A stretch of 64,000 bases of DNA from Cyanophora paradoxa CCMP329 (lineage: Eukaryota > Plantae > Glaucophyta): positions 62,001 to 126,000 of the forward strand of contig QPMI01000138.1 in the NCBI GenBank assembly GCA_004431415.1, in the 5' to 3' direction. The position numbers and the translations under genes are program-made. A model generated the notes under the pieces. That model did not search any database, was not told the DNA's origin, and was given only the letters and a program-made list of their open reading frames with translations. Below are positions 1 to 64,000 of this stretch, one piece after another. Every line of letters starts with the position of its first letter. The stretch's first letter is position 1.

Positions 1-161
1 CTCTGGAACATCTGGAACGATGACCTCCATCTGCGCAGCGAGCTGCTTGTCTGCGACTTTTTCGTTACATTTACAGTTTGCATTATCTTTAAGACTTAAA
101 AGTCGCGCTAATTTGTCTTAAAAGGATTTATGTCTCTTATTATTGAGAGACAAACCGAACA

Positions 162-503
162 ATGACTTCTGCAATTACTGCGGATTGCGTTGCGGTTAAA
201 CGTGGCCGTGGGCGACCCCTAAGGTTCGTCTTTTAACAATGGAGCCTTATCAGCCGAAGAAGAAGGGCCTAAACCGATGGAGGTCACCCGGAGATTTTAG
301 CAGAGCGACGCAGAAAGAATGCTGAACGCAATCGCAAACTGCGCCACACGAACGAAACATACCGTTTGAAACAGCTTGCCATCACAGCGAAGTATCGAGC
401 TGAGAATCCTGATAGGATCCGGGAGTACCACAGGAATGCTATTGCGCGTAGATGCCTCGCGAAGAGCGGAGCTTCTGTAGAGCTCGAGGTGATGCAGCTT
501 TAG
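162..503 (+). pseudogene. Small basic protein with AT-hook-like motif, broken by apparent frameshifts
   Basis: ATG at 162 gives MTSAITADCVAVKRGRGRP (AT-hook-like). The same frame resumes at 288-503 as PEILAERRRKNAERNRK...YRAENPDRIREYHRN. Joining the parts needs two compensating frameshifts (~221 and ~288). Confidence 0.35.
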
Positions 504-1389
504 CACCTGCTCGTAGCTTTGGCTCCCCTGCAATCTCAAGCTTCTTGAGCTCTCGATACTGCCGGCTTTGACCGCTGTATTTTTTTGTTTCGATCAAACC
601 CTCACGTCTCAATCGTCTCTGCTGTCGCATTTGCACTTCTTCTTTTTCGATTCGTGTTTGAGGTGCAAGCTCACGCGGTTGACGTATTTCCGATGGTTTA
701 ACACGTCTAGAAATTTCCACACCCTGTTTTGTAACGAGTCGAACACGGTTCTTGTCTGCGCCAGCAACTATGTACGTCTCCTTGCTTGGCTTTGTGGTTC
801 CCTTCGCAAAAACGCTTGGCTTCGGCTCCAGGACTTGCACTTCGGTCCCTGTGCGCGGTATGTTCGAATTGTCTCGTTCAATATCGTTCTGTCGCTGTCT
901 AACTTGATGCAGCTGCTCGGCTACCTGTGTATTTTCCCGCATCCACTTTGGTGAGTGCTCCCCGCCGAAAGAGCTGTGGGCTGTTTCATTGTACGCCTTG
1001 ACAATTGCCGGCAAACGTGAGAGGAAATGCGGGGAGCCACGAGCTTCTGTATCAGTCTGAATCAGTGCTCGCAATGTCCTCGCGAACCTGTCGATAATTC
1101 CCAGCTTGGAGCCTTTTGAAATGTGATCATCCTTAGCCACATCAGTGTGCATTTTCAACGAGTTCTCTTCAGCCATTTCCCGAATTGCTGCTGTGTTGAA
1201 GCCGTTGTCTCCTGAAAAGCCCCATATTCCAGGTAGCTGCTCGATCATTTTTGGAAGCTGCTTAAAAGTCTCGAGCTTACGGACCACAGCGAAACGGGTT
1301 GCAATCTCGACCGCTGCGAACAGGCGAAATCTCCCAATGAACAGCACGTCAATTTGCCACGCACCGGGTGGCGCAGTAATCTGGTACAT
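439..1389 (-). CDS. Retroviral-like (rve, c-integrase) DDE/D integrase of Polinton type
   Basis: ITAPPGAWQIDVLF, AVEIATRFAVV, FSGDNG, LGIIDRFARTLR and LPAIVKAYNETAHSS match the rve core. C-terminal region has VFAKG...SKETYIV. Confidence 0.88.
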   Translation of the reverse strand: MYQITAPPGAWQIDVLFIGRFRLFAAVEIATRFAVVRKLETFKQLPKMIEQLPGIWGFSGDNGFNTAAIREMAEENSLKMHTDVAKDDHISKGSKLGIIDRFARTLRALIQTDTEARGSPHFLSRLPAIVKAYNETAHSSFGGEHSPKWMRENTQVAEQLHQVRQRQNDIERDNSNIPRTGTEVQVLEPKPSVFAKGTTKPSKETYIVAGADKNRVRLVTKQGVEISRRVKPSEIRQPRELAPQTRIEKEEVQMRQQRRLRREGLIETKKYSGQSRQYRELKKLEIAGEPKLRAGAKAASPRALQKLRSSRGIYAQ

Positions 1390-1398
1390 CTTTGTAAA

Positions 1399-4300
1399 TC
1401 AGGCGCGATTTTTATAATGTCCAATCGCTCGGGTGTTGATCCCGTCAGTCTCGAGGAAGCGTTTGGTATCAAGGGGATGTAGAGCCTGACGCGAGGTTCG
1501 TTGTAAATAAATCTCATGTAGTTTCGAGCGGAAACCGAGAATTCCTTTGATGTCATACGATTGCTTTTCTCCCTCTTTAGGGCAGACGCACCGGAAGAAT
1601 ACATCCCTTGTGAGTCTGTTGTAGTACGTCTTTTGAATACCCTTGCATACCTGCTTGTCCGTGGAATCTTCACGCGAATAATAGTAAGATTTCGGCCGGT
1701 TAGCGATCCACTCTGTCATTTGCAGACCATGGAGCTCATCCTTGAATAATCCGGAGTTTTCCCCATCGATCGTAGAGCTCGAACCTCATCGGCTGTCATG
1801 CCATCGAAGAATCGATGTGTCTCTGGGTAGTCGCTAACATCCAGCTCATGCTTGATTGAGCGTAAATCAGCATAGATATCTTTGGTGCGAACCTCGATGA
1901 TGAGACTGTCAGTATCCGTACCTAATAGTGTCAGCCGCTGGCCCCAAAGCAGCTTGAGCACCTGGTAGTAAAAGCGGTACATGTGCAGCTTGGAAAGTTC
2001 GAGGATGACGAACCCGCAGTAGATAGGTTTGTTCAGATTGTACTCACTTTTGCGCTTGGAAACGAATACAAGGTTCTCTTCGTACATCACCACCTGCTTC
2101 AACCGATTTGGTTCGCTGTTGATCTTCACCAGACGGTCTCCCGAAGTCACAAGCTCTGAAAAGCAGTGCTTTCTCACGTTCTCCATTGTTTTGCCAAAGA
2201 CACTGTTGTTCATCAACTTGTAAAGGTCCTTCTGGTATGTGAACTGCGATTCTTTACGTTTTTGAGTATTGAGATCTATGAAACGCCCTAGCCATGCGCT
2301 TTGTTCGTACGATAGGATCCGATGGATGTTGGTTACTATCATTCCCAGTGACGTATAGAGCTGAAGCAAGCGTCCATCAACAACATAATTCTTTTTTGGA
2401 AGCAGATTTGGAACGAGCTTTGGAGTTCGTTCAACTGAGGTAAGCTTCTCGTCGTTAATCATATCCTGTTGTCGCTTTGATAGGTGTTCCTTGGACACAC
2501 ACATCCGTTCAGGGGCCAGCGGATAGTCTGAGAACTCGTCATGGAGATGCTCAGGCATGTACATATCGACTTCGAGAGCATAGCCACGAGCTCCATCCGC
2601 GTCAAGGCTTGCAACGTACTGCATTACATCAACGTCTTGATCTAGTTTATCCCAGCGGAAATCTCCTGTGGGTAGCTTGCGCTTCATTGCGACGCCGTAC
2701 AAGTTGTTTGCATCGAGGTACATGAGCCACGATTCCTTGTGTGTTCGGTAGTAGTTAGAAATGCATGTAGACTGTGAGACTGTAGGCTCAACAGCGTGGG
2801 TGTACTTGTTGAACTTTATGCTCAAATATTTGTTCTCAGCTCGTGCGTAGCGTTTTGAGATCATTGAGATTCCGCCCCTGATCCCGGATTCTATAAATCT
2901 GTGCATATCCTGCTGCCCCTCGTGAAAGAGCTCGAGCTTCACTCCAGTGTGCTTAAGTGCTGCCTGCCAAGCAAATCCGGCGATGACATAAAATAGCTAG
3001 GATCTAGGCCATACGTTTCAATACACGTATCACGATAGTTTTCAAACACGTCAGCTAGTAACGCGATATCTGTCATCATATACTCCATTGTATAGCCTGA
3101 TAGCGTTCTGCAGCCGAGCTCTCGCCAAACAGCCTTCGCATGTGCGTACTCATCTTTCGTGCATTTCTTCTGTTTAAGCTGATTTTTGAAATAACGACGT
3201 GCAGGCAGTTTAGACTCCTGAAAGCGAGCCCAGCTCGTCATGTAGTCATAAGGGTAAATCCCTTTGCTAGTCATCAGCTTGAACCGAGTCTCGTCCAGAT
3301 ACAGCGAGCGCGTGATCTTCTTCTTCTCCGCGGGCAGAGCCTTTGCAAGGTCGTCCAAGCTCGCATTCAAGTGCTGAGCCGAGTCCCGTAGAACGTAAAT
3401 TCCATACTTGAACTGCGAAATTCGCTCGCTATTCTGGAAGACCTGATCGAATTTTATCGAAAGGAGACTCTGCGGGCGGAGCCGGCGTTCGAGCCCCTTC
3501 TTCGCCTTCTTTTTCTGCTCTGGGGTCATCTCACGCCCACCGTACTTGCTTTCAAACTCGCTTTCGACATGCGCTTGAAACTCCTTCCAAGCTGCTAAAC
3601 GACGGTTATAGCCAGATGCTAGAGCACGTACGAGCAGGTGGAAGTCAAATCCTCGACCGTTGTGCCAGAATAATGGAACAGCAGCTGATTTCGCGCGGCG
3701 TCGATTGCAAGCTCTGCAGGCAGCCCCGAAATATCGGCCAGATTCGTGGCAGTGATCACGGTGCTTGTCTTTCGCATCCTTGAACGTGTTCTTGCACATG
3801 TAGCACTCGGTCGTCGTTTGAAAACGCTGCTCCTCTTCCTGAGTAATCTGGATTGGTGCAGTCTCTCGCAAAAGCTCTCGGAATTGTGGTTCCATTTCGT
3901 CCAACCATTGCACGAACTTCTCAGTGCAGTCCTCGCTCTCCGAACCCATGTATTTGAAACAAAACTGTTCACCTTTTGAAGATACAACCAGACAGCCGAC
4001 TGAAGCAATCACATGCACACCTTTCTTTTCGGTCTTTCCACTAATGCAGGGAATTGGCATTGTAATCGTCTCTGAATCAGCATATCCGACCAGACGTTGC
4101 CGGATTGAGTACTCAAAGTTAATAAACTTCTGGATATGTGCTCCTTTCTCCGGCAGAACATCTCTTGCGTGTTCATCCCGATCAAGGCAACGGTCATATT
4201 TCAGATGATTTTCAAATGCTTGATCTGAGCTAAAACCGACCTGGCAGGCTAAGCAATAGTGCTTTGCATTTGATTCGTTCTTTCGGAACAGTCGTGAGAC

Positions 4301-5455
4301 GCTCTTAATCCAGAGGTAATGCCCGACATCGTTTCCCTCCCCAGCCGGCACATACAGTATTGGGATTGCGTCTCTCGCAGCACTGATATGGATTGGTATG
4401 ATATCCTGCTTATCTAGAGCAGTTGTATAAACGCAGAGCTTGACGTTATTTGCTTGCTCGAATTTGGTGAACATCCTCGAGTCAAGCGGGGTCGGATATG
4501 TAAGCATTGAGCAGTCCAGCGATGTCTCGTGCTGGCGGTAGTTCCCTGCATGCCGAGAATCAACACCTTCGCCCAATGGATTGCGAGCAGCAAGGACTGC
4601 GTATTTAAAGCACTCGTTGTTCGGTGCATTTATATTGATAAGCGCGTGCTTGTCTGAGAGCCACTTTGGCAGTACAAAGCCTCGGCCACGGCCACCAATC
4701 CTGCGGAAATAGCGCACAGTTTTAAAGACCAGATACACCCACGTGTCAAATACTGAGGAATCCCTGCTTTTCTCTGCCGAGATCATGTCTAATTCTTCGA
4801 GCTGTGAACGCAAGGCCGCCTCAATGCTTGTCCCTGGCTCGATGCGATCGAAACGACGATGTTCAATAACGATAGCGATCGTAGAATCTGTCTCTGGCTT
4901 TCTGTAGACACCCAATCCAGAGATTTGTAGTGCAATGCCCATTCTTACCGCCTCTGCAAGATTTACCTGGGCGCTTACGAATGATATAGCATTCTGTTTG
5001 AACTGCTCAGAATTCTCGAAGCGAGCTTGCATTGATGTTACGCGGCCAGAACCGCGAGGCAATTGGTATTTCCACTCCGCATATCGCCCGTCAAGCGCTG
5101 TTGTAGTATTTCCGTCATTGATTTGAACATCATTTCCACCGTCATCCTCAGGCAGCTCGGCAAAGCCACGGACGATCTCTGCCTGCACCTCTGCGATCGC
5201 CAGCTCTAGTCGACGACCTGACACAGGACGCGCTGGCCTAGGAAGTCTTGCAAGTTCGTTCAAAAGTGAAGCGTACTTTTCCAAAGTTGCAAACCGTGTT
5301 CTCGACCCTTGTGCTGAAATTCTAATCAATTTATTTTTGAAAGCTCCATGTATGACGCGTCGATTATACAATGAAATCGCGAGCGCTTCGATCTGGTCTT
5401 TGATTCTGGCCAACCGGAAGCGCCGAGTCGCTGCATTATTTTGGGTAACGTCCAT
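1399..5455 (-). pseudogene. polB: Protein-primed family B DNA polymerase (pPolB), read as three ORFs (2939-5455, 1716-2942, 1399-1719) joined by two -1 frameshifts
   Basis: Exo motifs YADSET, WHNGRGFDFH, YMMTDIALL; KGIYPY; endonuclease VII-like zinc insert CYMC...RDHCHESGRYFGAACRACN; IRGG; YLDANNLYG; KLMNNSVFGK; GTDTDS; RPKSY. The N-terminal NECFKYAV...GHYLWI resembles the OTU-like protease module of pPolBs. Confidence 0.93.
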
Positions 5456-6769
5456 TGGAAGTATATATCACAATTTTTTTGCTTGTTCCAAACGCAACTT
5501 CACATAGCAATATTGGAAAGGGATCTCTTTAAGACAAAATAAGAGAAACCTCAATTGCGGTGACCCTTTGGTGATTCAAAGACCGGCGCTATCATCCACA
5601 CAGTATTATTGACTAACTAGAACCTAAACTCGCATATGCAATCAGCTTCGATTATATAGTTTTATCGTCTAGCTAGAACCTGGAAACCTCTCCGCTATTT
5701 AGATAGGAAGAACACAGTATTAACGCCTAGCTGCTGATTAAGCTATCTCTGCAGACCGTCGCGTTGGGGCCCGTCTCAAATCACTGCTATATCTTTTGCA
5801 AGATCGATTGGAGTAGACGTTAGATACTACCTAGTGGTTGCTGGATGGAAGGGGAGGTAGACCAGAGGGAGAGAAGGGCGGTAGACGTAGCGGAAGGGTT
5901 GGCGAGAGTGATGGCTGGGAAGACGCTGGATTGGGTGGGTTGGGGTGGGTTCGGAGAGGTGAGGGTGGTGAAGAGGGGTGGGCCACAGAATCAGGTCCTC
6001 TCTCATTTTTTGATGTTGGCTGCGACAAAAGCAAGGGACGATCAGAGACTGCACTGGAATCTCGGCTGACCATATGCATGCGAACGCGCGGCCGGGGGAG
6101 GGAACTTACGATCAGCGCCTGCGGGCGAGACAGGGCGTCATGATCAGCCAAGGGACAACTTCAAAAGGGGCGGGACGTGCGCAGGCCGAATCTGGGGCCG
6201 GCGCGCGCACGCACATCTGGCGGCCGCCGAAACAGCCACGAGAACAGTCAAGACGATTGTCTTGAAAAGAGTAGTGGCTTGTCTCATTGCGATCTGCGCG
6301 ATTCGCGTAAACGCACAGCGCTAGCCTCAGCGGCCAGCCTAGATCGAAGTGTGTACACGCACGCGTGCGCTACTAGTAAATGCTAGCTGAAGGCTTTGAG
6401 CATCACACGAAGCGCACGCGTACGCACTTGGCCTGATCGCGATGCCCGCTCCTGCTCCTCAAGGAATGACCGGAGCTATGCGCACCGAAGCTTTTTATAG
6501 CCGGATTCCCAAGTCCGGTTACTTGGCTGTCGGAGCCTCGGAGGAGTCGCATGCGCATGCGCGCAGGCCTGAGGCCCGCAGCCCCGGGCCCCGGAAGTTG
6601 GGGCCGGGGTCTCGGTCCTCCCGAACCCCGGCGGCCGCCCGGCGCCGCGGCCCCGGCGGCGGGTCTGCCGGGCTACCGGTACCGCCGGGGCCCGCCGGCC
6701 CGGGGCCGGCGGGGGCCGCCGGGCTATACAGGCGGCCCTGAGGCTGGCCCGGGCCCCGGGACTCGGGAG

Positions 6770-7259
6770 TAGGGCTGTCGTCAGTCACTGACAGTCACAG
6801 TCAGAGGGTCTGACTGACCTCACTGGGTCAGCTTTTGGCTGACTGACGTTTTCTCAGTCCCATACAACACCCTGCTGGGAGCGTGCCCCCCGGCCCTGCG
6901 GGCTTTTTCCATCTAAAGCTTGACGTGGGTCGACCAAAAAATGATCTTCGAATTCTGTCGTCGAAATTTTCAAAAACCGCCCATGGTAACGAGGCTAACG
7001 GTGTCTAACATAACACCTGGCGGGGGTCGAATATTAATGTCCTTTTCTCTCCTCTCTGCTCGCATATCCACCCCCTTACTGCCCGTGCCTGATGCTTGGC
7101 AACTTGAATGAAGTAGATAGATCGCTTTTGGGTCATTTCCGGGTCATTTTTCACGGCTTTTACACGGTAGCCTGACTGAACCTCGGGTTGACTGATTCAG
7201 TCACAGTCAGGGGGGCTGACGGACTGGGTCAGCCGGGGGACTGACTGACGACAGCACTA
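6770..7259. mobile_element. hAT-type MITE (490 bp)
   Basis: TIRs TAGGGCTGTCGTCAGTCA / TAGTGCTGTCGTCAGTCA. Perfect 8-bp TSD CTCGGGAG at 6762-6769 and 7260-7267. CTGAC/GTCAG subterminal repeats. Confidence 0.88.
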
Positions 7260-7318
7260 CTCGGGAGTCGGGCCGGGGCCCGGGACTCGGGCCGGGAGTC
7301 GCTGAGTCGGGAGACTGA

Positions 7319-7520
7319 ACCGGCTGTAAAAAAGATTCTCTTTAACTCCCAACTTGACTTCTCTGAGTTCTCTCTTGAGTCCGCACGGGACCGCACCGGC
7401 TGTAAAAAAGATTCTTTTAACTCCCAACTTGAGTTCTTTTTTTGTTCTGATCTTGTCTCTTGAGTCCGCACGGGACCGCACCGCCGGCGGCACCGGCTGT
7501 AAAAAAGATTCTCTTTAACT
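7319..7520 (+). repeat. Imperfect tandem repeat, about 2.3 units of 76-97 bp
   Basis: ACCGGCTGTAAAAAAGATTCT(C)TTTAACT starts at 7319, 7395 and 7492. TCTCTTGAGTCCGCACGGGACCGC occurs twice. Confidence 0.85.
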
Positions 7521-7995
7521 TAGTAAGTTGCAACTTGAGTCGTTACTTGACTTTTTTTTGAGTCCGCACTGACTCCGCAGTGAGTCCCCAGTGACTCCGC
7601 AGTGAGTCCACACTGACTCGCAGTGACGTCGACTCGGGGCACTGACTCCGCTGTGAGTCTGGAATCTGGATCCGAAGCCCGGATCCGGAATCCGGGTCGG
7701 ATTCCCGGGTCCGAGTCCGGACTCCGGATTTCATCGCGCAAGCTCGCGACGCATGCGCAGCTGCGACCGTCGGACCGTCGGACGCTGCGGCGTCCACGGG
7801 TCAGACTGTCCAGACTCCAGAGTCCACTGGGCCAGACTCTAGATCTCTCTCTCTCAGAGTCTGATCCGATGATCATGAGAGCATGCGCATGCCGCAGTGC
7901 GCAGCTGCAACCTGCCATGGCCCAGTGGCCAGGCTGCAGCCGGCGCCTGCAGCCTGCAGGCTGCAGACTGCACTATCACTACCGGTCACCGGGTA

Positions 7996-8516
7996 CTGGA
8001 GAACCAGAAATATTTAGTGGGCTGCATATTTATAGTACTAAAAAGTTTTGAGCGAAGTAACAAAGTTTTATCGCTCACTAAAGAGGCGGGGAGGGGGGGG
8101 GTACCGTTCGAAAAGGCCTTGAGCGCGGGAAAGCATGCCGCCCAAGCATGTAGCTAAGCGCCAGGCGTCGCCGCCGAGCTCCAGCGATGAAAGGCCGGCC
8201 AGCCGAGCAGCCATGGCCACGCCTTGGCCCGAGCCCGACACGACGACGGTCTATCAGAAGGCTGCGCGGGCTGCCCGACCCATCGAAAGCGTCCAGCGTG
8301 AAGGAGGCGGAGGAGATCGTGGCTGTGAATGCTGCCGTGCTCGCAGAGGAAGGGGGCGCGGGGGGCCCGGGGGGCGGGGGGGGCCTCCGCTGACGCCGGC
8401 GCCCCCTAGGGAGCGGTTTAATTTGGCCGGACCTACCAAATATTTCCCGCCCACTAAAATGACCAAAATCGCGAAGTACTAATTATTTTCCTGTACTAAA
8501 TTAACCAGTTCTACAG
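7996..8516. mobile_element. Tc1/mariner-pogo-like non-autonomous element containing a short ORF fragment (8135-8482)
   Basis: Imperfect TIRs CTGGAGAACCAG...ATTTAGT / CTGTAGAACTGG...ATTTAGT, with TA on both flanks (7994-7995, 8517-8518). Confidence 0.6.
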
Positions 8517-8543
8517 TAGTACCGTAGTACGGCGGCGGTACTA

Positions 8544-8779
8544 CCGTGTAATACTTATTTACTAGTTACTGCGCCACAAATAACTGCGTTCCAAAAGTTC
8601 TGCGCCGGTAGGCGCTTTACTTCGCTACCAAATTACGGCGTTCCATCGGCCTCGAAAATCTAAATTTTGTTAGCAAAGGGGGTAATACTGCGCTACCAAA
8701 TTACTGCGTTCTAAGATTTTGAGCGCAGTAATATGGTAGCGCAGTAGATATGTCCGCGCGGTAATTAAGTATTACACGG
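8544..8779. mobile_element. Tc1/mariner (Tc2/pogo-like) MITE
   Basis: Perfect 14-bp TIR CCGTGTAATACTTA at both ends, TA on both flanks, internal (T)ACTGCG and CTACCAAA repeats. Confidence 0.82.
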
Positions 8780-10386
8780 TATGGTACATGTACAGCAGCA
8801 CTGCGCGCGGCAGTGCAGCTGGACAAGCGAGCCGACTCAGCCGAGCCGGCCCGGCGCCGGGCCGGCGGCGCCTCGGCCCTCCGACGCCCTCGCGATCGAG
8901 CTCGCCGAGTCGGAGGCTCGGAGCCAGACAAAAGTCACTTGCGATTGAACTCATTATTTTTGAATTCTTTATCATACTTAGTAGTATAAGTTGTATCTAG
9001 CATATATATCACAGTATCTAGGCTACTACTAGCCTTCTAGTACTAGTAGCTAATGCTAGCTATGTATAGCCTTCTACTAGGAATTTCTATGGCCAGTTAA
9101 TTTGCTACTAATCGCCCTACTAGTAGGCTACTACTAGGCTAGAAACGTTTGAAATACCGGAGACTAGTACTCGGCGGAGATCTAGATCTAGCCTACTTAT
9201 AAAGTTATAATTAGCTATAGTAGAGTCGGCGGCGCCGACTCGCGACTCGCGAGCTCGGCGGAGCTCGAGACTGCTATAGAAGCCTACTACCAGTAGTCGT
9301 CGTAGTAGTCGAGACCGGTACCGGCGGGGTCCGGCGCTCGTGACGCGGCTCGTCGCGGCGTACCGCCGCCGCGCCGCGTACGCCGTACGTCCGACGGTCC
9401 CGGAGTCCGAGACCGTCCGACTCGAGCTCTCGGCGGGTCCGACGCGGTCGACCGTCGGCCGCGGACGTCGGACCGTACTACGGACTCAGTAGTACGGAGT
9501 CTACGGAGCATTCGCATATACGTATAGACTGTATAGTACATCGCGATGATCATCGGAATGATCGGATATCGATCATCGGATATCGATGTCGATGGGGATC
9601 TCCGGATTCTACTAGATACTATGATATCGATATAGAGTCTAGAAGCTATAATCGTTTACTAGTACTCGGTGAGCTTGTACAATGCATATTATGTGGATTT
9701 TCTAGATACGGATTCAATGATTCCGCCTGGCCCAGCCCCGCGATTTACTGAATTGGAAGTTAAACGTTAACGATCATGCAACGGTTACTACGTATACTTA
9801 CTAGAGTTTACACTGACTTCGAAAATTAAAAAATGTTCGAAATGTGAGCTTTCGAATTCAATGCTGAAATGTTTGAAATCCGGATCCCGGAATCCGCCGT
9901 TTTCGCGCGCATCGATATTTATCGCGCCGGCGCCGTCGTCGATCAGTTTGCCAACTTGGCAAGTTGCATTCGAGGACCGAGGCTTTAATTTAGTTTCCGA
10001 GCGATCGCAACTCGCGATCTAGTCCGAGTTCTCCCCTTACTTATCATACACAAGCAGGGGGGCAAGCCCCCCCGCACCCCCCCATTAACTGATGATCGAT
10101 ATCATGACCGTCGGACATAGCTATAGCGATCGCACGCGAATTCGAAAGAAACTTACACGCAGAAATGAATTTTTTCGCGATCTGGAATTCGAAGCATGTA
10201 TACGTAGATCTAGATCTGCAGCTGAACTTCAATCCAATCGAGAAACGCGCATGCGCAGCGTTGACGTCAGCGCCATACGCGTCGCGTCGGCCGCGCCGAC
10301 CTCGATCTAGACTCTCAGATCTTGAGCTTCGGAAGCGGAGCTATAAGATCTAGCGATAGATCGGAACTGTTACAATTAGCTATTAT

Positions 10387-12358
10387 TAGCTCGCACGGCG
10401 TAATTTCTCGCTTCGGCTCGATCAGGGATGTACGCTAAGATATCTGATCATCGGATCGTGATTTCGAATATACTGCCGGCCGTACACTCTAATTGACTGC
10501 AATTGGATGCCTGCATAGCGATCAGGGGGCTGCAAACGAGGCTAAGGTCTACATCAAGACCGACAGCTACGAGGATGCTGGCCTCTGGGCGCCTCAAGGG
10601 ACAGGGTGGGCGGGAACGCGAAATTGCGGCTCGGGCGCCGCGCTTGTTTTGCCGCGAAAAACGGGTATGCTAGCTCAAGGCGACTTGGATCAAATTCGGA
10701 CTGTAAAATAATTGAGGCTCGACTAGCCGACTCGCTAACCTCAGTAAATCTACTTTACTACCCATTAGCTCGCACGGCGTAATTTCTCGCTTCGGCTCGA
10801 TCAGGGATGTACGCTAAGATATCTGATCATCGGATCGTGATTTCGAATATACTGCCGGCCGTACACTCTAATTGACTGCAATTGGATGCCTGCATAGCGA
10901 TCAGGGGGCTGCAAACGAGGCTAAGGTCTACATCAAGACCGACAGCGCGCTAGCTACGAGGATGCTGGCCTCTGGGCGCCTCCGATGCGATCGAAATGTA
11001 ATGAAGAGAAGCGGCATCCAATGAATGATCAAGATAGAAATGTTGTTTTGGAGTGGGGAAATGACAAGGAGATAATATCGAGAGATGTAGAGCTCGGGAC
11101 TGCCGCACCGGGGGCGACTCAAGCGTGCTGCCCGGAGCAGTATCACGCCCCCGGCGGGTCGCTAGCGGTCGGGGGAAAACCGGGCAAAACCCCTACCGCG
11201 CCCGAGATCCGGCGGCACGCCGCCGCTGCGAGGTGCTGCTGGAGGTGGCCGCGGGCTGGAGTGCAGGCCCGAGACTGGCCATGGCCGGCGCCGGCGCCCC
11301 CGCGGGGCCTGAAGCTGGCCAGATGGAGGAGCGGAGGCGGATCGGAGAATGGAGGCTGGAGGGGTGCGGATGTACTGTTGCCGATAGGGTTTTCTAGCCG
11401 TTAGCGCTTCGTTCGCACTTCGTTCGCAGTAGTACCGTGACTTGACCCGCGGCTTCTCGCGATTTCCTGAGTCACTGTACCCCTGTACGAAGATGCGACC
11501 CTAGCTACTTTTTCTGACTCTAGCTTGATACTTTCCGGTAGCCGTGATTAGCAGCTTTAATTTCTCTTGCAACGTGACAGCCTGCTCGCCTGCTGCTGGT
11601 ACGCTACGGGAAGGTTGCTAAGGTCTACTGGGACGTATAAAACCTCCTAAAACAGTACACCGTGGCACGAGGAAGGCGTCGCTTTTCCAGCGACCAAGGA
11701 GCTGAATGGCATAGGCCGGCATACCGGCTTCTGCGGCCGCCGTTGCCGCGCCGATCCGAAACGAGTGAGGCTGGAGGCGGTGAGCTGCGGGGGTACCGAC
11801 GGCAACGAGCCACGCAGCAAGGGCGGCTGAGAAAACGGAGCGATGGATGGGCCGCCGATCGGCATATGCATGGCAGAACAGGAAATCGCCCGGGCGGTGG
11901 GCGAAAGCGTCGGTGAACCGAAGAAGGGCGCAGTGTGCGCACGCGGGGTCGTCGACGTGAGGCAGGTCGACATCGACGCCACACCGAGCCTGATCAGTCT
12001 TCGAGGCTTTGAGGCGGAGGCGGGCGAAGGGCGGGGTCGCATGGGAAGGGGAGTCATGGAAGGAGAGGTCACGGCGAAGGAATAGGCGGGTGGGGTCGGC
12101 AGGAGAGCGTGTGGCGCAGATTTCGCCTGCGCGAAGGAAACCGAAGAAAGCCGTGGAGAAGGCCGTGGCAAGGAGAAGGGAGTCGTGGGGACCGTGGGGA
12201 GAAGGGAAGAACGCGAAATTGCGGCTCGGGCGCCGCGCTTGTTTTGCCGCGAAAAACGGGTATGCTAGCTCAAGGCGACTTGGATCAAATTCGGACTGTA
12301 AAATAATTGAGGCTCGACTAGCCGACTCGCTAACCTCAGTAAATCTACTTTACTACCC
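10387..12358. mobile_element. Head-to-tail pair of a TIR-less element: short deletion derivative (10387-10763) plus long copy (10766-12358)
   Basis: The two copies share ~205 bp of left end and ~150 bp of right end. Every junction is AT. Subterminal hairpin AGTAAA-TCTAC-TTTACT. Confidence 0.75.
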
Positions 12359-12733
12359 ATATATTTCGAATCTTGCGCAGTTTGCCAGAACGACGGACGT
12401 TTTCAGGACAAAAGAATTCGAATAATCTTCGCGGCCGCCGGGCCGCCGGGCACTTCACGATCCGGAGCGGGTGCTTATAAGCAGCGGCTTCGACAAAATC
12501 AGGATCACTGCTTTCGCGATCGCAATCGCTGCGTTGACTTCGAATTCACCTGCTGATGCGCCGCAGTGCTCCGTCTGCACAAGCATGCGCAGCAGCGCTA
12601 GCTATAGCTACTTGCGCAGCAGCACTAGTATGTACGCGGTTGCTAATATAAGCGCAACTGCAGCAACGACAGCTGCTGCTGCTGCTCATGAATCATGATC
12701 AGCGGGCCTGCAGCTAGCTATAGACGTCGACTG

Positions 12734-12877
12734 CAGTGTGTTTCGGTTACTTTCCGTTTCTTTTCGCTATCCGCCACTTTAGCTGTCCGTTACTTTCCGG
12801 AAACGTCCGTTATAATTATCCCGGGTCCGCCACTTTCCGTTACTTCCGTTATCTGCCACTTTCCATGCACGCCACTG
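12734..12877. repeat. Cluster of TCCGTTA/TCCGCCACTTT motifs, probable DNA-transposon subterminal remnant
   Basis: About 7 copies of the motif between CAGTG and CACTG. No TSD found. Confidence 0.4.
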
Positions 12878-13184
12878 GCCAGCTTAAACTGCTGGGAAAA
12901 ACTCGACTCACGCGACAGTCGCGCGGCTCGCGCCACGCCGTGACGTCGACGGCGCCGCGTGGCGGCGGCCACGGCCGGGCCAGCGCGCGCCGCAGCGCGC
13001 CGCTGCGCGCGCGGCGCTACCGGTACCCGCGGTGACTCACTCACTGTGACACGTCAACCTGAGTGAAGGAAAATCCGGTACGTCCGATCGGATCGAACTG
13101 GTAGTAGTAGTCTGGTACTGGCGAAGGCCGAGGGGTACCGGATCGTCGATCGGATCGATTCGATTTTAATTTGTTTTATAGAAG

Positions 13185-15080
13185 TTTTTTTTTGGTGAAT
13201 TACCGGCCACGTGCACAGTCTCTAGACACCAGCACTGCGGGGGCTGCCCAGGGGGCATAAAGACAAAAAAGCAAAATAACTAAGACAAGAGCACGAAGAA
13301 AGATAAGACAAAGAGCCAAAATCGACAATAAAAAAGGAAAGACACAGAGCTCGAGACAGATCGATAGCGAGAAGAGACGATAAATCGAGCAGATCTAGGG
13401 ACAGAGGATAACTGACACGAAGAAGAGCCAGAGCTAGAGATACCATCAATATCAGAAGGAATTACATCACTAAGAAGCGGGGGACAAAATTGAGAAAGAT
13501 AAATAACAGGAAGAAGACAAGTAAGAGGAACAACAAGACGACATGGAGGCGGAGGCGAAGCAGGACGATGCGAAAGGGCAGAGCTACGGCACGAGGTCGA
13601 GGAGGACACAGGAGGCGGAGCAGGCGGATCAACAGCAGGCAAAAGGACAGTCAAAGGAATCACTAAAGCCGGCCGGGGTCGAGGCGGGCAATCGAACTGC
13701 AAACGACGGCGAACAACAGGTCGAGCACGAGGACTATAGCTAGTATTGAAACTAACTCTAGCATCAACACTACGATCAGAATCCGAACCAGACCGAACTA
13801 AACTAGAAGACGAAGAAGTACGCCGGCGCCGGCGGGATACGATCGCGACCAGCGAAGCAGAAGACGAAGGCAAAGGCGGCAGTCCGGTATCAAGAACAAA
13901 GGCCGGAGGGTCCGGCCCGGCAAACCGCCGGGGGAAGTAGAAGGAGCCGCAGGCTCGGCAAGCCGGCGACGGGTACGACCACGAGTCCGGGAGGAGATCG
14001 GGGAAGCCGGTCCCGGAGCTGAGGGCCCAGGAGCAGAGCCAGGAGAAGGTAAGCCCGGCGAGAAATCTGACCCGGAGCCGGAACCCAGCGAACGACGACG
14101 ACGAAGAGGCCCCCGAGGAGCCACGACGGGGGAGCTACCGAGCAAAGTACTGACAGCCGGCGCCGAACACGGCGGCGGAGGTACCCCGCAGACAGTGGCA
14201 GGCGGAGAGTCCAGGGTCGATCGAGAGATCCGCCGACGGGAATGCGGCGGGGGCCGACGAGACGGAAGAGGTGAGGAGGGGGCCAAGGAAGGGTCGGAGG
14301 CAGGGGAAGGGCCGCGAGCAGGTGACGGGGATCGCTGCCGGCGCCGAAGAGAGGGCAGCGAAGCAGGAGAAAGGTCGGGTGGCGCCGGATCAGATGACAC
14401 GGAGGTCATGGCCATGGGCGGCGCAGAGAGAGACGAGCTCGAGGGCGCAAGGGCCCGACGATCGCGAGGGTGCCGGCGGCGAATCTCACGAGCGCCAGGA
14501 AGCGGGATAGGACCCGCAGATGGGACCCGAGGCGCCGAAGGGGGAGCAGGGAGCCGGAATGACGGGGAGACCGAAAAGAGGACAGTCTCGCCAACACTCG
14601 GAAGCGGGGCAGAGGCCGAGGACCCGGAGCTCGAGGGGGGGAGGGAGGGCGGAGGAGGAGAGAGAAGGCGGCTATTCGAAGGGTATGGAGAATCGAGAGC
14701 GGAGGCGAGGGAGGCCGAAGTGATGGCGAGCTCTGGAGGCGAGGGGGCCTGCAAGCGGATCCGGGAAAGTGGATGCAGACGCAAAGAGACCGGGGACGTA
14801 GAGGCGGGAGGGGCATGCAAAAAGATAGTGCCGCCCAGCGTCACAGTTGCAGAAGCGGGGGCAAGAAGGATGGGCTGAAGAGGGGGCTGAACCAGGAGGA
14901 CGTCAGAAAGAGGGCCTCGCAGGGGCGGAAGTGGAGGAGCAAGGGGAAGAGGTAAGAAGGGGTATGGAGCTGCAAGATGACCAGGGACCCGCCGGGGAAC
15001 AGGCAAGTGAAGAGGCCCCGTGACAGCAAGTTGTAAGGAGGGAGGAGGCAGAGGCGGGGCCAGAGGGCCAAGGAGCACAG
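13185..15080 (-). mobile_element. 5'-truncated LINE copy A (3' ~1.9 kb with poly-A tail)
   Basis: High-identity reverse complement of ~50810-52679, ending in ...GGCCGGTAATTCACC-polyA. No TSD seen. Confidence 0.9.
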
Positions 15081-16007
15081 ACACTCAGCTCACTGAAAGA
15101 GTCCTAGTCAAAGTCGACGTCGACGTCGCGGCCCCGGCGGCCCGGGCTAGAGCTTCGGCTCGAGCACAAAGCTCCCGGCTCGAGCCAGCTCGAGCCAGCC
15201 CCCTCCAGCCTCGAGCCGGCTCGAGCCGGGACGTCGACGTCGCGGCCCCGGCGGCCCGGGGCCCGGGCTCGCGCGCGATTGCGACGTCGCGATCGGCTCA
15301 ATCATTTGAATTTGCGAGCACGTGCACGTACCGTAGTACTACGATCGCGTCCGCAGTTGACTCCGCACGCATTTGGCGCGCACTACGACTGCGAATCCAT
15401 GTGGCATGCATTAAATTTCTTTAAAACCCAAACTGGAACCGGTTTTCGATCGATCGATTTCGATCCGCGCGCGGCTGGGCAAAATTAAAATTGCGGTTTT
15501 TAATTAAATTAACGTGCTGACATTTTGAGTTTAGTTTCACTTGGGGTAATGTGTCTGGCGTTATCGCAGTAGATTTTCGAGAATAAGCGCGGTACCTAAC
15601 TGTAAATCTGAAGTCAAAATTTAATTTGTGATTCTGATGTAATTTACGTTATGCCACACTGTGTTCTCATATGCGTTGACACAACCCTAAGGTAAGTTTT
15701 CTGACCTCAATCAAACTACCGAGGATTTTTGGCTCGGCCGACGGCCGTCCGGGGCCTCCGGGCCCGTCCCGTGAAGACTGAGTTTTTTTACGGGTGTCCG
15801 CATGCGTCATAAGTAATAATTTATAACTTAGTATGTTATAAAGATACCGCATAGTTAGCGCTAGCTACGGCCCTGCGGGCCTGCGTAAAGGGGGCAACTC
15901 GGCGGCCACGAGCACATACAAATCTATAGCTAGCATCAATTTCGCGCGCGGGGTTACGATGCTTAAGCTGAGCTCGAAGGCTCTCGAGGCCCCTTCAGCT
16001 TATATTA

Positions 16008-16038
16008 CTAGTGGCCCGGCCGCGATTTTCGCGCCGGG
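16008..16038 (-). mobile_element. Helitron-like 3' terminus (hairpin + CTAG|T)
   Basis: Minus strand reads CCCGGCGCGA-AAA-TCGCGGCCGGG-CCA-CTAG-T. A similar hairpin + CTAG lies at ~15861-15881. 5' end not identified. Confidence 0.5.
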
Positions 16039-17384
16039 GGTGCAAGGGGGGAACCGGGATCTAATGAAAGAGTCCTAGTGGCACGCACATGCGCAGAGTC
16101 CTCCCCTCGAAGCGCGCGACCCCTCGGCTCGGTCACGCGTGCTCGGCTGCGGGCAGCGGCACAGCTAGGCAGCGGCGCAAGCGGTTTTGCGGTGCAAGCT
16201 CAAGCACGAGTGCCGGGCAGCGTGCTCGGCTGCGGTCCAGGTAGTAGCTTGATGCAGTGAAAAGTAGTCCAGGCGGCAGGGGTACCGTGCGGCGTACGCG
16301 GCGCAGTGCGAGGAAGCGGAAATCTAGAGGAGACAGCTAGGGAGAATTCGAAGTGGTTCCATGCAGAACCGCGCAAGGAAGAGCCCGGAGTGAGAGAGAA
16401 GTTGGTTTTCCCCTCGAAAACCCCTTTTCGCGAGTTCGAGCTCGAGAGAGCTCTCGCGAGCTCGAACAGAAGAGAGCAGAGCTGTCGAGAACAGACGAGA
16501 AGATAGAAAGAGAGAAAACTGGTCTTCCCCCCGAAAACCGCTTTTTGCGTGGACGCCCGCAGCGACAAACACGTGTCGCAACCCAATTTCCACTCATTTT
16601 TTCCCGCGTTGCAGACTGGCCCTAGAAAACGGCCTCATACAAAATTTTTGGCTGAAGCGAGGGAACGGGAAGCAAGCTGGGAGAAGCCCTTCAATCTTCA
16701 TCCCCCCTTGCAACTATATAATTGTGGTTGCGGCTTCGTCGTTGCGGCTTCGTCGTCGTCGTATATAAAACTACTTACTTATATTGCGGCTTCGTCGTCG
16801 GGTGCGGGCGACCGGGGGGACCGGAGGAAATGCCATGATCATGATGCCGAGCCGGAGTCCGCGTTCGATCAGCCTGGAAGCCTCCGCGACGCAGCAATTC
16901 ATTCCAACTCGATTTAATATTCGGCTGTTCTAGATCCGACTAGTACTGCCTGCAGATGAAATGGAAATCGTACGCGTAAATACAAGTTTGATATCATAGT
17001 ATCGAGAAGCCTTGAAGCAATCAATAATCATTGAATCATATCGATTGCTGACCGAAAGCAGTCACAGAATTCAATGATTGAGCGTGCCCGCTGCAGCTGG
17101 CCATGGGCCGCATGCACGGCCAGATCTATAGAGGCGGGGAGCGCGTATATATCTAACCACAAAAGGTATGAAAGTACTAGCCGCGGGGGCGAAAGCGCGT
17201 ATACGTAATTATATATTATAACTATCCTAAATCTCTTAAACCCGGATGCAACTACTTGAAATATTCATCGTGCGAAACTGAACAACTGACCCGTTGCCAC
17301 GGTGCACGTGATTCCGACGCTTCTGAAGTCCGACGGTGCTGCATGGCCGCCTAGGCTCCCAAATCAAAGCTGACGACGAAGTCA

Positions 17385-20260
17385 TCAGCGCAGCGACGGT
17401 AGCATGCCTCCTTCTGCGCGCGCGGGTTCACGGGGAGACGTGGCGGGGTTAGATATTGATACCGGTGGCGGCGCAGCGCGCGATATCGATCGCGATAGCA
17501 CAATCGCAAGTGCGTGCGCACCCCGAATGACATATGCATCCGAGGGTGTGGTCGCGGCCGGGGGTAGCCAGCCGGGGTACGTATACGCAGAGCTAAGCAG
17601 GGCAGGGGTACTGGCGGAGTGGTTGAAAAAGGCCGCGCCAGCTGTCGCCGGCGCCCAGGCTGCAGCTGCGATCGCGAGCTCCTGGGAGGCCGCGCCGAAG
17701 GGGTACGTATACAAGAAGGGAACATTGGCCACGGGGAAGAAGGCCGGGGGCATCATGGATATGGGTGCAGAGTCCGAACTCTCGCCCGCGGTCGGCGGCA
17801 GAGGCGGAGGTACGGGAGCTCGAGGGTACGCGAATCCAAAGGCGGTCAGGTCGATCGAAGGGGACCGGGAGGGGTACCCCGCGGCCGTCGGATCGAGATC
17901 GAGACCTAGGGCGAGGCTGGCGGCGGAGCTGGAGGCGCGCCGGCTGCTGCTGCCGCCGCTGCCGCCCGAGGTGCACGTGGTCGCACTGTCTCGGCGGCTG
18001 TGCAGGTGCACCCACCAGGGCCCGGCGATCGGGTCCGGCTCGGGGCCGCCCCCGTACCCGAGCTCTAGATCTGCGGGCCGACCGGGGTCCTGGCCCGGGG
18101 CACTGCCCCGGCGAGAGGCGGGGGTAGCAGAGGAGGGGGGCCCGGGGCAGCCCGGCCGTGGGCCGGGCGTCGACGCCTCGCCCTCACCTCGCGATCGCTT
18201 GACCGTCGGCTCCTGCAGCTGGCTCCGTGGATCGGGAGGGAGAGCGCGGAGGGCCGCGCAAGGGTACCGGTTCTCGCGATCGGCCACCTCGACGACCCCG
18301 GCCGCGGAGGTCGACAAGCGGAAGAGGGGCAGCCTCGAACCCGAGCCCGGCTCCCGCGGATCCCAACCGGCCACCGCCGCCGCCGACGACGAGGACGACG
18401 ACGACTCTGCCGACGGTTTCTTTCGGACCCGCCGCCCCGTGGCCTGCAGCTGCCCGGATCCGGATGGCGCCGCCTGCAGCTGCGCCTCCGCACCGCCGCG
18501 GCCCGGCTGCACGAGCGTGGAGCTCGGGGCGCGGGCGATCGCGAGAGGCCGGGCGGCGCGCGCGGCGCGGCGCGGACGGGCCGAGCTCGGCCCCTGCGCG
18601 CGAGCTCCGGGTGAGCCCCGCGAAACATCAAGCCGCCGGCGGGGCGGGGCGGCCTCGCCTGCAGCTGTTCGCGATCACGAGCACCGCCCCCGGACCCGGA
18701 CCCGCGCGCCTCGGCCCCCTCCGGGTCCTGCCCGTGCCGCAGCCCCCGTCAGGCCCTCGCTCAGAACAATTTTGGGCAATTAAATAACCGAGAAACAATT
18801 TCGCAAATTTAATAAATGGACCGGCGCAGCGCACGGAATCTTCGCCCGCGTCGTCCCGCGGGGTTTTCGCGGCGCGGCCGACCGATCTGGGACCCGAGGC
18901 GGCCGCGGGGAGGCTCTCCTTTCGCGATGTCGACTTTTGCCGCCACCTGCAGAATTAAATTGTCAGAGGGTCGGGTAGAGGCCGTGGCCAGGGGCGGCGG
19001 CCGCGAGATAAGGAATTAACTCAAAAGGGCGGATTTTCTCTGGAAATTGAAAGCCGCCTATGATCATGATTCCGGCCCCGGTCCCGGCCGTTTGCGGAGC
19101 GCACGTGGGGTGCTTTCTCTTGAATTCCTTCCGGCGCCGCTCCGCCTCGACGACGTACTTCTCCTTCTCGTCCGGAGCCATCCGCTTCCTGCGGAATCGA
19201 AATGTTAATTGCATACATCACGTTCGAAATCTGTGTTTAGATAATTAACATGTAATCTCAATCTCTCTCAATACAATCTCAATATTAATGTGCACCATTC
19301 CTCGGCGAGGACGCGGGAGAGGTCCCCGTTCTTGATACCCCGGTGCCTCGCCCGCACGTCCCTCCGGTTCACTGCGCGTTCCCCGTGGCAGAGGCCGGCA
19401 CCGTGATCAGGCGGGCGCGGTTCGAGGGCGAGGGGGGTGGGAAGGTGGGGTGGGGGTGGGGGCCGGGGGGGGGGGGGGGGGGGGGGGGGCGGCCCGTGGC
19501 CAGCGGGAGCCGCGCACTGGCGCTGAAGAGGAAGAATGCGTTCTGCGGCCGCTTGAGGGGGGCCTGGCCGTGGCTCTGGCCTTGGTCCTCCGACTCGGTT
19601 GCAATCGATATCGGGGTGCCGGGCGCGGATCCGGAGGCCCGGGGCGACAAGGGCTCCGATCGCAACCGCGAGCGGGAAGTGCATCCCGCGCCAAGGGCCT
19701 CCAGCTCGGCGGGGGCCGGTCGAGACTGCAGCGCTAGCTGGGGACCGGCGTGCAAGCCGAAGGAAGGAGGGGGCGGGACCTGCAGCTGGCCATGGGGCGG
19801 CAAGCTTGAGGGGGACCCCTCGAGGTCCTTAAGCTTGCTGCTGCAGCTGGGGCCGACGCTGCCTTCGCTTTCTTCGAGGTCCTGAGCGCTCGCGATCGCT
19901 GGCGGGGCACCCCTGATTGCAATTGAAGTGAGCACACGCTCCGCACGAGCGCTAGCAGCGGCCGCGGGAGCATCGATATATATCGATATCGTGCTTCGCT
20001 CGAGGAAACCAAGTGACGGACCTGGAGCGCTGATGTTTCGGCGAGTGCATGCGCACGTGCTCATGATCATGATCATGATCAGACGCGTACGGGCGCCCCT
20101 CTAGATCTGGATTCTTGAGCTTCGGGTTGCAGTCATGATCAAGCTCGCGCTCGGGGCCGCGGTCGACCGCGAGCCCCATCTCGGTCCGCAGCCGATCACT
20201 CGAGCTCCCTGCAATTGCAAGTCCCCCAGGTCCGAGCCGTGGCTCCACTGTGGCGCACAT
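17385..20260 (-). CDS. Single HMG-box transcription factor (SOX/MATA-HMG-like), multi-exon; start codon uncertain
   Basis: Splicing at GT-AG sites reconstructs KRPQNAFFLFSAMNRRDVRARHRGIKNGDLSRVLAEEWKRMAPDEKEKYVVEAERRRKEFKRKHPTWRQKSTSRK (about 19560-18880), followed by a long low-complexity last exon (18449-17385). Confidence 0.85.
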
Positions 20261-22311
20261 GCGGTCGACAGTGCGCCGTCGACGTCGGCAAAGGTAGCGT
20301 GCCACGGTGCTGGTTGAATTCGAAGCCGATCGATGTCCCGATGCACGTGTGCTATATATCGCTACCGCCGCACGGAATCTCTAGATCTCCTTGGCTATCG
20401 ACGTCAGCCGCGCGCATGCGCAGCAGCGCGGCCGCGCTGAGCTATAGCTATCATAGTATAGCGCTAAATCGCCGCGCTAAAACGTAACGAAACTTGCCAA
20501 GTTGAGAGATCTAGATCTGAGATTGAACTTCGCCGCGGCGCGACCGGAAAGCTTAGTGCTGCAGCTGCAGCTGAAAAGCTTCAAGGCTTAGCGATGCAGC
20601 TGCAGCTGCAGCCTGCAGCTGCAGGCTGCAGCTGGCCCAGTGCACGTGGGATCATCGGATTCGCCGAGTCGGGAAAGCCCGGTAACGAGCTCGAGCACTA
20701 TAGCTATAGAGCTAACCGACGTAGTAACCGTTGAACGAGCCATGATCAGCTGCAGTAGTAACGACGTCCGACGGTCGCTCTCAATATCTAGATCTCAGGC
20801 TTAGTACTACGGTAAGCTTCGCCAAGTTCGATTGCCCGCATTGCCCAGTGCCCCGCACTGCGACATGACATGCCCAGGCCCCAGGATGATGCCCGCGGCC
20901 CTGTCCGGCGCGGCGGTGCCGCAGTGCCCGCGGCCCGCCGGGCCGGTGCCGCAGCTGCAGTGCGGCGGCACTGCGGCACTGCGGCAGTGCCCGCGCGCCG
21001 CCGCGCCGCGGCCCACTGGCCCAGTGCCACCGTGGCACGGTGGGCCAGCGGCCGGCCGCTGCCCGGTCACCGTCGACGTCGACGTCGCCGAGTCGGACTC
21101 GGTGTCAGAGGAGTCAGTGTCACGACTCAGTGATGGCCAGTGCCGCAGTACTAGTGCCGCTGACTCGGCGCTGAGTGCAGTGACCGTACGCGTCGGACCG
21201 ACTCGGACGGCCGGGCGACCGCAGCGGTGCCAGCGGCCCGCGGGCCGCGGCCGCGGCCGGGGGCCGGGGCCGGGGCGCCGGCCCCGCAGCCTAATATTAA
21301 TCTTCTCTAAGCGCAATATGACGCCTCTAAATTATGTCGTCATGAAATTCTCTAGCTTGTGTGGGGCGGTAATTCGCCGATAAATTGGGGGGATATCACT
21401 TAGCGCGCCCCACTATGACGTCCCCAAATTATGTCGTTATATATGTCACATAATATGTGACAATATGTCACGGATCTAATATAATAAAGTGCATATCTTT
21501 ATAAACAATTAGATTGTGTTTATAGTGGCTCGAGATCGACACCAGGTAGAAAGGTTTTGTTTAACTTAGCACAGGTGAAAAAAAGAGAAATCGAATGCCT
21601 GTCATATGCAAGTGGGGCAAAAAACGATGTCAAGCCTTGTTTCGAAAAAACTCGGTGACTCCATCTCAGAGCCTTCGGAGGTTTTATAGATTGGTCAGGA
21701 CTCAGGACTCAGGAGTCAGGAGTCAGGACCGTCAGGTCCGTCAGAATTAAGTTGACTCAGAACTCAGGATAATGTTTTTTCTACCGGTACCGACGTACCG
21801 TGACTGACTCAGTGACAGAGTCAGTGATCGACAAGATTAATATTTATCCATGTCATCATGGCATCACAAGTTTCACACTGTGACAACTTATTTGTATCAC
21901 AGTCTTTTTCAATATTAATATTCAGCTATAGGCTATATATAGCTAGGACTCTAGGAGTCTAGCTACAAATTGCCTACAATTAAAACCCTTGACTTGGTTA
22001 TTTACCACCTTCAAATTCTACGTACAGATTTTGTGTTAACAAATTAAAAAGCGCGTGAACGTACGTAAGTTAACGTAACCTTATAAAAGAAAATAAAAGA
22101 AAACGTGAACGTTAGGTTGATTCGCCAGACAAAGAGTTTTGTCCAATTGCAGAAGCGGGCCACCACGCATACCACAAGCGAATAAGTGCGGACCAATCGT
22201 AAGCGATTTCGCCGCTAAGCCTCAATTAAAATTGCAATTGCAAGCCGGCGGCCGATCCGGCGGCCGGCCGCGGATCCGAGGCTCGATCAGGCTGGCAGGC
22301 TGGCCATGGGC

Positions 22312-22657
22312 TAGGGGTGGGGCTCGAGCCCAAATCGCCAGCTCGAGCCGAGCTCGAGCCGGGACCCCTCGAGCCGCGAGCCGGCTCGAGCCGGCTCGAG
22401 GAGGGGGGTACGTAGTCCTTACCTTATATAATATTCGATATATATAATAAAAAAAACTATATAAAATAGCTAGCCGGCGCGCCGGCTCGCCGGCTCGCCC
22501 CTAACAAAATTCGACCCGGCTCGAGCCGGCCGCGCTGTAGCCCTCGAGCGGCTCGGCTCGCCGTGGGCTCGAGCCGACCGAGTCCGGCTCGAGCCGGTCC
22601 GCCCCCCCGGCTCGGCTCGGCTCGGCTCGAGCCGGCCCGGCTCGAGCCCCATCTCTA
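22312..22657. mobile_element. hAT-type MITE (346 bp)
   Basis: TIRs TAGGGGTGGGGCTCGAGCC / TAGAGATGGGGCTCGAGCC. Perfect 8-bp TSD CCATGGGC at 22304-22311 and 22658-22665. Dense GGCTCGAGCC subterminal repeats and an AT-rich core. Confidence 0.9.
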
Positions 22658-22718
22658 CCATGGGCCTGCCGGCTGCGGCTGGCAGACTGCACCTACAGCT
22701 ATACTGTTACTATTATTA

Positions 22719-22928
22719 CTGTAGGATGGCTTAATTGCCGTGGACTTAAATTGCCGAATTCGCCCAAAACCGGAAGTGCCGTGGCGAGAAATTGCCGAAT
22801 CCAGACGTTCGCTCTATGGCGGCCTAAGAAAATCTTTACCCCCGGCAACATTGCCGACGCTTATAATTGCCGAATTCGGCCTCTCGGCAATTTACGGCAA
22901 AATAAAGCGACGGCTAAAAAAGCCATCA
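22719..22928. mobile_element. MITE remnant with ATTGCCG subterminal repeats
   Basis: Left end TA-CTGTAGGATGGCTTAATTGCCGT; inverted ACGGCTAAAAAAGCCATC at right, with terminal bases missing. Confidence 0.45.
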
Positions 22929-24684
22929 GCTAGCTGGCGCCGGCACCGGCGGCACGTGCACGTGCACTGCGGAGTGCATGCGCACTGCGCAGCGGTGCCA
23001 GCGGCAGCTCCGGCAGTGCTGCCGCAGTCACTGAGTGCGGCACGCCGGCACCGGTACCCTGCAGCTGGCAGCCTGGCACCGCCGGCGGCCGCGGCCGGCG
23101 CGCGGGCGCGCGGCGGGCCGCGCCGACTCGTCGGCGAGCGCGCGGGGGCCGCGGCCCGGCGGGCCGGCGGCGGCCGCGGCCGGGGCTGCGCCGCTGCGCA
23201 TGCGGGGCGGGCCGGGCCCGCCGCGCGCCAGCGCGCGCTGCAGTGCAGCTGGCGCCAGCGCCGGCGCCGCCGCGCCGGCCCGGCCCCACCCGCGCCGGGC
23301 CCACCCGGCCCCACCGTGGCCATGGCACCGCCGGCGGCGCCGGGCCAGTGGGGCCACCGGCGCGCGCGGCGGCGCCCGGCCACCGGTACACCGCCGTATT
23401 TTCGCGTACCGCCGGTACCGGTATACGTATTACGTACTAGTACGGTACTACGTAGGTCCGGTACCACCGTACTACGGTATTACCGTACCGCGGCCCCGGC
23501 CCGCGCGCCGCGCGGTGCCACCGTGCCACGGTGCCCCCAGCGGCCCGGCGGCGGGCCGCGCCCCGGCCCCGGCCCCGCCCGCGCCGCGGCCGACGCGGCC
23601 GCCGGCCGGCCGCCGCGGCCGACATAAAAAACCCAGTGCCAAACAAACGACCGTCGGACGGAAAATCGCGGGGGTGGGGGTACTACGGTAGGCTCACGTG
23701 GGAGTAAGCGTTAACGTTGCTTAATTTGGCCGGGGGCACTACGGTACCGTCACGGGCTCACGGCGTTCCGCCTCGCGGGCCCCTCCCGGAGTCCCTCCCT
23801 CGGAGTCGACGTCCGGATCCCTCCCTCGACTCGGCGAAATTCGAATTCAGACGCACACTGGGACAGACTGCGGCACAGTTGTGCGACCCGCGAAATTAAA
23901 TATTCCGGATCCTTCCGAAGTTTCCGCGGCCCCCCACGGGTACTACGGACCTGTCTACGGTACGGCTTTGCCGGATCTAGCCTAGTTAGTAGAGAAAAAT
24001 CATATCCGGGCAAAATTAAACTTGAAACTTGAAACGATCATATGCATGATCATGATCATTGGATGTCGACCGCGCCGGACGAGGTTGGACGCCGGCGGGA
24101 ACCGTCGACGTCACGGCGTTGAACCGTTAAAGTTGAACGTTAATGTTGCAATTGCCACTGGGCCATGTTGAACGTTAACGTTGTAACCGGACCGTACCGT
24201 ACCGACCGTACTACGTACGGTCCGTAAGTACTTGTAGTAACCTCTCTTGACTCAGTGATCATGAACTGCAGCAGCGAGCTCGAGCCCTTAACGCGCGATT
24301 CGCGATTCGCGTCGCGTTTAGCTATAGGGAGGCATGAAATCGAACGTTTAACCGCGGGCTTCCTAATTCACCTAGCAGTCCTAGCAAGAGTAGAACTCAT
24401 GATTAAGATTTGTATAATTATCAATAAATGTAGTGTCTATATACTGCAGTGTCTGCACTGCGGGCTAGTCTGCGGCGCACACGAGCTCGAGTGGCCCCGG
24501 CCCGTCGGACGTCGGTTTCTCAAAGCATTCGAAAAAGAAAAGAGCGTTCCACGACAACAAATGCAATCGCCAGATTCGTCACTCAAAGAACCAAACCTCA
24601 GAATTCGAAACTAGATCCCTACTGTGTGGACCCTACATCATCAGGCTACATGCCTACCGGCAAAACGCCAGTCTACAACGTTAA

Positions 24685-27600
24685 CTAGAAGCCGCCAGCC
24701 GCGGGTTGGATGTCGGTGGGCGGCGAATTTCCCGTGGCAATCGAGGTGGGGGCGTATGTGTAAGTGGGGGTGCCGGCCCCCGCGGGGCTCGCGACGGGCC
24801 CCGATGGTGGCTTGGGTGGGGAGCAGGGGGCCCCCGGGGCGGGGGTAGGCGGGTGCGGCGCGGCCGGGGCGGGGGCGGGGACGATGGGCCGCAGGGGCCT
24901 CGGCGGGGGCGTGCAGATCTTGCGCTTGGACCGCCGGTTCGAGCCGCGGCCGGCGGGGATGGCGCCGGCGAGGGCGAGGGCCTGCAGGGAGAAGACCCGC
25001 TGCCCCAGCGCCGAGTTCTCCGCCGCCACGAACCTCGCCCGCTCCTCCTCCGACATCGAGTCCCACGCCGCTGCGCCCGCCCTCAGCTTAACCGGAGGGC
25101 CCCGCGGCTGCCCGCGGGCGCGGAGGCGGCGGCAAGACGCGTGCGGCGCACCCCTCAGCTGGTGCAGGACGAACCCCGTGTCGATGTAGAGCCTGCGGCG
25201 CCGCGCCCCGTCTCAGGATGCGCGCGGGGGACGGCTGGGAGGGGGGCGACGGACCCGCCGGGTCCCGGCTGGTCGTGGCTGACCACGGGGGCCGGCATCG
25301 GCCGCGGGGGCTCTCCGGGGGGGGCCCACACGCGGAAGAGGGGCAGCGGGCTCTCTGGCGGGGGCAGCGCCCGGGCCCCCTCGTCCACCAGCGCGGCGTC
25401 CGAGCAGCACCGCGCCCGCGCCTGCGCCCGCGTCGGGCGCTGCCCGACCGGCTGCCTGCAGGGGCGCGCGGGGGGGGCGGGGGGGGGCGGGGGGGGGGGG
25501 GGGGGGGGGGGGGGGGACCTTCTTGGGGCCGCCCTCGGCGTAGGCCGGGGGCGGGGCGTCGCGGAGGGCCGGGACGGGCGAGGCGGACGAGGCGGCTGGG
25601 GACGGCGGGTTCGGGATCGAAATGACGCGCCCCTCGCCCGCCGCCAGCCGCGCCCTGTACCCCGCCTTGAAGTCTTCCGACATCGCCCTCCAGCTCTCTG
25701 CCCCGGGAAGGGAAAGGGGAGAAGCCGGTGAGCCGAGGGGGGCTGGATGCAGGATGGGGGGGGGAGAGGATGTACCCCGGAGGAGGGAGATGATGAGCTT
25801 GAGGGACGCCCTGCGGATTCGAAGCGCAGCGCGGCTTCAGGGGCGGGCCGGCGGGCGGGCCGGGGCCGGCAGGCGCGCACCCTGGGAAGGTGCTGAGGGC
25901 GCCGGGAAGAGCGTCGTTGGCATAGACGGAGAAGCTGCGGGGCGGGGCGGGGAGGGGCGTGAGGAGGGGCGGGCGGTGAAAGGCGGAGCCGGCGGACCCG
26001 CTGGAGAGGTCTGAGTCCTCCCAAAGATGCCGGCCGCGCTCGCTGCTGGCCGCCGCTTCGGTCGCAGCGGCCGAGGCGGCGGCGGCGGAGGAGGCGGCCG
26101 TCGCTGCTGCAGAGGCGGCGGCGGCCGAGGCGGCCTCGGCGGCGTCGTCGTCCTCCTCGGCCGCTGCGGCGGCGGCGGCGGCCGCGGCGACGGCGGCGGC
26201 GGCGGCGGCGGAAGCGGCGGCGGCGGAGGAGGATGCGGCGGCGGCTGCCGCGGCGGAGGTGGCGGGGGGCTTGGGGCAGGGGACGAGGGGTGGGGGCGGC
26301 GGCGGCCCGCAGCGTTCGCCGTCGTCGGAGAGGGAGGGCGCGGGGTGCGGCGCGGGGCGCGAGGGGCGGTGCGGGTCGTCGCCTGCGTTCGGGGCGCGCC
26401 TGGGGAGCCCCGTCCCGAGGGCGGGCCCGAGCCCCGCGAGGGACATCGACTCGAGGCGAAGGGAGAGCTCGAGGGACGCCCGCGCCGCCTCCGCCGACTG
26501 CCGCGCGGGCCGAGTCAGAGGGCGGGCTCCAAGGATCGGCCTTAGGCTGCCCGGGGCGCCCCGCGCACCCTGCTCAGCACGCTCGGGTTGCACTGCTCCT
26601 GTATCTCCCGAGCCTCAGCCCGCAGCACCTGACACGGGCGGACGCGGCAGGGCTCGAATGTTAGGGCGAGTCGCGTGCCCCGGCCGGTGCGCAAACGCAA
26701 GGGATCGGAGCCGCTGAGCACCTGTCCGGCCCTCGAGAGGGGCGACTCGACCCCGGGGTGCGCGCCGTTGGGGGGGGCCACCCAGGAGGCGCCCCCGTCC
26801 ACAGACCACGGGCCCACGTCCGCCCGACGCTGCGCGAACGCTCGCCAGAAGGAAGGGGGAAGGCGGGAGAGGGGTACGCGCCTCGACGCCTGCGAGGTCG
26901 AAGAAGATCTCGGTGGTCTTGGCGGCCGGCAACGGCAGGCTGGGCGGCGAGGTCTCCTCGCCGCGGGCCGCCGGCTCCACGGAGGCGGCCGGCGCGCCGT
27001 GCCGCGGGGGGGCGAAGGAGTGCAGGACGTAGGGCGACACGGGGGAGGCCGGCCTGAAGGCGGGGTCCAGCCCCCAGCGGAGGGGTACGCCGGCGCTCCC
27101 CGACGCAAAGAGGAGGGACCGCTTCGGTCGGGTTCCGGCGCAGCCGTCCGCCGCGAACTCCTGCCGGGCGAGCCTGCGCTCAGCGCAGAGGAAAAGTGGC
27201 GGGCATCGCTCGTTCCGGGGGGCCATCTATAAATAGCTAGCGGAAAGATCGGTGGTGCCAGGGGCGGGCGGACGGGGCGCCGCGGCTCGCCTGCAAGACG
27301 ATGCGGCGGACGCGGAGGATGTACTTGCCGACGAGGCGGCAGATCAGCTGCTTCACCACTGCGAGCGGAGCGGCGGGGGCGCGTGAGGCAGCGGGGCGGG
27401 GACGGCCGCGAGGGCAGGGGGCGGGGGCGGGGGCAGGGGCGGGCGCACCGTAGCTCGGCATGTACGAGAATATGGAGCCCGCCCTCTCCAGGGCAAGGTA
27501 AGTGAATCTGTGGCGGCGGCGGCGCCGGCGGCGGCTCGTTGCCGGTCCCTTCGCGGCCCGCGGGCGAGGGGGCGGGGGGCGAGCGCACCGGCAGCCCTCC

Positions 27601-29092
27601 GGGGTACCGGCGACGTGCCAGGCCGAGAGTGCCCTCATCTTCTCCCGGTACCGCCGCGGCGTCCTGGGGAAAGGGGGCGAGGGGGAGGGGGGTAGAGGGG
27701 CAGGGGGTGAGAAGGGGCGAGAGTTGGGGGGTAGGGGTTGGGGTGGGGGAAGAGGGGTGAGAAGGGTACGGCAGCGTACCATACGCCGTCGTCCCTTTCC
27801 ACGGGTACGCGAATACCGAACGCGGACCCGTCCGGCAGCCTGCAGGGGACTTCACGGGGAGGAAGAGGGGGGAGGGCGGGGGGGGGGGAGGGGGGGAGGG
27901 CGCGCCTGCGTGTGACACGCAACATGAAGCTCTCCACAACCCAGCCTGACGGGGGGGGGGGGGGGGGAGGGGGTCGCGTTTAGGCTAGAGCGGGGCGGGC
28001 CGTATAGGGAGGTCCGAGGGAAGGGAGGAGGGGGTACCGAGAAAGTTCGCATGGTCCTCGAGCAGCTCGACGACGCCCACGTTCTGGAGGTCCTGGGAGG
28101 GGTACGGGGTTAGGTTAGGGGGCGCCAGCGGCCGCCCCGCGGCCTCGCAGGGGACGGACCTCGTGGGGGGCCGCCTCCAGTTCGGCCATCAGCTCCTCCC
28201 GCACAGTGAACTCGTTGAAGTCCTGAAACGCGTACCCCGCTTCCAGTCGGGCGGGCGGGTCGGGCTCCGGGGGCGGGCACCTTGGTGCGGGAGCGGCTGA
28301 GGATGGCGGCGGTGGCGAAGGCGGCCGGCATCCCGTCGAAGTCCGTCACCACGCGGTACGCCGTGAGCGGCGCCTCGCAGTCGCTGGGCGGCCGCGTCAG
28401 CGCGTCAGACGCGAGCCGGCGAGGGCCGGCCGGGATCCGGGCCCGCCCGCGTCGCCGGATCGTGGCGAGCCGGCCCCCGGGGCGGGCGCACTTGGTCTCG
28501 ACGCGGACGCTGGTCTCGGGCGGCCCGCCGACGCCGTGCTCCATCGACAGGCGGTATCCGTCCCCGCGGAGCAGCTCAAGCGCATCCGCGAGGACCTGCG
28601 GGTCGGATCCGACGCGAGGCGCGGGCGGGGTGCGGGCGAGATCAGGTCGGCCATGAGCGCAGTGCACGCCGCAGGGCGGTGCGCGCCTGCTCGACGAGCG
28701 GGACGTCGTAGGCATCCGCGGGCCGCTCCGCGTGCATCCCACCGTTACAATTTGTTCCTGGGCGGTCCGCTCTATCTACCACACGCTGAAGCGCGCCGGC
28801 CGCGCGGCTGGATCCGGCACGATACCACACGCCGTTGCAATTTGTTCCCTTGCGGTCCGCTCTATCTACCGGCCGCGCGGCTGGATCCGGATCCCGAGCG
28901 CGCGAGGCGAGCGCGCTGCGGCCGCCTCGATAGCCTTCTACCAACTGGCGAGCGGCGGCCGGATTGAGAGACCGGCGGCGCCCAAGCGAATGTAAGCCTG
29001 CGGCTCTGTGCTGCGAAGACTTCGCCGGTACCGAACCTACTTCCGGCCGATCTTCGGGAGGCCGCACAGCGGCGGCGGCGGGCGAGGTGCAC
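24685..29092 (-). CDS. Multi-exon protein with N-terminal START/SRPBCC-like (helix-grip) domain and long low-complexity C-terminus
   Basis: Exon peptides VRVETK, LTAYRVVTDFDGMPAAFA, LPDGSAFGIRVPVERDDG, MRALSAWHVAGTPEGC, FTYLALERAGSIFSYMPSY and VVKQLICRLV follow the START pattern. Gene ends are uncertain. Confidence 0.5.
28742..28890 (+). repeat. Two-copy ~90-bp direct repeat (intronic)
   Basis: CCGTTRCAATTTGTTCC...GCGGTCCGCTCTATCTACC...GGCCGCGCGGCTGGATCCGG occurs at ~28742 and ~28832. Confidence 0.75.
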
Positions 29093-30089
29093 GCCGTTAT
29101 ACCTCAGTTGCAGTCTTGCAGATTGCAGAGCTCAGCTCGGAGCTCATCATACTATGATAAGGGGTGAGGACCGGAGGCAACGATCAACCGCCCGCGTTGG
29201 ACCGGCCGCAGCAGTCTGCAGCGCATGCACTACTGCATTCAGACTCTGAGAAGGGTACGGGTACAGCTAAGGGGTGCAAATCGTGCGAATGCCGGGTACG
29301 CATGCGCAATACCCCCTAACCTAGAGTCCTAGACCTCCGACATGTACAAAAAGGCGCGTGGGGCCGGATCCGGATTAAGTTAGACGAACAGGTTATACGT
29401 TATTTCGTCTTAGATCTATATATATACCCGTCCCCCGGACGTCGACGCGGCCGGGACGCGGCCGCGCGGCCGCGCGGCCGCGCGGCCGGATCGATGCGCG
29501 CACTCAGTGACTGCCGCAGTGCGCGGCAGGCGCGCGCCGGCCCGGCGGCAGCGCGCCGCGGGTGCGGGGCACTGCGGGCCCGGGGACCGGGGTGCGTGCG
29601 CGGAATTCGAATTGCGCGAAGACGGCGCCTCGGCGCGCCTCTTCCCGGTTCCCGCCGTTCCCGGGCCCCGGGAGTCCGCACTTTAACCTAGTAACTTGAA
29701 ATATTTGATTTTCCGGGATCCTCGCGCCCCGCACGGTCCGCACCAGCGCCTTGTACGCGTAGTACACGCGCCCCCGCCGCCGCGGGCGGGTGCCGCGCAC
29801 GTGGGGAGGCCCCCTCCCCCGCATGCGCACCTCCGGTCCCCCGGCGCCGGCGCCGGCCCCGCCCCGTTCCTCCCCCGCGCCCGCGCCCGTATACACGTAC
29901 CTCCAGAGCCCCCGCCCCCGCCCCCGCATTACAGCTGGCCGTGAAGCTAGCGTAGTAGAAAGCTTGCCTGCAGCGCCAGAGCTTTAATCCTCGTTTGGTT
30001 ACGGTCAAAGTTACGCAGATCAGATGCAAGAACCACTGATGTAGACACTGAGGACATGCGTCTCGAGTCGAGCGGAGGGCGCTCCGCAC

Positions 30090-30945
30090 TCACTTATGAT
30101 CATGATCATGATCAGCAGTCGGCCGCCGGGCGGCGGAGCGCGCGCGGTGCCGCTCGAAGACCTCATCGAGCGCGGCCTCGAGCCCCGCGTTCGTGCCGCG
30201 CAGGCCCGCAACGACCGCTTGCGCCCACGCGAAGTACTCCTCCACCCGTTGCGCGCTCCACCCGACGGGCGTCGTCCTCAGCAAGTCCCTCAGGTTGTAG
30301 AGCTTGTCCCCGAGCTTGACCTGCGCGTCGGTCAGCGCCGGGCGAGTCCGGGGGCCGGGCGGGCCAGCGCACCAGCTTCGCGCCCTCGCTGCAGTGCGGG
30401 GCGTGCAGGACCTGCAGCTGCTTCCGCTCCTCCTTCTTGAGGCTCTTGTCGTCGCTGCCAAGGCGCCGGGTCATGAGCTCGAGACAATGGCGGCTGCAGG
30501 GGCGAGGGAGAACGCGAGCCGCGCGAACCTTACTTCCAGAACCACGTCCTTCACCCTCTTGCCGAACTTCTCCTCGAGCTGTAAACGTAGCACTGCGGTG
30601 TCGAATGCAGATCTAGATCTGCACAGGAACTGCGGGTGGCACCTCTTCTGCGGTCGTCTGGGTGTCTTCAATCGTGTCGTGGAGGACGGCTGCTTGCAGG
30701 ACTTCAAGGTCCGTCACGCCTCCGATAGAGGACAGGAGGTGCGCCACGCCGATCGGGTGGTTGATGTACGGCGTGCCCTCTGCGCCCCGCGCTCGCATGC
30801 GCACGTTGTTTGCCTGGCAAGAACGGCTCGCACCTGCGTCCTTGCGCCGCTGTTTCGAGTGCTTCGCTGCCGCGAACACGAGCGCGTCCAGCAGTGCGTT
30901 CAGCTGGCCGCCACCCGCGTCTATATTCGCGGCTGCAGAAGCCAT
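30090..30945 (-). CDS. HDDC3: MESH1/HDDC3 HD-domain (p)ppGpp hydrolase / NADPH phosphatase, 5 exons
   Basis: [77 protein letters not shown]. Confidence 0.95.
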
Positions 30946-31410
30946 CGGTCACGTATGCTCTCCGTACGCTACGCTGGCCCGGCCCGGCCGGCGCCGATGG
31001 CTGGGCCGATTCGTGAGGCTGCAGCTGGCAGTTGAAGGGCTTGAGGGCCCGCGTGCGGGTCGAAGCTGGCCTCAAAAGCGATCACTAAAAGGTGAACAAG
31101 CCGCTGTGATGGCAGGAGCCCTGGTTCGAGCTTCGCTTGCGAGAGAACGCACTGCGGCACGGGCCTGGTCGACGTCGCGGCAGCTATCGCCGCTAGCGTT
31201 GGAGCGTCTGGCGCGTGCGGCGTTTGAAGTACGTATACTATAGCTAGTGAGCGTGTGAATTGCGTGTACCCCCTTTATTAGGTTACAGGGGGAAGCCTAC
31301 TAATTCACATCCGATTCTAGGTTTCTATATAGCTAGGTTTCGATGTCACATTAAAAAAATGTCACATAAGCGCCCAGCGTCTTCCCACGTGCACGCGGGT
31401 GCTGCGATTT

Positions 31411-32643
31411 CTACGAGACTGCAAGGAACTTGGGCGTCTTGGGCGTGAGCCCCGCTGGCCGCTCGGCCCCGTGGATGGGGCTGGGGAACTCCAGGGCGGC
31501 GCTCCCCGCGGGGCGGCTGCTGACGGGGGGCCGGCTGCTGGCCGACCCGAGCCCATCGTGCGCGGCGGCGGCGGCGGCGTGCGTGTGGAGGAAGCCCATC
31601 AGAGCGTCGAACCGGGCGTGGATGGGGGGCAGCTCGGCCCCGGGTACGCCCACCACCGTGTCCTGCAGCTTTAGCGCCACCGTCAACTGCGTGGCGTACC
31701 CCGTCAGCCTCAAGAGGGGGGGGGGGGGGGGTGGAAGAGGAGTGAGGCGGGGTACCTGGACGCGCTGGCCGTTGGCGCGGCGTCGGGAGGAGGGGGCGGA
31801 GAGGGGGCCCGAGGCGTGGGCCGGCAGGCCGCGGGCGCCGGCCGGCCCGACCGGCCGAGGCTCGAGCACCGCCACCTGCAGCGTCACCGTCCCCGCGTGC
31901 ATCGCCTGCGAACGAAGGGCGGGGGGTGAGACGGAGGCGAGGAGGGGGGAAGAGGCGGAGGGGGGTACGCACGTTGAGGGCGCGGGCGAGGGTCTCGTGG
32001 AGGTGGAGGCGGAACTGGATGGGGTCGACGCGGGCCCAGACGGGGCGGGCCCCCGCCGCGCCGCGCCCCTGGGCGCCCTCGAGGGCAACGCGGAGGGCGA
32101 CCTGGCGGCGGAGGGCCTTGGCGGCGGCGGCGAGGAAGGTGCCGCAGATGAGGGCGCGCAGGTCGCAGCAGCCGCGCGGCGGCCGCTCGCCCGCGAAGAC
32201 CTCGAGCGAGGCGGCCCCGCTGATGGCCGTCTGGGCGACCCAGGCCGAGGCCGGGGCCGGGGGCGCCGGCCCGTGCAGCGAGGGCGCCGAGCGCTGCCGC
32301 GCCCGCATGCCCAAGGCCGAGGCGGGCGCGGGCGGCGTCGAGTGGAAGCTGCCGGGGCTCCAGAGGCCGCTGTGCGCCGCCTGCTGCGCCGCCAGCCGCC
32401 CCGCGAGCTTGCGCCCGAGCGTCAGGGCCGCCGTCGAGCCGAGCAGGTCCGACGTCGACGTCTGCGGGCGCAGCTGCCCCGCGCTCGCCGCGCGCGAGAG
32501 GGCCCCCGGCGACTCGGGGGCCGCCTCGTTGCCGGCCGTGCGCGGCCGCTCGCCGCCGGCGCCGCCCTCGGGCCCCCGGCTGGCGCTGTGGAGCGGCCCG
32601 TGCGGCCGCGCGCTCGGCATCCCCGTGGGCGCGGCCGCCGCGC

Positions 32644-32677
<34 letters not shown>

Positions 32678-35600
32678 GGGGTCGACGGTCACCGAGTTGC
32701 CGCGCGATCCGGCGGGGCCCCGCCTCCGCCCCGCCGCGTCTGCAGGAGACCTCGTCAGCGCCGGCCGACGGGCGCGGGCGCGCGGAAAACGCAAAACAGA
32801 ACCACGGAAGCGCGCACCGGCCAGAGCGTAGAAGCCGGAGCCGTAGACGAACTTGTGGAGGCTGTCGGTGGTGCCGTCGTTCTCGCCGCGGGCGCCCCAC
32901 GCGCGCACCCGCTCGTCGATCCGCAGGTCAACCAGGCCCTGCCAACCGGCCGGCCGGCGCTCAGCGATCGGATCCGGCGGCGCGGCGCCGGGCGGGGCGG
33001 CGCCGGGCGGGCGGGGCGCGCACCACGGTGCGCTGGCGGCCGCGCATGGGGACCAGGGGCCGGATCTTGCCGGGGGTATGGTCCCCTTGGACGTCCCCGC
33101 GAGGTACCCCGGGCGGCGGGCCTCGCCGCGGCTGCGGACCGAGGGACGCCCCAGGCGGAGCCGGGCGGCGGGCCCTCCGAGGCGCTCGTCTGAGGCCGCT
33201 GCAGGACGGGCTCGGCCGTGTGCGGGCGCGGGGGCGCGCCGCCGGCGCCGCCGGGAGCGGCGGCGGGGACGCCGGGCGAGGGCGGGCGGAGGCTGGCGAG
33301 GGAGGCGGCGCCGCCGTAGGCGACGCCGGCGAGGAGCGGGTGGAGGCTCCCCGCCGATGGCGCCGCCGAGAGCGGCCGGCCGAAGAGCTCCTCCAGCGGC
33401 ACGCTCGCGTCCAGCTCCGGGAACGGGGCCGGGGCCGGGGCCGCCGGGGGCGCGTGCGAGCCGTGCGACGAGCCGTGGGGCGAGCCGGCGCCCTCGGGGG
33501 CGTGGAGGACCCAGGGGGCGAGCTGCGCGGCGACCCGCCGCATGGAGTAGGCCCCCGCCGAGTCGAACGAGGGGGCGGCGGGGGCCGGGGCGGGGGGCGG
33601 GAGGATGCGGTGGAGGGCGGCGAGGGTGGCGAACTCGCCGGGGTCGGCGGGGCGCGGGAAGGGCGTCGCGACGAGCTCGAGGACCTTCAGGAGGCGGCGG
33701 AGGGCGGCGCCCTGCTCGCCCCGCGGCGCCTCGCGCGCCGCCGCCGCGTGCTTGGCCGCCAGCGCGTCCTTGATGCGCGCCTCGGCCTCCTTGCGGCCCT
33801 CCGCCCCGTCGTGGAAGAGCAGCAGGGCCGCCCCCGGGCCGGCCGGGGCCGCGTAGCAGTGGGCCTGCAGGCGGGGCCCGCCCCGGCGCGGGGGCGGCAG
33901 CGAGACGGGGACGTGCGCGAGCTCCGCCGGCCCCGCCGCGATGCGGTCGAGCTGGCGGAAGAGGGGCCCGTTCGCCTCGTCGCCCACCACCTCGCCCAGC
34001 GCCTTGCCCGTCACGTCCGCCGAGCCTCGGTGGAGCAGCAGGGCGGCCGCCCCGTTGGCGCCGAGGATGCGGGGCGGCTGCCCCTGCGCCGCGGAGACGG
34101 CGAGGGCGGGGAGGGTCGACTCCTCCAGCGCCTCCCCCACGTCCTCCAGGGCCTCCAGGCCCACCCGCACGCTCCCGTCCGAGAAGGCGGCCCCCGAGCC
34201 GCCCGCCTCCGACCCGCCCGCCTCCGACCCCGCGCCCCCCTCCTCCTCCGCCTCCCCCTCCTCGCCCTCGGCCAGGGGCCTCGCCGCCGGCTCCTCCTCC
34301 TCCTCCTCGCCCTCTTCGAGGAGCAGGGGCGCCCCGGCGTCGGAGACCCAGAACTCGCCGCCGACGCCGTACCAGGGCGCCGCCGCGATGCGCTCCAGCG
34401 CCAGCACGGCGGCCGCCTGCGAGACCATGGCGCCCAGCAGCTTGGCGCCCTGCAGGTCGGCCCCGGACCACGGCTCGCCCGCCACGCTCGAGCCGGTGGA
34501 GCCGGCGGCGGCCGCCAGCGCCGCGAGGTTGATCGCGATGTTGTTGCCGCGCCCGACGGAGGCGGCCTGCTGCCCGCGGCCGCGCCCCGCGGCGCGCTCC
34601 GTGCGCTTCGTGCGGAACCAGAGGGCGAAGGAGGAGAGGGCCGGGTCGAGGGGGACGGCGAGCGTGCCGTGCGCGCAGTCGCCGAGCTGGGCGCGCCGGG
34701 GGTACGCCGAGTCGGCGACGGCGTCCGAGTACCAGACCTCGGGGAGGGGGCCGTGCCGCCCGACGCCCCCGCCCCGCGTCGTCCCGCCCATCGTCGCGTG
34801 CCCCGCGAGGGCCAGCGAGGCCCCGCCGCCCCCGCCCTGCGCCCCGCCCTGCCGCCCGCCTCAGCCTCAGCCGGGGAAGCCTCGAAGGCACGGAATGAAG
34901 AAGCAGAGTGGGGACCTGGCGCTCCTTGCCGGCGCCCTCGGCGATGTGCTCCGCGACGAAGCGGGCGAGCTCGCGCACCTCCTCGTCCCGCGGCGTCGCC
35001 CCCCGCACCGACTGCCCCGCACCCGCCCCGCCCCGCCTCAGCGCACCCGCGAAGGGCGGGGCGGGGCGGGGCGGGGCCCGCCCGGGCGCACGAGGCGGCC
35101 GGCGAAGAGGATGGCGCAGCCAGTGCAGGGCACGACGTCCGCCATCGACGTCGGTGAGAGGTCCGGGTCCCCTGCGAGCCGCGGCCCCGCGCTCAAAGGG
35201 CGGAGGAGGGAGGGGAGTAGGCGGGCGGGGCGGGGCGGCGGGGCCGGACCGACGAGGGTGCGCCCGAACTCGCGGCTCGCGACGGCGCCGTCGTACAGGC
35301 GCTCCAGCTGCGCGGGGCGTGGCGCGAGTCAGGCGGGGCGGAATCCGGGCGGGATCGCGGGCGGGGGCGCCTGGAGGGTGCGGTGCTTGGCCATCTCCTC
35401 CTCGTGCGCCTGCAGCCTGCGCGCGCGCGCGAGGTCAGCCGCCGCGCCCGGCGCCGCGGGGCCGCCCCGGCCCCGGCCCCGCCCCGGCGCACCGGGCGGT
35501 GAGCATGGAGGCAAGCGTGTCGAGGGACTCCAGGAGCAGCGCCCGGTCCTCCCGCCCCACGAACCGCGGCTCCCTGCACGGGGGAGGAGGAGATAAGGCG

Positions 35601-37006
35601 GGGCGGGGCGGGGCGGGGCGGGCGGCGGGCGGACGAAGAGTGGCAGGAGATGACCCCCCAGAGCTTGTCCCGCTGCAGCACCGCGATCGAGAGGCACGCC
35701 GTCGCCCCGCTGTACCCCAGGTGCGACACTGGGGGGGAGTGAGCCGGGATGCTGGAGCCTAGCGGCCCGGGATGCCAGAGCGCACGGAGGGCGGGCGGGG
35801 GCGAGCGGAGGTACGCCGACGACATGTCCAGCGTCTGCATCGTGCTCGGGCTGCAGGGGGAGGAAGCGAGTGAGGGGGGTGGGGGTACGGGAGCAACGGA
35901 GTTCGGAGGGGGGGTACGCACTTGACGGCGGGTACGATGGGGCTGGGGTCGGCGCCGGCGTCCATAACGAAGTGCACGGGCCGCTTCATGAAGAACGCCT
36001 GGAGCGCCTTCATGTCTGTGGGGGTACAGCACAAGTTAACGATAGGAGCAAGGGGTAGGGGTACGCGGGCGAGCGGGCGGACCCTTCTCGGGGAGCTGGA
36101 GGGGGGTAGACTGCGTCAGATGCACCTCCCGCCCGTCCGGCCCGAGCCGGTCGATGACCTCCTCGATGATCTGCGGAAGTAGGAGGAGGAAAGAGCGTCA
36201 GGGGGTACCCGGAAGCGCGGGGTGGTGAAACGGCGGCGGACCTTGGCGCTGGTGGTGCTGTACTCCTCGATGATGCCCTTCTCGAAGCCGGTGGTGCGCA
36301 TGAGGAGCTGCAGGAGCCCGCGGCAGAACTCCTTGAGGGACCGCGCTGCCTCCACCTCGCCTGGGGGCGCAGAGGGCTCGGGCAGGGCCGGGGCGGAGCA
36401 GTGGCGGGGCGGGGAGCGGCGGGGCGGCCGGCGGGACGGGCGCACGGGCGGCGTCGAGGAGGGCGGGGGTGAAGCCGGCCTTCTCGAAGGTCGGATACAC
36501 CTCCGGCTCGACCTCGAGCACCAGGCCGCCCTGCACGGTGTGGAGCGAGCCGACGAAGAAGCTCAGGTCCTCCGCCTTGATGCTCCCGTGGCCCGTCCGC
36601 GCCCCGCTGAGCGCTCCAGCGCGCACGTCGAACTTAAGCCTGCCCCGCGCGTAAGATGGCGCCGCCTGCGGTGCGCGCGGCGGGCGGCGGGCGGCACCGG
36701 AGCATGCGGCCCTCCTCGTCGATGTTCGAGCTCGCCGAGACGAGGCGCTGGATGGACGAGAAGTCCAGGATGTTCTTGATGCTCTGGCCCACCAGCTCGC
36801 TCGGGCCCCAGCCCAGCACGCCCAGCACCGAGTCCGAGCACTGGATGATGGTAAAGTCGACCTGCTGGAGGATCAGGGGACGGGCGCTTCGCCGGCGCGG
36901 AGGCTAGGCTCGCCTGGCTGCGAAGCACGAAGAGCACGCCATAGTTCTGGATGGAGGGGCGGCCCGCGGCCGCCTTGGCCACAGTCCCGGCGGCCGACTT
37001 GCTCAT
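31411..37006 (-). CDS. Phytochrome-related protein PAS-GAF-PHY-PAS-degenerate histidine-kinase-related domain, chromophore residues absent
   Basis: PAS: SIQNYGVLF, IIQCSDSVLGVLG, HTVQGGLVLEVEP. GAF: TTGFEK, NPSTMQTLDMSSAYLRS, KLWGVISCH, EPRFV. PHY: GATPRDEEVRELARFV, YSDAVADSAYP..LGDCAHG, LWFR, EPWSGAD. Second PAS. HATPase-like VWARVDPIQFR...LQDTVVGVP. Confidence 0.88.
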
Positions 37007-38076
37007 GGTCTAGCACACTGGCCGCGGCGGCAAGAGAGCAGCGATGGCTGTCAGCTAAAGACTGAAATCAGGCTACGGCGTCAGTTCCGCCCCCTCGGCT
37101 GCATCGACCGCCGGACCGGCCAGTGCTATTCTTGACGCCTGCCGGCAGGCGGCCGAAGGCAGCAGATGTGCTTCCTGATGCGACAGCAGCTGCTCAACGA
37201 TACGCGGATTGCCTGCTGCAGCTGGTCGCAGTGTTGTTGCCGAACCTTGAGGGGTACGTGCAATTCGCAAGCTTAGCGGAGCCGAAGTCCGCGGCGCCCG
37301 GCGCCTTTTTTATCCAGCTAGCGCCAGCGCGCCCCAGCTACAGTATACTAGTAGCTGCCACTAGCTGGGCTTGGGCTTGGGCGGCGTTAATTGCCCCGCG
37401 CTCGAGCTCCATGGCTAGCGCTGCGGATGCCTGATCATGATCATGAGCTTGAGAGGGATTCGAGAGCGTTGCCCCGCGGCCGCGGCGCCGGCCGGGGACC
37501 GGCGCCGCGGCGCACGCCGGGCGCCGGCCGCGCCGTGGCCGGCATGCGCAGCGCTAGCTGCAGTGCAGCGCTAGCTGGCGTCAACGTCGTGTGCTAATGA
37601 TCAGCTGGCTGCGCATGCCTCATGATCATGATCATGATCAGCTCGAAAGGGAGCGCGCGTTGCGCACACGTGCGGCGTCGACGTCGACGTCGTTTGCTTT
37701 AAAAAAATTTAAGCTTGTTGCCAAGTTGATTTATTCTGGTGGCCATGGGCGACGAGCCCATGGCCAGTATTGTATTGTATTCACGCCAGGCGCTAGCTGA
37801 AGTCGCACGCGAACTAGCGAGCACGACATGTGCACGTTGAAACAGAAACGAGCTTAGAACGAACCCGGTCGAAATAAACACGGATATCTACAGCTGCTGT
37901 ACAACTAGTACTGCCACGCATCACGTACACCGATCGTCCGCCACATGTACACGGATCGATATCGAGAGAGGAAGAAGAAGAGGAATTGTACAAGGGGGCG
38001 CGCGGCCGCCGCCCGGCCGGCGCCGCCGTGGAGATCGCGAGCAGGGCCGGGGCCAGGGGCCAGCCTCGGGGCCGGC

Positions 38077-41000
38077 CTAGAGCCTAGAGGGCGGCGGCCG
38101 GCTCCATCCCGGCCATGGCCCGGTCCGCCGCCTCTGCCCGCGAGAAGGCCGCCTGCGCCCCTTCTCCCGCGTCCGCCCGCCGCTCCTGCCGTCCGGGATC
38201 AGACTGGGGTTCACAGGAGCGGGTCCGAGGCGGGGCGCACCGCGTGGCGCCAGGCCTTGCGCGCCGCCCGCTCGCCCCGGTGCGCCTCCCGCTGCGCCCG
38301 CCGCGCCTCCCGCCGCTCCTGCCACCGATCCCGAGGCGTGAGCGGGCGGCGCCGGCGGGACCGCGCCGCGGCTAAGATGTGCGGCTCGGAGGCTCACCCG
38401 CGCGGTCATGCCGTCCTTCTCGCCGGCCGGGGCCGGGGCCGAGGAGGCGCCCTCGGCGGACGACGAGGCGGCGGCCGGGGCGGCCTCGGCGGCGCCGACG
38501 ACCACCCAGCCCTCGTCCTCCTCCTTGATCGCCCCCTCGCCCTCCTTGCCCTCCTCCTCGCTATCCTCCTCGCTATCCTCCTCCTCCTCCTCCTCCTCCT
38601 CGTCCTCGTCCTCGGGGGGCACGACGCGCTGCAGGAGCAGCTCCTCGATCTCCTCTTGCGTCTGCGGCGGCGGCGCGGGGTACGGTCAGCCGGGCCGGGC
38701 CGAGAAACGGGGCGGAGTCTGGCCAGGCCGGCGCGGGGCACCGGGCGCAGGGCCTCCGGGAGGCGCGCGTCGGTCGCCCAGTCGAACGTCGCGTCGGTCA
38801 CCTGGGCGGCCACCTTAGACTCTGCGAAGAAGAGAGAGGCCGGCGGGGGCGGACGATGGAGAAGAGGGCGTCGGGGGCGGGGCAGGGGAGGCCGGCGCGG
38901 GCGAAGAACTCGGAGGTGTGCGCGCAGTCGGCCCGCAGCAGCGCCGACGCCTCCGGGTGCTCCAGGTCCACACCCTAAGGGAAGGCTAAGACAAGGATAA
39001 GAGAAGCTGAGAGGGAGGCGGACCGTGGCGAGGTCGATGACCCAGACGAGGCCGCCCTCTCCGTAGAGCAGGTTGTACTCCGAGAAGTCCCCTGCGGGGT
39101 TACGGGGTTGGGCGCCGGGAGCGGGGGGAGATGCGGCCTAATTATAAAGGAGGGAAAGCGGCTTCGTCCCCGCCCCGGGCTTTGCCCCGCCCCATCCCGG
39201 CTCGGAGCGGGGCGGGGGGGCACCGTGGACGAGGTTGGCGGAGAAGTAGAGGCGGCGGAGGAGGTCCGCGCACTGCCGCCACGCCCGCCCCTGCCAGAGC
39301 GCCCTCGGCGCGGGCCGAGCCGAGGCGGGGCTTCAGCGCACGGCCTCGGCCTGGGAGGCGAACTCGACGTCCTTGAGCCGCGGCGCCGGCCTGCGGCGGC
39401 TCAGGGGGAGGGGAGGGGGGGGGGGGGGGGGGGGGGTAGCCGACCAGCCGGCCTTGCCGATGAAGGACATGAGGAGGACGTGCTGCCGGAGCGCCAGCGG
39501 CTCCGGGCACCGCACCCCCGCCCGGTACAGCCTGCGCCGCCGCCGCCGTCGGAGGGATGGGAGGGATGTGAGGGAGGGAAGGGGGTGGAGGGGTACCGGA
39601 TGAGGTTCCGCATCTCCTTCTCAGCCCACTTGATAACCTTGACCGACCGTTAGCATCGATGGGCGCAAGTCGAATGAATTTGATTACCATCTTGCGCTGG
39701 TTGTGCTTGTGGTACCCGTGCCGGAACCGGTAGTCGTCCGCGATGTACTGCGGCGAAAGGCCTCGGCGGGGTACACGAATCGCTCGGGTTCGGGGCGCCC
39801 GCACCTTGTCGCGGTCGCGCCACTCGAGGACGCGGGTCTTGAACACTGCGCGGGTGTCGGCCGCGGCGGGGCCGAAGAAGAAGAAATTTAAAGGGGCGCC
39901 GCGGGGGCCCGAACCCTTGACGGCGACCTCGCGCCCCTCGGGGTCCGTCGCGTGGAAGACGGCGGCCTCCTTCCCCGTCGCCACCGCGCCGTTCACCTGC
40001 CCGCCTTGTATTAGATCTGTGCTCTGTGTGTATGAAATCCCCGCGGACCTCGGAGAGGCGGCCGTCGTTGATGGCGGCGAGTAGCAGCAGGCGGGTCCCC
40101 TGGTCCATAACGCCCTCCGTCGTCGACCGGTCCTTCTCCGTCCGCCGCTGGTTCGCTTCCTGCGGGGGGGGCGTCAGCGTCGGGATGCAGCGCGTGCAGC
40201 TGGGCCTCTCGCGCGCCTGCTTGCGGAGGGTCTTCTTGATGGAGGCGTGGATCTCCTTCGTGAAGGCCGTGCTGTTGTCCGCCGACCGGTCGTCGCTCCG
40301 CACCGTTGGCTCGTACCGGTTCGAGTTCCGCCCCGCCACCCGCCAGTCTGGGCGCCGGCGGAGTTAGCCGCGCGGGGAGGTTCCGGAGGGGGGGCGAGGG
40401 CGCGGGGGGTACCGTAGATCAGGTTTCCGGGGTCGACGAGGTCCTTCTCGAGCTCCTCGTCCCCCACGTCCTCCTCCCCCGCCTCTACGGCCGCCCCGGA
40501 CCCCGCCGCGTCGGCCGCCCGGCGCCGGTTGCGCCGCCGCTGGCGCCGGCCCTCCCCCGGCGCGGCCGACGGCTTGGCCGCCGCCGGCGCCGCCGCCGGC
40601 TTGGGCGGGAGCCGCCAGCCAGCGTCCTCCTCCTCCTCCTCGTCTTCACCGCCGCCCTCCTTCGCGCGGGAGCGGGGGCTCGATGCCTCGCCCTCGCTCG
40701 CGCTGTCGAAGTCGAGAATCTCCTTGTACCTGCGGGGATAATCAGCGGGGGCGTCGGGGGATTCTCGGGGCGGGAGCGCGCTTCTGGTAGAGTCCCTCGA
40801 GGTCGCCGCGCTGGCCGGGCGCGTGCGCGGGCCCGTGGGAGCGCGCTGTGCGGGCTGCACGCATCTCCTCGCGCTGCAGCTCCTCCGCCATGCGCCGATC
40901 GGCGTCCTGTGCATTCAGCGCCGCCTGCGCCTCCGCCAACAGAGCGCTGGGCGCCGACGCCTGCGCATGCGGACGAGGAGAGGGATCAGGGACACGCGCA

Positions 41001-41186
41001 CGCCTCTCGGGCACGCATGCGGCGCACCGGCTCCGGGAGGCCGAGCATGTCGCGTATGGAAGTCCGCGCTACATCCAGGTCGCAATCCACGGCGACGAAC
41101 AAATCCTGCACGATCCCTGGGTCCACGTCCGGGAACTCGGCGAAGAGCGCCTCCAGCTTCCGTTCGTCGGTGCTCTTCATCGCCAT
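38077..41186 (-). CDS. RIO atypical kinase (RIO1/RIOK3-like) with N-terminal CUE-like domain and acidic tail
   Basis: DRSTTEGVMD, NGAVATGKEAAVFHA, AVK-VFKT, YRFRHGY, WAEKEMRNL, HVLLMSFIG, PAPRLKD, LVH-GDFSEYNLL, VIDLA, DLEHP. N-terminal LFAEFPDVDPGIVQDLF...DLDVA is CUE-like. Confidence 0.92.
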
Positions 41187-41440
41187 CGAAGCTCGCGCGC
41201 TCAAGCTTGATGCGGATAGCGTTCTTATGCCCTCGACAGCAGCAGCGCCGGCGCAGGGGCCAGCGAGCGCCTGGGCGAAAGTCAGCGCGGTCGCCAGCTT
41301 GCTAGGCGGGATCGGAAGCAGAATGAGACGCACGCACGCTGCGCGATTTGCCGGCGTTCACAGCCTTCAGATGCGCTCGCTCAGACGCCCTCGCCTCCTC
41401 TACCCCGCCCAGCGCATCCTGTACCCAACTCCGAAGCCCG
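41187..41440. promoter_or_regulatory. Probable bidirectional promoter between the RIO kinase and RPN12
   Basis: Only ~254 bp separate the two divergent start codons. No motif defined. Confidence 0.55.
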
Positions 41441-42756
41441 ATGGCGCTCCAGCAGGCCCTCCAGCTGTTCGAGCAGTTCAAAGCCGCATTCTACGCGGAG
41501 CCATGCGACTTTGGGAAGTGCTCGGGCCTCGTAGGGCAGCTGAAGGTCCGGCGTACCGCGTCGGACCATCCTCGCCCGCCTGATGCGCTGGGAGCAGATT
41601 GCGATGACGCAGCTTCAGTCGCTTCCGACGGCAGGCCAGAAGCAGTCTCCGACGCTGCAGCAGGAACTCCTCATTTGCCGTGAGCTCCCGACCCATTCTG
41701 GCCTGCCGCGCGGTCGCCGCGTACGCTGCATGCGCTTAGCCGCCGTACGCGTGCCCGGCACCCGCAGGAGAGATCCTGGAGCTCGCCAGCATGCTTGCCA
41801 TCCGGATGAAGGACATCCCGGCGTTTGAGCGGCACATTGCGCAGCTCAAGACCTACTACTTCGACTACGCGTGCGTCCTGCGCCGCGCATCGCCCTCCCG
41901 CCCACACTGGCCGGGCGCCTATTTGACCGCGGGCGGCCCGCCGCTGCGCAGGCACCTCCTCCCTCCCAGCCAGCGGCAGTTCCCCATCCTCGGCCTCAAC
42001 CTTCTACGGTTGCTCGCTCAGAACCGCATCGGCGAGTTCCACACAGAGCTCGAGCTGATCCCCGTAGGCACGCGCTGCTACGCTGCCGCGCCGCGTTGCC
42101 CTCCGCCGCTTACCGCAGCGCCCAGAGCATCACTCGAACGTTTACATTAGCCATCCCATCATGGTGGAGCAGTACCTGATGGAGGGTTCCTACAACAAGG
42201 CTCGCCCGCCGCTGCTCCGCCCGCCGCGCGGAGTCGCAGCTGACGGGTGCGCCAGGTGCTGAACGCAAGGCACGAGGCGCCCGCGGAAACCTACGCGTTC
42301 TTCATGGACATTCTCCTGCACACTGTCCGGTCCGCAGCGCCGACGCCCCGCGCCCCCGCCCGCGCCGCTGATGCCGCCGCAGGGACGAGATTGCGGACTG
42401 CTCTCAGCAGTCGTACGACAAGCTGCCGGCGTCCGCCGCGCGCACTATGCTCATGTTCAACAACGACGGCGAGTTCCGGGAATACTGCGCCAAGGTGCCC
42501 CGCTCTCTCTGCCACGCCGCCGCCCGCCCGCCCGCAGCCGCTCGCTCACTGCGCGGCGCAGCGCGAGTGGACCGTCAGCAACGATGGCTGGATCTGCTTC
42601 GCGCGGCCCGACGCCGACAAGCTCGAGGTCGGACTCCCTCTCGCCCCGTCCTTGGATCGGCCCGTCGCTCATGCACCGGCGCCCTCGCAGGTTCCCTCTA
42701 TGAAACTCATCACGCAGACGCTCGCTTACGCAAAGGAGCTCGAGCGCATCGTGTAG
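41441..42756 (+). CDS. RPN12: 26S proteasome lid subunit RPN12/PSMD8, about 9 exons
   Basis: REILELA, FERHIAQLKTYYFDY, ILGLNLLRLLAQNRIGEFHTELE, EQYLMEGSYNK, FFMDILLHTVR-DEIADC, C-terminal YAKELERIV. Confidence 0.97.
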
Positions 42757-43165
42757 CGCCCCACCCCTGTAAATACCCAGATCTCTCCTCTTGACAAATC
42801 TAGATCTCCCTTTCCGACGTTCCCTTCGCACGGCCCACGGGGGCTGACGCAATGCAACTTGGGCTAGCTAGTGCTACGCAATGCAATCTTGGGAAAGGGC
42901 TAGCCCCGGCTAGGACCGGCACGGGTACCGGTGAAGGAGCCGCGTAGGGGTACGCGTAGACGGCCGCCGCCGGCGCCGCGCCTGGCCATGGAGAGGTTAC
43001 AGCGACGCATGCGCACGAGGCGGGCGACGACGGGGGCGAGGTCATCGTGAGCGCCTCCATCAGCGTCGCGAGCCTGCGACCGATAGCGATCGAAACCCGC
43101 AGCCGACGCCGACTAAAAGCCGATGGGAGGCGCAGCACAGCACTAGCGCACAGCTAAGAGTCAGA

Positions 43166-45915
43166 ATGGCCTCGAGCTCGTCAACTTGCTGTCTCTGCCT
43201 TGCAATTGATCATGATCATGAGCACTTGGCGTTCAAATTCCCGTGCAGCCACGCGTTCTGCCGCAAGTGCGTTCTTGCGGTCGACACGTCGAGCAGTTGT
43301 CCCTTTTGCCGGCTGCCCGAGGCGCGCGATGTGGAGGGGGATGCCGTCATGCGCGATATGCGAGAATGTGTCGCACGTACGTGCCATATCGAGCCATTAT
43401 CGCGTCTACGTCTTATGAAATCGGCGCTTGCAGTTCTGGCCGCGGTCGGGGGCGGCCCGCGCGACCCGCGGCCGGCGCCGCGGCCGGAGCTGCAATGGGC
43501 CACGGAGATACCCTCCAAGGATGTCGTCCGCGGCAGTGGTGCGCAGACAGATGATCATGAGCGCGCATGCGCCGCGTGCACGTGACGCGGCCGGGGGAGC
43601 AGAGATCGGGCGTGGGGCACTGGCGACGGTGTTCTCGGGAGAATGGCCAAGATACACGCGCGGCCTTCGACGGCGGGTCGCGTTGAAGGTGATCGATGCA
43701 CCGGCCTTCGGGGCGGCAGGGGCGCTTGAGCGCGAGGCCGCCGCGCGACGGCTTCAGCGCGAGGCCGCGATCCTATGGTGCGGTGATTATATGCATTTGC
43801 ATAGCATGATTTCCTAACTATAGCTACTTCTCAGCAAATTGCAGCATCGGAACGTGGTGCAGTTCCACGGGATAGTGCGGGAGGCGGGCGGCGGGGCAAC
43901 GCTGGTGATGGAGAGGGCGGAGACGAGCTTGCAAGCGCTGCTTGCAGAGAGGCGGCTGAGCCTCGACGAGTGTCTTGACCTTGGTTCGCGATCGCCCCGT
44001 CACCCCTAGGCCTCTATCCCTCGGGACGGCCTTCGATGGTTCGGTTGTGCGGCAGGGGTACAGTTACTGGAAGCGCTCGAGTACCTCCACTCGAGTCACA
44101 TCCTTCATGGCGACGTGAAGCCGAGCAACATCCTCGTGCGTAGTGTCTCGGGCATCAGGGACTAGCTCACCGTTGAGCTTGAGGGCGGAACAGGTTTTTC
44201 CTGGAGGGTGTCCCAGGGGCGCGCGGTGCCTATTCAAGCTGGCGGACTTCGGCATCGCTCTCGCAGGAGCAGCGTCGACGGCATCGGCGGCGTCTGTGGC
44301 TTGGACAGTTGCTTACGCAGCGCCGGAGGTGCTACAGGGTGAGGTCCGGTGCGCGACTTTTGTTATATTAGCCTGTTAGGGGGCGACGAGCGGATATCGA
44401 TGCCGATAGGCCGGGGCTCGTTTACATGCGCAGGCCGGATTTTGCTGCAGACGTGTATGCAGCAGCGGTGGTGCTGAACGAGGCGCTGGCGGGGCGGGCG
44501 CCCTTCCCGGGTTTGCTGCCTTTACAGGTCTGTTGCTGATATAGGGCCGATACTAGTGCTGCTGGTTCTGTCCTTCTCAAGCTTATGATCATGTTTTCTT
44601 TTCGCAGGTGATGGAGCGAGTTTCAGGTGGCCAGCGGCCAGCGCTCGCGACAGAAGGTGCACCTCCTGCGCCTTGCAAATTGTGGTGGTTGGACATGTAC
44701 GCTCACGTGTGGCATGCAGGGGTTCCGGCAGCCCTGCAGGATCTGGTGACGCGGATGTGGGCGCATAATGCGAGGGACCGCCTTTCAGCGAAGGACGCTC
44801 GCCTTGCGCTAGCGGCAGTCGCCTCTTCGGCGATCTCACCTGAACAGGTGTGTCATTGATCATATGATATAGATAGTACATATTCGTGGCATCTTCTGCT
44901 GACACGCACGTTGTTTTCTCTCCCGTATGCTTCATTATCAGGTTTACCCGATACGGCTACTTAAATTCACGGGACAACTTTGCATCCGATTTCGGAACAG
45001 CAGCACTGTTCTTGAATTCTCCGCTGAAAAAATCGGAATCACTAGGCAGCAGGAACCACAGGTCGGTCGTGGACGCCTCGTCCCCAACAACTGGGAAGCG
45101 ATAAGCAACCTCTTCTTCTCGTTCGGATCACACGAGCTTTTCAACCTCAACTTCATTGGCGTGCCAGCATCTAACACCGACACTTTCCATTGGCGAACGC
45201 TGTGGCTTCTTTCAGAAGAGCAAGGCGTCGCCCGCTTTCGGGTGCGCGCATCGAACTCCAGCAGATGGATCGATGTCACCCGCCCCGACGCGATTGTCAG
45301 GCTGCAGTGCGTAGACTTGTTCGCGTGTTGTTTCGTTAACGTTTACTCTGTCACCTGACTATAATATTAGGGAAGGAGGCACGCTACTCGCAGAGGCCAC
45401 GTTTCGAAAGGAAGAGCCCGCTCTCCCCGGAACAATGCACATCAAATTGGTCGACTTGTTTGGTGCGTCGCCGCAGTTGAATATTTGCATCTTTCAATGA
45501 AATCAAAGCAGGGCACAATGTGGAAGTCAATGCGCATCCCGATATGCTTGTCTTTGAACTCATGGGCATCGTTCTGCAGACATGGCAAATACCGCTGGGT
45601 AAACTTCCAACGTTTTCAGTATTCGCGATCGTTCAATTTGCCCACGACCCCTTCTCACACAATATGCACCGGCTTCCAGCAAAGATGCGATTGATATTTG
45701 CGGGGCGACAGCTCAGTGCATCAGCTTCTCTTCGTAAATTCAACATCCAAGAGGGAAGCCGGGTGCATGTGGTTTTGAGACTACGAGCAAGTTGGTGCGC
45801 AGCAGTGACCTGGATCTCGGTATCTCTTGTACATGTGACTGAGTTCTTTTCATTGGACATCCGCTTTGCAGAGGACTACGGAGTACATCAACGCTCATCA
45901 TCGTTTCATGGTTAA
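43166..45915 (+). CDS. RING finger - TKL-like Ser/Thr kinase - unknown domain - ubiquitin-like domain protein
   Basis: C3HC4 RING (CCLC...CSHAFCRKC...CPFC). Kinase: IGRGALATVF, VALK, LQHRNVVQFHG, HGDVKPSNIL, KLADFG, YAAPE, ADVYA. UBL: MRLIFAGRQL...LRKFNIQEGSRVHVVLRLRAS. Confidence 0.85.
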
Positions 45916-46309
45916 TCAACGCTCATAATCGTGGGCATGGTTAATCTCAAATTTTGACGTTTAGTTTCTCTTGTAGCATCCCCTGTAATTTAATCACCCC
46001 CGTCTCTCCGCTCTCAACAAATCCCCTCCTCTCCCTTCCGCGCGGCGCCGGCCCTCGGGCAAAGCGAGCGTTGTCCCATGGCCACAATATCACCTGGGCC
46101 GGGGCTAGTACCGGTACATAAATGCCCTGGCGATTGCGGGGTTGGGGATCGAGACCGGAGCCTCCCGAAGCTCTGGCTGTTTACGTAGTACCCGTCGGTG
46201 CCGGCGCCTCGCGATCGGGGGCACGAGGCCAGCTATATATATTAATAATTTTTAATTAGGCGGGGGTGAGCAGCCTAAGAACAAGGGCCGCAAAGGCCGC
46301 CTCGGGGAC

Positions 46310-46746
46310 ATGGACCGCCGGCTTGAGGCGGTTCAGGCAGCGGTGCTAGCGCTCCACCGCATGCATGCGCAGCGCTAGCCTCCCCGCTCCGCCGCCCTCG
46401 GCCGCCCCGGCCCGGCGCCCGTCGCCGCCGCGGCGCCCACCGCAGCCGTCGCCCGGGCCACCGCGGCGGAGGGGAGCCCGGCCCCCGCAGCCGGCATAAA
46501 GCGGGCCCACGAGGAGGCCCCCGGCGCCTCGCGGGCCCAGCCCGCCCTCCCGGCCGACGTTCCCTGCCGCCCCCTCGCGCCCATCTCGCTCGTGGCCCCG
46601 CTCGGCGGTTTCTCCCCCGCTCCTGACCGCCGCCTCCCAGGGCGCGGCGACGCCAGGGATCGCCAGGGGTGGCAGACCCTCGGCGCCCAGCCCCAGTACG
46701 CCCCCTCCCATCCCGCCCGCCCCTCTCCGCCCCGGCCGTGGACGCT

Positions 46747-46791
<45 letters not shown>

Positions 46792-47230
46792 CCGCCGCGA
46801 CCGCCCTCGAGCTCCTGGGGGTGCTGAAGGACTACGGCATCCAGTGCGCGGGCCTCACGGGCCCGGGCCTCGCCGCCCTCCCCGACCTATCAGCCCCGAG
46901 GCCGCCGCCGCCCTCCGCGCCGCCGTCACCGCCCAGCGCGCTGCAGAGATCGGCGCGAACCCCGCCGAGTGCTCGGACGCCGCCCGCAAAATCCTTGCTG
47001 CAGACCTCACCCCAAGCCCCGCCGCGCAGCCTGCCCCGACGGCCCCGCTCTCGCCCCCCGGGCGCGGCCGCCGCGGCCGCCCTGGCGGCCGCTCCAACTC
47101 CGACCCCCCTCGGCGGGCGCTGCCGCCGACCTGCTCGGCCTCCTCCAGACCTAGGCCCTCGCCGCCTCCTTCTCCTCCTCCTCCTCCTCCTCCCCCCTCG
47201 TCCCCCCCCCCCCCCCCCCTCCTCCTCCTT
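46310..47230 (+). other. Possible hypothetical gene or relic with a (GCC)n tract
   Basis: Coding-like stretches (IKRAHEE, ELLGVLKDYGIQC, ECSDAARKILAADL) lie in inconsistent frames. No family recognised. Confidence 0.2.
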
Positions 47231-47599
47231 CTCCACGTGCACATCCCGACCCCCGCACGAGGTTTAGTACCCGTCGGCATGTGTTTCAAATTTAAACCAG
47301 CCCGGCGCCCCGACCCCGGGACCCGCTCTCGAACCACTTGCAATTGTAAAATTACAGCCAGCCTTGTGCACGGCACCCGCGTGGACGCGCCCCCGCACCC
47401 GCGCGCTCTCCAACGAGTAACGAGCCTCAATTGCATCAATTGCAAGCGGCCGATCGCTACGATCAGTCGAGGCGGAGGGCGGCGCGGGCGCGGATCGCCG
47501 CGTCGGGGGCCTCCGCCAGCACGCCGTCCAGCCCCGCCCCCACGTGCTCCTAAAGGCGGAGAGGTCAGAGTTTAATTATAGAGGAGAGCTGAATGCGAA

Positions 47600-49239
47600 G
47601 GGGGCGCACGCGCAGCTCCGCCTCCGGGTCTCCGGCGTAGGCCGCGTGGGCGGAGGCCGGCTCAGGCCGGTAGCTGTAGCCGTGCACGCGCAGGCCGGCG
47701 GCGCGGGCGGCGCGAAGGATCCAGCCGCCCTCGGGGCCGCCCCGCAGTCCCAGCGCCCGCAGCAGGCGCCAGAGGGGCGGCGCCCAGGCTGCCAGCGCCG
47801 GCGGCGGCCGCGTCAGCCAGTCCTGTACGGAAGAGCTCAGCGACGCGAACCGGATGGGCGGGGGGGCGGGACAGGTTTGGATGCCTTGCGGAGGCCGAGG
47901 GCGTGGGCGCAGGGGCGGAGGGCGGCGAGGGCGGCCGGGTCGGCGAGGCGCGCGGGGGCTGCCGGGTCCTCCTCTTTAAGGAAGAGCACCCCCGCGGGGC
48001 GCAGCGGCCAGCCCGCCCTGCGCGTGCGCGGCGGGGCTCAGAGACAAAGGGAAAGGAGGGGGGAGAAGGAAGACGGGGGTACGTGGCGTTGTAGAAGCGG
48101 CAGAGCTGGGCGGGGTCGGTGCTCTGAAGGAGGACGGGTACGGATTCGCTGGGGAGGCCCAGCCGCCGAAGCTCCTGCGGGGGTACAGCTCAGAAGAGGA
48201 AACAGAATAAGCGAGGTGGGGGGTACGCGCACGGAGAGGAGTGCGGCCTCGGCGGCGGGGAGGGCGGCGGGGTCCGGGACGGGCTTGAGCTCGGGGAAGA
48301 GGCCGACGGGCCGGCCGCGGCGCGCGGCGGCGGCGGCGGCGGCGGCGGCGACATCGTCGAGGGCGGCGAGGGGCAGGAGGCCGTCGAAGCGATCGGAGCG
48401 GCCCGCGACGGGCTGCCGCGCCCGCGGCGCCCGGAACTCTTCGAGCTTCAGGTCGCTCTGCGCATGCGGCCCAGCGTCGGCGGCGGCTCAGTATCAGCCC
48501 CTGAGGCGGCGGAGATCCAGGGACCGAGGAGAGCGGATGCCGCAGTGCATATGAGAGGAGCGCACCACGAACACGCCGGTCACGTTGCGGCGCCAGGGCG
48601 GGTGGTAGCGCGCGACCCGGAGCTCAGGAAAGCTGCGCCCGCCCCGCGCGCGCGCGGCGCCGGCCCCGCGTCGGCTTCGGCGGGCTGCTGCGGGCGCCAG
48701 CGCGGGGGGCGGGTTGCGGCGCACAGCGCGTCGGCGTTCGTCGACTCTGAGACGGTCGGCCGGTTCGTGGAAACGAATGCGCCGTCTGCGGCCGGCGCGC
48801 GTCAGCGGCGCGGAGCGGCGGCGCGGGGCCCATCCGGTCCGCGCCGGCGGTGAGGGCTCGAGGAAGTCGGCCCCGAGCAGCGCCGCCAGCCTGCGCGCCG
48901 TGAGCGCCTCCGCAGATCGCCGCGGCGCTCGCGCGCCGCGCGGCGGGCGCGCACTCGAACGCAGCGACTGTGTGCTCAGGAAGGTAGGCCGCGGCGCCGC
49001 TGCGCACGCCGCACGGCCGCTCGGCATTCGGATTAGAGGCATTCGGATCATGCGCTGATGGCGCGCGCGCACCGGTGGGCGGAAACAGCGACGCGGCGCA
49101 GGCCGAGCGCGCGATGCCGGGAGGCCAGGGTCAATCGGGGGCGGACCGGGAGCCGCCAGCAGCGCGCCCGCGCACGCAGCAACGACGGCGACCGCTGCAG
49201 CGAGCCTGCTGCAGGCGCGCGGCCCGGGCCCGCATCCAT
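47600..49239 (-). pseudogene. Glycerophosphodiester phosphodiesterase (GlpQ/GDPD)-like gene, degenerate
   Basis: Exon peptides AVSAHR-GAAAYLPEHTVAAFE, LAALLGADFLEP, DGAFVSTN (second catalytic His missing), RFDGLLPLAALDDV, PVGLFPELKP. The signal-peptide-like frame lacks an in-frame ATG. The C-terminal half is poorly recognisable. Confidence 0.65.
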
Positions 49240-49328
49240 ATCGGCAAGCCGCTCATGATCATATCGCGTACCCGCCCCTCAAGTTTTCCTTGAAAAACGG
49301 ATCGATTGAAAAAAACAACTTCCAATTT

Positions 49329-49359
49329 TTTTTTTTGGTGAATTACCGGCCACAGTCTC
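49329..49359 (-). mobile_element. Ultra-short LINE 3' end (copy C, ~23 bp + poly-A)
   Basis: polyT-GGTGAATTACCGGCCACAGTCTC is the exact reverse complement of the LINE 3' end. TCCAATTT lies at 49321-49328 and 49358-49365. Confidence 0.75.
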
Positions 49360-49381
49360 CAATTTCCAAGTTCCTAATTGC

Positions 49382-52300
49382 CCTCCATTCCTTTTTTCCC
49401 TCGTCTGTGCTCCGCGCTCCCGGCAGCATGGCGCCAGGTCCTTGAGGCCCCTGCCCCGCCACCTCAGCATCTCTGGTGGTCTGGACCGGACGCCTCGGTT
49501 GCTCTCCTTCGGGGCCCGAGCGGTACTTTTGTCGCCTTCCCCGTTCGCGATAACCAGATAATTCCACGGGTGCTGGATTACGTGCCGCGTGTTCCTTGCC
49601 GCCCTGCGGCTTCCCACCCTGTGGGCCTATCCTCTAATTCAATTCTGTCTCGTTTGCTTCCGCTGCACGTTTGCTTTAGCGCTGTCTTTCTCTCTCTACG
49701 TCGCGGAACCCTGCCCGGTCTTTTTATTCTAGGAGCAGGCCCCTCTGCCTTTCTTTCTCTTGATAATCTTGCGTTCACATTTGCTCGTATGCTCCCTCTC
49801 CGCCTCTCATCTGTTCGTCGCTTCTACTGCCTTGAGGTCCAGCGGCTTCGCGATGTGTCCAGCCACGCTCAGATGCCCGATGCTAAGTGGGGGTTTCCCG
49901 GCGCCTTGTCTCCGTCCCGTCTTCCTCATCTTGTCGTCCTTCAGTGTTTCCCGATGCTTTGGATCGATGCTCTTTACCGTTTGCATTTCAAATTGTATCG
50001 TTTGGGCGAGCAACAGTCGCCTCGCCGTCGTTTCTGTCGGGTTTGTAATGACGGATCTGCTCGCTCTCACGCGCACGTTTTCTCTGAGTGCCCGCTTTCT
50101 CGTTCGTTCTGGGATTTCATTCGTGAGCGCCTGAATTTCTGGGCTTCTACTCTTCCACCGGAGGAGCGTGAAGAGGTCGAAGTGCCTGACCTCTCTCTCT
50201 TCCACATCCTCTCGGTTCCGGATTTATCTGGGCCCATTTTGCGCAGTAAAGTTAACCCCGCCTTCTGCCTTCGCTCACTTGGAGCGATCCTTGCTGGCGT
50301 ATTTTCCATCCAACAGGTTGCTCGCGCTCGGTGCGATCTTGAGGAGGTTGACATTGATGCACCTTCTTACAACCGCGCCGCGCTTGTTGCCGCCTGGGAC
50401 AGAAATATGTCGTACCTAGAGTTCACTCTTCCGCAGGCTTCGGCCTTGTTGGAGGAGCGGCGCGCTCGCTTGGCTGTTGCTGACGCTGATGATCAGGATG
50501 CCTCGGATGCTGAGTCTGGTGCCGGTTCTCATCGTTCTAGTTCAAGCTCTGATTCTGACTCGCCCGACCCTCCTTCTTCGGGCGGTGCTGACAACCTCGT
50601 CTCTTCGCGTGACATCGATTCTGTCCTCCGGAATCCTGCGGAGTTCGCCGTTCGTGGGAATGTCCCGTTGGGGATCCCTGGTGGTCGCCCGCCTCCTGCG
50701 CCGTCCCCTCCTGCTCTGGCCCCTGTAGTGACCCATGGGCCCGTTCCTATTCCTGCTCTCGCTGCCCCTCTCGACGCTCCTTTTCCCCCATTCCCTGCGG
50801 TCCCGATCCCTGTGCTCCTTGGCCCGCTGGCCCCGCCTCTACCTCCTCCCTCCTTACAACTTGCTGTCACGGGGCCTCTTCACTTGCCTGTTCCCCGGCA
50901 GGTCCCTGGTCATCTTGCAGCTCCGTACCCCTTCTTACCTCTTCCCCTTGCTCCTCCACTTCCGCCCCCGCGTGGCCCTCTTTCTGACGTCCTCCTGGTT
51001 CAGCCCCCTCTTCAGCCCATCCTTCTTGCCCCCGCTTCTGCAACTGTGACGCCGGGCGGCACTATCTTTTTGCATGCCCCTCCCGCCACTACGCCCCCGG
51101 TCTCTTTGCGTCTGCATCCACTTTCCCGGGTCCGCTTGCAGGCCCCCTCGCCTCCAGAGCTCGCCATCACTTCGGCCTCCCTCGCCTCCGCTCTCGATTC
51201 TCCATACCCTTCGAATAGCCGCCTTCTCTCTCCTCCTCCGCCCTCCCTCCCCCCCTCGAGCTCCGGGTCCTCGGCCTCTGCCCTGCTTCCGAGTGTTGGC
51301 GAGACTGTCCTCTTTTCGGTCTCCCCGTCATTCCGACTCCCTGCTCCCCCTTCGGCGCCTCGGGTCCCATCTGCGGGTCCTATCCCGCTTCCTGGCGCTC
51401 GTGAGATTCGCCGCCGGCGCCCTCGTCGGGCCCTTGCGCCCTCGAGCTCGTCTCTCTCTGCGCCGCCCATGACCCCCGTGTCATCTGATCCGGCGCCACC
51501 TGACCTTTCTCCTGCTTCGCTGCCCTCTCTTCGGCGCCGGCAGCGATCCCCGTCACCTGCTCGCGGCCCTTCCCCTGCGTCCGGATCCGACCCTTCCTCG
51601 GCTCCCTCCTCGCCTCTTCCGCCTCGTAGGCCTCCGCCGCGTTCCCGTCGGCGGATCTCTCGATCGACCCTGGACTCTCCGCCTGCCACTGTCTGTGGGG
51701 TACCTCCGCCGCCGTGTTCGGCGCCGGCTGTCAGTACTTTGCTCGGTAGCTCCCCATCGTGGCTCCTCGGGGGCCTCTTCGTCGTCGTCGTTCGCTGGGT
51801 TCCGGCTCCGGGTCAGATTTCTCGCCGGGCTTACCTTCTCCTGGCTCTGCTCCTGGGCCCTCAGCTCCGGGACCGGCTTCCCCGATCTCCTCCCGGACTC
51901 GTGGTCGTACCCGTCGCCGGCTTGCCGAGCCTACGTCTCCTTCTACTTCCCTCCGGCGGTTTGCCGGGCCGGACCCTCCGGCCTTTGTTCTTGATACCGG
52001 ACCGCCGCCTTTGCCTTCGTCTTCTGCTTCGCTGGTCGTATCCCGCCGGCGCCGGCGTACTTCGTCTTATAGTTTAGTTCGGTCTAGTTCGGATTCTGAT
52101 CGTAGTGTTGATGCTAGAGTTAGTTTCAATACTAGCTATAGTCCTCGTGCTCGACCTGTTGTTCGCCGTCGTTTGCAGTTCGACTGCCCGTCTCGACCCG
52201 GTCGGCTTTAGTGATTCCTTTGACTGTCCTTTTGCCTGCTCTTGATCCGCCTGCTCCGCCTCCTGTGTCCTCCTCGACCTTGTGCCGTAGCTCTGCCCTT

Positions 52301-52679
52301 TCGCGTCGTCCTGCTTCGCCTCCGCCTCCGCGTCGTCTTGTTGTTCCTCTTACTTGTCTGCTTCCTGTTATTTATCTTTCTCAAATTTGTCCTCCGCTTC
52401 TTAGTGATGTAATTCCTTCCGATATTGATGGTATCTCTAGCTCTGGCTCTTCTTTGTGTCAGTCATCCTCTGTCCCTAGATCTGCTCGATTTCTCGTCTC
52501 TTCTCGATCTGTCTCGAGCTCTGTGTCTTTTCTTTTTTATTGTCGTTTTTGGCTCTTTGTCTTATCTTTCTTCGTGCTCTTGTCTTAGTTATTTTGCTTT
52601 TTTGTCTTTAGGCCCCCTGGGCAGCCCCCGCAGTGCTGGTGTCTAGAGACTGTGGCCGGTAATTCACCAAAAAAAAAAA
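49382..52679 (+). mobile_element. 5'-truncated LINE (L1/Tx1-like) copy B carrying the ORF2 C-terminus
   Basis: zf-RVT-type motif CRVCNDGSARSHAHVFSECPLSRSFW in ORF 49378-52077. Poly-A tail. 14-bp TSD AAGTTCCTAATTGC at 49368-49381 and 52680-52693. RT and endonuclease domains are absent. Confidence 0.92.
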
Positions 52680-53409
52680 AAGTTCCTAATTGCTAACGTA
52701 TAACCAATAGCACACCAGACTTCTGCAAGGATCCCGGGTTCGGTTCCTGCTGTTTCCGCTACGTTGTACTTCGAATCCCTGTGATTCCCGATACCGTGAC
52801 TTGTATCCTCGTTGTGTACTACGAGTGGGCACGCCCACCGTAGATCTTTAAAAAATATATTCTGCAAGGATCCAAATTAATTATATTTATAAACCAATAG
52901 CCAATCAGACTCCTGCAAGTTCCTAGGCCTAAGCTTAAGTTCCCGCCTAACCAATGGCAAACCAGACTGCTGCGCGCACGAACGTCCCAAAAGTTGCCAA
53001 AACCGGAATTGCCGTGGCGATATTATTATTTTGCCGCGATAAATTGCCGCCGTGCCGGATCCAGCTGCAGCTGCAGCTACTACTAGGCTAGCTAGATGCT
53101 GCTCTACCCGGTGTCGCGGACTCGCGGGCGAGTGCCACCGTGGCACGTGCACGGTACCGGTGCGCTTCGAAATTAAATTCGTCGCCGAGTCGACGTCTGC
53201 CGCGGTCTGCGCAGTGCGCACAGTGCGCATGCGCAGTGCCTCACTGAGTCACTGTGCCTGCAGGCTGCAGCTGGCCGCGGGCGGCGCCGCGTCCGAGTCC
53301 GACCGTCGGACGGTCGGCGAGTCGACGGCGACTCGGCGCCGGCGCCGGGCGCCGCCGGCCCGCCCGGCCCCGCCGCCGGCGCGTCGACGTCGATCCGACC
53401 GTCGGACGG

Positions 53410-53673
53410 TCGTTGGCGAGTCAATAACGACTCATTGGCGAGTCATTCCGCCAGCGTTTAATTTCGACTATATTCGCCAGACCGGTACCCTCGCGCTGGC
53501 GAATATTTGACGCTGGCGAATTAAGCCTTTGTGTGGAGAGAGGGGTGCCAGCGGCTGACCTCTCTGCGGCGAAGTCGCGGGGTGGCGTAATCAAGACGCT
53601 GGCGGATTAATTTTCGCCAGGATTTCCGGATTTTGGCGAATTAAAGTGCCGGCGAATATTCGTACGTTTACAG
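53410..53673. repeat. DNA-transposon end remnant with (C)TGGCGAAT subterminal repeats
   Basis: About 10 GGCGAA/TTCGCC-type motifs ending in ...GTTTACAG-TA. Confidence 0.4.
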
Positions 53674-54214
53674 TACGTAGTTGCGAGTCTTCTCTCAAAC
53701 TTGCGACTCAGTGACTCAACTTGGCAACTTGCGAGAGCTTGCGGCTCGTTGCAATTGGAGTCGTTGCAAATTTGCAATTGCCAAGTTGCACGTCCCCCCG
53801 GGCCCGCGCGCGCCGGCGCGGCCGGCCGGCGGCCGCGGGTCCGCAGCGACTCCGCGTCGGAGTCCGCGCCGACTCCGATCCGCCGGCGCGGCCCGGCGGC
53901 GACGTCGACTCCGGAGTCCGATCCGAAATCCGGATCCGCGCCGGCCCGGCAGCGCGCCCCGGGCGGCCGGGCCCGGCCGGCCGCGCATGCGGCCGGGCCC
54001 CACGGCCCCCACTGGGCCAGCGCTAGCTACCCCCTTGTACGGTTGTACCGTCTCACAGTGTCACTGATCATGAGATTAGCTCGCTCAGTCCCGAAGTCCC
54101 TCGGCCTCAGGTAGACACAGCTACCGACCGCGGAGCACTTCAGGCGCCTGCAGGCTGCAGCTGGCCACGCTGGGTGTGTGGCTGTAGCTAGGTGTAGCTA
54201 TAGCGCCGGCGTTG

Positions 54215-57200
54215 ATGATGGCCATGGAGCCGAGGAGGGCGCGCTCGCGCCTCCGCAGGCAGGCTCCAGCTCGAGCTCAGGCGTCGGCGTCGCTGGTCGC
54301 ATGTACAGCGGCAGCTTTGTTGGTGGCGTGCTCCATCCTCGCCAGCGTCGCCACCACGTCTGCAGCCCACGGGTTCGGTGCGCATGCGCTCGGAATTGCG
54401 CGAAATCGGCGCGCGCACGGTGTCTTAAGCTTGGCGATGCGCCTAATATATTGCAATTGATGTGCGCGCGTACATTGCTAATCTATATTGTCACACGCAA
54501 GCTCCCAACGTTACCTGGGTGAACGAAGTCGAATATGCGACCCTCATCCCTGAGGAAGGCATTTGGTTCAAGATCGTCAACACTTTCGACCCCAGCTACT
54601 GTTTGACAGGGCCACTGAGCTCGAATACTCAGGACAAATGGTTCGCGGAAAGTTCAAAGCGATCTTTATTGCTCAATCTTGTTGACGAATAGTCGACTCC
54701 GATTTCTAACCGCATGCGCATGCGCAGGATAGTCACAAAGTGCAATGAAAGTGAGCGCTCTAGATATTTATACTAGTTATTCCTTAAACCTGGGAATATC
54801 GTATACGTAGTCCCGAGTAGATGATCACGACAGTACCGGACTTTCAGATCTAGAGTTCTGAACGTACACCCGTTCGTTAACGTTCTCGCGTGCACGTGCG
54901 CAGCGGAGAGCAGCATCTACCATAATGCTCAGCTGTTCACGAGGCGATGTCCCTTTACCGAGACCGTCAGCGGTGGTGTTGTAAGACCTCTCAACCGGGG
55001 GCGTTGCGCGGATGGGTACCAGCAGCAGCGATGTACCGTTCTCCTATCTGGTTCCTGTTACGGGACTGGGTTCGCTTTGCCGATCTAGACCTCGGCCAGA
55101 ATTGATATTGACCGGCATTAATATTTCTCTGCAGCCCGATGCAGGGCTGCAACTGTACAACTTGGGAGGACATACCTGCGGACGTGCTTGCAGTCGCCCC
55201 CTATTCGGTGCTATACACATATTGGGGTGCCTAATCATTACCGTTTTGATTTCTTCTTATAATATTTCGAATTTGACCGCGGCTCAGGTTATGTGCTCGA
55301 CATTCTGTGCGCTGCCATCGCATGTAGTAGATTAGACTGCATTCTCTAGCAGGTATAGCTCTCGACTGAATTCTTCCGACAGCGGCCCAAAACCGGTTGC
55401 ACCAGAGGAAATCCGCAACCATGCAGTGAGTGATTGTACGAGCTCGGGGCTCGCATAGAGTTGTTATGAAACTCATTCACATGCTCAGGCAAGCCAATGG
55501 CATTTCGATTACGGCTGGGATCAAGTTCTCAGGCTTCTGTTTGACGAAACCAAAGTGCGCGCGTATGCGTGATGTATATTCGAGGACAATCCGCTTTTTG
55601 ATACTTTGCTCTGCGGTCGCGCAGGGCACTATTAGAATTTCCCCGCTAGCAGATACAGGTTCTTCCCTTACCGCTCCTCTGGGCACATACGACTATCTCC
55701 GAAGCACAAATATCATCACTGGAAAAGAAGCCCCGTTCACAAACGCTGCCCCGAACAAACTTACTAATCAGAATGGAGCGTTCTGGGTGTCGTTTCAAGT
55801 GGCCAATCTGCGTGCGCGCAATCGCCATCATTGAATATTAATATTGGGATTATAAAATTATCGACAAAAGAGAGCAGAAAAGACGGAACAGGAATGGTTT
55901 ATATGCACCGGACCGCCGTGCTATCTCCCCCCTCCACCGTACATCAAGTGGCCTCAGCATCGACCCGAGCTCGATGCCGGCGACCTCGGTGAGAAACTCG
56001 CCATCTGCAAATGCATCAGCTCTGAAGAGGCTTCAAATACTCACGCGCGCAGGCCTCAATGGCGTGCAAGGACGACCGAACCGGCGCTTCATTGACGGAG
56101 TGTCTGGAGACAAGGCCATGTGCGCGCGCAGCTCTAGACCATCAACAACGCTCTTTATATTCGTTTGATTTTTTGAAACATGTACATGCGCAGCTGGACA
56201 ACTTACATCAAACCGACAGGGTAGGTTTTACATGACTATGGAAATGCACTGAATTATAAAATTAATCGACAAGCACACACCAATATTCGCCAACATTAAT
56301 CAGTATACGGCGCGCACTTGCGCAGGACGAACGGAACGACGTCCGCGAAACAGGGAGGCGGATACACCTGTGCGCACGTGCACGCTGCATCGAAACTCGT
56401 TCTGCTTTTTATACTGTCATCATGACTTCTGTCAGACTCGCACATGTTCGAAACCACGACTTCGGGCACACCTTCGGGCAATGGCACCGTGCAATACATT
56501 GATTCCGCGCGGACGATCAAGTGGACGGGGGACACCTGTAAGCGTGGACCCTACGGTGCGGATCCGGACACCCTTTCGGGATTCTTCATTCGGACGATTT
56601 ATATCCAGAATCGCTAACAAAGACTGAACTCGTAGACTCTTGGTACTGGTGTATGAAATTCTCGTGCGACCTCCGACTCTGCATATTCAAACTAACCACA
56701 GCATATAAACCGCTCCATTTCCAACGCCCCTCTGCAGGAATACCCCTGTTAACGCAACGAGCGTGTATTTCACGTGAGTCTCTCAACGTGAATATAGATA
56801 CAGAACATTCTGACTGTTGCATCTGCGAACTGCAGAACATACCATGAGAAGGGCAAAGTGAGCTATCCGAAGACAAATGACCCGCTTGGCACGACGATAT
56901 CCGCGCCCGGATTCACTGGCGAGCGGAATATGACTTTTATGGTGCATACACACCATAATTATAAACATGGCTACTTTCTCCTCTACTAAGTTTCCTATTT
57001 CGCACAATACAGGCAACCTTCGTCAAGTTCGAGCGCACAAATGCTGGCGCAACGTGGCAGCCCCTGGCAAAGAGAATGGCGGACTTTGCAGAGCTTGGAG
57101 TTTGCGGTAGCGTGACTGTCGATACTTGGATGCGCGATCCGACCTCGAAGACGGTCTGTGCATATTCAATTAACAGGTTTATTGAATTCAGCTTACAGCC

Positions 57201-60200
57201 AGATGCCCGTGTGTGCAGATCGACGTGCACATTGCGTGCAAGGCGCGTGGCTTTCATTCGAACTGGCGGACGGCCGCGGGTCTATATATATAGCTGGGAG
57301 CCTGGGACTCGACTTACAAATCTCTCTGACCTTGACTTTTCCCCTCATACACGCAGAGCCCGATCCTTCTGTCTGACGCTGTGCGGATTTAAAAACTGCG
57401 GAAATAAAGCACTCGTTTTGCCGTTACAAATATTATTTATTAATGCTGATCGATTGTTTTTTCGCAGTACTGTCTCAAGATCAATCGGTAAGCAAACGCT
57501 TGTAAAGGGCGTTCATGTACAGCGAGGCTTTATCCAGTTATACTTGTGTTCCGGTTTCAGGACGGACGAAGTCGGCGGGAGGTGGGGCATGGCTATGCAC
57601 AAGTCCCCCAACTTCCGCAGGGCTGACATCGCCGACACGGACGCGGGCACCTTCGCTGGCGAGGCCGGCTGGCTCGGGTCCGACGCGCTCTTAGGCTCGC
57701 TCACCTAGCCGCTCGCGCCGACACGGTCTCAGATTGCGCAAGAGGCTCCAGGGGACCGACGACGCACTCGCAAATGGTGGACAGTTTCCTCGATGGCTGG
57801 GCAGGCAAGTATCGACTTCAATTTTTGATTACACAGATTTCTCATGCAAGCACGGGTCGCCAGGCACATCGGCGAGACATTCAAGAGCTACATATCTTGC
57901 GGTGCTGAAGGGCAATGGCAAGACAGCGCTACGGAGGTGATCCACGAGGCGAACGTCGGTGCGCCCATTAGTCCCCCCCGGCCACTCGAAATCTGAAGCT
58001 GATTGTGATTTTGGGTGAGCAGATTACTGGCCGGTGAGTGTATTCCACTGGAACCAGTGAATACTTTCCACGCGTTCATCGCTCATAACTATGATATTTC
58101 TTCGATCTGATTGCTCTTGCGTGGCGTGCTAGATTTTTGAAATTCGCGGGCATCTGGGTACGCTCAATTTGTTGAGATTCGCCGACTCGTCGACGAAAAT
58201 GCGGGCCTGCTTGCCCCTCTTTTCTGAATCGGCCCCACGCGCGCAGCCGTTTCGCTGCCGGCGACAGGGGCGTACCTTGCCCACCCCGCCACTGGCGACC
58301 ACTTCGTCGTTGGCACGTTTTCTGATCATGAGCGCTTTGAGGAGACTCCAGAGCTCTTGACACTCGTTTTCAGGGAAGTGCCTCCTGACAGCCATTCACG
58401 GCGTTGAAGGCACTCTGGGGACGTTCAACTTACCTCCTCCGTCGTGTAAGTCAATCGACTATGTACGAAGTATGTACGTATATTAAAGATATATTCGCTG
58501 CAGGGCCTGCGGGGTATGACAAGAATCGGCGCGTTGCCCTTGGTCTCTTCGTCGATGTTGACTGCGAGTGCGCGGGCCATTCTCGCTTCACCGATGATTC
58601 ATAATTCTAATTATTTAAAGCGATAAATCGATGCCTTCGATTTCAACCGACTCTGTTTTGAATGTACAGTGGGTGGAACGAATGGCCCGCGCATGATGAT
58701 TACGTAGAGAGCCAAGCAACTGCGAATTCGACTGGCTGGCGCCAGGGAAAGTGCGTATACGTAATATATATGAGCCAGCCTGATTTGCCAGCCGTTTCTT
58801 TTGCCTAATTATAATTATGTGATGGGTCCATGCAGGCAACTCGCATATTGTGGCGTACGTAGCACGTATTTCCCTGCGCCTTCAAGCATCATACTCACTG
58901 CACTTGTATTGTGCACGTGCGTTTTTATCTGCTGCTGGTGATATAGGACTTCATCATGCCCGGTATGCGAGGAATTAAAGTTCTCTTGCTATCGATCTTT
59001 GTGCACCGATCTCGAGCTCATATGCATCGCTCCGACAGGCACTCCCTTCGAAGGCTGGGTCGGGAACCTTTCATATGTCAATTTTCTTTTCGGTTAACTT
59101 AACGATGTCGTTGGATTCCGCGCACAGGGTATGATGATCAACGGAACCCTGTACGAAAATGCTGGAGTATCTCGCGAGCAGGTGAGCGGGGTCAATGCTC
59201 TTGGGTTGACCTCCGTCGATGTCGACGCCGCTCGCAGGATGCAGCGGAGTTGGGTCCGACTCGCATAGCCGGCAGCATCTTGAGCAAGAACGTCGAAACC
59301 GATGGCGTTGTAATCGGTGCTTTTCGCAACGGAAATCGTGCCTCGAAAGCCGCTTGTGCGTACTAATCTTTAGAGCGCAGTGCATCGCGCAGTCGAAACT
59401 TCGAAGTCCGTCACAGTCACACACACGTTTTGGCTCAAGGATGACGGAAACGCGACGCTGCTCTACATGAATGTCAACATCGATAACAACGGGGCTGCGA
59501 ATGTGGACGTCCCGTACTACATAAGGCAAGCTCCCCCGTTCCCCTCGAGCTGGAGCCCTATTCAAATTCTCGATCGGCTTTATATTATCACTAGCTCACT
59601 TTACACGCGCTTCGGCACCGCAGAGAGCTTGACCCTGGTCCGTTCGTGTACATGTTGACCGCATAACCGAAAAAAGCGGAGAGAGGTCGACGTCGTAATT
59701 ATAACTTTGATTCGGACAGATAACGACCAGCAGCGGGCAATCAAGGCTGGCGATGCAAACGCAGCCTACTGGGTAATAGCTTTCATATCGGAGCTTACTG
59801 CAGTATCTGGAGGCTCAATTTCTGCTGCAGGGCCCTTCACGTCAGGCCCACGATGGAAATGTGGACTATTTCGGTGCGTGAAGTTCGAAGTTATCCGTGA
59901 CGGTAGCCCAGATAACCGTATGCGTGCATTTTATGATCAGATACCGTCAACAAGATCTACTCTCAGCCGGATGGATATGGGAGCGGCGCGGCCGGATCCT
60001 CTACATCCGTAGTTGGAGCCTCGGGCGTCATCCTTGGTGCGGCGTTGCCATTCAATAATCGCAGTTGCAAAAAACTTACAAACATATGCATTCGCAGATC
60101 GGTACGCAAGATCTAGATAGAAACCTTCACGACTGCGTTTTAAAGCCGCAATTGAATCTTGATGATGATTCGCTTCCAGTTGCTTCATCGGCCTGGCGGC

Positions 60201-63200
60201 AGAAAATCCGATCGCACGAGCTGGCATAAGCAGGTGGGCAAAAAATACGGACGACAGCTGCTATAGAAGCTCTACCATCGTGTGATTCGGCGACGCAGGG
60301 CATTCGGTGTAAAGCTGACGAGCCCTTTCGTCAATTCGTATGGGACGATTGCGAACAATGCGACAACGACTGCCAACGACCTCATCGGTGAGCGTGTCTC
60401 TCTACCGAAGCTTAAGGTCCCCCGCAGTTCGTCTGCCGCAACCAATGCTCCGGCGCGCAGGGCTCTGGTTTGATTTCAAGCCTCGCCACAATGGTATGCT
60501 CGTTCCTGGAGACAGCGTTTCCATCCAGGTGGGAGTCATATCGTGCTGTTATCTTTTGCTAACAGCATCATCGTGATGCGCTGATTTTGCGATACGCTTC
60601 ATTAATAAACCGTGTTTGACCAGATGTCATACATCTTTAATTCGAAACTCGCAACTGCATTCAAGGATCCCCAGCGATTTAAAGGTCTGTACCAAGCGAC
60701 TGCGCATGCAGCATTTGAGTTCCTTGAGGTTTTTCTTGTGCCTATAATTGAAGCACCGCTCCGCCAGCTCCTCAGCCGAGCGTGAACGGATCCGTTGTGT
60801 CCTGGCTCACGCCATCCGAAAACGCGACCCCGTATGGGTGAGAGCCATGACCAGTCAGAACCAATCTGGCTCTTGAATCCTTGCTAACTTCTAACTGTCC
60901 TACGTGCTAATCAGGTACACCATATTGCTGCTCGTGGTAAGTTGCATTATCATTTCATTTTGAAATATGTATAACTTGCAAGCGCAGCTCAAGTCAAGCC
61001 CGGCGCCCACGATGAAGGGGATAACCGAAATTGTCGACCACGATCGCGTGATAGGGCGCGTAGATGGCATCGGCAGCAACGTCACATCCTGGGACCTTGC
61101 AATTAGCGTACCTGCGGTCATGACCTGCGGCCCAATGTACCGTCTTCTTCTCCGCGCTATGAACAGATTCGGAGGCTGGACGGTGAGTGCACGCATCCAC
61201 TCATTCACTTCCACAATTGCAAACGTGCCTTAATTCTGCAAATGCAGGAAGCCTCCAAAGATTTTCCGTCGCCTGCTTTTTGCCCTGGTAAGTACAATCC
61301 CAATCGACTTCGTATCCGATTCAGCGCTCTGGGCGCTCTTTCTCACTGGATTTGGCGAAGTTACCGCTATCATTGCCGGAGAGTACCTTAAGCTCGTTCC
61401 GTACGACCGAACGTTCACCTACGACGGCTCTCCGTGCGTGTCGCTTGACGCCCAGACTAATCGCATAAAATAAAGTCGAGATGTGGATTGAAAATATAGA
61501 CAAACGGGCACCAAGATCTACGTTTGCGTACAAGAACTAATCCACTTAATATTCTGAGTAGTAGCTAGCGTACGAAGCGGGCAATATAGTATTCAAGCGG
61601 TATTGGATATTCTCTAGCAATCAGAGTAAAAGCAGTCTGCAGCTGAATGCGACCCTCTCTTCAGGTCGTATGATTCGGCCTACCCGAAGACGGCAAACCT
61701 CACCTACACGTGGAGCCTGTATCCGCTGGATAAGCCCTACGGCGATCCGAGCCTCATCACCCGCGTCGGGCCGCTGGCGGGGCCCCTCGTGCCCCTTACC
61801 CCTGCGACGGTTAGCGGAGGCATAGGTCCGTGCCAGCCCCACATCAACTGCAGATATATAATTATAATCATGAACGTTAACATTCTCGCGATAATCATTC
61901 GCCAATTGCAACCTGTGCATTTGACGCTTGGTATCGCACACGGAAATGCAGAAGGATTTAATTACCAGCGACTGTACACGCTCTACCTGGTCATAAGCAG
62001 CAGTAGGCCTGACGGCTCTTTCGCGAGCAATTGGACGCTCTGCAACATACGAATGATGACGCCCCCCGGTGCGCCACAGTCTGTGCTCCAAAGTTTAATC
62101 ACTTCAGCTCCCGAAGTGCTTTTCCTCACTGCAATTGGCGAAGTTTACGCTATTATTGCCGGAGAGTTCCTCAAGCTTGTACCGTACGATCGCACGTTCA
62201 CCTACGACGGCTCTCCGTGCGTGTCGCTTCACGCCCAGACTTTTCACATAAAACTAAACAAAGTCGAGATGTGGATTGAGGATATATATAGACAAATGGG
62301 CACCAAGATCTGCGTTTGCGAACAAGAACTAATCCACTTAATAAACTGAGTAGTAGCAAGCGCACGAAGAGGGCAGTATTAACTATTTGATAACAATTCA
62401 AGCGTTATTGGATATTTGGTAATCACGAGGTTGAAAGCATTCTGCAGCTGAATGCGACCATCCCTTTAGGTCGTATGATTCGGCCTACCCGACGACGGCA
62501 AACCTCACCTACACGTGGAGCCTGTATCCGCTGGATAAGCCCTACGGCGATCCGAGCCTCATCACCCGCGTCGGGCCGCTGGCGGGGCCCCTCGTGCCCC
62601 TCACCCCTGCCACGGCTGCAGCTGGCGGAGGTATCGGTGCGCATAGCCAGCTCATATAACAATTGCAAAATGCATATGACCGGGGTCGCGGTATAACGTG
62701 ACATCTTGCAATTGGATTCGCTCATGGATTTGCAGATGGCTTCTCTCCGGGGCAATTGTACACCCTTTACCTGGTAATAAACAGCAGCAGACCTGACGGC
62801 TCTTTCGCGAACAATTGGACGCGGTGTGACATACGAATGATGACGCCCCCAGGTAAGTTGCCGTGAATGATCCACGCATTGGTCGCTGCGGTGCTCCTCG
62901 CTGAATCTGGCGCAGTGTACGCCATCATCGCGGGGCCGTATCTCAAGCGCGTGCCATACGACCAGACGTTCACCTACGACGGCTCCCCGTGCGCTTCGCG
63001 CCGAAACTTAAGCGACCCTAATTACAACATTAAACAATATATAGTTCCGATTATCAAATACGCTTCTCAAACTCGCTGTCAATGACAGCGGTTTGACGCA
63101 TAAGCAGAGCACCTAAGCATATCTTATTCAAAGCTCTCATATCAGCAGCCTGCTGTTGATTCTGATCCTCTTCTCCAGGTCGTATGATTCGGCCTACCCG

Positions 63201-64000
63201 AAGACGGCAAACCTCACCTACACGTGGAGCCTGTATCCGCTGGATAAGCCCTACGGCGATCCGAGCCTCATCACCCGCGTCGGGCCGCTGGCGGGGCCCC
63301 TCGTACCCCTCACCCCTGCCGGAGCTGGCGGAGGTATCGGTGCGCACTAGCCCAACACACACGCGCGCGCGATTGCGATTAACTGTGTGCCTCTGGCGCT
63401 GTGCTTCTCGCCCAACCAATTGCAGACAAATTCTTTGCGGGGCCAGTGTACACGCTTTACCTCGTTATCAACAGCAGCAGACCGGACGGCACGTTTGCGA
63501 GCAATTGGACACGCTGCGACATCGACCTGACCAGCGATCTTCCTGTCCGCGCCATCATCGCAGGAGGTGTTATTTTGCGTTCTCAACGCTCCTGTAATTC
63601 AAGCACTGATAGCGGGTACATCATCCGCAGGCAATCGCGTCGTGGGAAGCAAAGCCACTTTCTTCGTGGACGGTTCTCCGTCGAACGACCCCTCATGCCC
63701 TTCTACGGCCACCAAGCTTTACCACTGGCGCCTCGTGGCATTCCGAGCTCCTTTCAGCAGGCCGTTCCTTCACGAAGTCGGACCGAGCGCCCAGGCTCGC
63801 ATCCCGTTGACGCCCAGCTCTGCGGCAGCATCGGCCACCGAAAAACCGATCGGTACGTACCGGATCATGAATTCATCGATATCGATGTTGTGCGAATATT
63901 GAACCCACTAAACTCATGAATGTCGATCCGCATGCTCAGACGGATTTGAGCCCAACAAGAACTACACGATCCACCTCCGTGTTATTTCGACGTGCCCCAA
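54215..64000 (+). CDS. Very large multi-exon secreted/surface protein with tandem PKD/REJ-like Ig-fold repeats (runs off right edge)
   Basis: N-terminal hydrophobic leader (LVACTAAALLVACSILASVATTSAA), many short exons, repeats of AIIAG...FTYDGSP-SYDSAYP...LTYTWSL...YTLYLVI. Whether this is one gene is not proven. Confidence 0.6.
61354..63830 (+). repeat. Three tandem exon-intron duplication units (~650-800 bp) plus a diverged fourth
   Basis: Near-identical exon GTCGTATGATTCGGCCTACCCG... at ~61665, ~62470 and ~63179. Confidence 0.92.

Follow-up and report, generated by a model that had tools for sequence, protein, structure and literature searches.

A transcribed phytochrome homologue of Cyanophora paradoxa with a degraded bilin pocket and a relic kinase domain

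The glaucophyte alga Cyanophora paradoxa carries a phytochrome-like gene on the minus strand at 31411-37006 of the 64,000-nucleotide stretch of DNA analyzed here (the window), corresponding to the public model tig00000545_g1989 (g1989 below). The gene is transcribed, spliced, and in frame, and its product is a phytochrome homologue lacking the residues that covalent bilin attachment, the tongue relay, and histidine autophosphorylation require. RNA contigs give it 18 exons and about 1470 amino acids. In order, the predicted protein consists of PAS-GAF-PHY, a second PAS, a low-complexity stretch of about 410 amino acids, and a relic histidine-kinase ATPase domain. What might such a protein do? 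The reading we favor, which we hold to be evenly balanced, is that of a scaffold or modulator that neither senses light nor has catalytic activity.

Gene structure, transcription, and reading frame

The 18-exon model was pieced together from several RNA contigs, none of which covers the entire mRNA:

31411..37006, minus strand: whole gene, tig00000545_g1989, 18 exons, about 1470 aa
36914..37006, minus strand: exon 1, with the ATG and a short N-terminus without the bacteriophytochrome Cys, then a GC-AG intron
36698-36861 and 36446-36639, minus strand: exons 2-3
36242-36360, 36083-36170, 35922-36015, 35786-35850, 35635-35728, 35493-35573, and 35371-35416, minus strand: exons 4-10
35250-35307, 35092-35171, and 34916-35011, minus strand: exons 11-13
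33024..34848, minus strand: exon 14, missing two G, carried by RNA contigs, behind 33071 and 33142
32818-32938, 31973-32739, 31756-31905, and 31411-31686, minus strand: exons 15-18
35729..35785, minus strand: intron 7, 57 nt, in frame and stop-free, spliced in RNA contigs
31310..31410, minus strand: 3' UTR, reaching the end of the RNA contigs

The 17 introns are 52 to 85 nt long, and each is of the GT-AG or GC-AG type. For introns 1 to 7, including 35729-35785, spliced joints are seen in RNA contigs from runs X1, X4, and X5, which come from two studies; in run X11 these introns are read through. Introns 8 to 13 agree in length (703 nt in the contig versus 702 in the model), and introns 14 to 17 are consistent with contig edges and joints. 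A first-pass annotation of this locus had proposed an RNA-seq check, with absent expression as a sign of decay; contigs from two studies show the gene transcribed and spliced. It had also described the exons as open with canonical splice sites. The splice sites stand, but the open frame does not hold for the window itself, where the correctly spliced frame stops at codon 1036. At each of two places, behind 33071 and behind 33142, the RNA contigs carry a single additional G that is missing from the assembly, and with these two bases the frame runs for 1470 codons. A frameshifted pseudogene was rejected on the strength of these contigs, which lack the frame break in both studies.

Could the gene be decaying in some other way? 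A pseudogene would be recognized by a broken frame, lost splicing, or a missing transcript; g1989 has spliced RNA, an intact RNA frame, and a coding-type GC bias. A decayed pseudogene is unlikely because the frame is open despite heavy divergence and GC at four-fold sites is 0.94 to 0.99 in all coding regions, versus 0.80 in introns and 0.56 to 0.60 in the flanks. By a rough estimate, neutral drift of equal divergence would have left some 10 to 40 stops; none is seen in the 1470 codons of the RNA-corrected frame.

A phytochrome core with a degraded pocket

By sequence, the protein belongs to the phytochrome superfamily: PAS_2, GAF, and PHY all exceed the Pfam cutoff, and phytochromes in the PDB are matched at E 4e-29.

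36507..36955, minus strand: PAS domain, aa 18-130, exons 1-3 (Pfam PAS_2, E 2e-7; structure model)
35404..36449, minus strand: GAF domain, aa 150-335, exons 4-10 (Pfam GAF, E 1.7e-6)
34381..35373, minus strand: PHY domain, aa 346-580, exons 11-13 and the start of exon 14 (Pfam PHY, E 1.8e-10)
34741-34924, minus strand: Gly-rich insert within the PHY domain
36266..36268, minus strand: Glu182, replacing conserved Tyr176
35805..35807, minus strand: Arg266, the retained Arg254 equivalent
35790..35792, minus strand: Ala271, replacing the bilin-attaching GAF Cys, with Leu272 (for His) next
35640-35642, minus strand: His302, the retained His290 equivalent

The modeled fold agrees. An AlphaFold2 model, which rests on a 92-row alignment of intact relatives and is not proof of folding, reaches pLDDT 80 and pTM 0.78 (tongue below 50), matches the known phytochrome fold at Z about 28, and matches Cph1 at a Foldseek E of 4e-32. 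Folding from the single sequence gives pLDDT 36.

The pocket segment of the GAF domain reads LRSPPPALLSH and aligns without gaps to LRSVSPCHL of Cys-bearing relatives, which places Ala271 at the bilin-attaching Cys, Leu272 at the His, and His275 at the Tyr. DIP has become DMK, and DRVMxY has become EKGIIE; all of these replacements had been reported in the first-pass annotation and are read again in the spliced model. The equivalents of His260, Tyr176, Arg222, Tyr216, and Ser272 are lost, Tyr263 has changed to His, and three prolines stand just ahead of the pocket helix. Within the set DIP, His260, Tyr176, Tyr263, Arg254, and His290, what remains is Asp220 (equivalent to Asp207), Arg266, and His302. 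The annotation's phrase "no chromophore pocket" is therefore right about the canonical Cys, His, and Tyr and too strong as a claim of total absence; the pocket is degraded rather than gone. Bilin and tongue positions are kept in 4 of 20 cases versus 34 of 70 for other conserved positions (p about 0.04), a bias that is not significant when G/P/A/R columns are left out (p 0.10-0.17).

Might a bilin-binding Cys be supplied from elsewhere? The short N-terminus lacks the bacteriophytochrome-type Cys, as first described, and a longer one was ruled out by an in-frame stop directly ahead of the ATG and by unspliced RNA covering the 5' end. An alternative exon restoring Cys-His, the other escape that the annotation had allowed for, was found neither among all in-frame GT/GC-AG choices around intron 7 nor by scanning the window for the motif in all six frames. 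Because the needed residues are missing, the protein should be unable to attach bilin at either canonical Cys site. It is likely to be blind, rather than proven so, because recombinant phytochromes without the Cys still embed bilin, with altered photochemistry (PMC8707292).

This leads to the question of whether g1989 could still be a weak photoreceptor, with bilin held noncovalently or by a noncanonical Cys of the GAF sheet (Cys284 or Cys301). Cys284 occupies the Ser272-equivalent pocket position, Li et al. considered a nonconserved attachment site possible for PHYX1 (PMC4525182), and in plants, phyB without its Cys still gave weak light responses (PMC8707292). However, Cys301 is simply the Cys usually conserved in the CHH motif, the canonical Cys-His is not regained by any splice variant, and His260, Tyr176, and the Ile-Pro of DIP are missing, as is the entire tongue, so we regard a residual photoreceptor as highly improbable.

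The tongue and the C-terminal half

34474..34608, minus strand: degenerate PHY tongue without WAG or PRxSF (pLDDT under 50)
34171..34335, minus strand: acidic, Gly-rich linker, aa 596-650
33796..34158, minus strand: second PAS domain, aa 655-775 (Pfam PAS_4, aa 684-744, E 5e-4, just under the cutoff)
33601..33795, minus strand: helical-looking segment, aa 776-840, in the expected DHp place, by sequence; H-box not detected
32210..33600, minus strand: low-complexity region, aa 841-1250, 59% P/G/A/S, exon 15 and part of exon 16
31474..32200, minus strand: relic HATPase_c (CA) domain, aa 1254-1450, exons 16-18, with no receiver domain after it
31982..31984, minus strand: Arg1326, replacing the N-box Asn (Mg/ATP-binding)

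The tongue keeps 3 of 18 conserved columns, and the loss of PRxSF noted earlier extends to WAG. In the C-terminus, Pfam gives no HATPase_c match and the classical BphP kinase profile detects nothing. The region is collinear with a hybrid-kinase ATPase profile (score 33.6, whereas 230 shuffles reached 24.1 at most), and language-model features put it at 0.94 as an HATPase_c-derived domain. In the collinear alignment, Glu1322 and Arg1326 stand for the N-box Asn and DTVVG stands for DxGxG, which bears out the earlier description of this ATPase domain. That description also held that no H-box was visible, and no placement in the g1989 protein scores above shuffles. Hidden H-boxes at aa 790-820 or 1183-1197 were rejected with scores no better than shuffles, and a second GAF relic suspected by eye at aa 860-1075 was rejected as unsupported. 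With the needed residues missing, the protein is predicted to be unable to autophosphorylate as a histidine kinase.

Comparison with known phytochromes

Glaucophyte phytochrome sensors (GPS), present in C. paradoxa also, are described as PAS-GAF-PHY, a single PAS, and a kinase-type domain, and they retain the kinase His (PMC4525182). One of them, CparGPS1, has a blue/far-red photocycle (PMC12420706). Compared with that description, g1989 has the single PAS between PHY and kinase (as the PAS_4 match just under the cutoff, E 5e-4) and, with no H-box above shuffles, lacks the conserved phospho-His. Unlike GPS, it is also without the GAF Cys, tongue, N-box Asn, and receiver, and it has the insert of about 410 low-complexity residues.

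The charophyte PHYX1 lacks all known bilin-binding Cys and may not bind bilin (PMC4525182). Among eukaryotic phytochromes it resembles g1989 in this Cys loss as the sole common trait: PHYX1 keeps the kinase His and sometimes a receiver and forms a clade across Zygnematales and Coleochaetales, whereas g1989 has also lost the kinase and no orthologue was found. The canonical phytochromes of streptophytes have an output derived from a histidine kinase without the phospho-His (PMC4422448, PMC4525182), a loss that g1989 shares, but in them the chromophore Cys and the photoswitch are intact, there are two PAS domains, and the kinase-related domain is compact. Phytochromes without the Cys (PHYX1) and with kinase-dead outputs (those of plants) are thus already published, and each loss in g1989 has a precedent singly; among pigment-less phytochromes, g1989 is unusually far degraded.

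Might g1989 sense a signal other than light? BphP4 of Rhodopseudomonas palustris reportedly keeps an active kinase controlled by the redox state of a Cys; the kinase of g1989, by comparison, is predicted to be dead. Going by the title of Vuillet 2007, cited in PMC6879726, a bacteriophytochrome has been described as having become a redox sensor, so that BphP4 would resemble g1989 as a phytochrome that abandoned light sensing. The remodeled GAF cavity of g1989 could hold bilin, haem, or another ligand noncovalently, as recombinant Cys-less phytochromes do with bilin (PMC8707292), or Cys pairs could report redox, with conformation signaling to partners. The retained Asp220, Arg266, and His302, the Tyr263-to-His change, the CxxC at 381/384, and Cys1264/1265/1272 are in keeping with this. 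The other pocket losses and the three prolines argue against it, as do the joint absence of tongue and catalytic output and the occurrence of Cys381 at the same place in an ordinary bacterial phytochrome. We consider such a sensor possible but rather unlikely.

A possible scaffold or modulator

In the favored reading of a scaffold or modulator, a phytochrome kinase of glaucophyte type (PAS-GAF-PHY-PAS-HK) would have been copied, and the copy would have diverged until it was both a pseudo-photoreceptor and a pseudokinase. Its PAS-GAF-PHY shell would still fold, together with the long GAF-PHY helix that serves in pairing. It might use this shell, along with the second PAS and the extended disordered stretch, to bind partners, act as a scaffold, or apply a brake in the phytochrome and two-component network of the alga, independently of light. 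The first-pass annotation had spoken of a retained nonphotosensory phytochrome. That description is supported in part, by spliced RNA, the kept frame, and the missing bilin Cys and kinase residues; the protein is likely to be blind, though it may bind bilin noncovalently. The dimerizing helix of DHp is unrecognizable, which weakens the idea of a heterodimer. Both this and the very long branch described below count against a scaffold or modulator.

A wider and more doubtful proposal is that glaucophytes have a conserved class of light-blind, kinase-dead pseudo-phytochromes. By binding free bilin or photoactive phytochromes, these would tune an enlarged family of photoreceptors, much as pseudokinases do with kinases. 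Should g1989 modulate true phytochromes or report how much bilin is present, an early-branching alga of the plant lineage would provide a worked-out case of a pseudo-photoreceptor, with a hint at the role of Cys-less phytochromes such as PHYX1. It also offers a natural control separating fold-holding residues from pigment-serving ones. At present it is a single expressed gene, heavily diverged.

Relatives and divergence

No orthologue was found among 5.8 billion and 1.8 billion proteins by word-indexed and HMMER searches, within their length and word limits and with single exons or the public gene model as queries; apart from two weak matches of bacterial type, they gave back nothing but the public model of g1989 itself. 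The main text of the C. paradoxa genome paper does not mention phytochromes. In a tree of bacterial and viral rows from a quick search, the g1989 branch measures 4.8 versus a median of 0.8, and the protein is unplaced.

The long branch and the lack of a detected orthologue also fit relaxed selection, under which g1989 would be a dispensable duplicate, transcribed, translated, and drifting without serving any role today. PHY, the linker, and CA have several Gly/Ala/Pro insertions, and every functional module shows decay, which points the same way. We nevertheless consider it unlikely: coding-type GC bias and all splice sites are intact, and 1470 codons run without a stop or true frameshift though more than half of the conserved columns have changed, 38 of 90 being retained versus 85 on average in relatives.

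Gene model and expression

The gene tig00000545_g1989 (hereafter g1989) encodes a real, expressed, doubly degenerate phytochrome of putative function, and RNA contigs, alignment and profile evidence bear out its first-pass annotation in the main. The model built from the window has 17 introns of 52-85 nt, 15 of them GT-AG and 2 GC-AG.

37006 to 31411, minus strand: g1989, 18 exons
36862-36913, minus strand: GC-AG intron, a direct RNA joint
35308-35370, minus strand: GC-AG intron
35729-35785, minus strand: intron 7, two codons past the Cys-equivalent, in frame and without a stop

Is the gene expressed as modelled? Spliced contigs from sequencing runs X1, X4 and X5 (two studies) confirm expression. 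They skip introns 1-7 exactly, whereas contigs of run X11 retain them, so the former behave as spliced RNA (library type unrecorded). Introns 8-13 agree in length (703 nt versus 702 modelled), and introns 14-17 agree with contig edges and joints; no single contig among the runs holds a full-length mRNA. Runs X16-X23, under the same species label, contain at most 3% of g1989 words, pointing to diverged strains, low expression or absence.

The exons had been described as open, which does not hold for the window as assembled, where the frame stops at codon 1036. X1, X4 and X5 all show one extra G behind 33071 and one behind 33142, and with both inserted g1989 is open over 1470 codons. A net +3 bases near 32717-32725 in X11 and the RNA preserves the frame. 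The ~5 bases missing from these G/C tracts look like assembly slips. The sole protein match to the open frame of the window containing exons 15-16, P0001, is EukProt EP00741 Cyanophora paradoxa tig00000545_g1989.t1. This public model is identical to ours except for two introns, one laid over the frame slip and one of 48 nt in the second PAS, whose bases the RNA contigs retain. Homology searches used single exons or the public model as queries; the joined spliced model served for the frame check and for comparison with retrieved sequences.

About 3% of non-synonymous changes in g1989 would create stops, and neutral drift of the observed size would be expected to bring ~10-40 (roughly, the parent not being known); there are 0. 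Across all regions, four-fold sites have a GC content of 0.94-0.99, which exceeds that of introns (0.80) and flanks (0.56-0.60). Together these observations show that the reading frame is maintained, with no particular function implied. Beside them, a drifting duplicate is an unlikely reading. No orthologue was found in protein collections of 5.8 billion and 1.8 billion or by contig look-up, and in a quick-search tree with bacterial and viral rows g1989 sits on a very long branch that could not be placed.

Photosensory module

By homology and fold, g1989 belongs to the phytochrome superfamily. PAS_2, GAF and PHY exceed the Pfam cut-off, the second PAS is weak, and within the PDB, bacteriophytochromes and Cph1-type proteins come closest (E 4e-29). 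It keeps 38 of the 90 highly conserved columns defined against 91 intact bacterial phytochromes, which themselves average 85 (minimum, 73). An AlphaFold2 model from a 92-row alignment (pLDDT 80, pTM 0.78) resembles phytochrome modules with an unbroken GAF-PHY helix and a low-confidence tongue and Gly-rich insert, although, being built on intact relatives, it does not prove folding.

What is left of the pocket? With residue numbers and roles following Deinococcus and Cph1 work, the GAF Cys is Ala271 (35790-35792), His260 is Leu272, Tyr263 is His275, Tyr176 is Glu182, and Arg222 is His234. The Cys, His and Tyr losses noticed originally are thus present in the spliced model, and the alignment with the 91 intact proteins likewise confirms DMK for DIP and the missing PRxSF; WAG and an N-terminal Cys are missing too. 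The description "no chromophore pocket" is too sweeping, as equivalents of Asp207, Arg254 and His290 remain. An alternative exon restoring Cys-His, which could have overturned the reading as a blind phytochrome, is absent from the splice choices at intron 7 and elsewhere in the window. Considering residues kept and lost, residual photoreception is highly improbable. Pigment and tongue positions are kept in 4/20 cases versus 34/70 for other conserved positions (p ~0.04); with G/P/A/R columns removed to control for GC-rich codons, the bias is not significant (p 0.10-0.17).

The PHY domain carries a CxxC (Cys381/Cys384, 35116-35127), of which Cys381 is shared with an ordinary bacterial phytochrome. 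Phytochrome-like proteins encoded on two large viral contigs (L170:3456-6206 and L171:3474-6242) retain an N-terminal Cys, DIP and PRxSF.

Output module

Past PHY follow an acidic linker, the second PAS, a short helical-looking stretch, a low-complexity region of ~410 residues (59% P/G/A/S) and a C-terminal domain. No kinase domain matches in Pfam or NCBIfam. Language-model features favour HATPase_c for the C-terminal domain (0.94), and a hybrid-kinase profile is collinear with it over the N, G1, F and G2 regions, scoring 33.6 (best shuffle, 24.1). Both N-box Asn are substituted (Glu1322, Arg1326), G1 reads DTVVG, no H-box placement scores above shuffles, and no receiver domain lies downstream. 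Given established histidine-kinase chemistry, these features make kinase activity very unlikely, in keeping with the dead kinase proposed at first. By its residues, g1989 falls short of both a photoactive phytochrome and an active kinase.

Three Cys open the ATPase relic (aa 1264-1272). A hydrophobic-leaning island lies within the low-complexity region (32818-33140, aa ~990-1075); no family matched it, and the idea of a GAF relic failed.

Possible roles and known relatives

The PAS-GAF-PHY shell may still fold; it would neither attach pigment nor relay a light signal, and would be coupled to a dead kinase fold. The likeliest role, to which we give about an even chance, is light-independent binding, as a putative scaffold or brake, among this alga's own phytochromes and two-component proteins. 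Loss of DHp, the dimerising helix, weakens a simple heterodimer model. A bacteriophytochrome reportedly became a redox sensor, going by the title of Vuillet 2007. For g1989, a putative non-covalent tetrapyrrole or redox sensor is rather unlikely; recombinant Cys-less phytochromes can still embed bilin (PMC8707292), which counts in favour of this reading.

Glaucophyte phytochrome sensors match g1989 in layout, with a single PAS, but keep the kinase His (PMC4525182), whereas g1989 has no detectable H-box placement. Charophyte PHYX1 proteins, like g1989, lack every known bilin Cys but keep the His (PMC4525182), while plant phytochromes have lost the His, as g1989 has, but retain pigment (PMC4422448). 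A literature search, with several key papers beyond its reach, found no publication on g1989.

Genomic surroundings

The neighbouring features are as follows.

30093-30945, minus strand: HD-domain gene directly downstream of g1989 (Pfam HD_4, E 1.8e-8), by eye presumably MESH1-like
about 39100-40340, minus strand: spliced gene, by eye presumably a RIO1-type kinase; the single piece scanned had zero Pfam matches
439-5455, minus strand: ORFs without introns and of lower GC, where the window begins

Two stretches, 13000-15000 and 49000-53000, have strong, opposite strand skews (AT skew ~+0.5 and -0.5) and are probably simple or tandem repeats.
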